This document shows, in pieces, positions 1-64,000 of a stretch of 64,000 nucleotides of DNA (position 1 is the stretch's first letter; each line of letters starts with the position of its first letter). The notes beneath the pieces were generated by a model. It searched no databases. It saw nothing but the letters and a program-made list of their open reading frames with translations, and was not told the origin of the DNA. Origin of the DNA: Somniosus microcephalus (taxonomy: Eukaryota); contig CM126204.1 of assembly GCA_052327205.1 (NCBI GenBank), forward strand, positions 38,316,001 through 38,380,000, written 5' to 3'. A program made the position numbers and the translations under genes.

Positions 1-330
1 TCTTTGCCCTCTAGGATGATCCTAGAATAATGGGCCATTTTGGCAGCGGAGAGCAAGGCCCAGTAGAGCTTGATATTGAGAAGTCAGATCTGGTGATGGA
101 TGGCTAAACCAGTTGTGCATCACATATGCTTAAGTTTGCACCCTTTTTGCACCCTTTGAGCTTCAAGAAGCCACGGTGGAGGCCATGCAAGGAGGAACAA
201 CCAGGACAGGAGACAAATTATATTAGGATATAAACATTTGCATCTTGAAAGACAAAGGGTTGATTATTGAAAGTTGGTAACCCACTAAGTTTCAGATTCA
301 ACAATGCAGAACAAATCAGTCACCGCTTAC

Positions 331-495
331 CTGGAGAAGGCAGGTCACATGCTCCTCCTCCAGCCTCTGCTTGGTTAGGGCTTGTTCCACATCCCAACCT
401 GATGCAGTAGAACCTGTTCCAAAGCCTGTACCTTTGGCCCAATATAACTGCTGGTCTTCAGTAGAAGAGTTTGTGTGCGTGTTGGAAGCTTGTGG
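331..495 (-). CDS. BIRC6: BIRC6 exon AG, PQASNTHTNS...VTCLLQ
   Basis: CAG acceptor, CAG|GTAAGC donor, 165 nt, phase 0-0. Confidence 0.96.
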
Positions 496-3400
496 CTGTG
501 AAAAAAATGGAAACATTTATATGCCAGTCGCTAACTAAAGACGCATCTGCAGTCTACACAGACACAAAATTGTATGCATGAACATACATATGCTTATAAA
601 TCAGCTCAAGATTTATTCAGGGTATGCACGTGGCAGACACGCCACCAATCCTGATTAACACTCCTTTCTTCCCCTCACTCAATAGGAATTTATTTTCTAT
701 AGGAAGCCCTGGTGCTAGTGTCAACTGGATCCAAACTTGTACAGCCTACTCAGGAGACCAGTACTTTAATGTTGCTGCCTAAACGTTTACTTTAAATGTA
801 AACCATCAAAATTCCTATTTATTTTCACTTCCTACAGGGTTAAGTAAATCCACAATCTATGTTAATCTATGTATAAAACTTCATTAGCTAGGCAAAAACC
901 AATACATGCACAATATCAAGGTGTAACATGAAGGCAGAATGTAGTGAGTCATCAACCCAACAGTCACTGCACTTCATAGAATCATGGAATGGTTACAGCA
1001 CGAAGGAGGCCATTCAGCCCGTGCCGGCTCTCTGCAAAAGCACTTCAGCTGGTCCCACTCCCCAGAGCCCTGCAAATTTATTTCCTTCAGATACTTATCC
1101 AATTCCCTTTTGAAAGCCGTGATTAAATCTGCCTCCACCATCCTTTCAGGCAGTGCATTCCAGATCTTAACCACTCGCTGCGTAAAAAAGTTTTTTCTTA
1201 CATCGCCTTTGGTTCTTTTGCCAATCACCTTAAATCTGCGTCCTCTGGTTCTCGACCCTTCGGCCAATGGGAAGTTTCCCTCTATCTACTCTGTCCAGAC
1301 CCTTCACGATTTTGAACACCTCTATCAAATCTCCTCTCAATCTTCTCTGCTCTAAGGAGAACAACCCCAGCTTCTCCAGTCTCTCCACGTAACTGAAGTA
1401 ACAACAGAAAATGCTGGAAACACTCAGCAGGTCAGGCAGCATCGTGAAGAGAGAAACAGACGTTTCAGGTCGCTGACCCTTCCTCAGGACTGGAAAAAGT
1501 TGGAGAAATAACATTTTTAAGCAGGTGTGGGGCAGGGAAAGGGAGGAGGGGAGGAAAGAACAACGGGAAGGTCTGTGATAGGGTGGAAGGCAGGAGAGAT
1601 TAAAAGACAAAAGGGATGATGGTACAAGGCAAAAGGAGGAGATGATAATGGGACAAGTTAAGAAACAAAAGATGACTCTAGATGAGGTGTAAATGGCAAT
1701 TGTAAATGTAACTGAAGTCCCTCATTCCTGGAATCATTCTCGTAAATCTTTTCTGCACCCTCTCCAAGGCCTTCACATCCTTCCTAAAGCGCGGTGCCCA
1801 GAATTGGACACAGTACTCCAGTTGGGGCCGAACCAGTGTTTTATACAGGTTCATAATGATTTCCACACTTTTGTACTCTATACCTCTATTCATGAAGCCC
1901 AGGATCCCGTAAGCCTTTTTAACTGCTTTCTCAACCAGCCCTGCCACCTTCAACAATTTGTGCACACATACCCCCAGGTGTCTCTGTTCGTGCTCCCCTT
2001 CAGGATTGTACCATTTAGTTTACATGTCCTCTCCTCATTCTTTCTACCAAAATGTATCACTTCACACTTTTCTGCGTTAAATTTCATCTGCCACGTGTCC
2101 GCCCATTTCACCAGCCTCTATGTCTTCCTGAAGTCTAACACTCTCCTCCTCACTGTTCACTATACTTCCAAGTTTTGTTTCAACTGCAAATTTTGAAATT
2201 GTGCCCTGTACACCTACGTCCAAGTTATTAATATATACATCAAGAAAAGCATTGTTCCAGAACCGACCCCTGGAGACCACCACTGTACACCTTCCTCCAG
2301 TCCAAAAAACAACTTCACCACTACTCTCTGTTTCCCATCACTTAGCCAATTCCGTATACATGCTGCCACTGTCCCTTTTATTCCATGGGCTTCAACTTTG
2401 CTGGCAAGCCTCATCAAATGCCTTTTGGAAATCCATGTAAACTACGTCAACTGCATTACCCTAATCAACCCTTTCTGCTACCTCATTAAAGAACTCAATC
2501 AAGTTAAACACGATTTGCCTTTAACAAATCCGTGCTGGCTTTCCTTAATGAATCCACACTTGTCCAAGTGACTGTTAATTTTGTCCCTGATTAAGTGCTT
2601 CTCCACTACTGAGGTGAAACACTCTGGCCTGTAGTTGCTGGGTTTATCTTTACACCCTTTTTACTCTGGCACCACCCCCGTATCCAAGGATTGGATTATT
2701 ATGGCCAGTACCTCTGCGATTTCCTCCCTCAACATCCTCATTCATTTGTCTGAAGCCTCTTGAGACATTCTGATGCAATAAGGGGCTATAGAAATGCAAG
2801 TATTTACAATGACAGTTCCAAAAATTGGGAATTCCTACCACAGTTCTTAAAGGCTGTGGTAAACCACTGTTTGTATTCCACTGTGTATATGCCTGGACAT
2901 GCCTCGGCTGACTCCTCCCACAAGTCCTAGTATAAAGGTGACTGCTCCCCAGCCCTTTGTATTTCTGGACCGGTCGACCACTCGAGGCAGACCTTCATTC
3001 TTTTGTTAATAAAAGCCTTTAGTTACTCTCTTAACTCTCAGTCTTTTATGAGTAATTGATAGCGCATCAAAGGCTCAGGATTAACACGGTCATATCAAAC
3101 CTCTTGAAATTGTAACTAAATATAATTTCCAGATAAACAATCATGTCCTTTGCCAACACAAGTACAAAATAAAAACTGAACCAATGCATGATTTGGCTCC
3201 TATAGTCTACAACTGAAAACCTATTTTGTGGGTTTTGAAGTGTTAGAATCCTGAGATATGGTATGTTGAGTATGTTTGTTTCTACCACCTTAAACCATGG
3301 CAAAATTAGAAACAAAGTGTTTGTTAGCCAAGAAACACAGCTACATTCAGCCCACTGCACCAACTACAGGAAACTTTGTGATATCCGGCACCGATGGGAC

Positions 3401-6400
3401 CGGCGTGTTGCCGATCTATCAAAACTGCCGGACATACAAAGTTAATGTTGAAGCATACGGAGGTTTTCATCTCCGTATCCGACAACAAACACTGTTGCTT
3501 ATCTAAAGAGTCGGCGGTAGCTGCAAGCGTCTCTAGCTGAAGCTGTTGCTATAGCTACAGACCTTGCAGTGCCTGACTGGGAAAAAAAGAGAACTAAAAA
3601 AAAAAACTTAGAAAACGGCTCCTGATTTTTGCTGTTAGATCGAGTATTCCGGACATACAACCTCCGGATAAACCAAAGTTACCTGTACCATCAACAGGTT
3701 TAAGGGCTGCATCAGTAATGTGGCTCCTGCCTGCTCACATAAAATTACCCCAAAAATTCTAAAAGAATTACAGATAAATCAACATGAAGTAGTGCGAAGT
3801 TTGAGATTTTTAACACAGACCCCTCTAACTGCAGCAGGGGCAGGAGTAGGAGTGCTTTGATTATGCAGTATGTGGACGTTTCTTTTGGCCCAATATCTTT
3901 TTCTCATTCTTGTCTGGACCACAAATTAGTCAGTTGTTACTGCCAAAATGAAGTTGTATTCAAATATGGCAAAAACATGCCATACAGCTGACTTGAGAGA
4001 ACACCCATAATAACATAAAAGGTTTAGAAAAGTTACATAACAAAATGCACAATCATTTGGAGTGAATAATAAAAATCCAAAACACTTATCCAACAAACTG
4101 CAGGTATATGATTAGTAATTATGAACTAAAGAACAAAATTTAAGCAGACGCTGTTCAATCGTGACATAAACCCTTCACACACTTCAAATAGTTTTTTAAA
4201 ATCACTTTATTCAGTGAGGAGCTATCCCTTCATATTAGGTCAGTTGAACTGATGTAGTTAAATTCTGGATTTGATATATAACCTTTGGCTGAGCTCACCT
4301 CTGTCTGGTTGACGCTTGCACTGGGCACTCTTGGGGTATGGTGGCTTAGTGCAGAGAGGCAAGCCAGGATAAGATGAATTGCTCCAATCTCCAAAGCCAT
4401 CCGCCTCAGGAGAACTCCATCATCAGTAGTCAATGGTGTGGTATTGAATAAAGTGCGCAAAACATGGAATGGAAGCGTAGGAAGAACATTTGCTGATGGG
4501 GACTGTAGGATGTGACCTGAAAATATAGAGAAAATGAAAATGATTTAAAACTGTTATACTGACTCGACGTCCAACAAAAAAACTATTTCAATGAAAATTC
4601 CTTTTCAGGAACCGGAGTTTCTATTATGCAATTTGTTATCAACATTCATACATTTGGGACACAAGAACACTATACCGCTGAGTTTAATTTACTCATAAAA
4701 GCTGTTCAAAGACAAATCTGTTTTCATAAAGACACTTGGGGATTCTGCCGATTACAACATGCAATTCTCTAAAAGTACCAGTGACTGCATGTATTGGGAA
4801 TCTGCATGCCATTAGCATTCTAAGAGTGAATTAAGAGCAACAATCATATTCAGTGTGCAGAAAAATGCATGTGGATCTCAAGTTATACTTACTGCCTTCA
4901 CCATCATCAGTTACTCCTAGCACCAATCTAAGCAAGCACTGAGCATGTTTCCTTTCTTTGAGGAGGACTTCTGCATATCCTGGTAAACGGAGGAAGAGTC
5001 CAAAGGCTGCGAGAGAATGTGCTGGGATGGGAGACATGGCAGGAACGGTTGATTTGATTGGTGGTGGCTCTGCCGTTATGGTTTCCGGTGCCTCGTAGAC
5101 TAATTCACCAGACTGTTCTATGGTAACCCATTCAAACTGTTCATTGTCCTTCGGCTTTTCTTGCGAAGTGGAGGTTACCACTGGAGCACTCACCTAAATG
5201 CACAAACAGAAGAGGTTACATCTTAACTTCACAAATATGCATCTGTTGAATTGTAGGCTCTTACAGAATCCCCAGTTTTAAGGTTCTGGGTCAGTAAAGA
5301 TCCAACAAACTGGGCTCCAGCTCATGAGTGACCCATCAGCTAGTTAAGTCCACTCTGTCCCTTTGCATTATTCATCTTAAATTTACCAGCAAATTGTTCA
5401 CACGATTGTGAAGATTCAGTTTGCTCCACTTCTAGATTCTACTAAATTGGCTAGCAGAACCAAATCACCAGCATTAACAGATTAAACATTTTCATTGAAA
5501 ACTAAGCCAGTCAGAAGTTATTTTATACAGAATCAGAACTACAGTTCCTTAGTTTGCAATGCACTTGAATAACAGTGGATGAGTCATTCTAGGTTCAGTC
5601 TAAGCAGTTGATGGCCCTAATTGTCCTCGAGTAAACCGGCAACAGTGAAGACAGAGGATGGGTGGTGGTGATTGTGGCGCACAGTCTGATTAGGAACTGA
5701 AAATATGGTACAACACTAAATTGTTAATATTTACAACAGTTTGCAGGTGGGCAAGGATAAAAGAATCGCCCTGTGAATGTCACCAACCTAAAGTTTTGGG
5801 GACGAGTAGGGGAAAAAATGTAAAAGTCTGTTGCCACGAGGATCAGTGTCGTTAATATAAAAGGTTTGAAATGAAATGGTACCAGTAAAAGCCACTTCGG
5901 TATAGGCAGTGCATTATTGCTACTGTGACAGAAAAATTCTCAAAGCAGCATGCTGTTTTTGTGGGGTGGGGAAGAGAGAAGGCCCAATAAAATCTAAAGT
6001 AAGGAACATGAAATGAATGATGCAGTAATTAGGTGAAGCGAGGCTTGGGTTTAAAAGCCTGTAGATGGTAGGGAGGGGGAAAAAAAAAACTGATGGCGGT
6101 GAATAGTTTCACAATCTGTTGGATCAGGTATCGAACAAGATTTTAAAAAACAGACCTACAGGGGACCATTAAAATGGTTTCCTCCGCTGTAGGTAAATCA
6201 TACAATTCACAGCACAGCTTTAACAGTTTTAGCATTTTGCAAAATATATGGATGATTGGAGGAACTAATTTAAATGAAGGGGTTCATGAGACACGACGGG
6301 CTCGGGCAGCAAAGCTTCATTAGTTTGCAGATGCCATCTGGATCCAATTAAAATTACTTCACTTAAGATTTTGAGATCATTGCTGACAAATGTAATACTG

Positions 6401-9400
6401 AAATTACATTCACTGAAGACCATCTACAAGGCCACAGAAAAGTCACATGATTCCAGAAGGGCTCAAGTATATAATTCTATATTAACGCCTTCTGCGAACC
6501 TGTCCGGGAATCTCACACAGCCTCAATGTTTGTTCTATTTCAGTGCTACGAAGAGACCATAACTTTTAATATATAGAAAGAGCAAACAAAACAACTATAA
6601 TTTGATCTCTGATCCCATAATCTCTGTTCTGGTGGCATTTAATGTTTCCCCCTCCCTTTCTAGCACAGAATGTAGGCTTGAAGCAATACAAGCTAATAAA
6701 ATGTAGCCTACTTCTTCAGGAAAACTGAACAGAGGCAAACTGTTCCTAGGCTGGGTCAAAACCCGAGTCTGAAAATAGCATTACAATGACAAACTTTGCA
6801 CTAAAATATTTGGTTTGGTTTTCCTGTGTAGACAATATCCATTTGCATTTGAATCAATATACCTGTATTACATAAATTGCTAAAAGACTATTCCCCTAAG
6901 TTAGTGAAACTGTCCATTATATAATTTGCAAACACCCTTAGTTTTCCAAAATTTACTCCATATCTGTTCATTCAACGCAATCTCGATAGTTAAGAGTTTC
7001 ACCTTAAACGCTGCAAGAGCATTGCGGTTACACATTTGCTCATAAAAAGACAAATTGTCTGTGCATTTATCATCAGCATCTATAACTGCAGCTGAATGCC
7101 AGCAGTGAAAGAATTTTGCCTTTCCATCATTAACTTTGCTGCACAACCAAATTCAAATATTTAAATTATAGTGAATTCAGTCATATAATTGGCTTAATAA
7201 TTGTCACCATCAATCGGAGATTCAAACAGGCAAAGCTTCTTTTGTTCATTTCTCTAGGTTCAACTGGTATCCCTTCAAGATTCAAAATGGTCAGGCAATT
7301 ATGAACTGTATAAATTTTATTTGACTGGGTATATACATTTAAATCAAACATTCAGATGAATAGATTTTCAAAATCCTACTGTTGGTCACATTATTGTAGG
7401 ATTTAGCAGCTTTTACACCAGTATCAATGGGATGTCTTCGATATAGCATTCTCCATCATTTAGAAATTTCATCTTGTTTAATAGTTGATTGACCCATTTT
7501 CCATCCAAAGATTCCACTTAATGTTTCAAAAGTATTTATTTACTTTATGGCGATCCTATTATAATGACATTATTTGACTTGGGAACAACATTTTTATCAT
7601 TGTTGAAATACAATCGAATCTGGAAAATATTATACCTGCTTCACCAAGCAAAAAGCAAAACTGAATCAAACAGTAGTATACTGCAGTCAGGACAATACTG
7701 CTAAAGCTTTTTTGACCAGTGACAACATTCCGAGACAGACAGCAAAAGGTACTGAGCTTCATTACACGTTGGGCAAGTTTCAATATGGGAACACAGCTGC
7801 TAACCTAACCACTTCAGATCAACTTCAACTAGTAAACTGCACATAGCAATGATGGGCCAGGATAGAGCTGCTCCAAGCAAATTCCCACAAAAGGTTTCTT
7901 TCTACAAAATGGCTATTTTTGGAGTGCTGATCAGATGTTAACTGTTGGAACATGCTGCAACTTCAAGTGGAAATTTTCAACCATGCCAAATGCTGTACCC
8001 GATGTGCTGAACGTATACGTCAGACATTAACAATCTAGCAATGTGGCTCTCATCAGGGGCTCGTCGTTTTGGGGATCTGAACTCTTCTATTTGATATCCT
8101 CTTCTCAAGTTCCTGTTGTGCCATTCACCTCGTACACCACCCACCTCCCCAAGCTAAGAGGCAGGGCAGGCAACCTGCTCCCAGGCCTCTTTCAGGGCTG
8201 CTCAAACCAATTACGAGGAAGCAGGCATGAGGGCACATTTCCTCCCATTTCACTTCCCTTCCTCCGGAAGAGCACCAAACCATCGACCCTCAGCAGCACA
8301 GCAAACACCAAGAATTTATAGGTGCAAACCCGAGGCCCAACACTCTCTGGCATCATAACTAGAGCAATGTGCCAGGTCAGCATGTCATCCTCCAACTGGG
8401 GGGAAGTGGTGCAAGTTTCCACCAAGACGGAGAAAAGTTGTCCTGAGCTGCAGCTTCCAATCACATCTGGTGTTTCACTAGAACATGCTGAAACTTCCAA
8501 GTCAGGTGAGTGCGATGAACGACTGCAGAATATATCAGCAGAAATATCACTTACTTGCTGGATAACATCAGGATACAACATTGGCAGCCTTTCGGCTATG
8601 AGAGCTAGTCCACCCATGCCAGCAAACACTTGAAGTGGAGACTGGATAGGATTAGTTTCAAGCAAAGACTCATCCAGGGCACTATCTATGCAGTCATCAC
8701 TTGGTTGCAACACTTCATCTTCAGGACAACTGGCCAGCCCATCGCCAAGCTCTGCATGAAATAGTGGATATAAATTAGCCTCCCAAAAAATGAAAAATAT
8801 AAAGCAACAGGTATTGAATCGATCTATTAAGTGCTGGATAAGAGAAGTTTACAAACTTGCATTGCAAAGGTTATACAGGTCATATAACTGAGCAGATATT
8901 ACAGAAATACATTTAGAAGTCTGAAAATGTTGCAAAATAGTCTCAGAATTTTGATCAAGTCACCAACTACGGTTACATAACCTTGTAACCTGAAGTTTGA
9001 TTGGAAAGCTGTGTTTTGGACCTAGTTTTTATTATCCAGACAGTTCCGCAGTATAAATCAGGCAGACTCCATTCATTAGAAGATGCTAAATTTAAAACTC
9101 AAGATCAAATCAAAGCAATCCAAGTTCCAACTATTGAGATTTTAAAGCTACAAGTGAAATTTTACACATTTATTTGAGCTTGGATCAGCTAAACCTATTT
9201 CACATTTCTGCCGCGCAGGCCATTAATATTGTGCGCCACATACGCACAATTTTGGTTTAACACCGCCACCGTATTTGCTCAAAATGTGAAGAATTAGACT
9301 TAATGTTAGGAAATTGATCAAATTAACACATACAGGGTAAATGCACAACGAGCAAAAGCATAAAGTATCTTTTCATACCACCACCGATTTGCATTTATAC

Positions 9401-12400
9401 AGCACTTCAAAAGTAGGCGCAAGGAAACAGACGCCAAGCCAGGAAGAGGAGAGAATAGGAGGGGGTAATCACAATTGTTGGTCGAGGAGGCTCATTCTAA
9501 GAAGGTTTTTCAAAAAGGTGGGGACAGAGATGGAGAAGTTTAGGGGGGGTAATTCCAAAAAGCAGGCTAAAAGCTCTTCCACAGAGGGAATTGCACAAAA
9601 AGCCAGAGTCAGAGGAACTATTTTTGGGGTGGGGGTTAGGAGTTGCAATGCTGGAGAAGACTGCAGAAAATATGGATGGATTTATAGATGAAGATTTTAA
9701 ATTTAAGGTGTAGGCGGATGGGAAGCTACTATAGGTTAACAATGACGATGGCAACTGTTGAGCAGGATTTATAGCAGTACAGGATGGACTAACAGCCGAG
9801 AAAAAAAAACAGCAAAATAAAGAGCTGCAGAGATAGCCAGTCTGCTAATGGGACTCTGAGCTCCTCTTCATGCTGTACCAAACAGATGGCTGCAGTTTTC
9901 AGCCTCAAGTTCTTAAGATAGCTTTGCTGCAATCTTGGATCATATGAAGTTTATTTTTTGGAATGACTCCATTGGAGACTTCTTCAGCAGCCCTTGTTGT
10001 CGGATTAGCAGAAAACGTGGGGGAAACAGACAAGAGACAGGAGAGGACCGCAACAACCTCTGCTGTACTGTGTCTACATACTCATTATATCCTGAATATG
10101 GTCAGGAATGAGGAAATTATTTCATTGACAGACCCATCCTTCACATCCAAGGCACTGTCATCTCTGAAACTGAAGCTAGGTTGTTTGCACAACTTAAAAC
10201 ATAGAAACATAGAAGATAGGAGCCGGAGTAGGCCATTCGGCCCCTCGAGCCTGCTCCACCATTCAATGAGATCATGGCTGATCATCCAAATTCAGTACCC
10301 TGTCCCTGCCTTCTCCCCATATCCCTTGGTCCCTTTAGCCTTAAGAAATATATCCAACTCCTTCTTGAATATATTTAATGAATTGGCCTCAACTGCCTTC
10401 TGTGGTAGAGAATTTCACAGGTTCACCACTCTCTGGCTGAAGAAATTCCTCCTCATCTCTGTCCTAAATGGCTTACACCTTATCTTTAGACTGTGACCCC
10501 TGGTTCTGGACTCCCCGGCCATCGGAAACACCCTTCCTGCATCAGGTCTGTCTAGTCCTGTTAGAATTTTATAAGTTTCAATGAGATCCCCTCTCATTCT
10601 TCTAAACTCCAGCAAGTATAAGCCCAATCGACCCAATCGCTCCTCATATGTCATTCCTGCCATCCCAGGTATCAGCCTGGTGAATCTTCGCTGCACTCCC
10701 TCCATGGCAAGAACATCCTTCCTCAGATAAGGCGACCAAAACTGCACACAATACTCAAGGTGTGGTCTCACCAAGGCCCTGTACAACTGCAGCAAGACAT
10801 CCTTGTTCCTGTACTCAAACCCTCTCACTCCGAAAGGCCAACATACCATTTGCCTTCTTAACCGCCTGCTGCACCTGCATGCTTACCTTCAGCGACTGGT
10901 GCACAAGGACACCCAGGTCTCGTTGCACTTCCCCTTCTCCCAATCTATTGCCGTTCAGATAATAATCTGCCTTCCTGTTTTTGCCACCAAAGTGGATAAC
11001 CTCGCATTTATCCACATTATACTGCATCTGCCATGCTTCTGCCCAATCACCCAGCCTGTCCAAATCATACTGGAGTTTCTCGGCATACTCCTCACAGCAC
11101 ACACGCCCACCCAGCTTTGTGTCGTCTGCAAACCTGGAGATATTACATCTAGTTCCCTTGTCTAGATCATTAATATATATTGTGAATAGCTGGGGTCCTA
11201 GGACCGATCCCCGCGGTACCCCACGAGTCACTGCCTGCCACTCGGAAAAAGAGCCTTTTATTCCAACTCTTTGCTTCCTGTCTGCCAACCAGTTCTCTAT
11301 CCAAGTCAGTACCTTGCCCCCAATCCCATGTGCCTTAACTTTACACGCTAATCTCTTATACGGGACCTTATCAAAAGCCTTCTGAATGTCCAAATACACC
11401 ACATCCACTGGTTCACCCTTATCTATTCTACTAGTTACATCCTCAAAAAATTCCAGTAGATTAGTCAAGCACAATTTACCTTTTGTAAATCCATGTTTAC
11501 TTTGTCCCATCCTGTCACTGTTTTCCAAGTGCTCTGCTATTACATCTTCTATAATGGACTCTAGCATTTTCCCCACTACCGATGTCAGACTTACCGGTCT
11601 ATAATTCCCCGTTTTCTCTCTACCACGTTTTTTGAACAGTGGGGTAACATTAGCTACCCTCCAATCCATGGGAACTGTTCCAGAGTCTATAGAATTTTGA
11701 AAGATGACCAGCAATGCATCTACTATTTCTAGGGCCACTTCCTTAAGTACCTAGGATGTAGATTATCAGGCCCTGGGGATTTATAACCTTCAATCCCGTC
11801 AATTTCCCTAACACCATTTCCCTACAAATACTGATTTCATTCAGTTCCTCCCTCTCATTAGACCCTATGTTCCCCAGCATCTCTGGGAGGTTATTTGTGT
11901 CCTCCTTTGTGAAGACAGAACCAATGTATGTATTTATAATTGGTCTGCCATTCCTTTGTTCCCCATTATAAATTCCCCTGATTCTGACTGCAAGGGACCT
12001 ACGCTTGACTTCACCAATCTTTTTCTCTTCACATATCTATAAAAGCTTTTACAATCCGTTTTTATGTTCCCTGAAAGCTTACTCTCGTACTCTATTTTCC
12101 CCCTCTTAATTAAGCCCTTTGTCCTCCTTTGCTGAATCCTAAACTGCTCCCAATCCTCAGGTTTACTGCTTTTTCTGGCCAATTTATATGTCCTCTCCTT
12201 GGATCTTATGCTATCCTTAATTTCCCTCGTTAGCCACGGTTGAGTCACCTTTTTTGTTTTATTTTTATGCCGAACAGGGATGAACAAATTCTGTAGTTCA
12301 TCCATGTGATCTTTGAATGTTTGCCATTGCCTATCCACCGTCAACCCTTTGAGTAACATTCCCCAATCAATCCTACCCAACTCGCGCCTCATACCATCAT

Positions 12401-15400
12401 AGTTTCCTTTATTTAAACTCAGGACCCTAGTCTCTGAGTCAACTACTTCACTCTCCATCTTAATGAAGAATTCTATATTATGATCGCCCTGCCCAAAGGG
12501 GCCTCGCACAACAAGATTGCTAATTAATCCTTTCTCATTATAGAATACCCAGTCTAAGATGGCCTGGTCTCTAGTTGGTTCCTCGACATATTGGTCCAGG
12601 AAACCATCTCGTATACACTCCAGGAATTCCTCCTCCACAGTATTGTTACTAATTTGGTTAGCCCAATCTATATGTAGATTAAAGTCACCCATGATAACTG
12701 CTGTGCCCTTATTGCACGCGTCTCTAATTTCCCGTTTAATGCCATCCCCAACCTCCGCATTACTGTGTGGGGGTCTGTATACCACTGCCACTAATGTTTT
12801 CTGCCCCTTGGTATTTCTCAGTTCTACCCATACAGATTCCACATCATCAGAGCTAATAACCTTCCTTACAATTGTGTTAATCCCCTCCTTAACCAGCAAT
12901 GCTACCTCACCTCCTTTTCCTTTTTGCCCGTCTTTCCTGAATATTGAATACCCCTGAATGTTGAGTTCCCAGCCTTGGTCACCCTGGAGCCAAGTTTCCG
13001 TAATCCCAGTCATATCATATCAGTTTACCTCGATTTGCGCAGCTAATTCATCCACCTTATTACGAATGCTCCTCGCATTAAGACACAAAGCCTTCAGGCT
13101 TGTTTTTTTTTGTTTTTTTTTTTTAAAAACACTCTTAGGCCTTTTAGAATTATTATTTACTGTGGCCATGTCTGATTTAAACCCTTGATTTCTCCGACTG
13201 CCACCTTTGCTTTTCTCCTTCCTGTCTTTTGCTTCTATCCTTGTTTCCCTTACCTCTGTCTCCCTGCTCAGGTTCCCAACACCCTGCCATTTTAGTTTAA
13301 ACCCTCCCCCAGAGCACGAGCAAACACTCCCCCTAGGACATCGGTCTCGGTCCTACCCAGGTGCAAGCCGTCCAGTTTGTACTGGTCCCACCTCCCCCAG
13401 AGCCAGTTCTATAATAAGCAGGATAATGTTCCTGACAGATAACCACTGCCACTATTTCAGACCTGCCCCATCCCTTATGTAAAGTATTCCCAGTATACCA
13501 GATGGGATTCTGTTACTGATTGCCGTATATAAGCTGTATCTTGAAAGTAATACAAACTCCAAAATTTGGACTCCTTAACAGGGAAGAAAGGATACCTTTG
13601 CTGTGAGAATTTGCACATTCTGGCTCCAACTTGGCAGCCTACCAGGATTCTGTAATAGGATTCATGTCTGGCAGGCACCTTAGTCAACCCTGAATAAATT
13701 GGTCATCACCTGAGTGGGTTGGTTGAGAACTATTCTACTTTGAATTCAAGTAACCCTGGGAACTTTCCCTGTTTGCTATGCGGGTTTCACATTTTCTATG
13801 GTATGAGGAAAAAAAAAGAAACAAGCAAAAAATAATTTATAGAGCTGATCAATTGATTCTGGTTCTGCCTCACAGATAAAATGGTTTATTATGTATAAAG
13901 GAACAAAAATGAAGCCATCTGTCTGTAAAATACATGAAGCCTATTTTTCCTTTAAAATACAGCCGCAGACAATAGCTATTGGTACAGAAGGCTAGCTGAC
14001 TATTTTGGAAAGTTAATTTGTTTCTTTTCAGGGGCTGGGAACAGAATGGGGGGCGAGGGGGGCACAGATCCTAAGTCCCAGTCTCAACCGTGCTGAGTGG
14101 AGAACACGTTTTGGTCAATGTGACACTCACTGGAGTTTAGAAGATTGAGAGGGGATCTCATCGAAACCTATAAAATTCTGTCAGGTCTGGACAGACTAGA
14201 TGCAGGAAGGATGTTTCTGATGGCCGGGGAGTCCAGAACCAGGGGTCATAGTCTAAGGATAAGGGGTAAGCCATTTAGGACTGAAATGAGGAGGAATTTC
14301 TTCACCCAGAGAGTGGTGAACCTGTGGAATTCTCTGCCACAGAGGGCAGTGGAGGCTAGTTCATTAAATATATTCAAGAAAGAGTTGGATATATTTCTTG
14401 AGGCTAAAGGGATCAAGGGATATGGGGAAAAGGCAGGGACAGGGTACTGAATTTGGATGATCAGCCATGATCACATTGAATGGTGGAGCAGGCTCGAAGG
14501 GCCTACTCCTGCTCCTATCTTCTATGTTTCTATGAATGTGGTAGAAGCTGTAATTCAACCAGAATCAGTTGTTCATTTCGATTATTCTTCCAATAAACAG
14601 CAGTGGTATTGAAGTGATTAAACCTTTCCATAAGCTTCAGAGTCCTCAAATTTCTTAAACTGTGCAATCATACTAGACAGCAATGGATCAGCTGCCAAAA
14701 ACTGTATGTAACAAGTGAAATTAACCACCTGTAGAGATATTAACTATGAATTTGTAAAATGACTGTGCAATAAAGGATTTAAACCAGGCCTGCACTACTT
14801 CCATGGCTTTACTGATCTCGACAGAATTGAAACTCTCCATTTGTGCAAATCCATGTTCATAAGGAGGTAGATTATAAGCCAATGTCAAATTATAGAACAA
14901 TCTGCCCACCACGACTATGCCGATGCTAGATCAGATGGTGTTTCCTATTCCAACTCCATTTCCCTATCCTTTCCCCATATCCCCTCACATTCCTCCTTAT
15001 CTTAAATTGTTGTAATTTCTGCCTCAATAGCCACTTATGAACTTTGTGAATTTTTAAATCTAATTTTCCCCATTGTTCCAGTGATCATCTTAATTTTATG
15101 CCCCCCCCCCCTTTGTACCAATTCGACAACCAATTGAAATAATGTTTCACAAAGTTTTCATAATTTGAAAACCTCCACTAGATTCCCTTTTAACGTTCTC
15201 TATTGCAGTGTAAAAGCCCCACTATTTTGAGCCTTTCAAGTCATCATTCAGAATATTTACAGTTTTGTACTCATTCTTAGTTACTAGCCTAGTCGAATCT
15301 TGCATGGTTCAGATTTAAAAAAATAAAATGATGCACGTTAATGAAGCTAACTGGTTAAGTAATGGGAGGTTTGAAATAGATCCCAAATCCGTTCTGAAAA

Positions 15401-18400
15401 TGGGATTCTGCAAAAGGACAGATCCTGCACTTGCTGTGAATGCAACTTTCATTAATTTGCATACTTGAGATTAACAGCTCTGGGGCTTCCACGTATACCA
15501 TCTGGGGAAGTTTTACCATCTTGAGCTTATCTTTCATGATGGAGGTGGCTTTTGGGATGAGGGGAATTAAAACCACGGCTTTCTGGCCCAACGACACTTT
15601 CTGTAGGCTCTATAAACACCAATTTCTGCATTTCACTGAAGTTGATATTTCTCAAGAACCTCACTGCTAAATTCTGCTGGAGTGACAGTGAAGTGAAAAA
15701 CCTCCCTCGATTCTCTTACACATGCATCTGGTCAAGACAAGTCTCCCCCCCCACCAATCGGACCTTTTGCCAGTATTGGTGCTGACACTGACAGACACTC
15801 GTGGGGGCAGAAAACAAAGGGGAACAAGGAGTCTTTATTGCTGTACAAAGACACTGCACGAATATAAGAGCAGGTGATCAATGAAAAAGAAAAAACAAAT
15901 GTACCTTTGTCTGTGCGAAGACGTTTGAATGAGTCGGTTTTCGACAATCCTTGGTCACAGATTACTTTCGAGCCTAGTTTGACCGTCAAATCTATCGACC
16001 GGTAGCCTTGAGGGAGTTTACGGTCATACAGGAGAGTTAACAGCTGGGCTAGTGTCACCTCTGCTGGCAGTGGTTGACCTAAGAAACATCATCATGAGGT
16101 TACTTCGAGACATCTAATCAATTATTAAATTGATGATTTTAACATTCAAGGGACATAATGCCTCTGTCAACACATTTACAACTCCTAAACCAGAAGATTA
16201 CACATCTATAAGCTTGTACCAAATGAAAATACAATATGCTTACTAATCTATCAGCATGGAATAAATATAAACAAATAGCCACTTGAACAGGCAGACACAG
16301 TCTCAGTTTAATTTCTCATCTGAAGGACGCCATTTCAGACAATGCAGCTCTCTCAGTAATGAACTAAAGCGTTAGCCTAGATTAAGTGCTCAAGTACTGG
16401 TGAGTGGCTCAAGCTCAGTTTTGATACAGGCTCAAACTAAATGGGTATTGGTAGTGTAGTGGTTATGTTACTGGATTAGTAATCCAGAGGCCTGGACAAT
16501 AACCCAGAGAACAGTTCAAATGGCAGTTTGAGACTCTGAATTCAGTTTTTTTTTTTTTTTTTAAATCTGGGAAATAAAATGCTAGTATTAGTAAAAATGA
16601 CCATGAAGCCGTTTGGGTTGTCGGAAAAACCTAACTGCTTCAGTGATGTCCTTTAAAGAAGGAAATCTGCAGTCCTCTTTGTGATTCCAGTCCCACACCA
16701 ATAACTGTTAAATGCCTTCTGAAGTGGCCTAGCTCAGTTGCAGCACTACAAAGAATAACAAGAATAAACCCAGACAGACCACTCGGCTGCAACATAGGCA
16801 TGGAGTCAGGAAATGACGGAGGCACACCCAGTCCTCCTTACATCTGGGGACTGGTGCCACAGTTGAGATCTGTCCCACAGACTAGTCAAGCAATTCAATT
16901 AAATACATTAAAATACCAGTTGGGGAGGAGCTCGTAAAACAGCAGCCATACAGGTCGGCGCTGATGTCACAAGCAACAGCCTGATATAGGCATATTCGCA
17001 GAAGCATACCCATCAGCTCCTCCAATACCATCCCTGGGTGCCTTTTCCACCATTATAGTGAGGGGAAAACATAGGGCCTTTCTTGATGTCAGGCCTGGAC
17101 AGACTAGATGCAGGAAGGATGTCTCTGATGGCCGGGGAGTCCAGAACCAGGGGTCATAGTCTAAGGATAAGGGGTAAGCCATTTAGGACTGAAATGAGGA
17201 GGAATTTCTTCACCCAGAGAGTGGTGAACCTGTGGAATTCTCTGCCACAGAGGGCGGTGGAGGCCAGTTCACTAAATATATTCAAGAAAGAGTTGGAAAT
17301 ATTTCTTAAGGCTAAAGGGATCAAGGGATATGGGGAGAAGGCAGGGACCAGGTACTGAATTTGGATGATCAGCCATGATCTCATTGAATGGCGGAGCAGG
17401 CTCGAAGGGCCGAATGGCCTACTCCTGCTCCTAACTTCTGTGTTCTATGAAAGATGGGCCAAATGACCTTCCTCACTTGTAAATCAGCTTGTGATAAATG
17501 CTTCGATAGTGGAGGTTGCAATTTACAGTAAATTACTACTTTGAGTATTAATCCTCTACTAGCATTTACTCACCTGGTAAAAGTTTGTGGTACAGATGGA
17601 ACACAGGGACACTAATTGTTTTGTTAACAGATTCTGTAGATGAGGAAGCAGTTGCCAACTTATCGGTCATCACTCTCCCTCTTCTAGATGGCGGTCGTGG
17701 GGGAGTAGATGAAACAGCTCTCTTCGACTGGGATTTCAGCCCTGATAAAGTATGATACAGTGTAAGCCCAGTCATAAATGCTCAAAATAAATGTCCGCCA
17801 CTTAGCTTGACAGAAAGCAGACATGTGGACACATTTTGCACAAGAAGGAACCCCACTGTCTGACGATATTAGTGACGCTGGGTTCAAATCTACTGAAAAC
17901 TTTCAAAGTTAGTGAGGTGGCAAGTTAATGTTTGAGCACACAGAAAAGCAGGCAGTCAGAAAGCAGCATAACGCGCGACTATATATCTTTCACGGATGGA
18001 TCTTGAAAAATTACTGCAAAGCCCAAATTAATATCTGATGTGTTTAGACAATGCCTTTAATAGAGCCATTCAAGAATACCTCCTTCCCAGCAGAGTCACA
18101 GAGCAACCTACCAGAGAGGAGACACAAATTAGTGGCATCTATAGATGATGAGAAATTGAAGTTTAAAATAAAAAGTAAATGCCAGACTACTGTTTTATGC
18201 CTCCCAATTTAAAATGAAGCAATACTTTGAACAAGAAAGATGTTCCCTTAGACTTTCACTCTATTTAAGCTTAGCAATACACTTCATGATATTCACATAA
18301 GTAACGAGAAACCAGTTTTAGCCAGCCTTCACTGTGTCAGCTTGCTGTTACTGGAATACATTCAGGTGAGTAGGGTTACTTCTGGAAGATTAATTCAGGA

Positions 18401-21400
18401 TCCAGCTTTTGTTAATCTTACTAACGCACTATGTTGCGCAGCAAAAAAACACACCCTGGTGGTGAATTCAAGTATGTAAACAGAAAAGTACGGACTGCAC
18501 TGGCTTTGAACGCCATGTAAACATTGTATGTGAAGCACATCCAGAAAGTTTTAACCTAGATCCTAGTGGGCATGACTATGCAGCACAAAACTGGAGGGGG
18601 AGGGTGAACAGCAAGCTGTCGTGGTGCATATAGGTATCAACGATATAGGTAAAAACCTGGATGAGGTCCTAAAAGCTGAATATAGGGAGTTAGGAGGTAA
18701 ATTAAAAAATAGGATCTCAGGATTGCTACCAGTGCTAGTCAGAGTAGAAATAGAAGGATATTGCAGATAAATACGTGGCTAGAGGAATGGTGCAAGGGGG
18801 GGGAGGGATTCAAATTCCTGGGACATTGGAACCGGTTCTGGGGGAGGTGGGACTCGTACAAACTGGACAGTTTGCACCTGGGCAGGACCGGGACCGATGT
18901 CCTCGGGGGAGTGTTTGCTAGTGCTGTTGTGGAGGGTTTAAACTAAAATGGCACGGGGTTGGGAACCTGTGCAGGGAGACAGAGGAAAGGGAAGCAAGGA
19001 TAGAAGCAAAAGACAGGAAGGAGAAAAGCAAAAGTGGAAGGCAGAGAAATCAAGTGTGTAAATCAAACAGGGCCACAGTAAACAATAATTCTAAAAGGAC
19101 TAAGTTTTTAAAAAACAAGCCTGAAGGCTTTGTGTCTTAATACGAGGAGCATTCGTAATAAGGTGGATGAATTAGCTGCACAAATAGATGTAAACGGATA
19201 GGATATAATTGGGATTACGGAGACATGGCTCCAGGGTGACCAAGGCTGGGAATTCAACATCCAGGGGTATTCAATATTCAGGAAAGACAGGCAAAAAGGA
19301 AAAGCAGGTGGGGTAGCATTGCTGGTTAAAGAGGAGATTAACAAGAGTAAGGAAGGATATTAGCTCTGATGATGTGGAATCTGTATGGGTAGAGCTGAGA
19401 AATACCAAGGGGCAGAAAACGTTAGTGGGAGCTGTATACAGACCCCCAAACAGTAATGCTGAGGTTGGCGATAACATTAAACAGGAAATTAGAGACGCGT
19501 GCAATAAGGGCACAGCAGCCACCATGGGTGACTAATTTACATATGAATTGGGCTAACCAAATTAGTAACAATACTGTGGAGGAGGAATTCCTAGCGTGTA
19601 TACGGGATGGTTTCCTAGACCATTATGTTGAGGAACCAACTAGAGATCAGGCCATCTTAGACTGGGTATTATGTAATGAGAAAGGATTGATTAGCAATCT
19701 TGCACGAGGCCCCTTGGGGAGGAGCGATCATAATATGATAGAATTCTTCATTAAGATGGAGAGTGAAGTAGTTGACTTGGAGACTAGGGTCCTGAATTTA
19801 AATAAAGGAAACTACGATGGTATGAGGCGCGAGTTGGCTAGGATGGATTGGGGAACGTTACTTAAAGGGTTGACGGTGGATAGACAATGGCAAACATTTA
19901 AAGATCGCATGGATGAACTACAGAATTTGTTCATCCCTGTCTGGCATAAAAAACAAAAAAGGTGGTGCAACCGTGGCTAACAAGGGAAATTAGGGATAGC
20001 ATAAAATCCAAGGAGAGGACATATAAATTGGCCAGAAAAAGCAGCAAATCTGAGGACTGGGAGCAGTTTAGGATTCAGCAAAGGAGGACAAAAGGATTAA
20101 CTAAGAGGGGGGGAAATAGAGTATAAGTAAGCTTGCAGGGAACATAAAAACTGACTGTAAAAGTTTCTATAGATATGTGAAGAGAAAAAGATTGGTGAAG
20201 TCAAGCATAGGTCCATTGCAGTCAGAATCAGGGGAATTTCTAACTGGGAACAAAGAAATGGCTGACCCATTAAATACATACTTCGGTTCTGTCTTCACAA
20301 AGGAGGACGCAAATAACCTCCCAGAGATGTCGGGGAACATAGGGTCTAATGAGATGGAGGGAGGGAGGAACTGAAAGAAATCAGTATTTGTAGGGAAATG
20401 GTGTTAGAGAAATTGACGGGATTGAAGGCTGATAAATCCCCAGGGCCTGATAATCTACATCCTAGGGTACTTAAGGAAGTGGCCCTAGAAACAGTAGATG
20501 CATTGCTGGTCATCTTCCAAAATTCTATAGACTCTGGCACAGTTCCCATGGATTGGAGGGTAGCTAATGTAACCCCACTATTTAAAAAAGGTGGTAGAGA
20601 GAAAATGGGGAATTATAGACCGGTAAGTCTGACATCAGTAGTGGGGAAAATGCTAGAGTCCATTATAAAAGATGTAATAGCAGAGCACTTGGAAAACAGG
20701 GACAGGATGGGACAAAGTCAACATGGATTTACAAAAGGTAAATCGTGCTTGACTAAGCTACTGGAATTTTTTGAGGATGTAACTAGTAGAATAGATCAGG
20801 GAGAACCAGTGGATGGGATGTATTTGGACTTTCAGAAGGCTTTCGATAAGGTCCCACATAAGAGATTAGCATGCAAAGTTAAAGCACATGGGATTGGGGC
20901 TAAGGTACTGACTTGGATAGAGAACTGGTTGGCAGACAGGAAGCAAAGAGTTGGAATAAACGGGTCTTTTTCCGAGTGGCAGGCAGTGCCCAGTGGGGTA
21001 CCGCAAGGCGACACAAAGCCAGGTGGGCGTGTGTGCTGTGGGGAGGATGACAAGAAACTCCAGTATGATTTGAACAGGTTGGGTGATTATACTGCATCTG
21101 CCCAATGTGGATAAATGCGAGGTTATCCACTTTGGTGGCAAAAACAGGAAGGTAGATTATCTGAACGGCAATAGATTGGGAGAAGGGGAAGTGCAACGAG
21201 ACCTGGGTGTCCTTGTGCACCAGTCGCTGAAGGTAAGCGTGCAGGTGCAGCAGGCGGTTAAGGCGGCAAATGGTATGTTGGCCTTCATAGCGAGAGGATT
21301 GGAGTACAGGAGCAAGGATGTCTTGCTGCAGTTGTACAGGGCCTTGGTGAGACCACACCTTGAGTATTGTGTGCAGTTTTGGTCACCTTATCTGAGGAAG

Positions 21401-22182
21401 GATGTTCTTGCCATGGAGGGAGTGCAGCGAAGATTCACCAGACTGATATCTGGGATGGCAGGAATGATGTATGAGGAGAGATTGGGTCGATTGGGCTTAT
21501 ATTCGTTGGAGTTTAGAAGAATGAGAAGGGGTCTCATTGAAACTTATAAAATTCTAACAACAGGACTTGACAGACTAGATGGAGGAAGGATGTTCCCGAT
21601 GGCAGGGGAATCCAGGACCAGGGGTCACAGTCTAAAGATAAGAGGTAAGCCATTTAGGACAGAGATGAAGAGGAATTTCTTCACCCAGAGAGTGGTGAAC
21701 CTGTGGAATTCTCTACCACAAAAGACAGTTGAGGCCAATTCATTAAATATATTCAAGAAGGAGTTGGATATATTTCTTAAGGCTAAAGGGATCAAGGGAT
21801 AGGGGGAGAAGGCAGGGACAGGGTACTGAATTTGGATGATTAGCCATGATCTCATTAAATGGCAGAGCAGGCTCGAGGGGCCGAATGGCCTACTCCTATC
21901 TTCTATGTTTCTATGTTTATCCATATGACAGAAAATAATCAGAAGTCACCAGAATGGCTGGTGTGGAAAATGGAAAACGGAGGGGGCAGGGAGGAAATGT
22001 CACACTGATGCAGAAAGCATCAGAGATTGATGATAAAGTAAGTTGTTCCAGCAGAGGACAGGGCACTTTGTTGCACACCTGGCTGTGGTACACTTGATGC
22101 CAACACTGGGTGCCTGAAATGGCGACGTGTTCCATTACTCAGCATCCACATTTCTCGTCTTGAGAACAATTATTATTATTGT

Positions 22183-22226
<44 letters not shown>

Positions 22227-25200
22227 GGTGGGTGGAGTGCGTAGGAAGCCAAATAATGACCAGGTGACTTGTGTGGCACTGAAGTGACCTACACCTCTCC
22301 AGACAACAGTGGGCATCAGCAAGGGATCAACTGCACCAATGGTCTCCATATTCACCTGCAATTGAAACTCAAATGTCTATAGTGGAACAATCTCAGACTA
22401 TATAAGGATCAATCCGGAAAAGATTATCTGCAGAATAACTGGATTAGTCAACTTGGCTATTTTATTCTTTTACTTCTCTCCCCTCCCCCATGACAAAACT
22501 GGGATCTACAAATCTCATTATATTTGAGGAGCACCAAAACTGTAAAGCAGTCCACATTAATATAATGCAGATAATCTGTTTTAACAGCACCAGCCACCAC
22601 ATTTTTCAAATGAACTCCATCCTCTCCCACTGCATCCATTTGGACAGCCTAAAATAACCTTCCATCGGAACAAAAGATTATAGAAATAATATGTATTTAA
22701 TCTGCCACAGTACAAATATTTCATAATTAGCTTGATTATTCTGTATTCTAAAAGCAATTAAAAAGCAACTGAATCTTTCTCTATGATTATGTGAAGAGAT
22801 TGCCATTAGCTGGAGTGGAGTTCAGTTACAAAACAATGAAGCAGCATATACAGAACTGGGTGAGCACAGATGTATCACAAACATTCATTACCAGAAGCAA
22901 CAACAACACTGTAGTTGTCTTGGAAGCCATTATCACTCTTCAACTTGTCTTTCTCCTCTTGGTTCCTTTTCTCCTTTTCTTCCTTTTGTTCGCTGATTAA
23001 TTTAGCAGTGATACTTGGTGTATCTAATGTGCAAAAAATACATAGGGCGCAAATACATACATGTCAAGGGCAAATACTCCAAACAAAACATTAAAATAAT
23101 CCTCCCTTCTATTTCCAGTTCCTGATGAGAATGGTCTCTCCTAATAACCAAACATACATGAGTTACTGAGCCATGAATAATATTGTATGCAGACACACCC
23201 TTTCACTACCATTTTACTTTATTAACCGTCCTTGACTCGTGTTGAGGTTCAAGGCCGATGCATCATTATAGTAAGCTTTTATGCACCAGTTTGGTACTCA
23301 CTTAACATAGCTACTCACATAATTTGAAAGCAACAGTAAGGTGCGAAGAACAGTTTATTCATTCAAGGTTCTGCAAGATGGGTAATTTATCAGAGAAACA
23401 CAGGCTACTAACAAACTGTACACAATATTTGCTGAATCTGTCAGCTACAATAGCTACTGCTAAAATTTGTAACATTAACTATACAGAGACTGACCTTGAT
23501 GGCTGAATTAATGTATCCAGTAATTTTTTTCCTCATTAAATGTCAATTAGAAATGGATTCTTCAGTAATTCTCTGCCACAATTTTAGGAGACTTTGAAAA
23601 TGCTAATTTAACACTCCCAAATTTTAAAATGAAAAGTGCTTCAGGTCCAGATCGATAACTAAATAGGCCAAGGTTTTTTGTCATATTTGCCAGCCTGTGA
23701 AATTCAAAGTTCTCAAATAGTATCTTATAGCTAGATCAGGGTTGACCATTATTATCTATTTTTTGGCAAAGCATTTAAACCCAGTTTGCAGCAATATACC
23801 AAATGAAAATTAACAACTTAATTGCACTCCAACTATGGCCAACTGCCACTGGCCGACTATAGCTTTAAATTCCAGTTGAATTTCACATCTCTTTTAGAAT
23901 ATTCAGTTTTCTCTTTAACTTAAGTATGCAACCCATCAGAAGTAAACGTGTACATAACAAAGAATAATCCTCAATCTTGTACACTGTGTATGAAATATAT
24001 CAACAGATGGTACCTCCTATCATTTCATTATAATCTTGTCCACTATTTTAACTCCAGAAAAATGTCGACATTAATGCTAAAGCTCTCCATCAATACTGGA
24101 CCCTAAATGCCGCAAATTATTATGCATGAATTCATATCATGGTATTTCAAAGTTTTTGGAACATGAATGTCCAGGAAATCAATTAATATTCTGACTGAAA
24201 CGGTTTCCAATAAATTTTACTTTTCAAAAGGGCAGATTCAATACTTCAAGCACCGTCTATGGGGGTCACAGATTGCGCATGAACACCATTAAATCTGTGC
24301 AGAAAAGATGAAATGATGAAAAATTTACTAGATTAGGTTTCAATACAAGGTTTGCAAACCTACCTGATACACGGTCCAAAACCTCTGCCAACGTGGTTGA
24401 AATTGGCAAATGAAGGGTGCGATATTTATGTCCAGCTCCATACATGGGATGTTGGATCACATGGCTAGTTGCATTAATTCTGCCTTTATACAGCTAAAAG
24501 GGGAAAAAAAAGTAGATGGATAAATAAAGAACTGTGGCGCATCACAAAAAACTGTGTTCAGAGGATATGCAGAAATACATCAAAGTTACAACTTGGAAAC
24601 TAGTCCATGTCGGTACTTACCCGCCATGCGAGCAAATAGTTACAATTGCATTTAACCATCCTGTTCCTATTTTTCAACCTCTTTTTTCATCCCCCTATCC
24701 AATCTAATCTTGAATGTTGACAATTTCCTCAACTACTAAACCTGGAAGTGAATCCCACAACCTCTCAACTGTGTATGAAGAGCTTTCTCCTGCCCTTTAT
24801 TCTAAATCTCTTGCATTCAATCTCGTGCCTACGGTCCCTCATTCTGGACCCCTGAACTACTGGAAACAGTCCGCTTCTTTCTACCCTGTCCCATCCCTTC
24901 TATTACATTGCCCTGCAATCTACACCATTCTCACAAAAAATTCCCAACTTTATCAACACTTAAGTTACAAGGCTGTAAACTGAAGGGCTCTTATAGTTTG
25001 TCATTCGTCCTGAGGTGCGAAGTTACAATTACTTTTTGTGCGTGTTTGTTGCTGTTAACCTCTTGTTTCCAGGTGTGACTGTGCATTTCCAACACGTGTG
25101 TTTGTATTGAGGAATAGAGTGTGCTGACTGCAACTCTGTCACTGATCCAGAGGTGCTGAATCAAGGTCAGAACATTGTGGCTGGCATGACGCTGAAGGTG

Positions 25201-28200
25201 GAATTTTAAAAATTGTTAGAGAAACACATGCTCAAAAGGAACCACTGAAAGCGTCAATTCATTTTTCATGAATTCCAAACTTTTCCATTGCAAGTCAATT
25301 TTTACTCCCACCGGAGAACAGGAACTTGACACTTTAATCCCCATTTTTGTTGCACCTTTAAACAGAGGGCAGTGATACATTGGAGTTTTAGTACTGAAAA
25401 GAAAGAAGAAGAGAGTTCCAATGCTGGAGCTCCAATATACCAAACATATGCCATTATTACTACAGGTAGACTATCCTTTATCCGAAAACCTTGGGACCAG
25501 CCGTGTTTCGGTTTTTGGAAAATTTCGGATTTCAGAAGGTATTTTATAAGACTGGGAAATTTGTCGGGGGTGGGGGGTCGGCGGGGGGGTGGGAGAAAAG
25601 AATATCGGATGGGCCGCTGTATTGTTGGGTTCACTCTCCCGGTACCTCCTTTACACTGCCCGGCTCGGCCTGCAATCTCCTACCCAGGAGGGAACTCTGT
25701 GACCCTCTGCCCTGCTCAGCGTAAGTCGTGCGCCACTCTGGTCATGTCGTGCGCGCGACTTACGCTGAATGAAAAAACTTTTCGGTTTTTGAGGGTTTCG
25801 GAAGTTCGGATAAAGGATAGTCTACCTGTACTGCAAATTGTTCTTTATTTTCAGAATATTCTTTTATTCCTGGGGACTTTGTGTTGCCAATACTAGCAAA
25901 CTTAACATTAATACGATTTCACCCAGCAAGAGTCACTCAAAGGCTAGACATGAAAGTGAAACTGTGTGAATAGGTACTACATGACAGAGAATAATAATAG
26001 ATTAACAGTCTTTTAAAGGCCCAAAGCCTTAAAAACAACCAAACGAGTTTAGTCATGTCCAAGACATGATCAATCATAACATTTAAATGGGAATTAAACA
26101 CAAAGAGGTTAAAAGGGCACAGGGAAAGAATAGGGGTGGGAAATAACAATCCTGTAGTGAGCGCTAGCATTAACACCGGCACGATGGCAAATGGCCTCCT
26201 TCTGTGCTGAAATTTATGATTCTTACAAAAGCATAAGATTGTGTTTGCCTACATTTATCATTTAAAGTTTTCTGCACCAAGAAATTTTGACTTATACAAT
26301 AATCTCAATTAAGCAACAGAAATAAAGTAGGAATATAATGTTAAAAATTGAATAATTAGATCATCTGAATTAAGCAACTTTGAAATGAAGGTTAGCAGCT
26401 GATACCAGAACCTCAAAGCATTTCTCAGCAAATCAAATGTGACTGTGTACAATTAAAGCAAATCGATGTATAAGTCTTATGGCACCTGTACCTTGTACGT
26501 ACTTAACTTGCTTGTATCATTGAACAGAAAGTCTAAGGAAGCCATCTAGTGGATGCATCACTACATTGTAAACCAGGAAACAGATTCCATTTCATTCACC
26601 TTTAACATGGACTGCTGGTTTAAGGTGACTGAATAAGACAAATTCTGCTTTTATTACAAAGATTCTTGAGATATTTAATCATGTTATGATATTACATTCA
26701 TTTTCCATTAAAAACCGTAAAAGTAAGTAGCCTGATCTATACTGTAATATACAAAAGAACTGCTTCGCCTGTAATTAAGGGCACTGGTTTACAACAAGTT
26801 AATAAATTACATTCTGTTTTTATTACTTGGGATTCCCAAGATTTTTTATTGAACGGTTTGTGAAGTCCACAAGCATGCTTGCATACATTCTGTTCACATT
26901 GATTGATTTATGTGCTCAATAGGGGTTACCCTGGATTTAAACAAAATATATTTCTACATTTAAAATCGCATGCTTCATTTGTAGAAGAAACCATGGACGC
27001 AATACAGCAGCTGGCAAACCAATACTAGAATTAAATGGCGCCGTTCTCACAGCAGCCTACAGACTCTTTTTAAACTGCACTTGTGAAAATTAGAACACAA
27101 ATTACAAAGCACGAGAGACTGGATCAATTCAAAGTAAAAAAATAAAAATTAATTTCAAAACAAATTCACTCCATCTGAATACGTCTAGAAACCCCCGCCC
27201 CCATAAAATCCCATGAAAGCAGTGAATGCGCAGTACCAGTGTTAAAAAGTCTCATTCACAACTTTTATATTAACTGACAAAAGACTAAAGCTAGAGTACA
27301 TGTTGCAAACTCAGGTTTGCGAGCCATAAAGACCTGTTTTAAAGTGTGACATATGCATTATACTAAAGTCGAGGCAGTCACGTTCAATAGATTAAGATAT
27401 ATATTTGCACTGAACATCTTGAGCTACTGACGTAAACAGCATGAGACACTTCTCACCAGTATCAATTTGATGAATTGGAGTACAGAGCTGAGATTGCTAG
27501 TCATTGCCATGTCAATGTGCTCCTCCCACCCTTTCTCCACTTGCACGATATTCTAAATATTACTGCCATTTCATTGTGTAAAGTGTACTCCTGAATACAT
27601 GTTTGCCCAAAGAAATTGTGCATTACTGTTACACCTTTGTTTCATGGCTGAACTCAGAAAACCTTAACTCTGTTGACAATGTCAATCAGTACTTACAGGA
27701 CAAGGAGAATGAAGAAACACAGTCACTTTCTCATCTTCAAGCATTAGCTGCAAGAAAAGCCTCCTGATAAATCCAGAAATATTTCCAGATGTTGGGACAT
27801 TTGGTCGCTGAGGTGTTGACTGGAATAATTCACACAGAACCTGAAAATATTTAAATATTAAAATAAAGTTATAGGTCTACTGCTATTTATTACTTAATGG
27901 TAATCTGACAACATTTCACACGATATTCAAACTTAATTCAGCAAAATACTAAAATACCAGTTATTTTAAACAGTGTTTAAATAAGTTATACAAGTGCCCA
28001 AAATAATCAAATCGAACAGAAAAAAGGTCATTAGAAATTCAGTGGTTTTCATGTAATACACGATGAAACTTACTGAACCGTTCTGGACGGTGCACAGCAG
28101 TTCGTAAAACAAATGATTAAAGTCAAAAGCAAAATACTGCGGCTGCTGGGAATCTGAAATAAAAACAGAAAATGCTGGAAATACACAGCAGGTCAGGCAG

Positions 28201-31200
28201 CATCCGTAGAGAGAAAGAGTTAACATTTCCGGTCGATGACCTTTCGTCAGAACGGCAGCTGTTGATTCTGCTATTCCCATTTACACCACCTCTTGACCCA
28301 TCTTTTGTTTCTTTACTTGTCCCATTACCATCTCCTTTTGCCTTGCACCCAGTTCTGATGAAATGTCATCGACCTGAAACGTTAACTCAGTTTCTCTCTC
28401 CACAGGTGCTGCCCGACCTGCTGAGCATTTCCAACATTTTCTGTTTTTATCATAAATAATTAAAGTACGGTTAGACAGCTGAAATTACCACTGCAGCTCC
28501 TTGAATGGCTCCGTGAGTTTACCGAGAGAGTAGCCAAGTCATACAAATCAGGAAGGTTCCAGTTACAGTCCTTAGGCAGTGTTGAAGGAGCTGATCTCAG
28601 TTGGGAAGGGGTCTCAGTAGTCCTGGACTATGGAGGGGCAAAATAAGCCAGGATTTCATAACTCATTGCCATTCAATGGCACTTGCTAGAAGTGCATGTG
28701 TTTGGATGTCAGCTCTGCTTCAGCATTCATAATTGAGGCTGGAAAATCAATAGTGGTTCACTTGGTGAGGTACTGAAAGGTTGCTGGCACATGTGGAATC
28801 GGCAAAGTCATGAGAAGGGAGGGAGGGTAATAAGTGATGGAAAAAAAGTCATCTCTGCAAAGTTTTCTCAGTCGTCTAAATAAATAAATGCACCATATAG
28901 TTTGTTATTTCACTTGAGAGGTGGGTCTGAAGATTTTTATTGCCTTGTAATTATTCCTACACTCTCCTGAAGGTGCTGTCCAGCAAAAATCAGTCTTTAC
29001 TCCTCCCTTCCAGGGGAAAAATGTGTGAACACAGCTTAACAAGTAATTCTAATTATTTTTATAAATAATTTTTCAATAAACTGGGTAAAAACATTAGTTG
29101 CAAATACAGAGTTATTTTCCAACCCCATTTTAGTCATATCCACATGCTTCAGCTACCCACTGGACAAAGTCATTCAGCCATCAGAAATGCTTAAATTAGG
29201 TTTAATAAAATGGTTCAAATGCAATATTGACATTACCTGAGCCATTAATTTTTGATTGTTTGGATGGCAAGAAATGCACTGCAAGAAGAATGCAACAGTT
29301 GAATTTTCAATTGCTGTTCTTTGTTGAGTGGTCAGTCCTACCCCTGCAGGCGAGGAGGCTGAAGGAAGGTACCTTGATCCAATATGTTGGGACCCATTGT
29401 GGTGGTGGTGTCCAGCGCTGCTGCTGCTGGAATGGCACAGCAAGAACAAGAGAGCAGTCCACAAGGGGTTTACTTCAGGTCCCCCTAACCAGTCCTTCAT
29501 GGTGTGGCTGTTGCCTACTTCAGTTAGAAATCGGAGAACAGGAGCCACCAGATCTGCCGTGAGGGGAACCTTACTGATCGCACGCAGCTGCGAATGGTGC
29601 CTCTTGTTTCTGTCCGTGGCAACCTCTGCAGAAGGCACTGCACCATCCAAACTGGAAATATGATTGAAGCAGAAACTGATTAAGCTTTTCACAAGCATAG
29701 AAGGTAAACTTGACTCCAGGAGCTGTTTAATAGCTTCTGGAGATTGGGTTGCTGCTGCAAGAGTAACGAGGTGAGATTCATTTAGTGCAATCGGTGCCTG
29801 TGCATTTTTGGAGTCATCTGTTAAACCAGAATCCAAGTCCTCTTTCTTGCTATCATCAGTCATTGAAAGTCTGTGCTGCATTTGCATAGGAGGCAGAGTA
29901 ATGCCCATCCAACCCATCAGCAATGAAAAGTAGCTCGGATGAATGTGACACATGGAACATAGCAAACTGTCTACAGCTTTCTTCAGAACCATGTTGCAAG
30001 GAAGTGACATGGACCAATTATACAGCAATCTAAAAAAACAAAATTTATAATTACCTCAGCACAAGGATGAAGTCATTCTGGTGAAATAAATACAGCTGCA
30101 GCACAGAAACTTAAAGATTCGAATTTGCAAGCACAACTACTGTATTTAAAGGCACATTAGCCCACGTAATCACTGGAATAATACAAAGTGCAAAAGCATA
30201 AAAAGCTATACATTTAACAGTAGGATAGTGCTCAAGAGGCTGGGTATTCTCAGTACAAAGTACTCTTATGTAGTGCAACACTGTAAAAACCTCCAAGGGG
30301 AGATATCCTAACTTTGGAGTATTCTATTCCATCCCACCCTCCCCAAACAATACAAACCTATAATTTCATGTCTCCCCTCACACCCGTGAGGTGCTCCAAT
30401 GATGCACGGTGCAGGTGTGCCCGGGAGCAGATAAATAAGGAAACCTAGGAATCAGCATTTGAGACGGGTGTTGTTGCCAATCTAGAGCAAGTCACTTACA
30501 TGAGACCTCTCATCACTGTTCCAATAGTGAAAGTTTCCAACATAAATTTGGGATCAGTAATAGGATATTGGTTGGACCTGCTGACAAGGACTTCCTGATA
30601 TTGGCCCTGCTGTTGGGACAGCTGTTGAACAGATGGATGTGTGTCATCGTAACAGGACACAGGATCTGGAAACAATTTGCCTACTCACAACCTTAGCCAG
30701 AAAATGGTACAGAGGAAGCAAAAGGGTGATACATTGCTCTCTCTTCCATCTGCAGACTACAAAGTTAAGTTGATGATGCCCAATACTCTTTAAAAATTGA
30801 ATTTGTATCCATCACCAGATCACATCCTCTGGTGGCAGATCTGCAGGATCTTCAAGGTCTACAATTCCATAATTTCCTAATTTTTAATTATTTTCAAATA
30901 ACCTATAAATTCATAAAAGATAATACTCATGTAAACAGAAATCACAAAGAAACAATGAAACAGTAATCAAAATTTGTTTCTAAATTAAAACCATGAAACA
31001 CTTTGTGAACATTCTACTTACTCAAACAGTTCTCTGTTTAGTAAACCTGGAAGATCATACTCTACAGGTAACTCATAGCTATGCCACAGGACAGCAGCTA
31101 CACAGTGCAAGTGAGAAGGCGATGGCATAAGGAGGCCATACTCGCGAGTTATGTTCTCTGTATTTACAGTGGCAATGTGGCCAATTCTCTTTAGTGCAGC

Positions 31201-34200
31201 CACACCTGCAGAGTCATAAACCCACTTCAGCAAAGCCTGAATCCTGAAATAGAAAAACTTGCATGTTAGCTCAGTGAACTTGAAAATAAAGTCAATATAT
31301 GTTCCTTACTTAAAAGCTGGAAACTGAAGTACACAACAAGGATTCCCACCATTAAATTGTTACCCGCACATTAAGTCATCAACACTCCCCTTATTGCTCA
31401 GTTGGTAGAAGCAATATTAACTGACCGATTCAGATCAAGTTCCAACCTGATGCCAGCCAGGACAACTGGGACACTATTATTGCAATCAAAGCGCCTGGGC
31501 TAGGAAGGGGAAGAAAACAAAACAGACAGGGTGCCCAATCATTACGATCCATTGACCCTTGTGTATGGACATTGGGAAGAGCACAGGATTGATCTTGGTG
31601 GCTCTCCTGGATGATTTAGCTAATCTAAACCAGGAGAGCAATTATATCAAGGACCTAACGAGAGTTCAATCTACAGACATTAACTACTTCATTGGTGGAA
31701 GAGGCACCGGGTCAGCAATAGCCCACATTATCTTTGTGAAGCTCAAAAGGAGCACTCCTGCTGCTCCTGGCCCCAGATAAATAATTTGAAGTTAACCTTT
31801 TGGTGTCTTTTCTGCTGTGCTGCTGGTAAAATTGGGCACTGCGTGCATGGCTCCAGCCCGCTGGCCATCAAAACTGCAACCAGGATCTTATGTACATCAC
31901 AGGACCCCAAATTTGCATCATAAAAAGGCCTACCGCCTGAAACAGGCGGGTGTTCCAGCCGCCCAGCGGAAGACCCCTTTAGCGATGGAGGGGGCTGCAG
32001 CACAGGCGTAAACATTTCAGACCGCTGCCGTCCCAAGATAGAATCTACCCCGCTGTGCTTTCCAGCATTTTATTTTTGAAACATCTTTTAGTAATTTCAT
32101 ATATGCATTGACTTTATCTTAAAATAAGCTTAACCTCCTTGCGGACTCAATAGCGAGCACGGAGCCTGACAGGATGTCATGGAAGTAGTAAAAATACTTT
32201 CTCTATAGTTTAAACTGCCAGCATGCACAGGATTGGTCACTATGTTATTTTACAACCAGGCATCATGAAATCTCACCTGGAAAAGCTGCTTCTACATAGC
32301 AGTAAAAAGACATATCCACTGCATGGCCATTTTTGGCAAGATAAATTATCCTCAATACATTTTGGCTGTTGTAAAAAGGCATGGCTTAGACCATTATAAA
32401 ATTTAAATTTCCCAAAGAATCATTTATCGATAGAAAATCAAAGCAGATCTTACCCATACAACACTGGTGCATTACCTGTCTTTAGTACCAGGATCCTGAG
32501 TTGTTCCAAGTTGATACAGGATATCGATTGTTGAATCTGAGGAAAGCCCATTCAGTCGTCCGAAAAGCAAAGGGCTGTTTAAATCTAGACAAACAAAAAG
32601 TTGTCAGTATCAGATTTACCAGTGGGGGGGGGGGGGGGGGGGGGGAAGAAAGGAGGGAAAAACAGTCCATAACTTGTGTCTCTCAAACGCAGGAGATTAT
32701 CTGACTAAATACTCTTTTTACATTCAATGGTGACCATTCTAAATTTCTCATGAAACTAAATTCCAAACAAGAAACAGCCATTCTACCCATCAAGCCCATT
32801 CGCCCACCGTTACTAACAGCCGCCAAACCCAAACTCTTTCTTACGGTTGTTAAATTAACGAGGCAGACAATCGCCAGCTCGTTTTTGAAAATTACAATAC
32901 TGGCGTGACAATAAAAAATCATTTTTGCCCCCCTCCTCACCCCTTCATCCGAGCTTTGGTGGTCATCTTCACTTATTCCACCTGTTACAACTGGATGATT
33001 GAAGGACCTCAAATAAGCCTACTTCCCACTACATTTCACACAGCACTGATTAAAATATATCTTACCTGTTGGGTCGGTGCCTGAAGCAGCACAGTTCCTT
33101 AGGAGAATATCAATCAGCTTCAGACCGATTCTGGTCGACTGCAACCCAATCTTGACCAACACAGCCTCAATATTCGGTGAATGCATGCCGCAGTACGGTG
33201 ACATCAGCAGTGCTGCGCAGGTCTGCAGCAGATTAGCAGTAGGAGCTGCTGCACTGGCCATCATCGCCTCAAGTTCACTTATGTGGGTCAAGCAATGGTG
33301 AAGCAGTCGCATCCAACCAATACTGACAATAGAAATAAATGGTCATAGAATCATACAGCACAGAAGGAGGCCATTCAGCCAGTCATGCCTGGGCCGAATT
33401 CTACCTCAATATTTCCAAGTAATGTCTAGACAGAATTAAGGTTCTTTCCTGCCGGCTTATCAATTTTCCGTGCTCTACTCCAACAACTTACATTTATATA
33501 GCGCCTTTAACGTCGTAAAACATCCCAAGGTGCTTCACAGGAGCATTACCAAAACAGAATTTGACACCGAGCCATACAAGGAGGAGTTGTATGGGCAGAT
33601 GGAAGTAGGTTTTAAGGAGCTTCTTAAAGGGGGAAGTGAGGTAGAGGCAGAGGGGTTTAGGGAGGGAATTCAAGAGCTTAGCATCTAGGCGGCTGAAGGC
33701 ATGGCCGCCAATGGTGGAGCGATTAAAATCGGGGATGTTCAAGAGGCCAGAATTGGTGGAGCGCAACGATCTCGGGAGATTGTAGGGCTAACGGAGATTA
33801 CAAAGATAGGGAGGGGCGAGTCCATGGAGGGATTTGAAAACAAGGATGAGAATTTTAAAATCGAGGCGTTGCTTAACTAGGAGCCAATGTAGGTTAGCGA
33901 GCACAGGGGAGGTGCATGAACGGGACTTGGAGAGAGTTGGGACGCAGACAAGAGAGTTTTGGATGACCTCAAGTTTATGGAGGGTAGAACTAGGGAGGTC
34001 GGCCAGGCATGGACGAGGTTTCAGCACCAGATAAGCTGAGGCAAGGGCAGAGATGGGCGATGTTGTGGTGGTGGAAATGGGCGGTCTTAGCGATGGTGCA
34101 GATATGAAGTAGGAAGCTCATATCATCAAATATAACACCAAGGTTGCCTCAGACAGTTGCCAGGGAGAGGGATGGAATCGGTGGCAAGGGAATGGAGTTT

Positions 34201-37200
34201 GTGGCGAGGACTGAAGACAATGGCTTCAGTCTTCCCGATATTTAATTGTAGGAAATTTCTGCTCATCCAGTGCTGGATGTCGGACAAGCAGTCTGGCAGT
34301 TTCGAGACAGTGAAGGGGTCGAGAGAGGTAGAGGAGCTGGGTGTCATCAGCGTACATGTGAAAACTCGTGCTGTGTCAACGGATGATATCACCGAGGGGC
34401 AGCATGTAGATGAGAAATAGGAGGGCGCCAAGGATAGATGCTTGGGGACATCAGAGGTAACAGTACGGGAATGGGAAGAGAAGCCATTGCAGCCATTTAC
34501 TCATTGCATGGGTTTAGTACCCTCCGAAGCAGCAATAATTCACATACGAGGTTAGATATGGAGTGCAAGGTGGCCATGCGACTGCGGATGAGCTTCACAG
34601 TTGAAGCCAATGACGTCCACATACAAGCACAGGTTTACACACAAAAGTGGACAGAGACCAGAAATATTTCCCTCCTGAAGGCAACTGTAGCATCTCCACC
34701 GCTAACTGACCGAGCTCAACTACCGAAGCATAAATCAAAGATTAAACCTAGAACTGCCCTAGTTTGCATGTCTCAGCTACCAACTTCCTCAACCAGCTAC
34801 GGCTTCAGGGGAGCGACCAAACAATGAATTCTAACATAACTGAGAAATCAAGATATTTTTGGTGCAGAATTAGACTTGACTAACATTTGGAAACTATGAT
34901 GGAAGGATTATATTCAAAACATGCAAAAGTATATCTTTTACGTCAGTGTACATCCTAAAGCAGGCAATGACAGATTTCACCCAAGACTTCAGATATTCAA
35001 CTTATTCTAATCTCTAGAATAAATTTTCAGATTTCTGAGCAGCTTGGTTGGGAGACAAACATGGAGAGATATATCTGACTATTTAAAATAATAGATAATC
35101 CACCTAAAGCAACATATTTCTAAACAGCATCAGCTGTTATCGGCTACTGTCACAGACGACCATCTTGACATCTCAGCTCTAACGGAAACTTGGCTCATCG
35201 GTGGCGACGACACATCACTTACTGAAGCCTCCCCGCCTGGGTATACTTTCCACTGGTGACCCTGCCCAAAAAACCAGTGGCAGTGTGGCCCTCTTCACCA
35301 AATCACACTCTGGTCTCTGCTCCTATTCTTCTCACACCTATTCCTCCTGCCACCCATCAAGCCTCCCTTTTAAAATCCTCGTTCTCCAGTATCCCCCCAA
35401 CGCCCAATGTCAAGTTTCTCATCGAAATATCCTTCTCCCTTTGCTCCCTCAGCCCCGAGCGACTCCTCACCCATGGTAATTTCAGTCGCCGTCTTAACTC
35501 ACGTTACCTTCTCTTCTGACTTGACTGCCTTTCCCTCCATATAAAAAGTCTCCTACCCATATTCCCCAATGGGCCTCTCTGCTCCCAATGTCCGGATCAC
35601 AGACAAGGCCACCTCTTTCTACATCCGGCCCCAAAGCCATTTTGAAAATAAAATAACTCACTACACATTTCTTGAGCTTTTAAGTTTAATAAACAGGTAT
35701 TTACTATGAGCATCAAGCTCCAGCATCTTACCTGGTTTTAGAAACCTGATCCTCAGAGGGCAGGAAAGGGTTATTCACAGTAGCAGATGAAGTGCTGCCA
35801 AAGGCAGTAAGACCCAGCAATTTGATCTGTGATAGGCCCAGTGTGCTGGCATCCCTTGGGCGATGTAGCCGAAGGCAGACAGCTGATGCTACCTCAGCTT
35901 TGACCAGCTGTATTTTAATGTAAGTTAGTCCACTGGTAATAACTGGGGTAGAAAGGGGCAACATGTTCACTCCATCTGCACTGATCTCGACCGACACTGA
36001 AGAAGGACACGCTGCAAGAGAGAAAGCAGGATAAATATAACTTTCAAACAGTCGGCTAGTTGCATAACCGGAAAGGTCCATTTTGTTTTCAGTATGTGAA
36101 TTCAGTTATTGTACGTCAAACATGCTTTCAGTTAGGTGATGAGCATCATCATGTCCCACATTGTCAAATATTCTCTAGTTAGAAATGATTAAAGGATCAG
36201 AGAGCTGTTGCAATTCCTAGTCCAATAATCTGATCACGTTTGCAGTTGTATCACCACTTCCTTAATGTGAGAAAATAACTTATTTTTGCTACCCACCTCT
36301 CTGGCCTTTTAGCAGAGCACAAATCAGGCTACTAATTTCTACTATAACAGTGAGACAACTTTCAGGTCTGTACCAGATGTTCTACGGTTCAGCATCACTG
36401 CTCCACCTTTACTGACCAGTATCTACTTATACGATAGGTTGACCTGGGACTAAGATTCCTTCCGAGCACTGGATACGATGATGCCGTACAAGCTACCACG
36501 TGCTGCTCTTGCGAGAAAAACAGTGCTGCACCATCTCGCCTCGATCTCTGTGGACAGAACATCTTGGACAGCAACCGATGAACTAAATATTTACGTTCAT
36601 CACCACCAAACCGCAACGTTGAATATACTTACTAGCAAGAGATGCGAGGTGAGGCTGAATGTGGATCTCTTTGAGCAGCACCGCAGCTGGCAGGTGGATA
36701 GTGAGGTCACACCATGCTTCTTCTGGTAAGAAGATATATGACCACGCTGCAGATCGAGCTCTGCGATGGGGCGGTGTCGCCTGAAGCAGTACTTCAGCTG
36801 GTTGAGCTGTTGGGCTACTGGAGGTTATTGTACCTGCAAAGAACAAAAATAAACCAACGAAAAGGCAGATTAGGTGACCAAAATGTTTCTTCATATTTCA
36901 CTGCAATCCATTGAAACATGTAAAAACATCACGGTTTCAAATATTGGCAACAATATTGGATACCTGTATGGTATCGTCCTCCAGTTTGTTAGTGCAATCA
37001 AAGTTACACAAATAGGAAATTATACAATGTATTAAACTGCATTCAGAGAATCAGTGAAATACAAGCTAGGCATTACATACCCAATGGAGCGAAGTTATGG
37101 AGTCCCTCGGCATTGTCTGGCTCAGAAGCTAATACTCTAGCTTTCATGTTTCCATCAATTGTCTTACCAGGCCCACAATCAAGAAACTTCATTATGGTGG

Positions 37201-40200
37201 ATACCATACTCCGTGCTGTATTAACAATTGCTCGTGTGCTTGTTACCATGTTATTGCAGATAAGCTGGACGCCCCCTGCAAAAAGTGAAACATTGTTGGT
37301 TAGGTTGGTTAGGTGTAAATGTCCAAAGGCACCGAGGGCAGCACTCCATCCAGAGAATCTGAAGAATCCGAAGCAATGCCGCTCAAGGAGTAATAATGGA
37401 TCACTCAGTATGTATTTGTCTTGCCTTTTGTCGAGAAATAAACAAACAGTCAGCACAAACGATTGGGATGGCGGGTGGGGTGGTAGTTGGGATTTCCTGC
37501 TCTTCTTTGAATAATGCCATGGAATTTTTAATGTCCTGAACGAGCAGCTGAACTTTCATTTACATAAGAAATAAGATCAGGTGTAGGCCATATGGCCCCT
37601 CGAGCCTGCTCCGCCATTCAATAAGATCATGGCTGATCTTCAACCTCAACTCCACTTTCCCGCCCGATCTATGTATACTTGATATACATAGAGTCCAAAA
37701 ATTTATCGAGCTCAGCCTTGAATATACTGAATGACTCAGCATCCACAGCCCTCTGGGGCAGAGAATTCCAAAGATTCACAACCCTCTGAGTGAAGAAATT
37801 CCTCCTCATCTCGGTCTTAAATGGCCAACCACCTATCCTGAGACTATGCCCCCTAGTTCTAGACACTCCAGCCAGGGGAAACAACCTCTCAGCATCTACC
37901 CTGTCAATCCCCCTCAGAATCTTGTTTCAATGAGATCACCTCTCATTCTTCTACACTCGAGTATAGGCCCAATCTACTCAATCTCTCCTCATAAGACAAC
38001 CCTCTCATCCCAGGAATCAATCTAGTGAACCTTCGTTGTACTGCCTCCAACGCAAGTATATCGTTCCTTAAATAAGGAGATCAAAACTGTGCACAGTACT
38101 CCAGGTGTGGTCTCACTAAGGCCCTGTACAATTGTAGCAAGACTTCCTTACTCTTAATACTTTAACCCCCTTGCAATAAAGGCCAACATGCCATTTGCCT
38201 TCCTTATTGCTTGCTGTACCTGCATGCTAGCTTTCTGTGTTCCTTGCACGAGGGCACCCAAATCTCTCTGAACACCAACATTTGAAAGTTTCTCACCATT
38301 TAAAAGGGTCATGGAAATCTGGAACTTTCTCCTCCAAAACGTTGTTGAGACTCGGTCAATTGAAAATTTCAAAACTGAGATTAATAGGTTTTTGTTAGGC
38401 AAGGGTATTAAGGGTTACGGAACCAAGGTGGGTAGATGGAGTGAAGATACAGATCAGACCTGATCTAACTGAATGACTGAACAGGCTTGAGAAGTAAAAT
38501 GGCCTACTCCTGTTCCTATATTCCCAGAAGAGAAAGCCCATCAACTGAGCCAAGCTGACACGAATACAGGTTTTAGCAGTTTGGAAAAATATTCAACGTC
38601 AAAACACTGGATCAATTGGGAACAAGCCTTGAACCAGGTTTGCGACTTCTGAAATCTAACAATTTCTATTGCAAATATTCCACTGGTACAATTCACCTAC
38701 CCATGTCATGGAAAGCTTTTAGTGCTTCAGTGGAGTCCAAGACTCTCAAAATAAACCACAATAACGGCTCAGACAACTGGCATGTTGAAAGCGAACCCTA
38801 AAAGAATGAAGGATATTACAAACAAATTACTGAAAAAGTAAAAAACAGAAAGCAGTCCTTAGTTAACACATTAAAGCGTTAATCCACATTATATTAAGGT
38901 GACTGGTTGCATGGAGTGGTACCAGTAATAATATTGGTGTTGTTTGCAATGTTTTAATGAAGTGCAGCCAATGTGCCAGCAAGGTCTCATCATTCTCAAC
39001 AATCTCAGGGCTTGGTGTAGGTGTGGTGATTCTATCTGCTGAGAAAGTAGAACTGGCCCCCTTCCCACACCTTGAGATTGTTAATTTTCTACAAGCAGTT
39101 AACCAGTGAGAAAAATGCCGAACAAGGGGGGAGAAATTTACTGCTCAGCATTAATTTCAAGCCCTTTAAAACAGAACGTGTACTCCCTTCGCCTGAGAGC
39201 GAGAGGCTGCCCTAACATTTATGCATAGAAGTGTTTATTTGCAGTCATTTGGAGTAAACCATTGGGTGACACTGCCGAGCTGTTCACACGGCAACTGAAA
39301 ACACGACGACAGTGGCACAGGTCTCTGCTCGCACAATGTTAAAGTTTTCACCAAGCATTTTAGAAAGTATGATGCAACAGCATGACCTTTGATCAAGACT
39401 ACAGACATGACACCTCAGAAAAACAAAGAATCAATTCAATTACCTGTCTTCCCATATACCCACAGGCCATATATGTGAGAATTGGCTGTAGCATGACCTG
39501 TACGGAAGTGGCTTTTTTGCTTAGTGTAGTCAGAATGCTGAAGAGGCCATCACCAACTGAAATCGCATCTAAACCACTGTGGAAGTTTTCATGTTTAGTA
39601 AGATGTAATCCACTTGCACCTGATTAGGAAATAAAAGTCACACCTTTTTAGAGAGTAGAATTTGTGCTAAATTAAAATAAAGTATAAAAGTTATTTTTAT
39701 ATACAGGTACTGTACTATTATGATTCTGTGCAACTCATCAATTTCTACATGGGGTATAAGATACTCTTTTAAAATATTAATCCATGTGTGCTAGTTGATA
39801 TGTTTATAAGTGTGTAAAATAGACCATTTACAACATTTTATTTGGCACCTGCTCATTAACAATTTTTTTTTAAACTAAAAATTCTGCTTCCATTTCCAGT
39901 GTAGCTGATAATTGGCTGAATTTAAGCAACCGAAGCTGAGTGACGAGTAGCCTCAAGACTTTACACAGAATTGCACAGCAACTACCACACGGAAAGAGGT
40001 GGTTCGATGCAACCGGTCCATGTTGGTGTATATCCTCTACAAGAACAGTAATCTTAATCCCATGTGCTCTCCCTTTTCCCATACCCCTTTATCCACCTTT
40101 CGTTCAACCATCTATTTCATCTATTCTCAAATGGTGTCATGGTCTCTGCTTTTAGCCAATAACTCCGGTTGTGCACGTAGCAGCCTCACAACCCTCTGTG

Positions 40201-43200
40201 CAAAAAAAAAAAAAGTTTCTCCTGCTCGGTCCTAAATCTCATAGCTCTATTCTTATATTTTTGCTCCCTTACTCTAGATAATTCAACCATTGAAAACAGC
40301 CTGTTTCTACCTTGTAGCATCCGTTCATATCACCCTATAATCTTATTTTGGATTTCCAGTAGTAGTATTTTGCTTTTGTCACTTATAATCTCTGTTCTGA
40401 AGAAAACAGCTGTAATTTTTCAAGTAATTTCTTCATATTTGTATGTCCTCATTCCAAGCAGCATCCTGGTGACTTTGCGCTATACCCTCTGTTTCCTCAA
40501 CATAGAAGATAGGAGCAGGAGTAGGCCATTCAGCCTCTCGAGTCTGCTCCGCCATTCAATGAGATCATGGCTGATCATCCAAATTCAGTACCCTGTCCCT
40601 GCTTTCTCCCCATAGCCTTAAGAAATATATCTAACTCCTTCTTGAATATATTTAATGAATTGGCCTCAACTGCCTTGTGTGGTAGAGAATTCCACAGGTT
40701 CACCACTCTCTGGGTGAAGAAATTCCTCCTCATCTCTGTCCTAAATGGCTTACCTCTTATCTTTAGACTGTGGCCCCTGGTTCTGGACTTCCTCACCATT
40801 GGGAACATCCTTCCTGCATCTAGTCTGTATAGTCCTGTTAGAATTTTACAATTTTCAATGAGATCCCCTCTCATTCTTCTAAGCTCCAGCAAATATAAGC
40901 CCAATCGACCCAATCTCTCCTCATAAGTCATTCCTGCCATCCTAGGTATCAGCCTGGTGAATCTTCGCTGCACTCCCTCCATGGCAAGAACATCCTTCCT
41001 CAGATAAGGTGACCAAACCTGCACACAATACTCAAGGTGTGGTCTCACCAAGGCCCTGTACAACTGCAGCAAGACATCCTTGCTCCTGTACTCGAATCCT
41101 CTCACTACGAAGGCCAACATACCATTTGCCTTCTTAACCGCCTGCTGCACCTGCATGCTTACCTTCAGCGACTGGTGCACAAGGACACCCGGGTCTCGTT
41201 GCACTTCCCCATCTCCCAATTTATCGCCATTCAGATAATAATCTGCCTTCCTGTTTTTGCCACCAAAGTGGATAACCTCGCATTTATCCACATTATACTG
41301 CATCTGCCCAATCACCCAACCTGTCCAAATCATACTGGAGTTTCAACATCCTTCCTATAGTGCGGAGCCCAAAACTGCACACAGGAAGACCCCAGTTAGA
41401 GTACTAAGGCTTTATGCAGAGTCACCATTGCATTCAACGTTTATGTTCTATGCCTCTGGTTATAAAACCTAGTATCCCATTAGCTTTTTAAAAAAAAAAT
41501 GGCCTTATCCATTTAAGGTGCTGCTTTTAATATCTTGTGTACCTGAATCCCTCTGCTCTTGCACATCACCTGACCTCCAAAGCTTTCATTACTTTTATTT
41601 CTTTAAACCAAAATTTACCAGCTCACATTTACGGACACTGAATTCCATCTGCCACTTTTTGTTCATGCCACCATTTTATCAAGATCCCCTTGCAATTTCC
41701 TTTGTTCCTGAATCATTTATTTAAATTCCTAGTCATGGACTCCTCAGCAACCAAAGCTGATCACTTTTAATGAATTTAGGCTCCACCTCGACATAGACTT
41801 CCCATCAAAGTCCAAGTTTAAAAAAAAAAATGGAAATACCTACCTATTATCATTGCCATAGCATTGCTATTGCACTGGCCCAAAGCTGAAAGAATCTGAC
41901 TCATGATTTGCTGATTTCCCAGTACCAAATCAGCAATACAAGTTGTTGCGCCCTGTGTAAAGGAGGCGCTTGCGTTCCCATCTTTACTGCCGGAGACCTT
42001 TTCCTCATCAGACACGCTGTCCGAGGCACTGCTGGCAACGGGCATCCTGGCACTGTACTCTCGGTTACTCGAAAGGGGCAACTGCACCAAAATGTTAACC
42101 AGCTTCAGCAGATCAAACATGAGCTGATCCCTTGTCGTCTCCCCACATACGGCTTTCACATCACCTGGACGGATGATATTTGCAAACAGTCCACCGAAAC
42201 AAGCACGGGCACCAACCGAATTGTCAGAGCCACTTCGAGATATAACCTTGTCCGAGCAGGTAATGTAATGGTGCACCAAGAAAGTCACCGATTCGATGAC
42301 CGCAGAGATTGCGCTGACAGAAACAGACTCAAAGTTTTGCTCCAGTGTAAACTCCAGGAGTTTTACTTGCGCATCCAGCGGTCCTTGCCCGGTTTGGAAC
42401 GGGCCTCTGGAGAACATGTAAAGTTAAAAAAATATACATATTTTACAACTCATGATTTGACAGGATTAAAATTTATCACCAATTGTTATCTAGCAATTTT
42501 TTTTTTTTAAAAAGCAATCGTGCAACAGTTACACAACACTTGAGATGAAAAATCAATGTGTTTTTAATCAAGGTGAAAACATATATAGGAGCAATATGCT
42601 TTCACGTGAATTAGGTCAGTCTTTCTAAACCTACATGGCACTTGCGGCGCTTTCAGCCGGAGATTATTTTTCTTATTTTTTGGATCTTAACGATTGCACA
42701 CTGGATAGTGCTGCAGACAGAAGCATCTACTTTGACAGCTTGGCTAGGTAGTAGTACTCTCTCCACCGAGTAAGAGGATTTGAGAGTTCAAGCCCCTCCA
42801 GAGACTTGAGCACATAATCTAGGCTGACACTTAAGTGCTGCACTGTTGGAGGGGGTCATCTTTCAGGTCAGTCATGAAACTGAGGGCCCATCTGCCGATT
42901 CAGGTGGACATGAAAGATTCTGTGGCGTTATTCAAAGAGCAGGGTAATCTGGCCAATATTTATCCCACAACCAAAAGTAACTGGTCTCCCCTCCCTATCT
43001 CGGTCATCTCCTCCAGCCCTACAAGCCTCCGTGATCTCTGCTCTCCTCCAATTCTGCCCTCTTGTGCATCACCAATTTTAAATCGCTCCACCACCGTGCC
43101 TTCAGCTGTCCAGGCCCCAAGCTCTGGAATTCCCTCCCTCAACCTCTCCAGTTCTCTTTCCTCCTTTAAGATGCTCCTTAAAGCCTACCTCTTTCCTGAC

Positions 43201-46200
43201 CGAATACCTCATGTGGCTCGGTGTCAAATTTTGTTTGATAATGCTCCTGTGAAGCGCCTTAGGACATTTTACTAAGTCAAAGGCGCTATATAAATGCAAG
43301 TTCTTGTTACATTATCTCCGTGCTGTTGGTGGGTCCTTGCTCAGCACAAATTACTGCGTTTGCCTCTAACACACCAGTGACTCCACTTCAGAAACAAACT
43401 CATTGGCTGTGACACGCTTTGGAATGTTCTGAGATACATTAATATAAAAGGGCAAGTTCTTTCTTTCTTGGGCTTGGCAGAAGAAAGAGCAGCAGAGAGT
43501 AGTGAAATATTGTCTAATCATTTAAAGATTCAAATTCATATTAACTAAAAGGACAATTTGAAGAGCAGGTAACATTTTACTCAATTTAGACTCAAATTCT
43601 AAATTCATACCTCCCAATAATGCCGCCCCCCCCCCCACCTCAAGAATCCACCTCTAATATCGGACTGCCATTCCTTGGCCCGCCTAGTTAGTGTCTGTAC
43701 CATCAATCCCCAGCCTGTCTGCTGCCATTTATCCATTTATCAGTTACTGGAATCCAGCGTTGCTTCCTTTTGAGTAGCAAACATTGAGGAAACACTAACG
43801 GTAAGGCTAACCCAGGCTCCACAATACAAGTAGAAAGGCTACATTAACTATAGTGAGGCCAGTTTAGAAGCGGAGACAGCTATGACTCATAGTATCATTC
43901 CCTTGCTTTTTCTCCCTCAACAGGAACCATCGCCAAGTCCCTGCACCAGCAACAATTGGGGAACTAAATGTGGCACTGCAAGGGAATATAGCTTAATACT
44001 TCTAAAGTATGGTGAAAATAATGCTGTAAAAATAGGAGTAAACTTTTGTCAGGTATTATCATACAAAATTATCCACTGTATTTCAGTACACTGGGGAAAC
44101 ATTTCAAATCACTAAGTGAATGTTTAATCACTGCTTTCTGAATAAAGAATTCATTTTAACAAAAATTTCTTTTTGTTATAATAATGTGTCAGCCTTGGCT
44201 TAGTGGTGGCACTCTCGCCTAAGTCCGTAGGTTGTGGGTTCAAGTCCCATTACTGTAAAAATTTGAGCACATAAACTAGGCTGACACCCCAGTGCAGTAC
44301 TAAGGGAGTGTTGCACTGTTGGAGGTGCTTTCTTTCGGATGAGACGTTAAACATCCTCTCGGGTGGATGTAAAAAGTCCCATGCACTATTTGAAAAATGG
44401 GGGAGTTCTCTCCTACATCCTGGCCAGTATTTATCCCTCAACCAACATCACTACAACAGATTATCTGGTCATTTATCACATTGTTGTTTTTGGGTCTTAG
44501 CTGTGCGCAAATTAACTGTTGCATTTCCTACATTACAACAGTGACTATATTTTCTTTTAAAAAGTACTTAACAGGCTGTATAGCGCTTTGGGACATCCTG
44601 TGGTCGTGAAAGGTGCATTATAAATGCAAGTATGTTCTTTCTTTCTCTAATTTCAACCACAATGGAAAAAGATCCCTTTTTTAAAAACGTTAGCACTAAC
44701 ATGGAGTGTTAAATCCGTCTCATCGCACATTTTTAGAAGTTTCTGTTACCTTTCAGTTGAAAGTATGTGTATAAGCTTTAAAAGGAATTCACTGAACATT
44801 TGAGGATTGGTTGAGGAGAGATGCACTTGGAGTCGAGTGAGAAACTCTTGCATAGCTTGAGTAGCTGTAGGTCCAACCTGAAAGACAAAAAAAAAATGAA
44901 ACCTCTAAATATAATTTGAAACTTGAAACTTGAAATGTAATTTCATTAAATCCCAAAACTGCATCTGCAAAAAAATCACCCTGGTATTGTCAAATTAAAT
45001 TTATGCCATAGATGACGGTCACAGTATGAATGTACCACCGTGTTCAATAGAGACAATTCACTGAATGCTATTACGTACTTCTTTTGCAACTCCAGTCATG
45101 GGAACACCATCACTTCCAAGGACCCCTCCAATTACACACTATTGAGTTGGACATGCATAGTAATTCCTTCATCACTGGGTCAAAATCCTGGTTATCCCAT
45201 CTCACAAAACATAGTGGGAACACCATCAGTAAAAGGACCGTAACAGCTCAAGAAGGTAGTCCACCATCATCTCAGGGCAACTAGGGACGGGCCTCATGGA
45301 CAATAGGAATGCCAATGGCAAACGGTAAAGGGGTGGCGGGGAGGAAATCCAGCCACAGTTCCTTCCCCAGATTGCGTCCAGCAATCTCTGCTGGAAAGTG
45401 AGCTTGTGTGCACATTAGGATCAAGCTTGGTTGTGACATCTTCCACAGCCAAATAACCAGACAACACTCACTACCTTTGCTCACATATGAAGAATGGCAT
45501 TTGTTGGAGGTACCCGTTATTTTACCTCAACAAGGAGTCAATGGTTTCAGGAAGATGGGGAAGGGAGAGAATTGGAGAAACATCAGAGAAAATGGGTGAG
45601 AATGAATACTCCACCCTTTACTTTTGTTCTATCCTGCTCTTCCTTCAATGTTCTCTCCTTGTAGTAAACACCATCTACCAGAAGGAGCTCTTCTGATAAA
45701 CAACCCTCAAATTTGGCAACTTTTTCAAAGAATAAGCTCCGGATGTTCTCCATGGCTTTTTTGATTATTTGAAAGTGAACAACTTGTGTTAACATTTGTG
45801 ACATCTGTATGTCAAACTAATTTTGGGTGTCCACTCAAAATATGGCCAAATACAGGTTTTGTGTCCGAAATAGTTTCAACACTCAACTTGTAGAGGTCAG
45901 ATCTACACTGAAACCAAGCATCCATTACAAGATTTATTCATGCACATTATGACATAAACACTGAGTGAGGGAGGTTGCAAAAACAAGTCTTCAGGGTCAG
46001 AATAGCTGCTGTTCACACCAACTGTGCTGGGCTGATGCAGAGGGAAGCTGTACTACTGCGAAAAGTCAAATCAATAAAAATGTGGGACTTAAATTGTGTG
46101 TAGAGCAAAAAAAAGAAATATCAATCTTTGCCATAAAAGGCACTGCAAGTGAATGTCCTGGATTAACAAACCCAAGAAAACCAGGGCAGTGAAAAGTACT

Positions 46201-49200
46201 TATTTGTTTTCTTCGCCTTCGTATGGCAAATATCGAAAAACTGGGTGAGTTGGAATGCACACCTGTAAAAGGAAAGCAGGCCAGGCAGCATCCGTGGAGA
46301 GAGAAACCGAGTTAACGTTTCAGGTCTGGGACCCTTCATCAGAACAGACCTGAAAACATTAACTCTGTTTCTCTCTCCACGGATGCTGCCTGGCCTGCTG
46401 AGTATTTCCAGCATTTTCTGGTGTTATTTCAGATTTCCAGCATCCGCAGTATTTTGCTATCGTAAAAAGCACGCACCTGGTTTGCCTTCCATTAATTTAA
46501 ATGAAAAGAATATTGGGCGGGTTCCATTACAGGTGTGCACTCTGACCCATCAGATAGCCTGATATCTTCTGTACCCATCTTGGCAATCCAGTGCGCATCT
46601 TGGCACAGACCCAAGAAAATCTTCCCTCGAACCTTGCCAGCTGAATCCGTTGTTTTCAATACTGGCAGCTACAACAGTGCAGCTCTGGCGACACCACCAG
46701 CTCCTAGTGCTGTACTGAAAGCCCCGCAGTATTTACATCTTTTGAATGTAACCTGGTAGTGCAGCAGATTAGCACAAGAATGACGCATGACAAACTGACT
46801 TCCTTACTTAGTTCCACTGGGATGCATAACCAGTACAATGGTTTAAATGGTCCCAACATTACATGGACTGCAGTTAGCCATAGCTAAGTGAAGAGCATTT
46901 ATACTCCAAAAGAGTTCACAAATGTCTTCTTGATTAAATCAACACTCACCTTCACTGAAAATGAGCAGGGATAAAACTGGTCAGTCGGCATCTCAAAGTT
47001 CAAGCCTGCACAAAAAAGGTCATAAAGTCCTCCTTTCGATCTTTTCTACAGACTACTCCCAATGAGTTGAAATATCAGGTGGCAATATTTCCATTCATTG
47101 AAATAAGATTACGGCAACTTTACCTTTTAAAGCTGCAGAGTGCATCATACGGAGTATGAGGGGCTTGTCCTAATCTTGGTGATCTTACATGGACAAACTC
47201 AAACAATTCATTGTTGGATTGCACAATCCAGTATTGTAGCTCATTATGCTTCCTCTGTGCACAGCAGTGTCCCATTGCCTTTCCAAAGTTCTCAATCAGG
47301 CGCTATCACCATCAAAAGAACAAAGGTCCCTCATTCATACAATCAATACCAGCCCACAGACATAACGAAACAAACAATGATTGTAGTGGAGAGGTTGGGA
47401 ACATAAACTCTTGCCTTCACTTTCAATGATAACATTTCAAACAACACAACCCACAATAACTCTGCTGTTGTGAGAAGACACCAAGTAGAGGCCAAGAACC
47501 TCCTCTCCATTGGAGGGAGGAAAGAGTAGTCGGTCATCCCCAAACTAGTCTTGTTTGCCCCTAATCAGCCAACTTCAGAACAGCACTGAAGACAGCCTGG
47601 AAGCAGATCATCTGCCTGAGCTGAAGATCCAAGGGTTAGGGAAGAGAAAGAACTTAAAAGTCTCACAAAGAAAAGGCCATAACATCAGAAAGAATCCAAG
47701 TTAACAGAAATTTAAAAGAAAATTAGACAAACGGGTAGACAAAAATTCAACAATACAGAGAATAAACGAAGGAGCAATTGTCAAATTGCCACTTGAATCC
47801 TCAAACAGATCAGAAATTTAGGTTAAAAATGAAAATGGGAACAATGCATTCTAATAGTTTTTTCAACAAATACATTTCACAAACTGTGATAAATTAAGTA
47901 CCTGTGGGCTGTGTTGACAAGTGCCGTGAGGGCTGGTACCAGAGAAGAATCTCACTAATACGTGAATCATGTTTGGATCGGACACCATCACCTGCGCTGT
48001 GTTTTCTTGCAATACCATACTATTGCTTGGAGCAACTGCAACAGAAATACAGTCTACGATAATGTTGTTGTTGATGTCGTCTTCTTTAAGTGAGGTAAGC
48101 AATTTCTGTACTACAAATGCTACATTTAAGGAACTACAATTACATTGAATTGAACTCTTTGTAAAATTAAAATGGAAATACAGCAAGAATATAAGGCATT
48201 TATTTTACATAATGGTGCAAATGCCCTGTATTTCCCCTTGGTTTAAATTTGAGGTTCATAAATTAAAGTCTATTCTAATTTGCCAAAAAGAAGTGAACAA
48301 TGGGCTAAAACCAACTACGAAAACCCTGGAATGATAAAAATTTCAGGTTCCTATTGGAAAAGATCAAATTAAACTTCCTATCACACTCAGGAGAACATTA
48401 AGATAGTTTCAGTATTTCTTTTGTCCCCCAGTCGGTACACTACACCTCACCTGTACACCGTTAAACACAACACCTCTCTCGCTGGTCAAGCTTTCAACTT
48501 CCGCCACAATTCCTACTGTCATGCCCTTAGTTTCTGCATCTTGCCCCTTCTTTCTTATTGGTCAATCATCCGGTCACTTGCATGCATTCTTTACTTGTTG
48601 CAATCTCTACGCTTTCCTTTACTTCTACAGAATTGGAAACCAAGGGGAAGACCTGGGTCAGAAGACTGGAAGGTTGCCTTTTGCGTGGAGCTACTAATCA
48701 GAAACCCTCCATTCTCTGCCTTAGCTTTCTCCTCCATTCTGCTCAGTTTGTCCCCAGCCCATTTAAGCACCCTTCGCAATTTTCTGTTTAGCGATCGTAT
48801 AGCAGCCGAGGCCACAACTCTCATATCACATTAACGTGGCGTTGTTTTAAAAATCTAAATGTTAATGTACATTTCAGCACTGATGCACAACTTGGGAAAC
48901 ATTTGTTTATCTAAAAATATGCAGCCAGAACTTGCAAGATTCCAGCCACCACTTATTCATAATTTTAATTTCCTCTTGGAACACCCACTTATGCAATGCA
49001 AATGAAGAGAGATTAAGTGATTAAAAGGACAGGTTGACGCCTGAACGGTCAAAGTTAATTTGTAAGTGTTCACAATTACACAAAATTAACAAACACTGAT
49101 TTATTTTAAGGAGTGTAGGTCTTAAATCTTTATAAACAGAACCATATTTTGACACAGCAACAGGCTATTCAGTCTAGCAAGTCTGCACCAGTGTTTTGCT

Positions 49201-52200
49201 CCATCCCCACACCCTTAAATATTTCTTTCTTAAGTGGCTATCAAATTTCCTTTCAAAAGTATTTACAGACTCTGCGTCAACCTCTTTAATCCTTTTTGTG
49301 ATTATGTTAAATTTGTGCCTTCTGCTTACCATCATGCTAACCAGTGGAAATAATCCACCACTATTTGACCTATCATAACCGTCATGATTTTGAAGGCCTC
49401 CATCAGGTCACACCGAACCATCTCAGCACCAACTTCTCAAGTCTTTCTTCACAACACTCATGCTAACACTAATAAATCTGCACTGCACCTTTTTCATTGC
49501 TTTTTATATTCTATGACTGCAGCCTAACTAAGTCTTGTACAAAAGTTCACTGTTACAGCCAAAGGAGAAAGGAACTCAGATTGCAGCTTGTAGGTTTGCA
49601 GTAGCAAAGCTTGCATCAAGAATGTGTACCACACACCTGTAGGTTGGAGAGATGTACAGGAGGCAAGAATAGAATGGATAGCGGAGGCTGTCCATTATTC
49701 AGTTTAGACAGGGTCTTAAAGGGTAGCGAACGAAATCTTGATCCATGGAAATTAAATTACTGAGTTATTTACTCTAACTATTTTGTATTACTTAGAGTAA
49801 GGAGGAGAAATGCCAAACTCAAAGGGAGTACTTACCATTCAGCTGCATGTTTGTCATAAGAGTCAGGCTGTGCAACACAAGGCACCAAGTCCGCAGCGAG
49901 GTGTTCGGGTACCAGGCCAACACCGTTAAGAGGCTGGATATTGAAGCTGCAGTTTCAATGAAAAGACGCATTTTCAGAAAGGCAATCAAAATTTACAGTA
50001 TGCACAAGTTTGCATTTCCAGCAGGAAAGGAATCTCTTTTTAAACTACTTCATCATTTATCTTCAAGTGCATCACATCAGTATGTCAGCAAACACAATTC
50101 AGCAATCTTTAGATATGTTTGAGAAAATGAAGGAAACAGCCCCAACAATGAAGGAAACAGCCCTGACTTTTGATAAAAAGTGGCTCACCTTGGTTTAAGG
50201 GGATTGTTGGTACTCTGCTTGCATTAAATAAAAAAACATCAGCTCCAGCATCTTCATTTCCAACAGAACAAGCATTCATGCTCAATGTAAGCCATAACTG
50301 CAGCAATGATTCCAACTGAAAGAAAATGAAAAACTGCATTAACAAAGGGGGGAAATGAAGAATCACAGACCAAGAACCAAGTGGAATAATTTGGATTCTA
50401 TACCTGAACATGATGAACCTGGAGCATTGAGAACAGTTTGTTGAAACATGCGCTCAGCATAGGAATTGAAGGAGGTGGCACAATCAGCTGACTAGACGAA
50501 TGCAAACCTCTCAGCAAGGAGTCATCAGTTCCAGGAGGAGGCTGAGATACTGGAGTGAGTAAATTAAACACAAGAATAAAGTGAAAAAAAGTTATCTATT
50601 TATAGTAGTCTGTTTTTCCATTAAGACATTGAGAACACCCTAAAACTCAAGACAATCCTCACTTCTCTCTAGCTGAAGTGAAATACAATAGAAAATCAAC
50701 ATCTGCCACTACTGCATAGGCAACTGGGTCACACTGCAGATCGGCAGTGACTACACTTGATTTGATGGCAGATTGCGATTCCTCCACTAATAATTTGCTA
50801 CGTGACTGTTAACATTCACTAAGTCTGGGGTTCTGCTGCATTCAGAGAACTAAAGTGTGAGACAGCCCCCTGGACGGAATCTCGCACGTCAAGGCTTTAG
50901 TGCGCACAGCAGTCTCCAGAGTTATACTGCCACTTCTGTGTTGATGTGCATCCCAAACCACTTTGCAGCAACACATCCCAAAATACAGAGTCTTTTAACA
51001 GCAAGCTACTTAACAAATTACCCAAACAGCAATTTCTAAGACACAGTTTCATGACGTTGCATTAATTGTCTTAGCAACTTATTCAAGAGCGCACTGAAGA
51101 ATTCTTCACACCAAGATGCAAATATCACAAACACTCGGGCATTTTAAGAATGCAGTTATACTGGCACTTTTCCATTGGTGCAAAGCAGTTTCCAGTGCAC
51201 AGGAACGTAAAAGTGCCATGATAACCTGGAGTCAGGTCCTGACCAGACTCCAAGTGCACTAGACCCAAAGCAGTACGAGATACAGCAACTCCCAATCAAG
51301 TGATAAGGTATCTCCTGGAAACTTTCAAAAATGTTCATGCAGCCTTTTTAATGCTAGAGAAAGCAGACACGCTGCAAGCTTGCTCCCACATTAAAAGCTA
51401 GCTACCCAGGAAGAAAGCTCTGCACATGCATCCAAGCATGCACATCGGTGGTTGAACTCAGTGCAACCTGCAGCAATGGACAGCATTACTACAGTCTGCC
51501 AAATGCACATCATTGACACTTCAGAGTCAGATTGATCGCTGCAGCACTAAGACAGGTACCAGGACAACAGCAATATCTAGAACACACCACAAAGCCAGTC
51601 CACTTTGTGCACCAGTTTGCCACCTGTAACAAAGAGATACAACGCCGTTCATACATTGGGCTGAGGTTTGAAGTCTCCACAGTAACAGACGATAACCAGA
51701 ATTAGATATCATTCCAAAAAAAAAGAATGGGTATGGAAGATTTCAGTAGTTTCAATTGGTCAGGAAGTACTTCTTCACACAAAGGGTAGTGGAAATCTGG
51801 AACACACTCTCCCAAAAAGCTGTTGAGGCTATGTCAATTGAAAATGTGAAAACGGAGATTGATAGATTTTTGTTTGGCTAGGGTAAGGAGGGATATGGAA
51901 CCATGGTGGGTAAATGGGGATGAGGCCATGTTCCCTTTAATCTCTGTGGCCACGCAGCGCTCCAGGGATCCCACGCAGCCAGTTTGCCTTTCTTTTTAAT
52001 GCAAAAACCGCGCATGTGCGGTAGTTTGAATGGGCCACGCTGCAGCAAAAAAAATGACAGGGATACATGGTTGAGGTACAGATCAGCCATGATCTAATTG
52101 AATGGCGAATCAGGCTCAAGGAGCTGAATAGCCTACTGCTTTTCTTATGTTCCTATCATTTAGTACTTTGCTCTAGAGATGTGAGCATCTCTCCATCCAT

Positions 52201-55200
52201 CTACCTGTAGGTGATGTGTTAGTGAGAGCCTGAAGAATAGAATCAGCTTCCAGTGTAGCCATCATCTTCAACATAAGCTCAGCTTGCTGCTCCAAACCAA
52301 CCTCCAGACGGGCATCCAGCGCTGCACCACAAACAGAACCAAGGAAAGTTACTTGCTTTTTCTGCTAGCTTGCAGCATTAAAATGTAAAAAAAAAAACAC
52401 TCGTGAAACATACAAACCTTGAGACACGGAAACAGATACACTTTGAGATCCATTCTTCTCGCTGGCAGGCGGTGGTTTTGGCATCTGAATTCCAACGCCA
52501 CCAATATAAGGATTATAACTGTAAGTGCCATAGTCGGTACCCCAATAGTCATACCAAGTACTGCTAATAGGCTTTTGTGAATAAAAAAAATAAAATGTTT
52601 AATAGCAACACTAATCTGTTTAATGCTCATTCTACTACTTCCAACATGTTACTCAAAATGACGGCATAATTCATGAAGCAATAGAATGTTTAAATTTAAA
52701 GAATTCAAACTAAATGTATATATGCGGTATCCAATAGACGAAGGCTGAAATAAAGCAAACCCATAACTGTTATACAAATGATCCAATTGAAATTACCCAA
52801 GTTGTCTTTATTCTTTATATGTCCTTAAATTATGTTGTCTTGGGCTCGCAAATACAACTGTAGCCCAAATTTATGAAACCTATGAAACATACATATACTC
52901 CAATTCCAAAAAAAATTCTAAAGCATAAGACAGATAAAACAGAGAATGAATGCACTTACAAGGATAAGTACGCCAAGAGCCATAAAGCGCCAGAGTGGCT
53001 CGTTTTAGATTTTTTATCAATTGAATTTTTTTTTTTTTTTTGACAATTTACAAGAAAAACGGGAGGGACAAGGGGAGGATAGGGTTACAAAAGAAACACC
53101 TCACACTGCCCAAGGCAACACAATGAAAGTCAATTTCGCCAACATTAACCAGAACAAAAATTAGTTTTGCATGCAAAGATAAAATTCAATTGTGCGTACT
53201 ATACCTTGAACACTTTGGCAGCAAGGGGATCTTCATCAAAGTCAACATCTAGGGGACCAATATCAACATCCATGAGGTCTTGTAGCATGTCAAAGTCTTT
53301 GTCTTTATCTTTTTCCAAAGATGATGCAGATGGAGCACCTTTGGATGATGAAAACAGCTTTAACATTGCCAAGTATGTTAACTAATGTATGGAACTGGAC
53401 CACATACACTCACCAGGCAATTTTAAGGCTGTGCTTTTTTTTCTTAAATTTATAAAATAAATACTGACAGTACAACATATTCTTTAAAATTAATAAAAAA
53501 GGACAACCTATTCACTTTTCTCCTTACAAGTCACTTACCTGTAATATCCGGGGTCAGGGGCTCATCTATAGACTCCACGAGTGGAATTACAGATGGCTGT
53601 GGCAGGGAATCATCAGTGTCAGCTACTGATGTTCCTACATCTTCACCAACTGCTCCTTCTTCCATGGTCTCTACAGCTACTGGTGACAACAGCTCACCTG
53701 TACACAGTTTAAAAAAAAAAAAAAACATCGCAGTAGGTTACAACTTTTAAACAATTTTTTTTTTTTTTTTTAAATAAGTACTTGCTACCTGCTCACACAG
53801 TACACAAAAATCCAACACAAAAACCTGCAACACTGGCTGAAATTGGAGTATCAGAAAAATTCAAATGCTGGAAGTCTGAAATAAAAAACAAATTCACAAC
53901 AGGTTGATCAGCATTGGGAGAGAAAGACGGTCAACACTCGGACAGAGTATTTCAACTCCATACGCTGATTGACCTTTTGCATATTTCCAATAAGATTGGC
54001 CAGTGTGAAGAAGCACATTATCACATCAGTATACTATTGTACTCGTAGCATTAATAACCACTAGTTACTAAACTAATTCACTAACATATCTGCTTACAGA
54101 AAATGGTGGACAAAATTTGGCAATGCAGACATTTACTGTCATTAGTTCTCAGTTTACTTACAATGTAAAAGTTTAACAGGTGTGTAAAAGAAAATATAAG
54201 CCCAACAGCATCCATGCAAGTACAATAAATCTAACCAACAGTCCAGCATAATGACTATTTGCATCATTTGACAAATAGGTTCATATTAACTGCCATTAGC
54301 ACCTGACATTGCCAATTAGATCATGATTAGCAAAGACTCAAAGACCAATCAGATACACCCAAAAGTCTATTTTGGGTCATTCGCTGAAAAAAAAATTAAG
54401 ACTGGAATAAAAACAAAAAAATGCTGAAAACACTCAGCAGGCCAGGCAGCATCTGTGGAGAGAAACAGAATTAACGTTTTAGGTCAATGACCTGTCAGGA
54501 CTGGCGGGGCGAGGGGCAGAAAGGGGGGGGGGGGGTGAGGGAGGAGTGAGAGTGCAAATGTGAGCAAGGAGAGAGAGAAAAGTTGGGGAAAGAGAGCATA
54601 AATAAGCTCAAAGAAAGGTTTACAGCCAGATGGTATGTTGGGAGACAGCTGAGATTCCAATCCTGATCATGACATGCCAAATGCAGCCAACCTTCGACAG
54701 GAGAAAAACATTTTACACGCAATATGCGTATGTCTACACATCCCCACACACATGCACGGCAGTAAAACTAGCCTTTTGGGCAACATTTCAACACTGTTCT
54801 CACACAAATGTTTAGTACACAAGAACACTGGGGATGCAATTTGAGAGGAGGAAACACTTGCGGTATAATTTCTTGCTACCTACCTGCCAAGATATCTTGA
54901 ATCATGCAGGTCAAAGAATATTGTGCCCATGCTCCACCCCAGGAGATGTCTCCCCTGTTGAAGTCTGTTCCGACCAGTAGAAGCAGAAGTCTTTCTAGCT
55001 GCTGCTCATTAACTATTTCACAAAGATGAATCGTTGGCCTTGTAGCATTTGCAATACGTGCGAGAACCTGCCGAGAAAGTTCAGAAGTTCATTTGGCGCC
55101 ACCGCATAATGCCCACGGCAGAGCCCAGTAGGCGAGTCAGTCCATTTACAGATAGCAAGTACATTACCTCACGTACATTTTCTAAAAGTCCAGTACTAAA

Positions 55201-58200
55201 TCAAGAAAAGGAAATAAACTCACTTAAAATTGCAAACCTCCTGTGAAGAACAGCATAGCTGCAACCAGTGACTATTCCTGCTCTGTTTTTTTTAAGCTCT
55301 TTACCACAGCCCTACATATAGATTCAACCAGATACACTGGCCCTGCAAACAACATACTGAATTATAAAACTTGGATGGAGAGGGAAGTCCTATTCATCAA
55401 TCTGTAGCATGTTCAGTCCCACTTATTAAACAGCATACCATACGTACTGCATGATTTATTTCCCTAAAAGAACATGCACACCCTAAGTGCAGTACCAAAT
55501 GTGACTGTAGAACTTCAGCAACGTTTTACATCCAGTAAGAAGCTATCATGATATTTTAGCCACTTAACCATACCTGACGGAAGGTTAACTAAAAAGGAAT
55601 AAACAGAAGATGAAGAAATAAAGGTGCACACAGATGAATCAAAAGCTAAAAGGCCTCATTAACATGCCGCCGGTCCACTTCCCATATGGAGTGGGCGAGA
55701 AGCAGCTCCAACCCTCTGCACCGTCGGCTTGAAGGTAGGTGTGGGAAGGGGGTTGCGGGAATCCAAGGCAGGGAATGCCATAACTTTTCTATGTGGGGCC
55801 CGGAGGAGCACTCTCTCCTGGCCGCACAAAGAAAAAGCATTTAGGCCTCTTTGGGCCTTATGTCCCTGGCAGGTCCCAGCTCTCTTCAGCCTGGCAGGAA
55901 AGCCGCTGCAATTACCCTGCTCAGGCCAGTGTTATTCGCAATTTGGAGCCTGGTGACAATACTGGACTTCCATCTGCATATTTAAAGAAAGACCCCGCGA
56001 ACTTTAGGCAGGCAGCCAGAGACCAGAGTAAAAATCACAGTCCAGGCAGATTCCTGGCAGGTAAGCAACCTTGAGCGATTTTAACTGCCCACCAGGTGCG
56101 CAGGGTTAAAATCACCCCCAGATTTTTTTTAGAAAAGGAAGTGGCTAGAAAAGCAAGGATAACTTAGACTAAGACAGCATACAATTCAACAAGAGATTAT
56201 AGTCACAGGGGATACATTGGATAGCAGTGTGTATCGCAAGGACAATACTTATTAAAAATGGTGAATTGCCTACTTGAAGCTAGACATCTCTTCATTTTCC
56301 GTCTGAAGGACATTCACAAATATATCATAACCTAACTTTTCTCTTTACGAGTTATTGTTGAGTTGAGACTCAAGCAAGTTCAGCTTTTCAGCCCAGAAAG
56401 GAGGCCTCCGACAGATTTTAGAGGTATACAAGACAGTTAAGGGCATGGAAAAGGTAAATCCAGAATATTACTTCAAAATAAATTGCGAGACTAAGACAAG
56501 AGAACACAAATTCAAATTAGTTAGATCAGAAAATTGTTCACACTGTGTGATCAACACATGGAATGGATCCTGGATAGAATAGTCCAGGCAAAAATCCTGC
56601 ATTCCTTTAAGAAGCAATTGGATGAACTGTAGATACTTCTGGGTGGACGAATTAAGATGGGCTCAATCTGTAATCATCATAACCATGCAAATTTATGAGG
56701 GAGCACAAGTGTCAAAATGATGCATTTTGCTTTGCAATTATTTGATGTGGCCACAGGTTCACACAAACACTTTCGTCGCTCACTAAAGAATATTTCTCAC
56801 TTCCACAAATTGCATAATAGGTCTCCAAAAACTATTCACTCTGGAGTTATAAATACTTTTCCTTGCAATCTACATTAAAAATTGTCACGTAACCCTTAAA
56901 TTGCACTTGCAGTCTTGACCGCTAAATAGCACTAAAATATTCAAATGATGAAAGGGGCTTTGCATAATTAAGGAATTGGGTTTTCTTGCAACAATTTTCT
57001 CCCATCTTCTCCTCATACACACATCCAATTCCACAGGCATCACCACCCTCCAGTACCTTGCACAAGTGTCCAATCAGGTGAGTGTAAATGGCCTCTGCAG
57101 GTTATTCACCCATGAAAGACATCACATCAAGCCTAATTCTGTGCACATGCATGATCTTGTAGGGGGTCACAAGCAATGTTCCCCCTAAAGGGCGCGGCCG
57201 CGCACCAATCGCGAGGTCCCGCACAGGTCGCTCACCAGCTGTTCCGCTGGAAGAGATACAGCGCAGCAAATTTAAAGGGCCCGTGCAGGAAAAAAAAGTT
57301 AGAGGGAACATTGGTCACAAGATAACGATTACCGAATAGGAACTCTGGCTGCTTTTTCCTCCTTAGCAGAAAAAAAAACTTGCATTTCAGTGCCTTTCAC
57401 GACCTAAGGACATCCCAAAGCACTTTACAGCCAATGAAGTACTTTTGAAGTGTAGTCACTGTTGTAATGTAGGAGGGACACCGCTGCTGATTACTACTCT
57501 GGCTAAGATCAGAAAACTAAGTACAGACCAAAAATGAAACTGGGGACCTTCACCCACACCATCACTGAGAAGCTCAGTTAAGCACAGTGTTTGGATGTAG
57601 ATTGAACACATCAAGTACGTACATTTCAGACATGCTTTTTTTACACCAATATCCTTCATTTTGCAGCACATATACATCAGGATAACTTATGTACCTTCAA
57701 TTCCACTTCAACCACTTCTCAAATATTTAGACTGATTTCACCTCTACCCACTTGATGCTTGTAACTACAAAACAATTAACTTCTTCCTGTTAATCAGTCC
57801 TTGTATTACTTTGGGTTGTAGGCATAAATGAGAAGCATCATGAGGTAAATAAAACAGGAACAGAGTCATTGTGGATTTCCTCGTTTCTATACGATCTAGC
57901 AGACAGAGCTTAAAGCTTAAATCGAGGGAGGCTAGTGATGAAACATATATATTTTTGAAAATCTTTGGAAATCAAAAATTGTACCAAAGAAACTGAGCGA
58001 GAGGAATGATATAACCGTGCTTAGAAAGGGACAAGTCAGATAGTCATGTACCAGTTAGGCTCACGTCAATATTAGGAAAACGGCCGAGACCACAATAAAC
58101 AGGATAACCGGAGACTGCAGGAGGGAGGCAAGTTAGGATAGTGGATAAATGTGGTAACTAGAGTTCAAATGTCTGGGAAAAACAGAAAATGGAAAAATAC

Positions 58201-61200
58201 TCTAAACTGTAAAATTCTCTGGGGAGTAGCAAACAGATGTAGGAATGCTGATAAACAAATTTTTTAAAGCAGGATCGCAGATGGGCTAGGGGCAGGGGAT
58301 GAGACAAAAAAAGGGCAAATGGGATCTGGGCAGAAGAATGTTTTTCATTCAAAAGGGTCATTAGAATATAGAATGCATTAGAACAAGTGGCTACTGAAAC
58401 TGAATCAATTATGACATTTAAGAGAAAATGAGATAAAATGCTGGCAAAAAATATTAAAAGCTAGAAGAGAGCAGGGAAATGTGATTAGCTACCTCTGATA
58501 GAGGAACCAGTTAGCACCTCCCCATGCACAATAGGCCAAATGAGCTCCTTCGCTGCAGACATTTCTAAGATGCTGTGATAACTCTTGCAGAATATTTTGT
58601 GTTCAAACATGCAAAGTATTAAAGTTTACCCTCCGCCCCCACCCCCCCAGAAAAAGGCTGCAATAGAACACAATGGTTCTCATCAAAGGAGTGGCATCTG
58701 AAATGGGTGTACAAATGTGTGTTACATGAGCAGCTACATCATTTTCTCTTGCTCATCTATCTTACCATCGATATTTAGAGGTTTTCCCCAAATAGGGTGG
58801 GCACAATCTCCCATCCTAGTAAGAATGACAGACAATTTTTTTTTTATATAAAACTTGCCGATTTCAACAGAATCCCAATATAATTGAGAATGTTCCTGTC
58901 CTTTACTTTCACAAATCCCTGCAAAAGGTTTTGCCCCTCAAGATTTTTGTACAAATATTTGAGGCTGATCAATAGCTTCAACTTTTCCTCAATTCTCGAG
59001 AAATCGTTTATTATTTTTTTTTTTTATAAATTGTTTTAAGATTCGACAATTGTAGTCCCTCTCACGCAAAACCTGTCCCACTCCCACAGGGAAGCTGTCA
59101 ACAAAATAAAACCTTTCTCTGTAGAAAGTAACTTAAGCCACTAGGAGATCTTTGTTTCTCTGCACTCTATTTGACCAGTCATCCAAGTGGGCCTCAGGGA
59201 CTCCAATTATTTCCCTCCCGCTCTCGCCCCACCCTACCCCACCCCCCGTCAAAATTTTCTGAAATCCAATTTTCCAGTGCCGTTATTGAGGCCATGCCAG
59301 CTAGCCTAATCTGAATCAGCACTGTGGAAACAATATCCTTAGATTTACCCAGAAAAGTATCAGATTACAGCTACCATTTTGTACAAATTACACGGATTTC
59401 CACCGTTTCTCTGGAACATTCGCTTTTAGGCTTATTAGTTTCCCTTATAGTTAACATCTGGCACTTTTTAGCACGCTGCTTCTTCTATAATTTGGAGTGT
59501 TTGGGTTGAAGTCAGCAAAGCTCAATAAGAACAGCTTTAAGTTGAGAGAAAATAAATGGGTTATTTCCATCAGAACAGAAAGATCTGATGAGATGTTCAA
59601 AATTATTTCTGGTTTTGATAGGGGAAGAGACTATTTCCACTGGTCAGTGAGTTGCTAACTGGGGGGCAGAAATCTAAAACCACCAGCAAAAGAACAAAGG
59701 AAGAGTTTAGGGGAATGTTTTTGTTTGAAATGCAGAGGGTTATTAGGAGGGAAGCAGTAAACATCTAAAAGAAAAATTGACAAGGGAAGAGGAATGGGAC
59801 TAAACACTTCACTCAGAGCTAGCGCAGGTGCGAAGGGCCAAATGGTCTCTGTCGTGAATCTCATCATTCATGAAGAAATGACTCATGAAATAACACTGGG
59901 CGGCCAGCTGGTGGTGCCATCCAAGGAGTATAAATACTCGGGCGTGGGCCCAGCTTGCCCAGGACGTTTTTGTAACCAGAAACTAGTGATGTAACTAGAA
60001 TCTCATGGTTGTGAAACAGTTGATTAAAGCCTTGTTTTATACTCACCAAGTGCTTAGTGAGTTTTCTTACGTCAGTCTCCTTCTGTGCTGTAAAATATGA
60101 TAATCTGCTATATCCTGATTACTTCACCTCCCTCAAATGTAGTAATTTTATAACTTGTACTTTACAAATGGCCGTACGTTAATGGTAGTGAAGTCTAGGC
60201 TTAACTGAGTTCACGAACCTAAGCACAGGGCATCTGAATACCAATTATGTAACTATGATCCAGTAGCATCTCGAGTCATTTTCTTTGGCCATTTATAAAT
60301 TTAAGAAAGCATTTGGAGGAACATTTTCATTTGAGCAGGTATACATTACAAAGGCAAGGACACACATATACACTCACCTTACAGACAAAGAGTAGCAGAT
60401 CGGCATGACAGGTAAAATCCATGGAGAGAAGAAAAAGTGCAAGCTTCTGCACCACAGCAATGCAGCGATCATGGGATAGAGTAAAGGGGAGTGGTTCCAC
60501 CTCCGGGGAGTCTTTTGTTGAGGACGATTCTGAATCTAAAGTAGTGCGAGGCCACTCTGCTGTCCGGCGTAGGCGAATAAGGTCCTTGAAGTGCTAGTGT
60601 GGGATTGAAGTTAGGATGAAATGCAATTAACTTTGCCAACTAAATCCCACTAATTGAATTTACACACATGCAATTAACATACTGAAAAATTAAAAAAATC
60701 TGAATTTCTGTTTGTTGGGAGGAAAAACAAAACGGTACCATTTCCATGACTAGAGACGATAGTAGCTCGAGCAATATCTTAGTTAACAGTGCATACATGA
60801 GCAAAGCAAACCGAGCAATAATCGAGAAAAAGGTTCTTCTCTCCCATCTCCTCAGTGCTCTCATCTGGTCCTGCACCCTTGACCCCATTCCCACTAAACT
60901 GCTGTTAACTCAACTTTCCTTCCTGGCCTCCAGGCAGGCTGACATTTTAATTGGTTCCCTCAACTCGGGTGCTTTCCCCCTCCCATCAAACCACCGTCAC
61001 ACATCTCCTCAAAAACCCACCCTTGAACATTCTGTTCTTGTAAACTACCACCCCGTCTCCAACATCCCTTTTCTCTCCAAGATCCCTGAACAGTTGTCGC
61101 CCTCCTAACTGTGTCCTCATCTTTCCTGCAACTCAATGTTTGAATTTCTCCAGTCAAGCTTCCACCTTGTCACAGCACTGAAACAGCCCTAACCAAAGTT

Positions 61201-64000
61201 GCAAACGACATTCTCTGTGACGGTGTTGCGCAATCCCTCCTTGCCTTCACTGCAGCCTTTGCACATGGTCAACCACACCATTCTCCTCCAATGCCCCTCT
61301 GTTCAGTGGGACTGCCTTTTCTTGGTTCCACTCTTACCTATTCAATCATAGCCAGGTCATCCCCAACAATAGCTTTTCTTCCTGCCCCCGCCCTATTACC
61401 TTCAGAGTACCCCAAGGATCTGTCCATAGCCCCCTTTCTCTTCCTCACTAGATGCTGACTCTTGGCAACATCATCCAGAGACAGAGGGTCAGTTTCAACG
61501 TGTACACTGACAGCACCCAGCTTTACTTCTCTACCATCCCTCTCAAACTCTCCACTTCTACTGCATTATAGGACTGCTCATCAGACATCCAGTCTTGGAT
61601 GAGCCGCAATTAAAACATTGCAAAGACTGAATGCCATCGCCTTCAGCCCACGCCACAAACTCTGTACCCTTGCTGACTCTCTGCCCCTTCCCGGCCACTG
61701 CGTCAGGCTGAGCAGACTGTTAGCAACCTCGGGGGTCCAACTCAATCCCATATCCTCTTCATCACTTTACCTATCTAAGACCACCTACCTCCACCCCTAC
61801 TTCAGCCCATCGCCCACAATCACCTCCTGGCTCAACTATTCCAATGTTCTCCTGGCCTGTCTCTCAGCCTCTTCCACCGCTTAACCAAAACTCTGCTGTC
61901 CATATTCTATTGCACATCAAATCCTGCTCATCCCATCATCCCTGTCCTTGCTGACCTACAATGGCCAACATTCACTCAGCATCCAAAATTCTCCTTCTAG
62001 TGTTTAAATCCCAGTCATGGCCTCACCCCCCCCGATCTCTACACTCCAAGCCCTACAACCACCCCTCCTCCTGAACTGTCCATTCCTCCGACTCTGGCTT
62101 CTTCTACATCCCCTATCCCGCCATTGGCTACAATCCCTTCAGCAGACTAGGACCCAGGTTCTGGAATGCCCTCCCTAAAACTCAAGCTCGCCACAACCCT
62201 CGCCTCCTTTAAGAACCTCCTTAAAATGCAGCTCTTAGACAAAGCTTTTGCTCACTCTGCCTAATATTGATTACACCTCCATGAACCACATTGGCACAAT
62301 TTTCTATGTTAAAAAGGTGCTATATAAATGCAAGTTGTTGCTGCAAAAAAACAATCTATTATTTCTTGTCCTGTGCTGGACCAATAGTACTGCAACCATG
62401 TTAAACACTTAAGCTATAGAACAGAACAGACGTCATACCTTTGACGTAGCTTGCTTTAGTTTTGCCTGTTCTACCAATAGTTTATATGAGGATCCTTTGC
62501 TGCTCTGGGTCTTCTCTTTCTCTATTTGCTCAACTAATGCCTTTTGTTTTGCTTTTAACAAATTGAGTTGCTGCAAAAAAGATTAAGTCAAAAGTCAGTT
62601 TGATATGTACACACGCCCCAAAACGCACACAAACTACAGACCAAGTCCTTAAACACCCTGATCATCTCTTTTTTTTTTAAATTAAGAAAAAGCTGACGTC
62701 TTCTCATCTTTCTCCCCTCCGAGGTTGCTCCTGCCATTTATTTTATCCCAGTGACACACACTAAAGCCCGGCTGAGAGTACTTGCAGGCAATCTGCTCAA
62801 AGATTTCTGCAAATGCATCCCTTGACGCAGCCATTAACATGCCTGGAATAACTACCCTTCTCGCTGTCCCTCCCTGTGAAGGAGTGTCTGATTACCAGTC
62901 CAGTGAAAATCAGGAACTCGCATGGGCAGTGACCGGTGGAAAACCATATCCCAACACTTGGCACAGCACACCAGAGGTACCCAACTGAAGTCAAGTCTGG
63001 ATTACACTGTATCTCACAGCCCAACTTGAGGCGCAAAACTCACTTAGATGAGCATCATCCTAAACCACACTAGCTGGCAGAAAAATATTCTTCTTTCTCC
63101 CAAACATAGCAATTGGAGAGTGGTCCCATATGTGCTATATACAGTACATGCTGCAATTATTGTCCAACCAATTTTAATTTTGAGATTAAAAAACTCATTA
63201 CCAAAGCATTGGATTACTGAGCAGAGCGCAAAATCTAAACAAAGTTCACACATATCGTCAACTGACGAAACAATACCTGTTTATGGTGTATGAGTTGCTT
63301 TCGAATTTTTCTCGAGTATAACCGGTCAAGACTGCTGCTGCCTTTGGCGGATCTGCCTGAACACTGTGACTGAAGATTGTTATTGATGAAGCTCCACTGG
63401 TTTCCTAGAGCAGAGAGCAAACTCCAGTCCTTTATTACACACTCAAGACAAGCAGTGTTTACCTCAGAATTCAAAACATTCAAGGTTGGGCCAAATATAT
63501 TTTTCAACATTACTCAACATGGTCTGTTGGCACAGTGCATTTGTACACTACTATTGCACTGCACCACAGAGGGGCACAATGTTCTATCATTAACTACTGC
63601 AAGCCTTTTATTGGCACTGTGCAGGGGCAAACCAATCTGTACCTTGTAATTAACTGGCTAAACACAACACTGGCAAATGTCTGCAAGCAGGTCATTTGCT
63701 ATCAATTCGACTGGTAGAGGAGAGTTTTGAAAGGTAGGAGAAATTTATAAATTGACTTTACAATGGTTTAAGTGCTATAGGTGCCAATCCATTTATAAAT
63801 AAGCAAATTAAATTGGAAATTAAACATACTGCAACTTTGTAATGAGGTATACCTGTCAGCATCCGTTCTCTGTCTTTACCATTTAATGGCTTTTTGGCTG
63901 CAGCCACTTCATCCTCAACACTTGCAACATAGTCCAGCAGCCGAGACACGAGCATTACAACCCAACTGACCATTGGGATGTCCAGTACACCTGGCGGGGG
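331..64000 (-). CDS. BIRC6: BIRC6/BRUCE/Apollon, partial multi-exon gene (33 exons, 2180 codons in window; continues beyond both window ends)
   Basis: Spliced translation follows the vertebrate BIRC6 sequence as I recall it, colinearly (e.g. HFKDLIRLRRTAEW, QATPPHRRARSAAWSYIF, LYDRKLPQGYRSIDLTVKLG, YWAKGTGFGTGSTASGWDVEQAL). All introns are GT-AG with matching phases. Confidence 0.97.
975..2735 (-). mobile_element. CR1-clade LINE, 5'-truncated and degenerate (RT domain to 3' tail), interrupted at 1400-1707
   Basis: ORF fragments LVRPQLEYCVQFWAP, RRLRGDLIEVFKI, NFFTQRVVKIWNALP; (ATTCTATG)-type tail at the low end; high-coordinate end approximate. Confidence 0.9.
1400..1707. mobile_element. Penelope-like terminal-repeat fragment inserted in the CR1
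   Basis: 11-bp direct repeat gtaactgaagt at 1389-1399 and 1708-1718; same family as 28124-28453 and 46275-46457. Confidence 0.75.
2855..3069 (+). mobile_element. Solo LTR (215 bp)
   Basis: TG...CA termini, perfect 5-bp TSD aaggc (2850-2854, 3070-3074), TATAAA 2931-2936, AATAAA 3008-3013. Confidence 0.85.
3367..3685. mobile_element. Tc1/mariner (Tigger/pogo-like) MITE
   Basis: TA on both flanks; 22-bp TIRs caggaaactttgtgatatccgg / ccggataaaccaaagttacctg (18/22 match). Confidence 0.75.
4299..4516 (-). CDS. BIRC6: BIRC6 exon AF, SHILQSPSAN...SVNQTE
   Basis: CAG acceptor, GAG|GTGAGC donor, 218 nt, phase 1-0. Confidence 0.95.
4893..5193 (-). CDS. BIRC6: BIRC6 exon AE, VSAPVVTSTS...TDDGEG
   Basis: TAG acceptor, GCA|GTAAGT donor, 301 nt, phase 0-1. 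Confidence 0.96.
8555..8751 (-). CDS. BIRC6: BIRC6 exon AD, ELGDGLASCP...PDVIQQ
   Basis: CAG acceptor, CAA|GTAAGT donor, 197 nt, phase 1-0. Confidence 0.94.
9385..9780 (-). mobile_element. Degenerate L2-clade LINE 3' fragment
   Basis: ttgcatttatacagcac tail (reverse of gtgctatataaatgcaa); resembles 33481-34500; boundaries approximate. Confidence 0.55.
10196..13410 (-). mobile_element. CR1 LINE, about 3.2 kb: end of ORF1 plus nearly complete, frameshifted ORF2 (APE endonuclease and RT)
   Basis: GITETWL, VYRPP, MGDFN (APE); NYRPVSLTS, LDIQKAFD, GVPRGSVLGP, RFADDTKL (RT); (TTCTATGT) tail. Confidence 0.96.
14131..14534 (+). mobile_element. CR1 3' fragment, same family as 10196-13410
   Basis: RGDLIETYKIL...NFFTQRVVNLWNSLP; tail ttctatgtttctatg. 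Confidence 0.92.
14900..15310 (-). mobile_element. Old degenerate CR1-like 3' fragment
   Basis: Diffuse similarity to the CR1 3' regions in this window; boundaries approximate. Confidence 0.45.
15905..16078 (-). CDS. BIRC6: BIRC6 exon AC, GQPLPAEVTL...RLRTDK
   Basis: TAG acceptor, AAG|GTACAT donor, 174 nt, phase 1-1. Confidence 0.95.
16280..16420 (-). mobile_element. Degenerate Deu-type SINE fragment
   Basis: Reverse complement resembles cttgagcacataatctaggctgac...gctgcactgt of 44186-44646. Confidence 0.5.
16448..17040 (+). mobile_element. tRNA-like head followed by a degenerate non-LTR endonuclease N-terminus
   Basis: ggtagtgtagtggttatgttactgg head; LVKQ/QPDIGIFAEAY-like reading after removal of a 76-bp insert. 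Confidence 0.5.
17086..17449 (+). mobile_element. CR1 3' fragment, nearly identical to 14180-14534
   Basis: GLDRLDAGRM...NFFTQRVVNLWNSLP plus 3' tail. Confidence 0.92.
17574..17741 (-). CDS. BIRC6: BIRC6 exon AB, GLKSQSKRAV...YHKLLP
   Basis: CAG acceptor, CAG|GTGAGT donor, 168 nt, phase 1-1. Confidence 0.95.
18610..21916 (+). mobile_element. CR1 LINE, about 3.3 kb: ORF1 SGNH-esterase-like remnant plus disrupted ORF2
   Basis: VVVHIGINDI and DSLHL in ORF1; GITETWL, NYRPVSLTS, LDFQKAFD, LVRPHLEYCVQFWSP in ORF2; tail ttctatgtttctatgt. Confidence 0.96.
22189..22220. repeat. Poly-T tract (about 32 nt)
   Basis: Homopolymer seen directly. Confidence 0.9.
22892..23023 (-). CDS. BIRC6: BIRC6 exon AA, DTPSITAKLI...SVVVAS
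   Basis: TAG acceptor, CTG|GTAATG donor, 132 nt, phase 1-1. Confidence 0.95.
24364..24493 (-). CDS. BIRC6: BIRC6 exon Z, LYKGRINATS...VLDRVS
   Basis: TAG acceptor, CAG|GTAGGT donor, 130 nt, phase 0-1. Confidence 0.95.
25463..25828. mobile_element. Tc1/mariner (Tigger/pogo-like) MITE, 366 bp
   Basis: Perfect 24-bp TIR caggtagactatcctttatccgaa (25463-25486, 25805-25828), TA on both flanks. Confidence 0.9.
27697..27840 (-). CDS. BIRC6: BIRC6 exon Y, VLCELFQSTP...LHSPCP
   Basis: CAG acceptor, CCT|GTAAGT donor, 144 nt, phase 0-0. Confidence 0.95.
28124..28453. mobile_element. Penelope-like element remnant with inverted terminal repeats
   Basis: Inverted arms about 28159-28253 and 28352-28449; flanking 13-bp direct repeat aaatgattaaagt / aaataattaaagt; hammerhead-like cores in both arms. 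Confidence 0.75.
28351..28387 (+). ncRNA. Minimal type I hammerhead ribozyme-like motif
   Basis: agtt-CTGATGA-a-atgtc-atc-gacct-GAAAC-GTT-aact; stem I agtt/aact, stem II with one mismatch. Confidence 0.6.
28500..28830 (+). mobile_element. Old SINE remnant (LF-SINE-like); a similar remnant lies near 31385-31760
   Basis: Recalled similarity only (gagctgatctcagttggg...aaaataagccagg); heavily diverged. Confidence 0.35.
29237..30029 (-). CDS. BIRC6: BIRC6 exon X, LLYNWSMSLP...NQKLMAQ
   Basis: TAG acceptor, CAG|GTAATG donor, 793 nt, phase 2-0. Confidence 0.96.
31022..31243 (-). CDS. BIRC6: BIRC6 exon W, RIQALLKWVY...NRELFE
   Basis: CAG acceptor, TGA|GTAAGT donor, 222 nt, phase 2-2. Confidence 0.95.
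32476..32584 (-). CDS. BIRC6: BIRC6 exon V, DLNSPLLFGR...DPGTKD
   Basis: TAG acceptor, CAG|GTAATG donor, 109 nt, phase 1-2. Confidence 0.95.
32624..32645. repeat. Poly-G tract (poly-C in the pre-mRNA, upstream of the exon V acceptor)
   Basis: Homopolymer seen directly. Confidence 0.9.
33066..33322 (-). CDS. BIRC6: BIRC6 exon U, SIGWMRLLHH...SGTDPT
   Basis: CAG acceptor, CAG|GTAAGA donor, 257 nt, phase 2-1. Confidence 0.96.
33481..34500 (-). mobile_element. L2-clade LINE 3' part
   Basis: CLSDIQHWMSRNFLQLNIGKTEAIVF, LHWLLVKQRLDFKILILVFKSLHGLAPPYL; tail ggcgctatataaatgtaagttgttg. Confidence 0.88.
35150..35620 (+). mobile_element. Degenerate L2-like endonuclease fragment
   Basis: DDHLDISALTETWL reading at about 35155-35197; pyrimidine-rich L2-like composition; boundaries approximate. 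Confidence 0.55.
35732..36011 (-). CDS. BIRC6: BIRC6 exon T, TCPSSVSVEI...DQVSKT
   Basis: CAG acceptor, CAG|GTAAGA donor, 280 nt, phase 1-2. Confidence 0.96.
36633..36833 (-). CDS. BIRC6: BIRC6 exon S, GTITSSSPTA...PHLASLA
   Basis: CAG acceptor, CTA|GTAAGT donor, 201 nt, phase 1-1. Confidence 0.96.
37081..37275 (-). CDS. BIRC6: BIRC6 exon R, GGVQLICNNM...HNFAPL
   Basis: CAG acceptor, TGG|GTATGT donor, 195 nt, phase 1-1. Confidence 0.95.
37562..38300 (-). mobile_element. CR1 LINE 3' part (second subfamily, TTCTTATG tail)
   Basis: VQQAIRKANGMLAFIARG; RRNFFTQRVVNLWNSLPQ. Confidence 0.9.
38305..38524 (+). mobile_element. CR1 3' fragment (third subfamily), back to back with the previous element
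   Basis: ggaaatctggaac...aatggcctactcctgttcctat; matches 51757-52156. Confidence 0.8.
38701..38797 (-). CDS. BIRC6: BIRC6 exon Q, GSLSTCQLSE...KAFHDM
   Basis: TAG acceptor, TGG|GTAGGT donor, 97 nt, phase 0-1. Confidence 0.95.
39444..39619 (-). CDS. BIRC6: BIRC6 exon P, GASGLHLTKH...GYMGRQ
   Basis: CAG acceptor, CAG|GTAATT donor, 176 nt, phase 1-0. Confidence 0.95.
39960..41740 (-). mobile_element. Old CR1 remnant hosting a younger nested CR1
   Basis: Degenerate CR1 sequence resumes on both sides of 40504-41342; outer boundaries approximate. Confidence 0.6.
40504..41342 (-). mobile_element. CR1 3' part (RT C-terminus), same family as 10196-13410
   Basis: 252-aa ORF 40575-41333; 7-bp direct repeat tcaacat at 40497-40503 and 41343-41349. 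Confidence 0.93.
41844..42406 (-). CDS. BIRC6: BIRC6 exon O, GPFQTGQGPL...AMAMII
   Basis: CAG acceptor, TAG|GTAGGT donor, 563 nt, phase 2-1. Confidence 0.96.
42733..43470 (+). mobile_element. Deu-type tRNA-derived SINE interrupted by an L2 3' fragment (about 42987-43310)
   Basis: SINE body breaks at ctggtc and resumes at attatc; the insert ends in ggcgctatataaatgcaagt. Confidence 0.75.
44186..44646 (+). mobile_element. Near full-length Deu-domain SINE (SacSINE1/AmnSINE1-like)
   Basis: Pol III A box TGGCTTAGTGG 44196-44206, B box GGTTCAAGTCC 44237-44247, recalled Deu core, L2-like tail ataaatgcaagt. Confidence 0.8.
44750..44877 (-). CDS. BIRC6: BIRC6 exon N, VGPTATQAMQ...HILSTER
   Basis: CAG acceptor, AAG|GTAACA donor, 128 nt, phase 0-2. 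Confidence 0.95.
45030..45330 (+). mobile_element. Degenerate non-LTR retrotransposon 3' fragment
   Basis: Recalled shark LINE end (ctgggtcaaaatcctgg...tctcagggcaactagggacgggc); family uncertain. Confidence 0.45.
46275..46457. mobile_element. Penelope-like terminal repeat in inverted (fold-back) arrangement
   Basis: Arms 46275-46327 and 46346-46399 are reverse complements, first 33 bp perfect. Confidence 0.8.
46311..46345 (-). ncRNA. Minimal type I hammerhead ribozyme-like motif, sense to BIRC6 pre-mRNA
   Basis: gtt-CTGATGA-a-gggtc-cca-gacct-GAAAC-GTT-aac; conserved core intact. Confidence 0.65.
47902..48035 (-). CDS. BIRC6: BIRC6 exon M, VAPSNSMVLQ...CQHSPQ
   Basis: CAG acceptor, CAG|GTACTT donor, 134 nt, phase 1-0. 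Confidence 0.93.
49836..49946 (-). CDS. BIRC6: BIRC6 exon L, ASISSLLTVL...TNMQLN
   Basis: CAG acceptor, ATG|GTAAGT donor, 111 nt, phase 1-1. Confidence 0.95.
50189..50315 (-). CDS. BIRC6: BIRC6 exon K, LESLLQLWLT...TIPLNQ
   Basis: CAG acceptor, AAG|GTGAGC donor, 127 nt, phase 0-1. Confidence 0.95.
50404..50549 (-). CDS. BIRC6: BIRC6 exon J, VSQPPPGTDD...LQVHHVQ
   Basis: CAG acceptor, CAG|GTATAG donor, 146 nt, phase 1-0. Confidence 0.93.
51757..52156 (+). mobile_element. CR1 3' fragment interrupted by a hAT-type MITE
   Basis: FFTQRVVEIWN reading and 3' tail; same subfamily as 38305-38524. Confidence 0.8.
51926..52068. mobile_element. hAT-type MITE (diverged)
   Basis: Starts ccatgttccctttaa, ends acagggatacat; 8-bp TSD ggatgagg / ggttgagg (7/8). 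Confidence 0.65.
52205..52321 (-). CDS. BIRC6: BIRC6 exon I, ALDARLEVGL...LTNTSPT
   Basis: CAG acceptor, CAG|GTAGAT donor, 117 nt, phase 1-1. Confidence 0.95.
52418..52571 (-). CDS. BIRC6: BIRC6 exon H, PISSTWYDYW...SVSVSQ
   Basis: AAG acceptor, AAG|GTTTGT donor, 154 nt, phase 0-1. Confidence 0.92.
52960..52998 (-). CDS. BIRC6: Candidate 39-nt alternative exon of BIRC6 (PLWRFMALGVLIL)
   Basis: cgag|CCACTC...ATCCTT|gtaagt; phase 0-0, no stop, between exons G and H. Confidence 0.5.
53205..53338 (-). CDS. BIRC6: BIRC6 exon G, GAPSASSLEK...PLAAKVFK
   Basis: AAG acceptor, AAG|GTATAG donor, 134 nt, phase 1-0. Confidence 0.92.
53414..53428 (-). CDS. BIRC6: Candidate 15-nt alternative microexon of BIRC6 (adds ALKLP)
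   Basis: cacag|CCTTAAAATTGCCTG|gtgagt; phase 1-1, frame-preserving between exons F and G. Confidence 0.55.
53539..53697 (-). CDS. BIRC6: BIRC6 exon F, GELLSPVAVE...EPLTPDIT
   Basis: CAG acceptor, CAG|GTAAGT donor, 159 nt, phase 1-1. Confidence 0.95.
54405..54505. mobile_element. Penelope-like terminal-repeat fragment (degenerate); an older copy lies near 53860-53990
   Basis: atgctgaaaacactcagcaggccaggcagcatctgtggagag shared with the other copies. Confidence 0.7.
54884..55067 (-). CDS. BIRC6: BIRC6 exon E, VLARIANATR...IQDILA
   Basis: CAG acceptor, CAG|GTAGGT donor, 184 nt, phase 0-1. Confidence 0.95.
56370..56670 (+). mobile_element. Old CR1 3' fragment
   Basis: ERRPPTDFRGIQD-like decayed RT end and acacatggaatgga; boundaries approximate. 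Confidence 0.5.
57174..57313. mobile_element. hAT-type MITE, 140 bp
   Basis: 15-bp TIR caatgttccccctaa / ttagagggaacattg (14/15) and perfect 8-bp TSD gtcacaag (57166-57173, 57314-57321). Confidence 0.92.
57379..57475 (-). mobile_element. Deu-type SINE 3' tail fragment
   Basis: Reverse complement of ctacattacaacagtgact...ctttgggac...gtgaaagg...aaatgcaag in 44186-44646. Confidence 0.75.
59850..60074 (+). mobile_element. Solo LTR (225 bp) nested in an old CR1 tail (about 59520-60100)
   Basis: TG...CA termini, perfect 5-bp TSD gtctc (59845-59849, 60075-60079), TATAAA 59929-59934, ATTAAA 60023-60028. Confidence 0.85.
60378..60593 (-). CDS. BIRC6: BIRC6 exon D, HFKDLIRLRR...LLLFVCK
   Basis: TAG acceptor, AAG|GTGAGT donor, 216 nt, phase 0-0. 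Confidence 0.95.
60833..62342 (+). mobile_element. L2-clade LINE, degenerate RT region to 3' tail
   Basis: SCTLDPIPTKLL, NYHPVSNIPFLSKI, VPQGSV; tail gtgctatataaatgcaagttgttg. Confidence 0.88.
62439..62570 (-). CDS. BIRC6: BIRC6 exon C, QLNLLKAKQK...KQATSK
   Basis: CAG acceptor, AAG|GTATGA donor, 132 nt, phase 0-0; not in ORF track. Confidence 0.95.
63277..63404 (-). CDS. BIRC6: BIRC6 exon B, GNQWSFINNN...QLIHHKQ
   Basis: TAG acceptor, CAG|GTATTG donor, 128 nt, phase 1-0. Confidence 0.95.
63853..64000 (-). CDS. BIRC6: BIRC6 exon A (5' end outside window), PPGVLDIPMVSWVV...RERMLT
   Basis: Donor ACAG|GTATAC; ends phase 1. Confidence 0.93.

Follow-up and report, generated by a model that had tools for sequence, protein, structure and literature searches.

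The minus strand of an intron of BIRC6 in Somniosus microcephalus carries a minimal hammerhead ribozyme core next to an inverted copy of the same repeat. The structure, 186 nt long, is very probably a dead insertion made of two head-to-head stubs that come from the pLTR of an abundant Penelope-like retrotransposon (PLE), with a hairpin that is predicted to bury the hammerhead and a likely absence of any regulatory job. The hairpin over the core is likely a by-product of the insertion and not a gene switch, since the same gene also carries copies that are not blocked. All coordinates are positions in the window, i.e., the whole 64,000-nt stretch that was analysed (38,316,001-38,380,000 of its contig in a 6.4-Gb genome), and sites outside it are given relative to the window.

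The host gene, BIRC6, lies on the minus strand. The exon at 41827-42420 matches the PDB entry for BIRC6 (E 1e-98), and the exons at 48033-47899 and 44880-44749 stand on either side of the insertion. The intron between them (44878-47901, minus strand) is about 3.0 kb long, with its GT donor at 47901 and its AG acceptor at 44878, and the insertion sits in mid-intron, about 1.4 kb from either splice site. Arm B of the insertion (46275-46345, minus strand) covers pLTR positions +1 to +71, where +1 is the first G of the hammerhead core; its first base lies at the front edge of stem I, and it is 98.6% identical to a native copy. Arm A (46346-46460, plus strand) covers +19 to +132 at 95.7% identity to a native copy and is 5'-truncated inside stem II. 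The Penelope "tail" of about 30 nt (46430-46460, plus strand) is found on arm A only. A possible gapped target-site duplication (TSD) encloses both arms on the plus strand. Its left half (46265-46278) overlaps the end of arm B by its last 4 nt, a microhomology, and its right half (46462-46471) is 4 nt shorter; the ungapped score of 7 lies inside the control range. Contigs from two DNA runs pass from the unique flanks into both arms, so the head-to-head structure is real and an assembly artefact is ruled out.

Other copies of the family are present in the window. A second head-to-head pair in BIRC6 (28125-28450) has two damaged cores about 100 nt apart. Two further sense copies on the minus strand have broken cores, at 1393-1520 by a small deletion at the cut site and at 54402-54504. 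The two sense cores of the window that are intact or nearly so each have an inverted partner upstream. Long LINE frames with endonuclease and reverse transcriptase (RT) pieces, which we take to be of CR1/L2 type, were also seen in BIRC6 introns at 10418-13019 (minus), 19426-21799 (plus) and 40578-41342 (minus). To the left of the window, an apparent BIRC6 intron of 45 kb runs from -46,907 to -1,294. Just past the 5' end of the gene, minus-strand exons at +165,653 to +176,641 are presumably EXO1-like.

The hammerhead core occupies 46311-46345 on the minus strand, which is the BIRC6 sense strand. An earlier sequence-only reading had reported this core, and its letters were found to be exactly as given there, with the predicted cut after GUU, between 46314 and 46313. 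The core consists of a 3-bp stem I, CUGAUGA, one unpaired A, a 5-bp stem II, GAAA and the palindrome ACGU. The boxes CUGANGA, GAAA and UH stand in type I order, and the palindrome (15.2-16.2) replaces helix III. The minimal hammerheads of PLEs, as described by Cervera and De la Pena (2014, PMC4209133), are alike in their CUGANGA and GAAA boxes, in the unpaired nucleotide between 9 and 10.1 and the G at 10.1, in the palindromic 15.2-16.2 and the short helix I, and in their thousands of dispersed truncated copies. They also occur as opposite-strand pairs, which lie 100-700 bp apart, whereas the partner arm in BIRC6 abuts the core. Further differences from that description are the 5-bp helix II, the shortening of stem I to 3 bp by the junction, and a U at 11.1, which makes the 10.1-11.1 pair at the base of stem II a G-U wobble, here and across the family pattern, where the conserved form is G-C.

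In the hammerhead search that had been suggested for the locus, the Rfam profiles returned no hammerhead family up to E 10, as expected for a form without helix III, and the miRNA and IRES matches that Rfam did return were driven by the hairpin, scored below the gathering threshold and were rejected. Exact matches to the 35-nt family pattern number 8,503 across the genome and 0 for the reversed control, so the core is not a product of chance. Among the first 30 core loci listed, 22 are letter-identical to the BIRC6 core. Introns of amniotes harbour domesticated hammerheads (RECK and others, PMC6155905) that are likewise of type I and on the sense strand. These are described as canonical, single-copy and conserved across classes, whereas the BIRC6 ribozyme belongs to a young repeat of high copy number, has a minimal core and shows no sign of being conserved at its locus. 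The canonical helices I-III and the activity as a monomer that mark the domesticated group are not matched by a core with a 3-bp stem I, no helix III and no hit in Rfam.

The parent element can be recognised from copies elsewhere. Native copies have a pyrimidine-rich stretch ending in CCAG before the core, and at 17 of 30 loci an endonuclease-type ORF ends 146-322 nt upstream of it. All three ORFs tested with Pfam gave a GIY-YIG match (E 3.5e-4 to 8.5e-4), at 20-21.3 bits against a curated cut-off of 22.6, and no RT match. By eye, the upstream ORFs contain YIDD and Q..G..MG motifs, and at five ORF loci a C-x4-C-xx-C linker precedes the endonuclease. A CX2-5CxxC linker between RT and endonuclease is a mark of Neptune elements and is common to Nematis (PMC8557442). 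Judging from the upstream ORF ends, the weak GIY-YIG matches and the RT motifs and linker seen by eye, the core appears to be the pLTR hammerhead of an endonuclease-bearing (EN+) PLE, Neptune-like by motif. The earlier identification as a Penelope-type minimal hammerhead is borne out by the position of the repeat just downstream of a GIY-YIG-type ORF. A MITE or DNA-transposon palindrome was considered and rejected: the point from which the arms diverge is a retroelement 5' junction, and elsewhere their sequence lies downstream of RT-EN ORFs. The BIRC6 copy is 96-99% identical to a high-copy subfamily, which argues for its youth.

No full pLTR-ORF-pLTR copy was seen, and the single locus that was extended is a 5'-truncated head-to-head pair. 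A young head-to-head Penelope pair at G000:C1:18,593,023-18,604,442 has 1.4-kb arms of 98% identity that include flanking DNA past the pLTR ends; the pair is broken up by an LTR retrotransposon that has long frames of gag-pol-like type. A second hammerhead family, with other stems and an AGCU palindrome, also forms a head-to-head pair in a BIRC6 intron, at window-relative -35,760 (about 38,280,240), with both cores intact and about 7 nt apart; the same family was seen in fibrillin and LTBP introns on both strands. In native copies, the ATG within the CUGAUGA box (window 46339 onward) opens a frame that runs through the tail and stays open for 42 codons. In the native pLTR, two standard consensus motifs coincide at the front edge of the ribozyme, namely an initiator-like CCAGTT and a 3' splice acceptor made up of a pyrimidine tract and CAG. 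The 5' ends of copies pile up at that edge, and no common upstream exon is visible. In Drosophila Penelope, an intron end at helix I has been described (PMC4209133).

The claimed hairpin of about 53 bp was confirmed. Its arms at 46275-46327 and 46346-46399 align over 54 columns, with 33 perfect pairs followed by 2 mismatches and 1 gap, and in the minus-strand RNA a G-U wobble forms at one of these mismatches. The hairpin folds at -104.3 kcal/mol (z = -16), and none of 200 shuffles was as good. It had also been proposed that the antisense arm is made first during BIRC6 transcription and could trap the ribozyme, and the arm is indeed upstream on the BIRC6 sense strand. According to folding prediction, the cost of imposing stems I and II is 27.0 kcal/mol when the arm is present, even if the transcript stops just beyond the core. 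Without the arm it is 3.5-5.1 kcal/mol, and two unarmed BIRC6 copies in their own context pay 4.4-6.4 kcal/mol. The arm is predicted to sequester the 3' strand of stem II, GAAA, the cut site and stem I. To that extent the trap proposal stands, whereas the roles in tolerance and switching that were attached to it have found no support. What the sequence-only reading overlooked is that the repeat to which the core belongs is present twice, the arm being its second copy (arm A, in antisense on the BIRC6 strand), which runs on to 46460. RNA reads were uninformative on cleavage, splicing and A-to-I editing, as 89-94% of those on the intron diverge from the locus, i.e., come from other copies, and the depth on flanking exons is 0 in one read set and below 2 in another; no accumulation of read ends at the cut site was listed.

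The need for such a trap was examined in six genes (1.17 Mb in all), namely BIRC6, TTC27 and four fibrillin/LTBP genes, of which an internal stretch of 200 kb each was taken. BIRC6 spans at least -99,365 to +117,604 relative to the window, with tblastn support to -46,907 and +63,360; its outer exons were assigned by motifs that we take to be diagnostic, and TTC27 was presumably recognised correctly on the same kind of motif. The strand of the fibrillin and LTBP genes was set by their TB and EGF exons. Family copies were found 32 times in sense and 26 times in antisense (p=0.51). Only seven cores are strictly intact, four in sense and three in antisense, and the BIRC6 insertion core alone is armed. 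The remaining three strict sense cores, of which BIRC6 contains two (window-relative -81,509 and +71,784), are without an inverted copy within 19 kb. Stem I has 4 bp in all three, and the insertion copy lost the fourth of these pairs at the junction. A relaxed, family-independent scan of 16 cores placed an arm within 3 kb of 4/8 sense and 2/8 antisense cores (p=0.61), in a small sample in which two insertions count on both strands and two of the sense arms are 1.9 and 2.5 kb off. Unarmed sense cores with a 4-bp stem I in BIRC6 thus number two by the strict and three by the relaxed definition. Unshielded sense hammerheads in introns of the same gene mean that no antisense trap need be invoked. 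There is no sign that a trap is needed, and its necessity is excluded by these observations; intact unarmed sense intronic cores, the very case that would speak against the proposal, occur within BIRC6 itself.

The reading in which an active ribozyme is tolerated in BIRC6 only through trapping by the arm, the pair forming a switch, is accordingly extremely improbable. It can draw on the upstream position of the arm on the sense strand and the predicted trapping of the fold, on the lean of the relaxed count, and on the occurrence of the insertion in both DNA runs, which carry different organism labels (one is perhaps the source of the assembly). Set against these are the unarmed BIRC6 cores, the lack of sense depletion, the non-significant arm difference and the missing stem I pair. 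A lock of 27 kcal/mol would not be plausible as a reversible switch. Moreover, an inverted copy within 1.5 kb upstream was found at 10/30 random intact cores, none nearer than 225 nt. A search of the openly readable literature turned up nothing that bears on a trap or switch reading of such hammerheads.

Weak purifying selection is a milder alternative, under which unarmed intact sense cores would be mildly harmful and somewhat depleted and armed ones over-represented in introns, with no switch. The direction of the relaxed count leans slightly towards it, as towards the sequence-only reading, and Xenopus tandem retrozymes are reported as under-represented in introns (bioRxiv 10.64898/2026.07.22.740005). 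The counts of intact cores and of all copies given above go against it, and so does the strand-skew proxy. T-over-A skew, a weak proxy for the direction of transcription, is +0.057 in BIRC6 and near zero in the fibrillin genes; it is -0.007 at fold-back loci (28 of 29 used, 14 of 28 positive) and -0.015 at plain loci (21 of 30 used), i.e., without sense bias. Such selection is possible but improbable.

Such cores are likely tolerated in BIRC6 with or without an arm, since a minimal hammerhead cuts only with the help of a second copy close by or of the protein of the element. The nearest intact sense partner within BIRC6 is 25 kb distant. Cleavage by a single minimal hammerhead was described as undetectable (PMC4209133), and cleavage as a dimer was reported by Lunse et al. 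(2017), as cited in a review (PMC6765202). In the Anolis element, the hammerhead is silent without the protein, and uncleaved RNA is the main substrate (PMC11167929).

The locus is an ORF-less head-to-head Penelope pLTR insertion of a kind already known. An inverted 5'-truncated copy with a one-sided tail of 30-40 bp is typical of PLE insertions (PMC8557442; PMC3846280). The arm has a plain origin in this respect, being the usual inverted pLTR of such insertions. Tight head-to-head junctions were searched for as a pattern and found at 59 places in the genome (control 0), with many different junction letters. The first 30 of these pattern-chosen loci, the BIRC6 locus included, were analysed. 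A TSD score of at least 12 was obtained at 21/30 junctions and at 0/90 mispaired controls. The tail end (+132 to +134) is present on one arm only in 25 of the 30, on both in none and on neither in 5; an inverted 5'-truncated copy with a one-sided tail is seen at the BIRC6 locus and at 25/30 junction loci. In 22 of the 25 tail-bearing junctions the short arm ends at +91 to +106; the BIRC6 short arm (B) ends outside this range, at +71, where 4 nt match the flank. Of the 25, 18 have the tail on the 5'-truncated arm, BIRC6 among them. In these, each arm has sequence absent from its partner, so that neither can have been simply copied from the other. Finally, 29/30 intact arms end between +1 and -2, where the pattern would have let them run further (p ~1e-6 under a uniform model).

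The ends of copies were also surveyed in an unselected 1.86 Mb containing 96 copies. For 5' ends, 18 copies whose upstream sequence matched that of another copy were dropped. The 78 that were kept start at -5 to +5 in 19 cases (two of them internal deletions, one being the BIRC6 locus), at -99 to -6 in 7, at +6 to +28 in 15 and beyond +37 in 16, and 21 extend past -100. No start at the cut site (+29 to +37) was found among the 96 copies. Their 3' ends cluster, with 49 at 90-110 and 33 at or above 127.

With confidence just short of even, the tight stubs may be regarded as an in vivo footprint of the formation of inverted PLE ends, in which two staggered nicks would both serve to prime on uncleaved pLTR RNA. 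For one nick the priming site would always be the tail end and for the other an inner site, and the RNA would start at the initiator-like CCAGUU, at the first hammerhead base. The protein of the element would nick the two DNA strands at points about 12-15 nt from each other. At one of them, reverse transcription would be primed at the tail end of uncleaved pLTR RNA, and at the second from the inner site, which as a rule is +91 to +106 and here is +71 on the 4-nt microhomology. One cDNA would reach the apparent 5' end of the RNA, which is the front edge of the ribozyme, its counterpart would halt in stem II, and the two would then be joined. PLE protein has been reported to cut and extend both strands, with two RT start sites (PMC11167929).

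A different origin of the arm in the same element, by self-priming fold-back on an antisense template or by later deletion of a spacer between distant inverted copies, is rather unlikely. The antisense-template form is the proposal of Arkhipova (2013, PMC3846280), who argued for self-priming on the basis of palindromes at junctions. The two arms of a junction usually share subfamily-specific letters, and long head-to-head pairs with 98% identical arms exist, both of which fit this origin. Antisense-template self-priming may also be compatible with the junction counts. Fold-back of a sense cDNA, in contrast, cannot give arms that each hold sequence lacking in the other, as in the 18 junctions above, and random spacer deletion would not give intact arms that stop so uniformly at +1 to -2. 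At two junction loci (L079 and L100), the arms differ in stem II loop letters beside the junction, which hints that one insertion may have drawn on more than a single RNA, namely on two different ones.

Compared with known systems, the locus resembles complex EN+ PLE insertions (Arkhipova 2013, PMC3846280; Craig 2021, PMC8557442) in its head-to-head inverted copy, in the tail at one end only and in the TSD that most sister loci have. It differs in having no ORF, only two stubs and a degenerate TSD of its own, and the TSDs of sister loci are 12-15 nt long, compared to 8-10 bp in the rotifer EN+ insertions described there. As in the Poseidon element PAc of Anolis (Frangieh 2024, PMC11167929), the ORF frame opens at the hammerhead (in Anolis at stem II), two preferred 3' ends bracket the tail, and copies derive from uncleaved RNA. 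Unlike PAc, the parent element carries the C-x4-C-xx-C linker before the endonuclease, a Neptune/Nematis mark and not one of Poseidon. A search of the openly readable literature for Penelope hammerheads of sharks turned up nothing relevant, the word "shark" appearing solely as part of the name of the fold.

As a feature of BIRC6, the insertion hardly matters, being one of thousands of such stubs. It provides a useful negative, namely that sense-strand minimal hammerheads stand unshielded in introns of the same gene. The family is of wider use: its hundreds to thousands of dated insertions offer material for reading the unsettled integration of Penelope elements, including the one-sided tail, the 12-15-nt TSD and the start of the RNA at the ribozyme. 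If the dual-priming account is true, the stub footprint would favour it over the published self-priming proposal, and the ribozyme would be uncut in the RNAs that retrotranspose.
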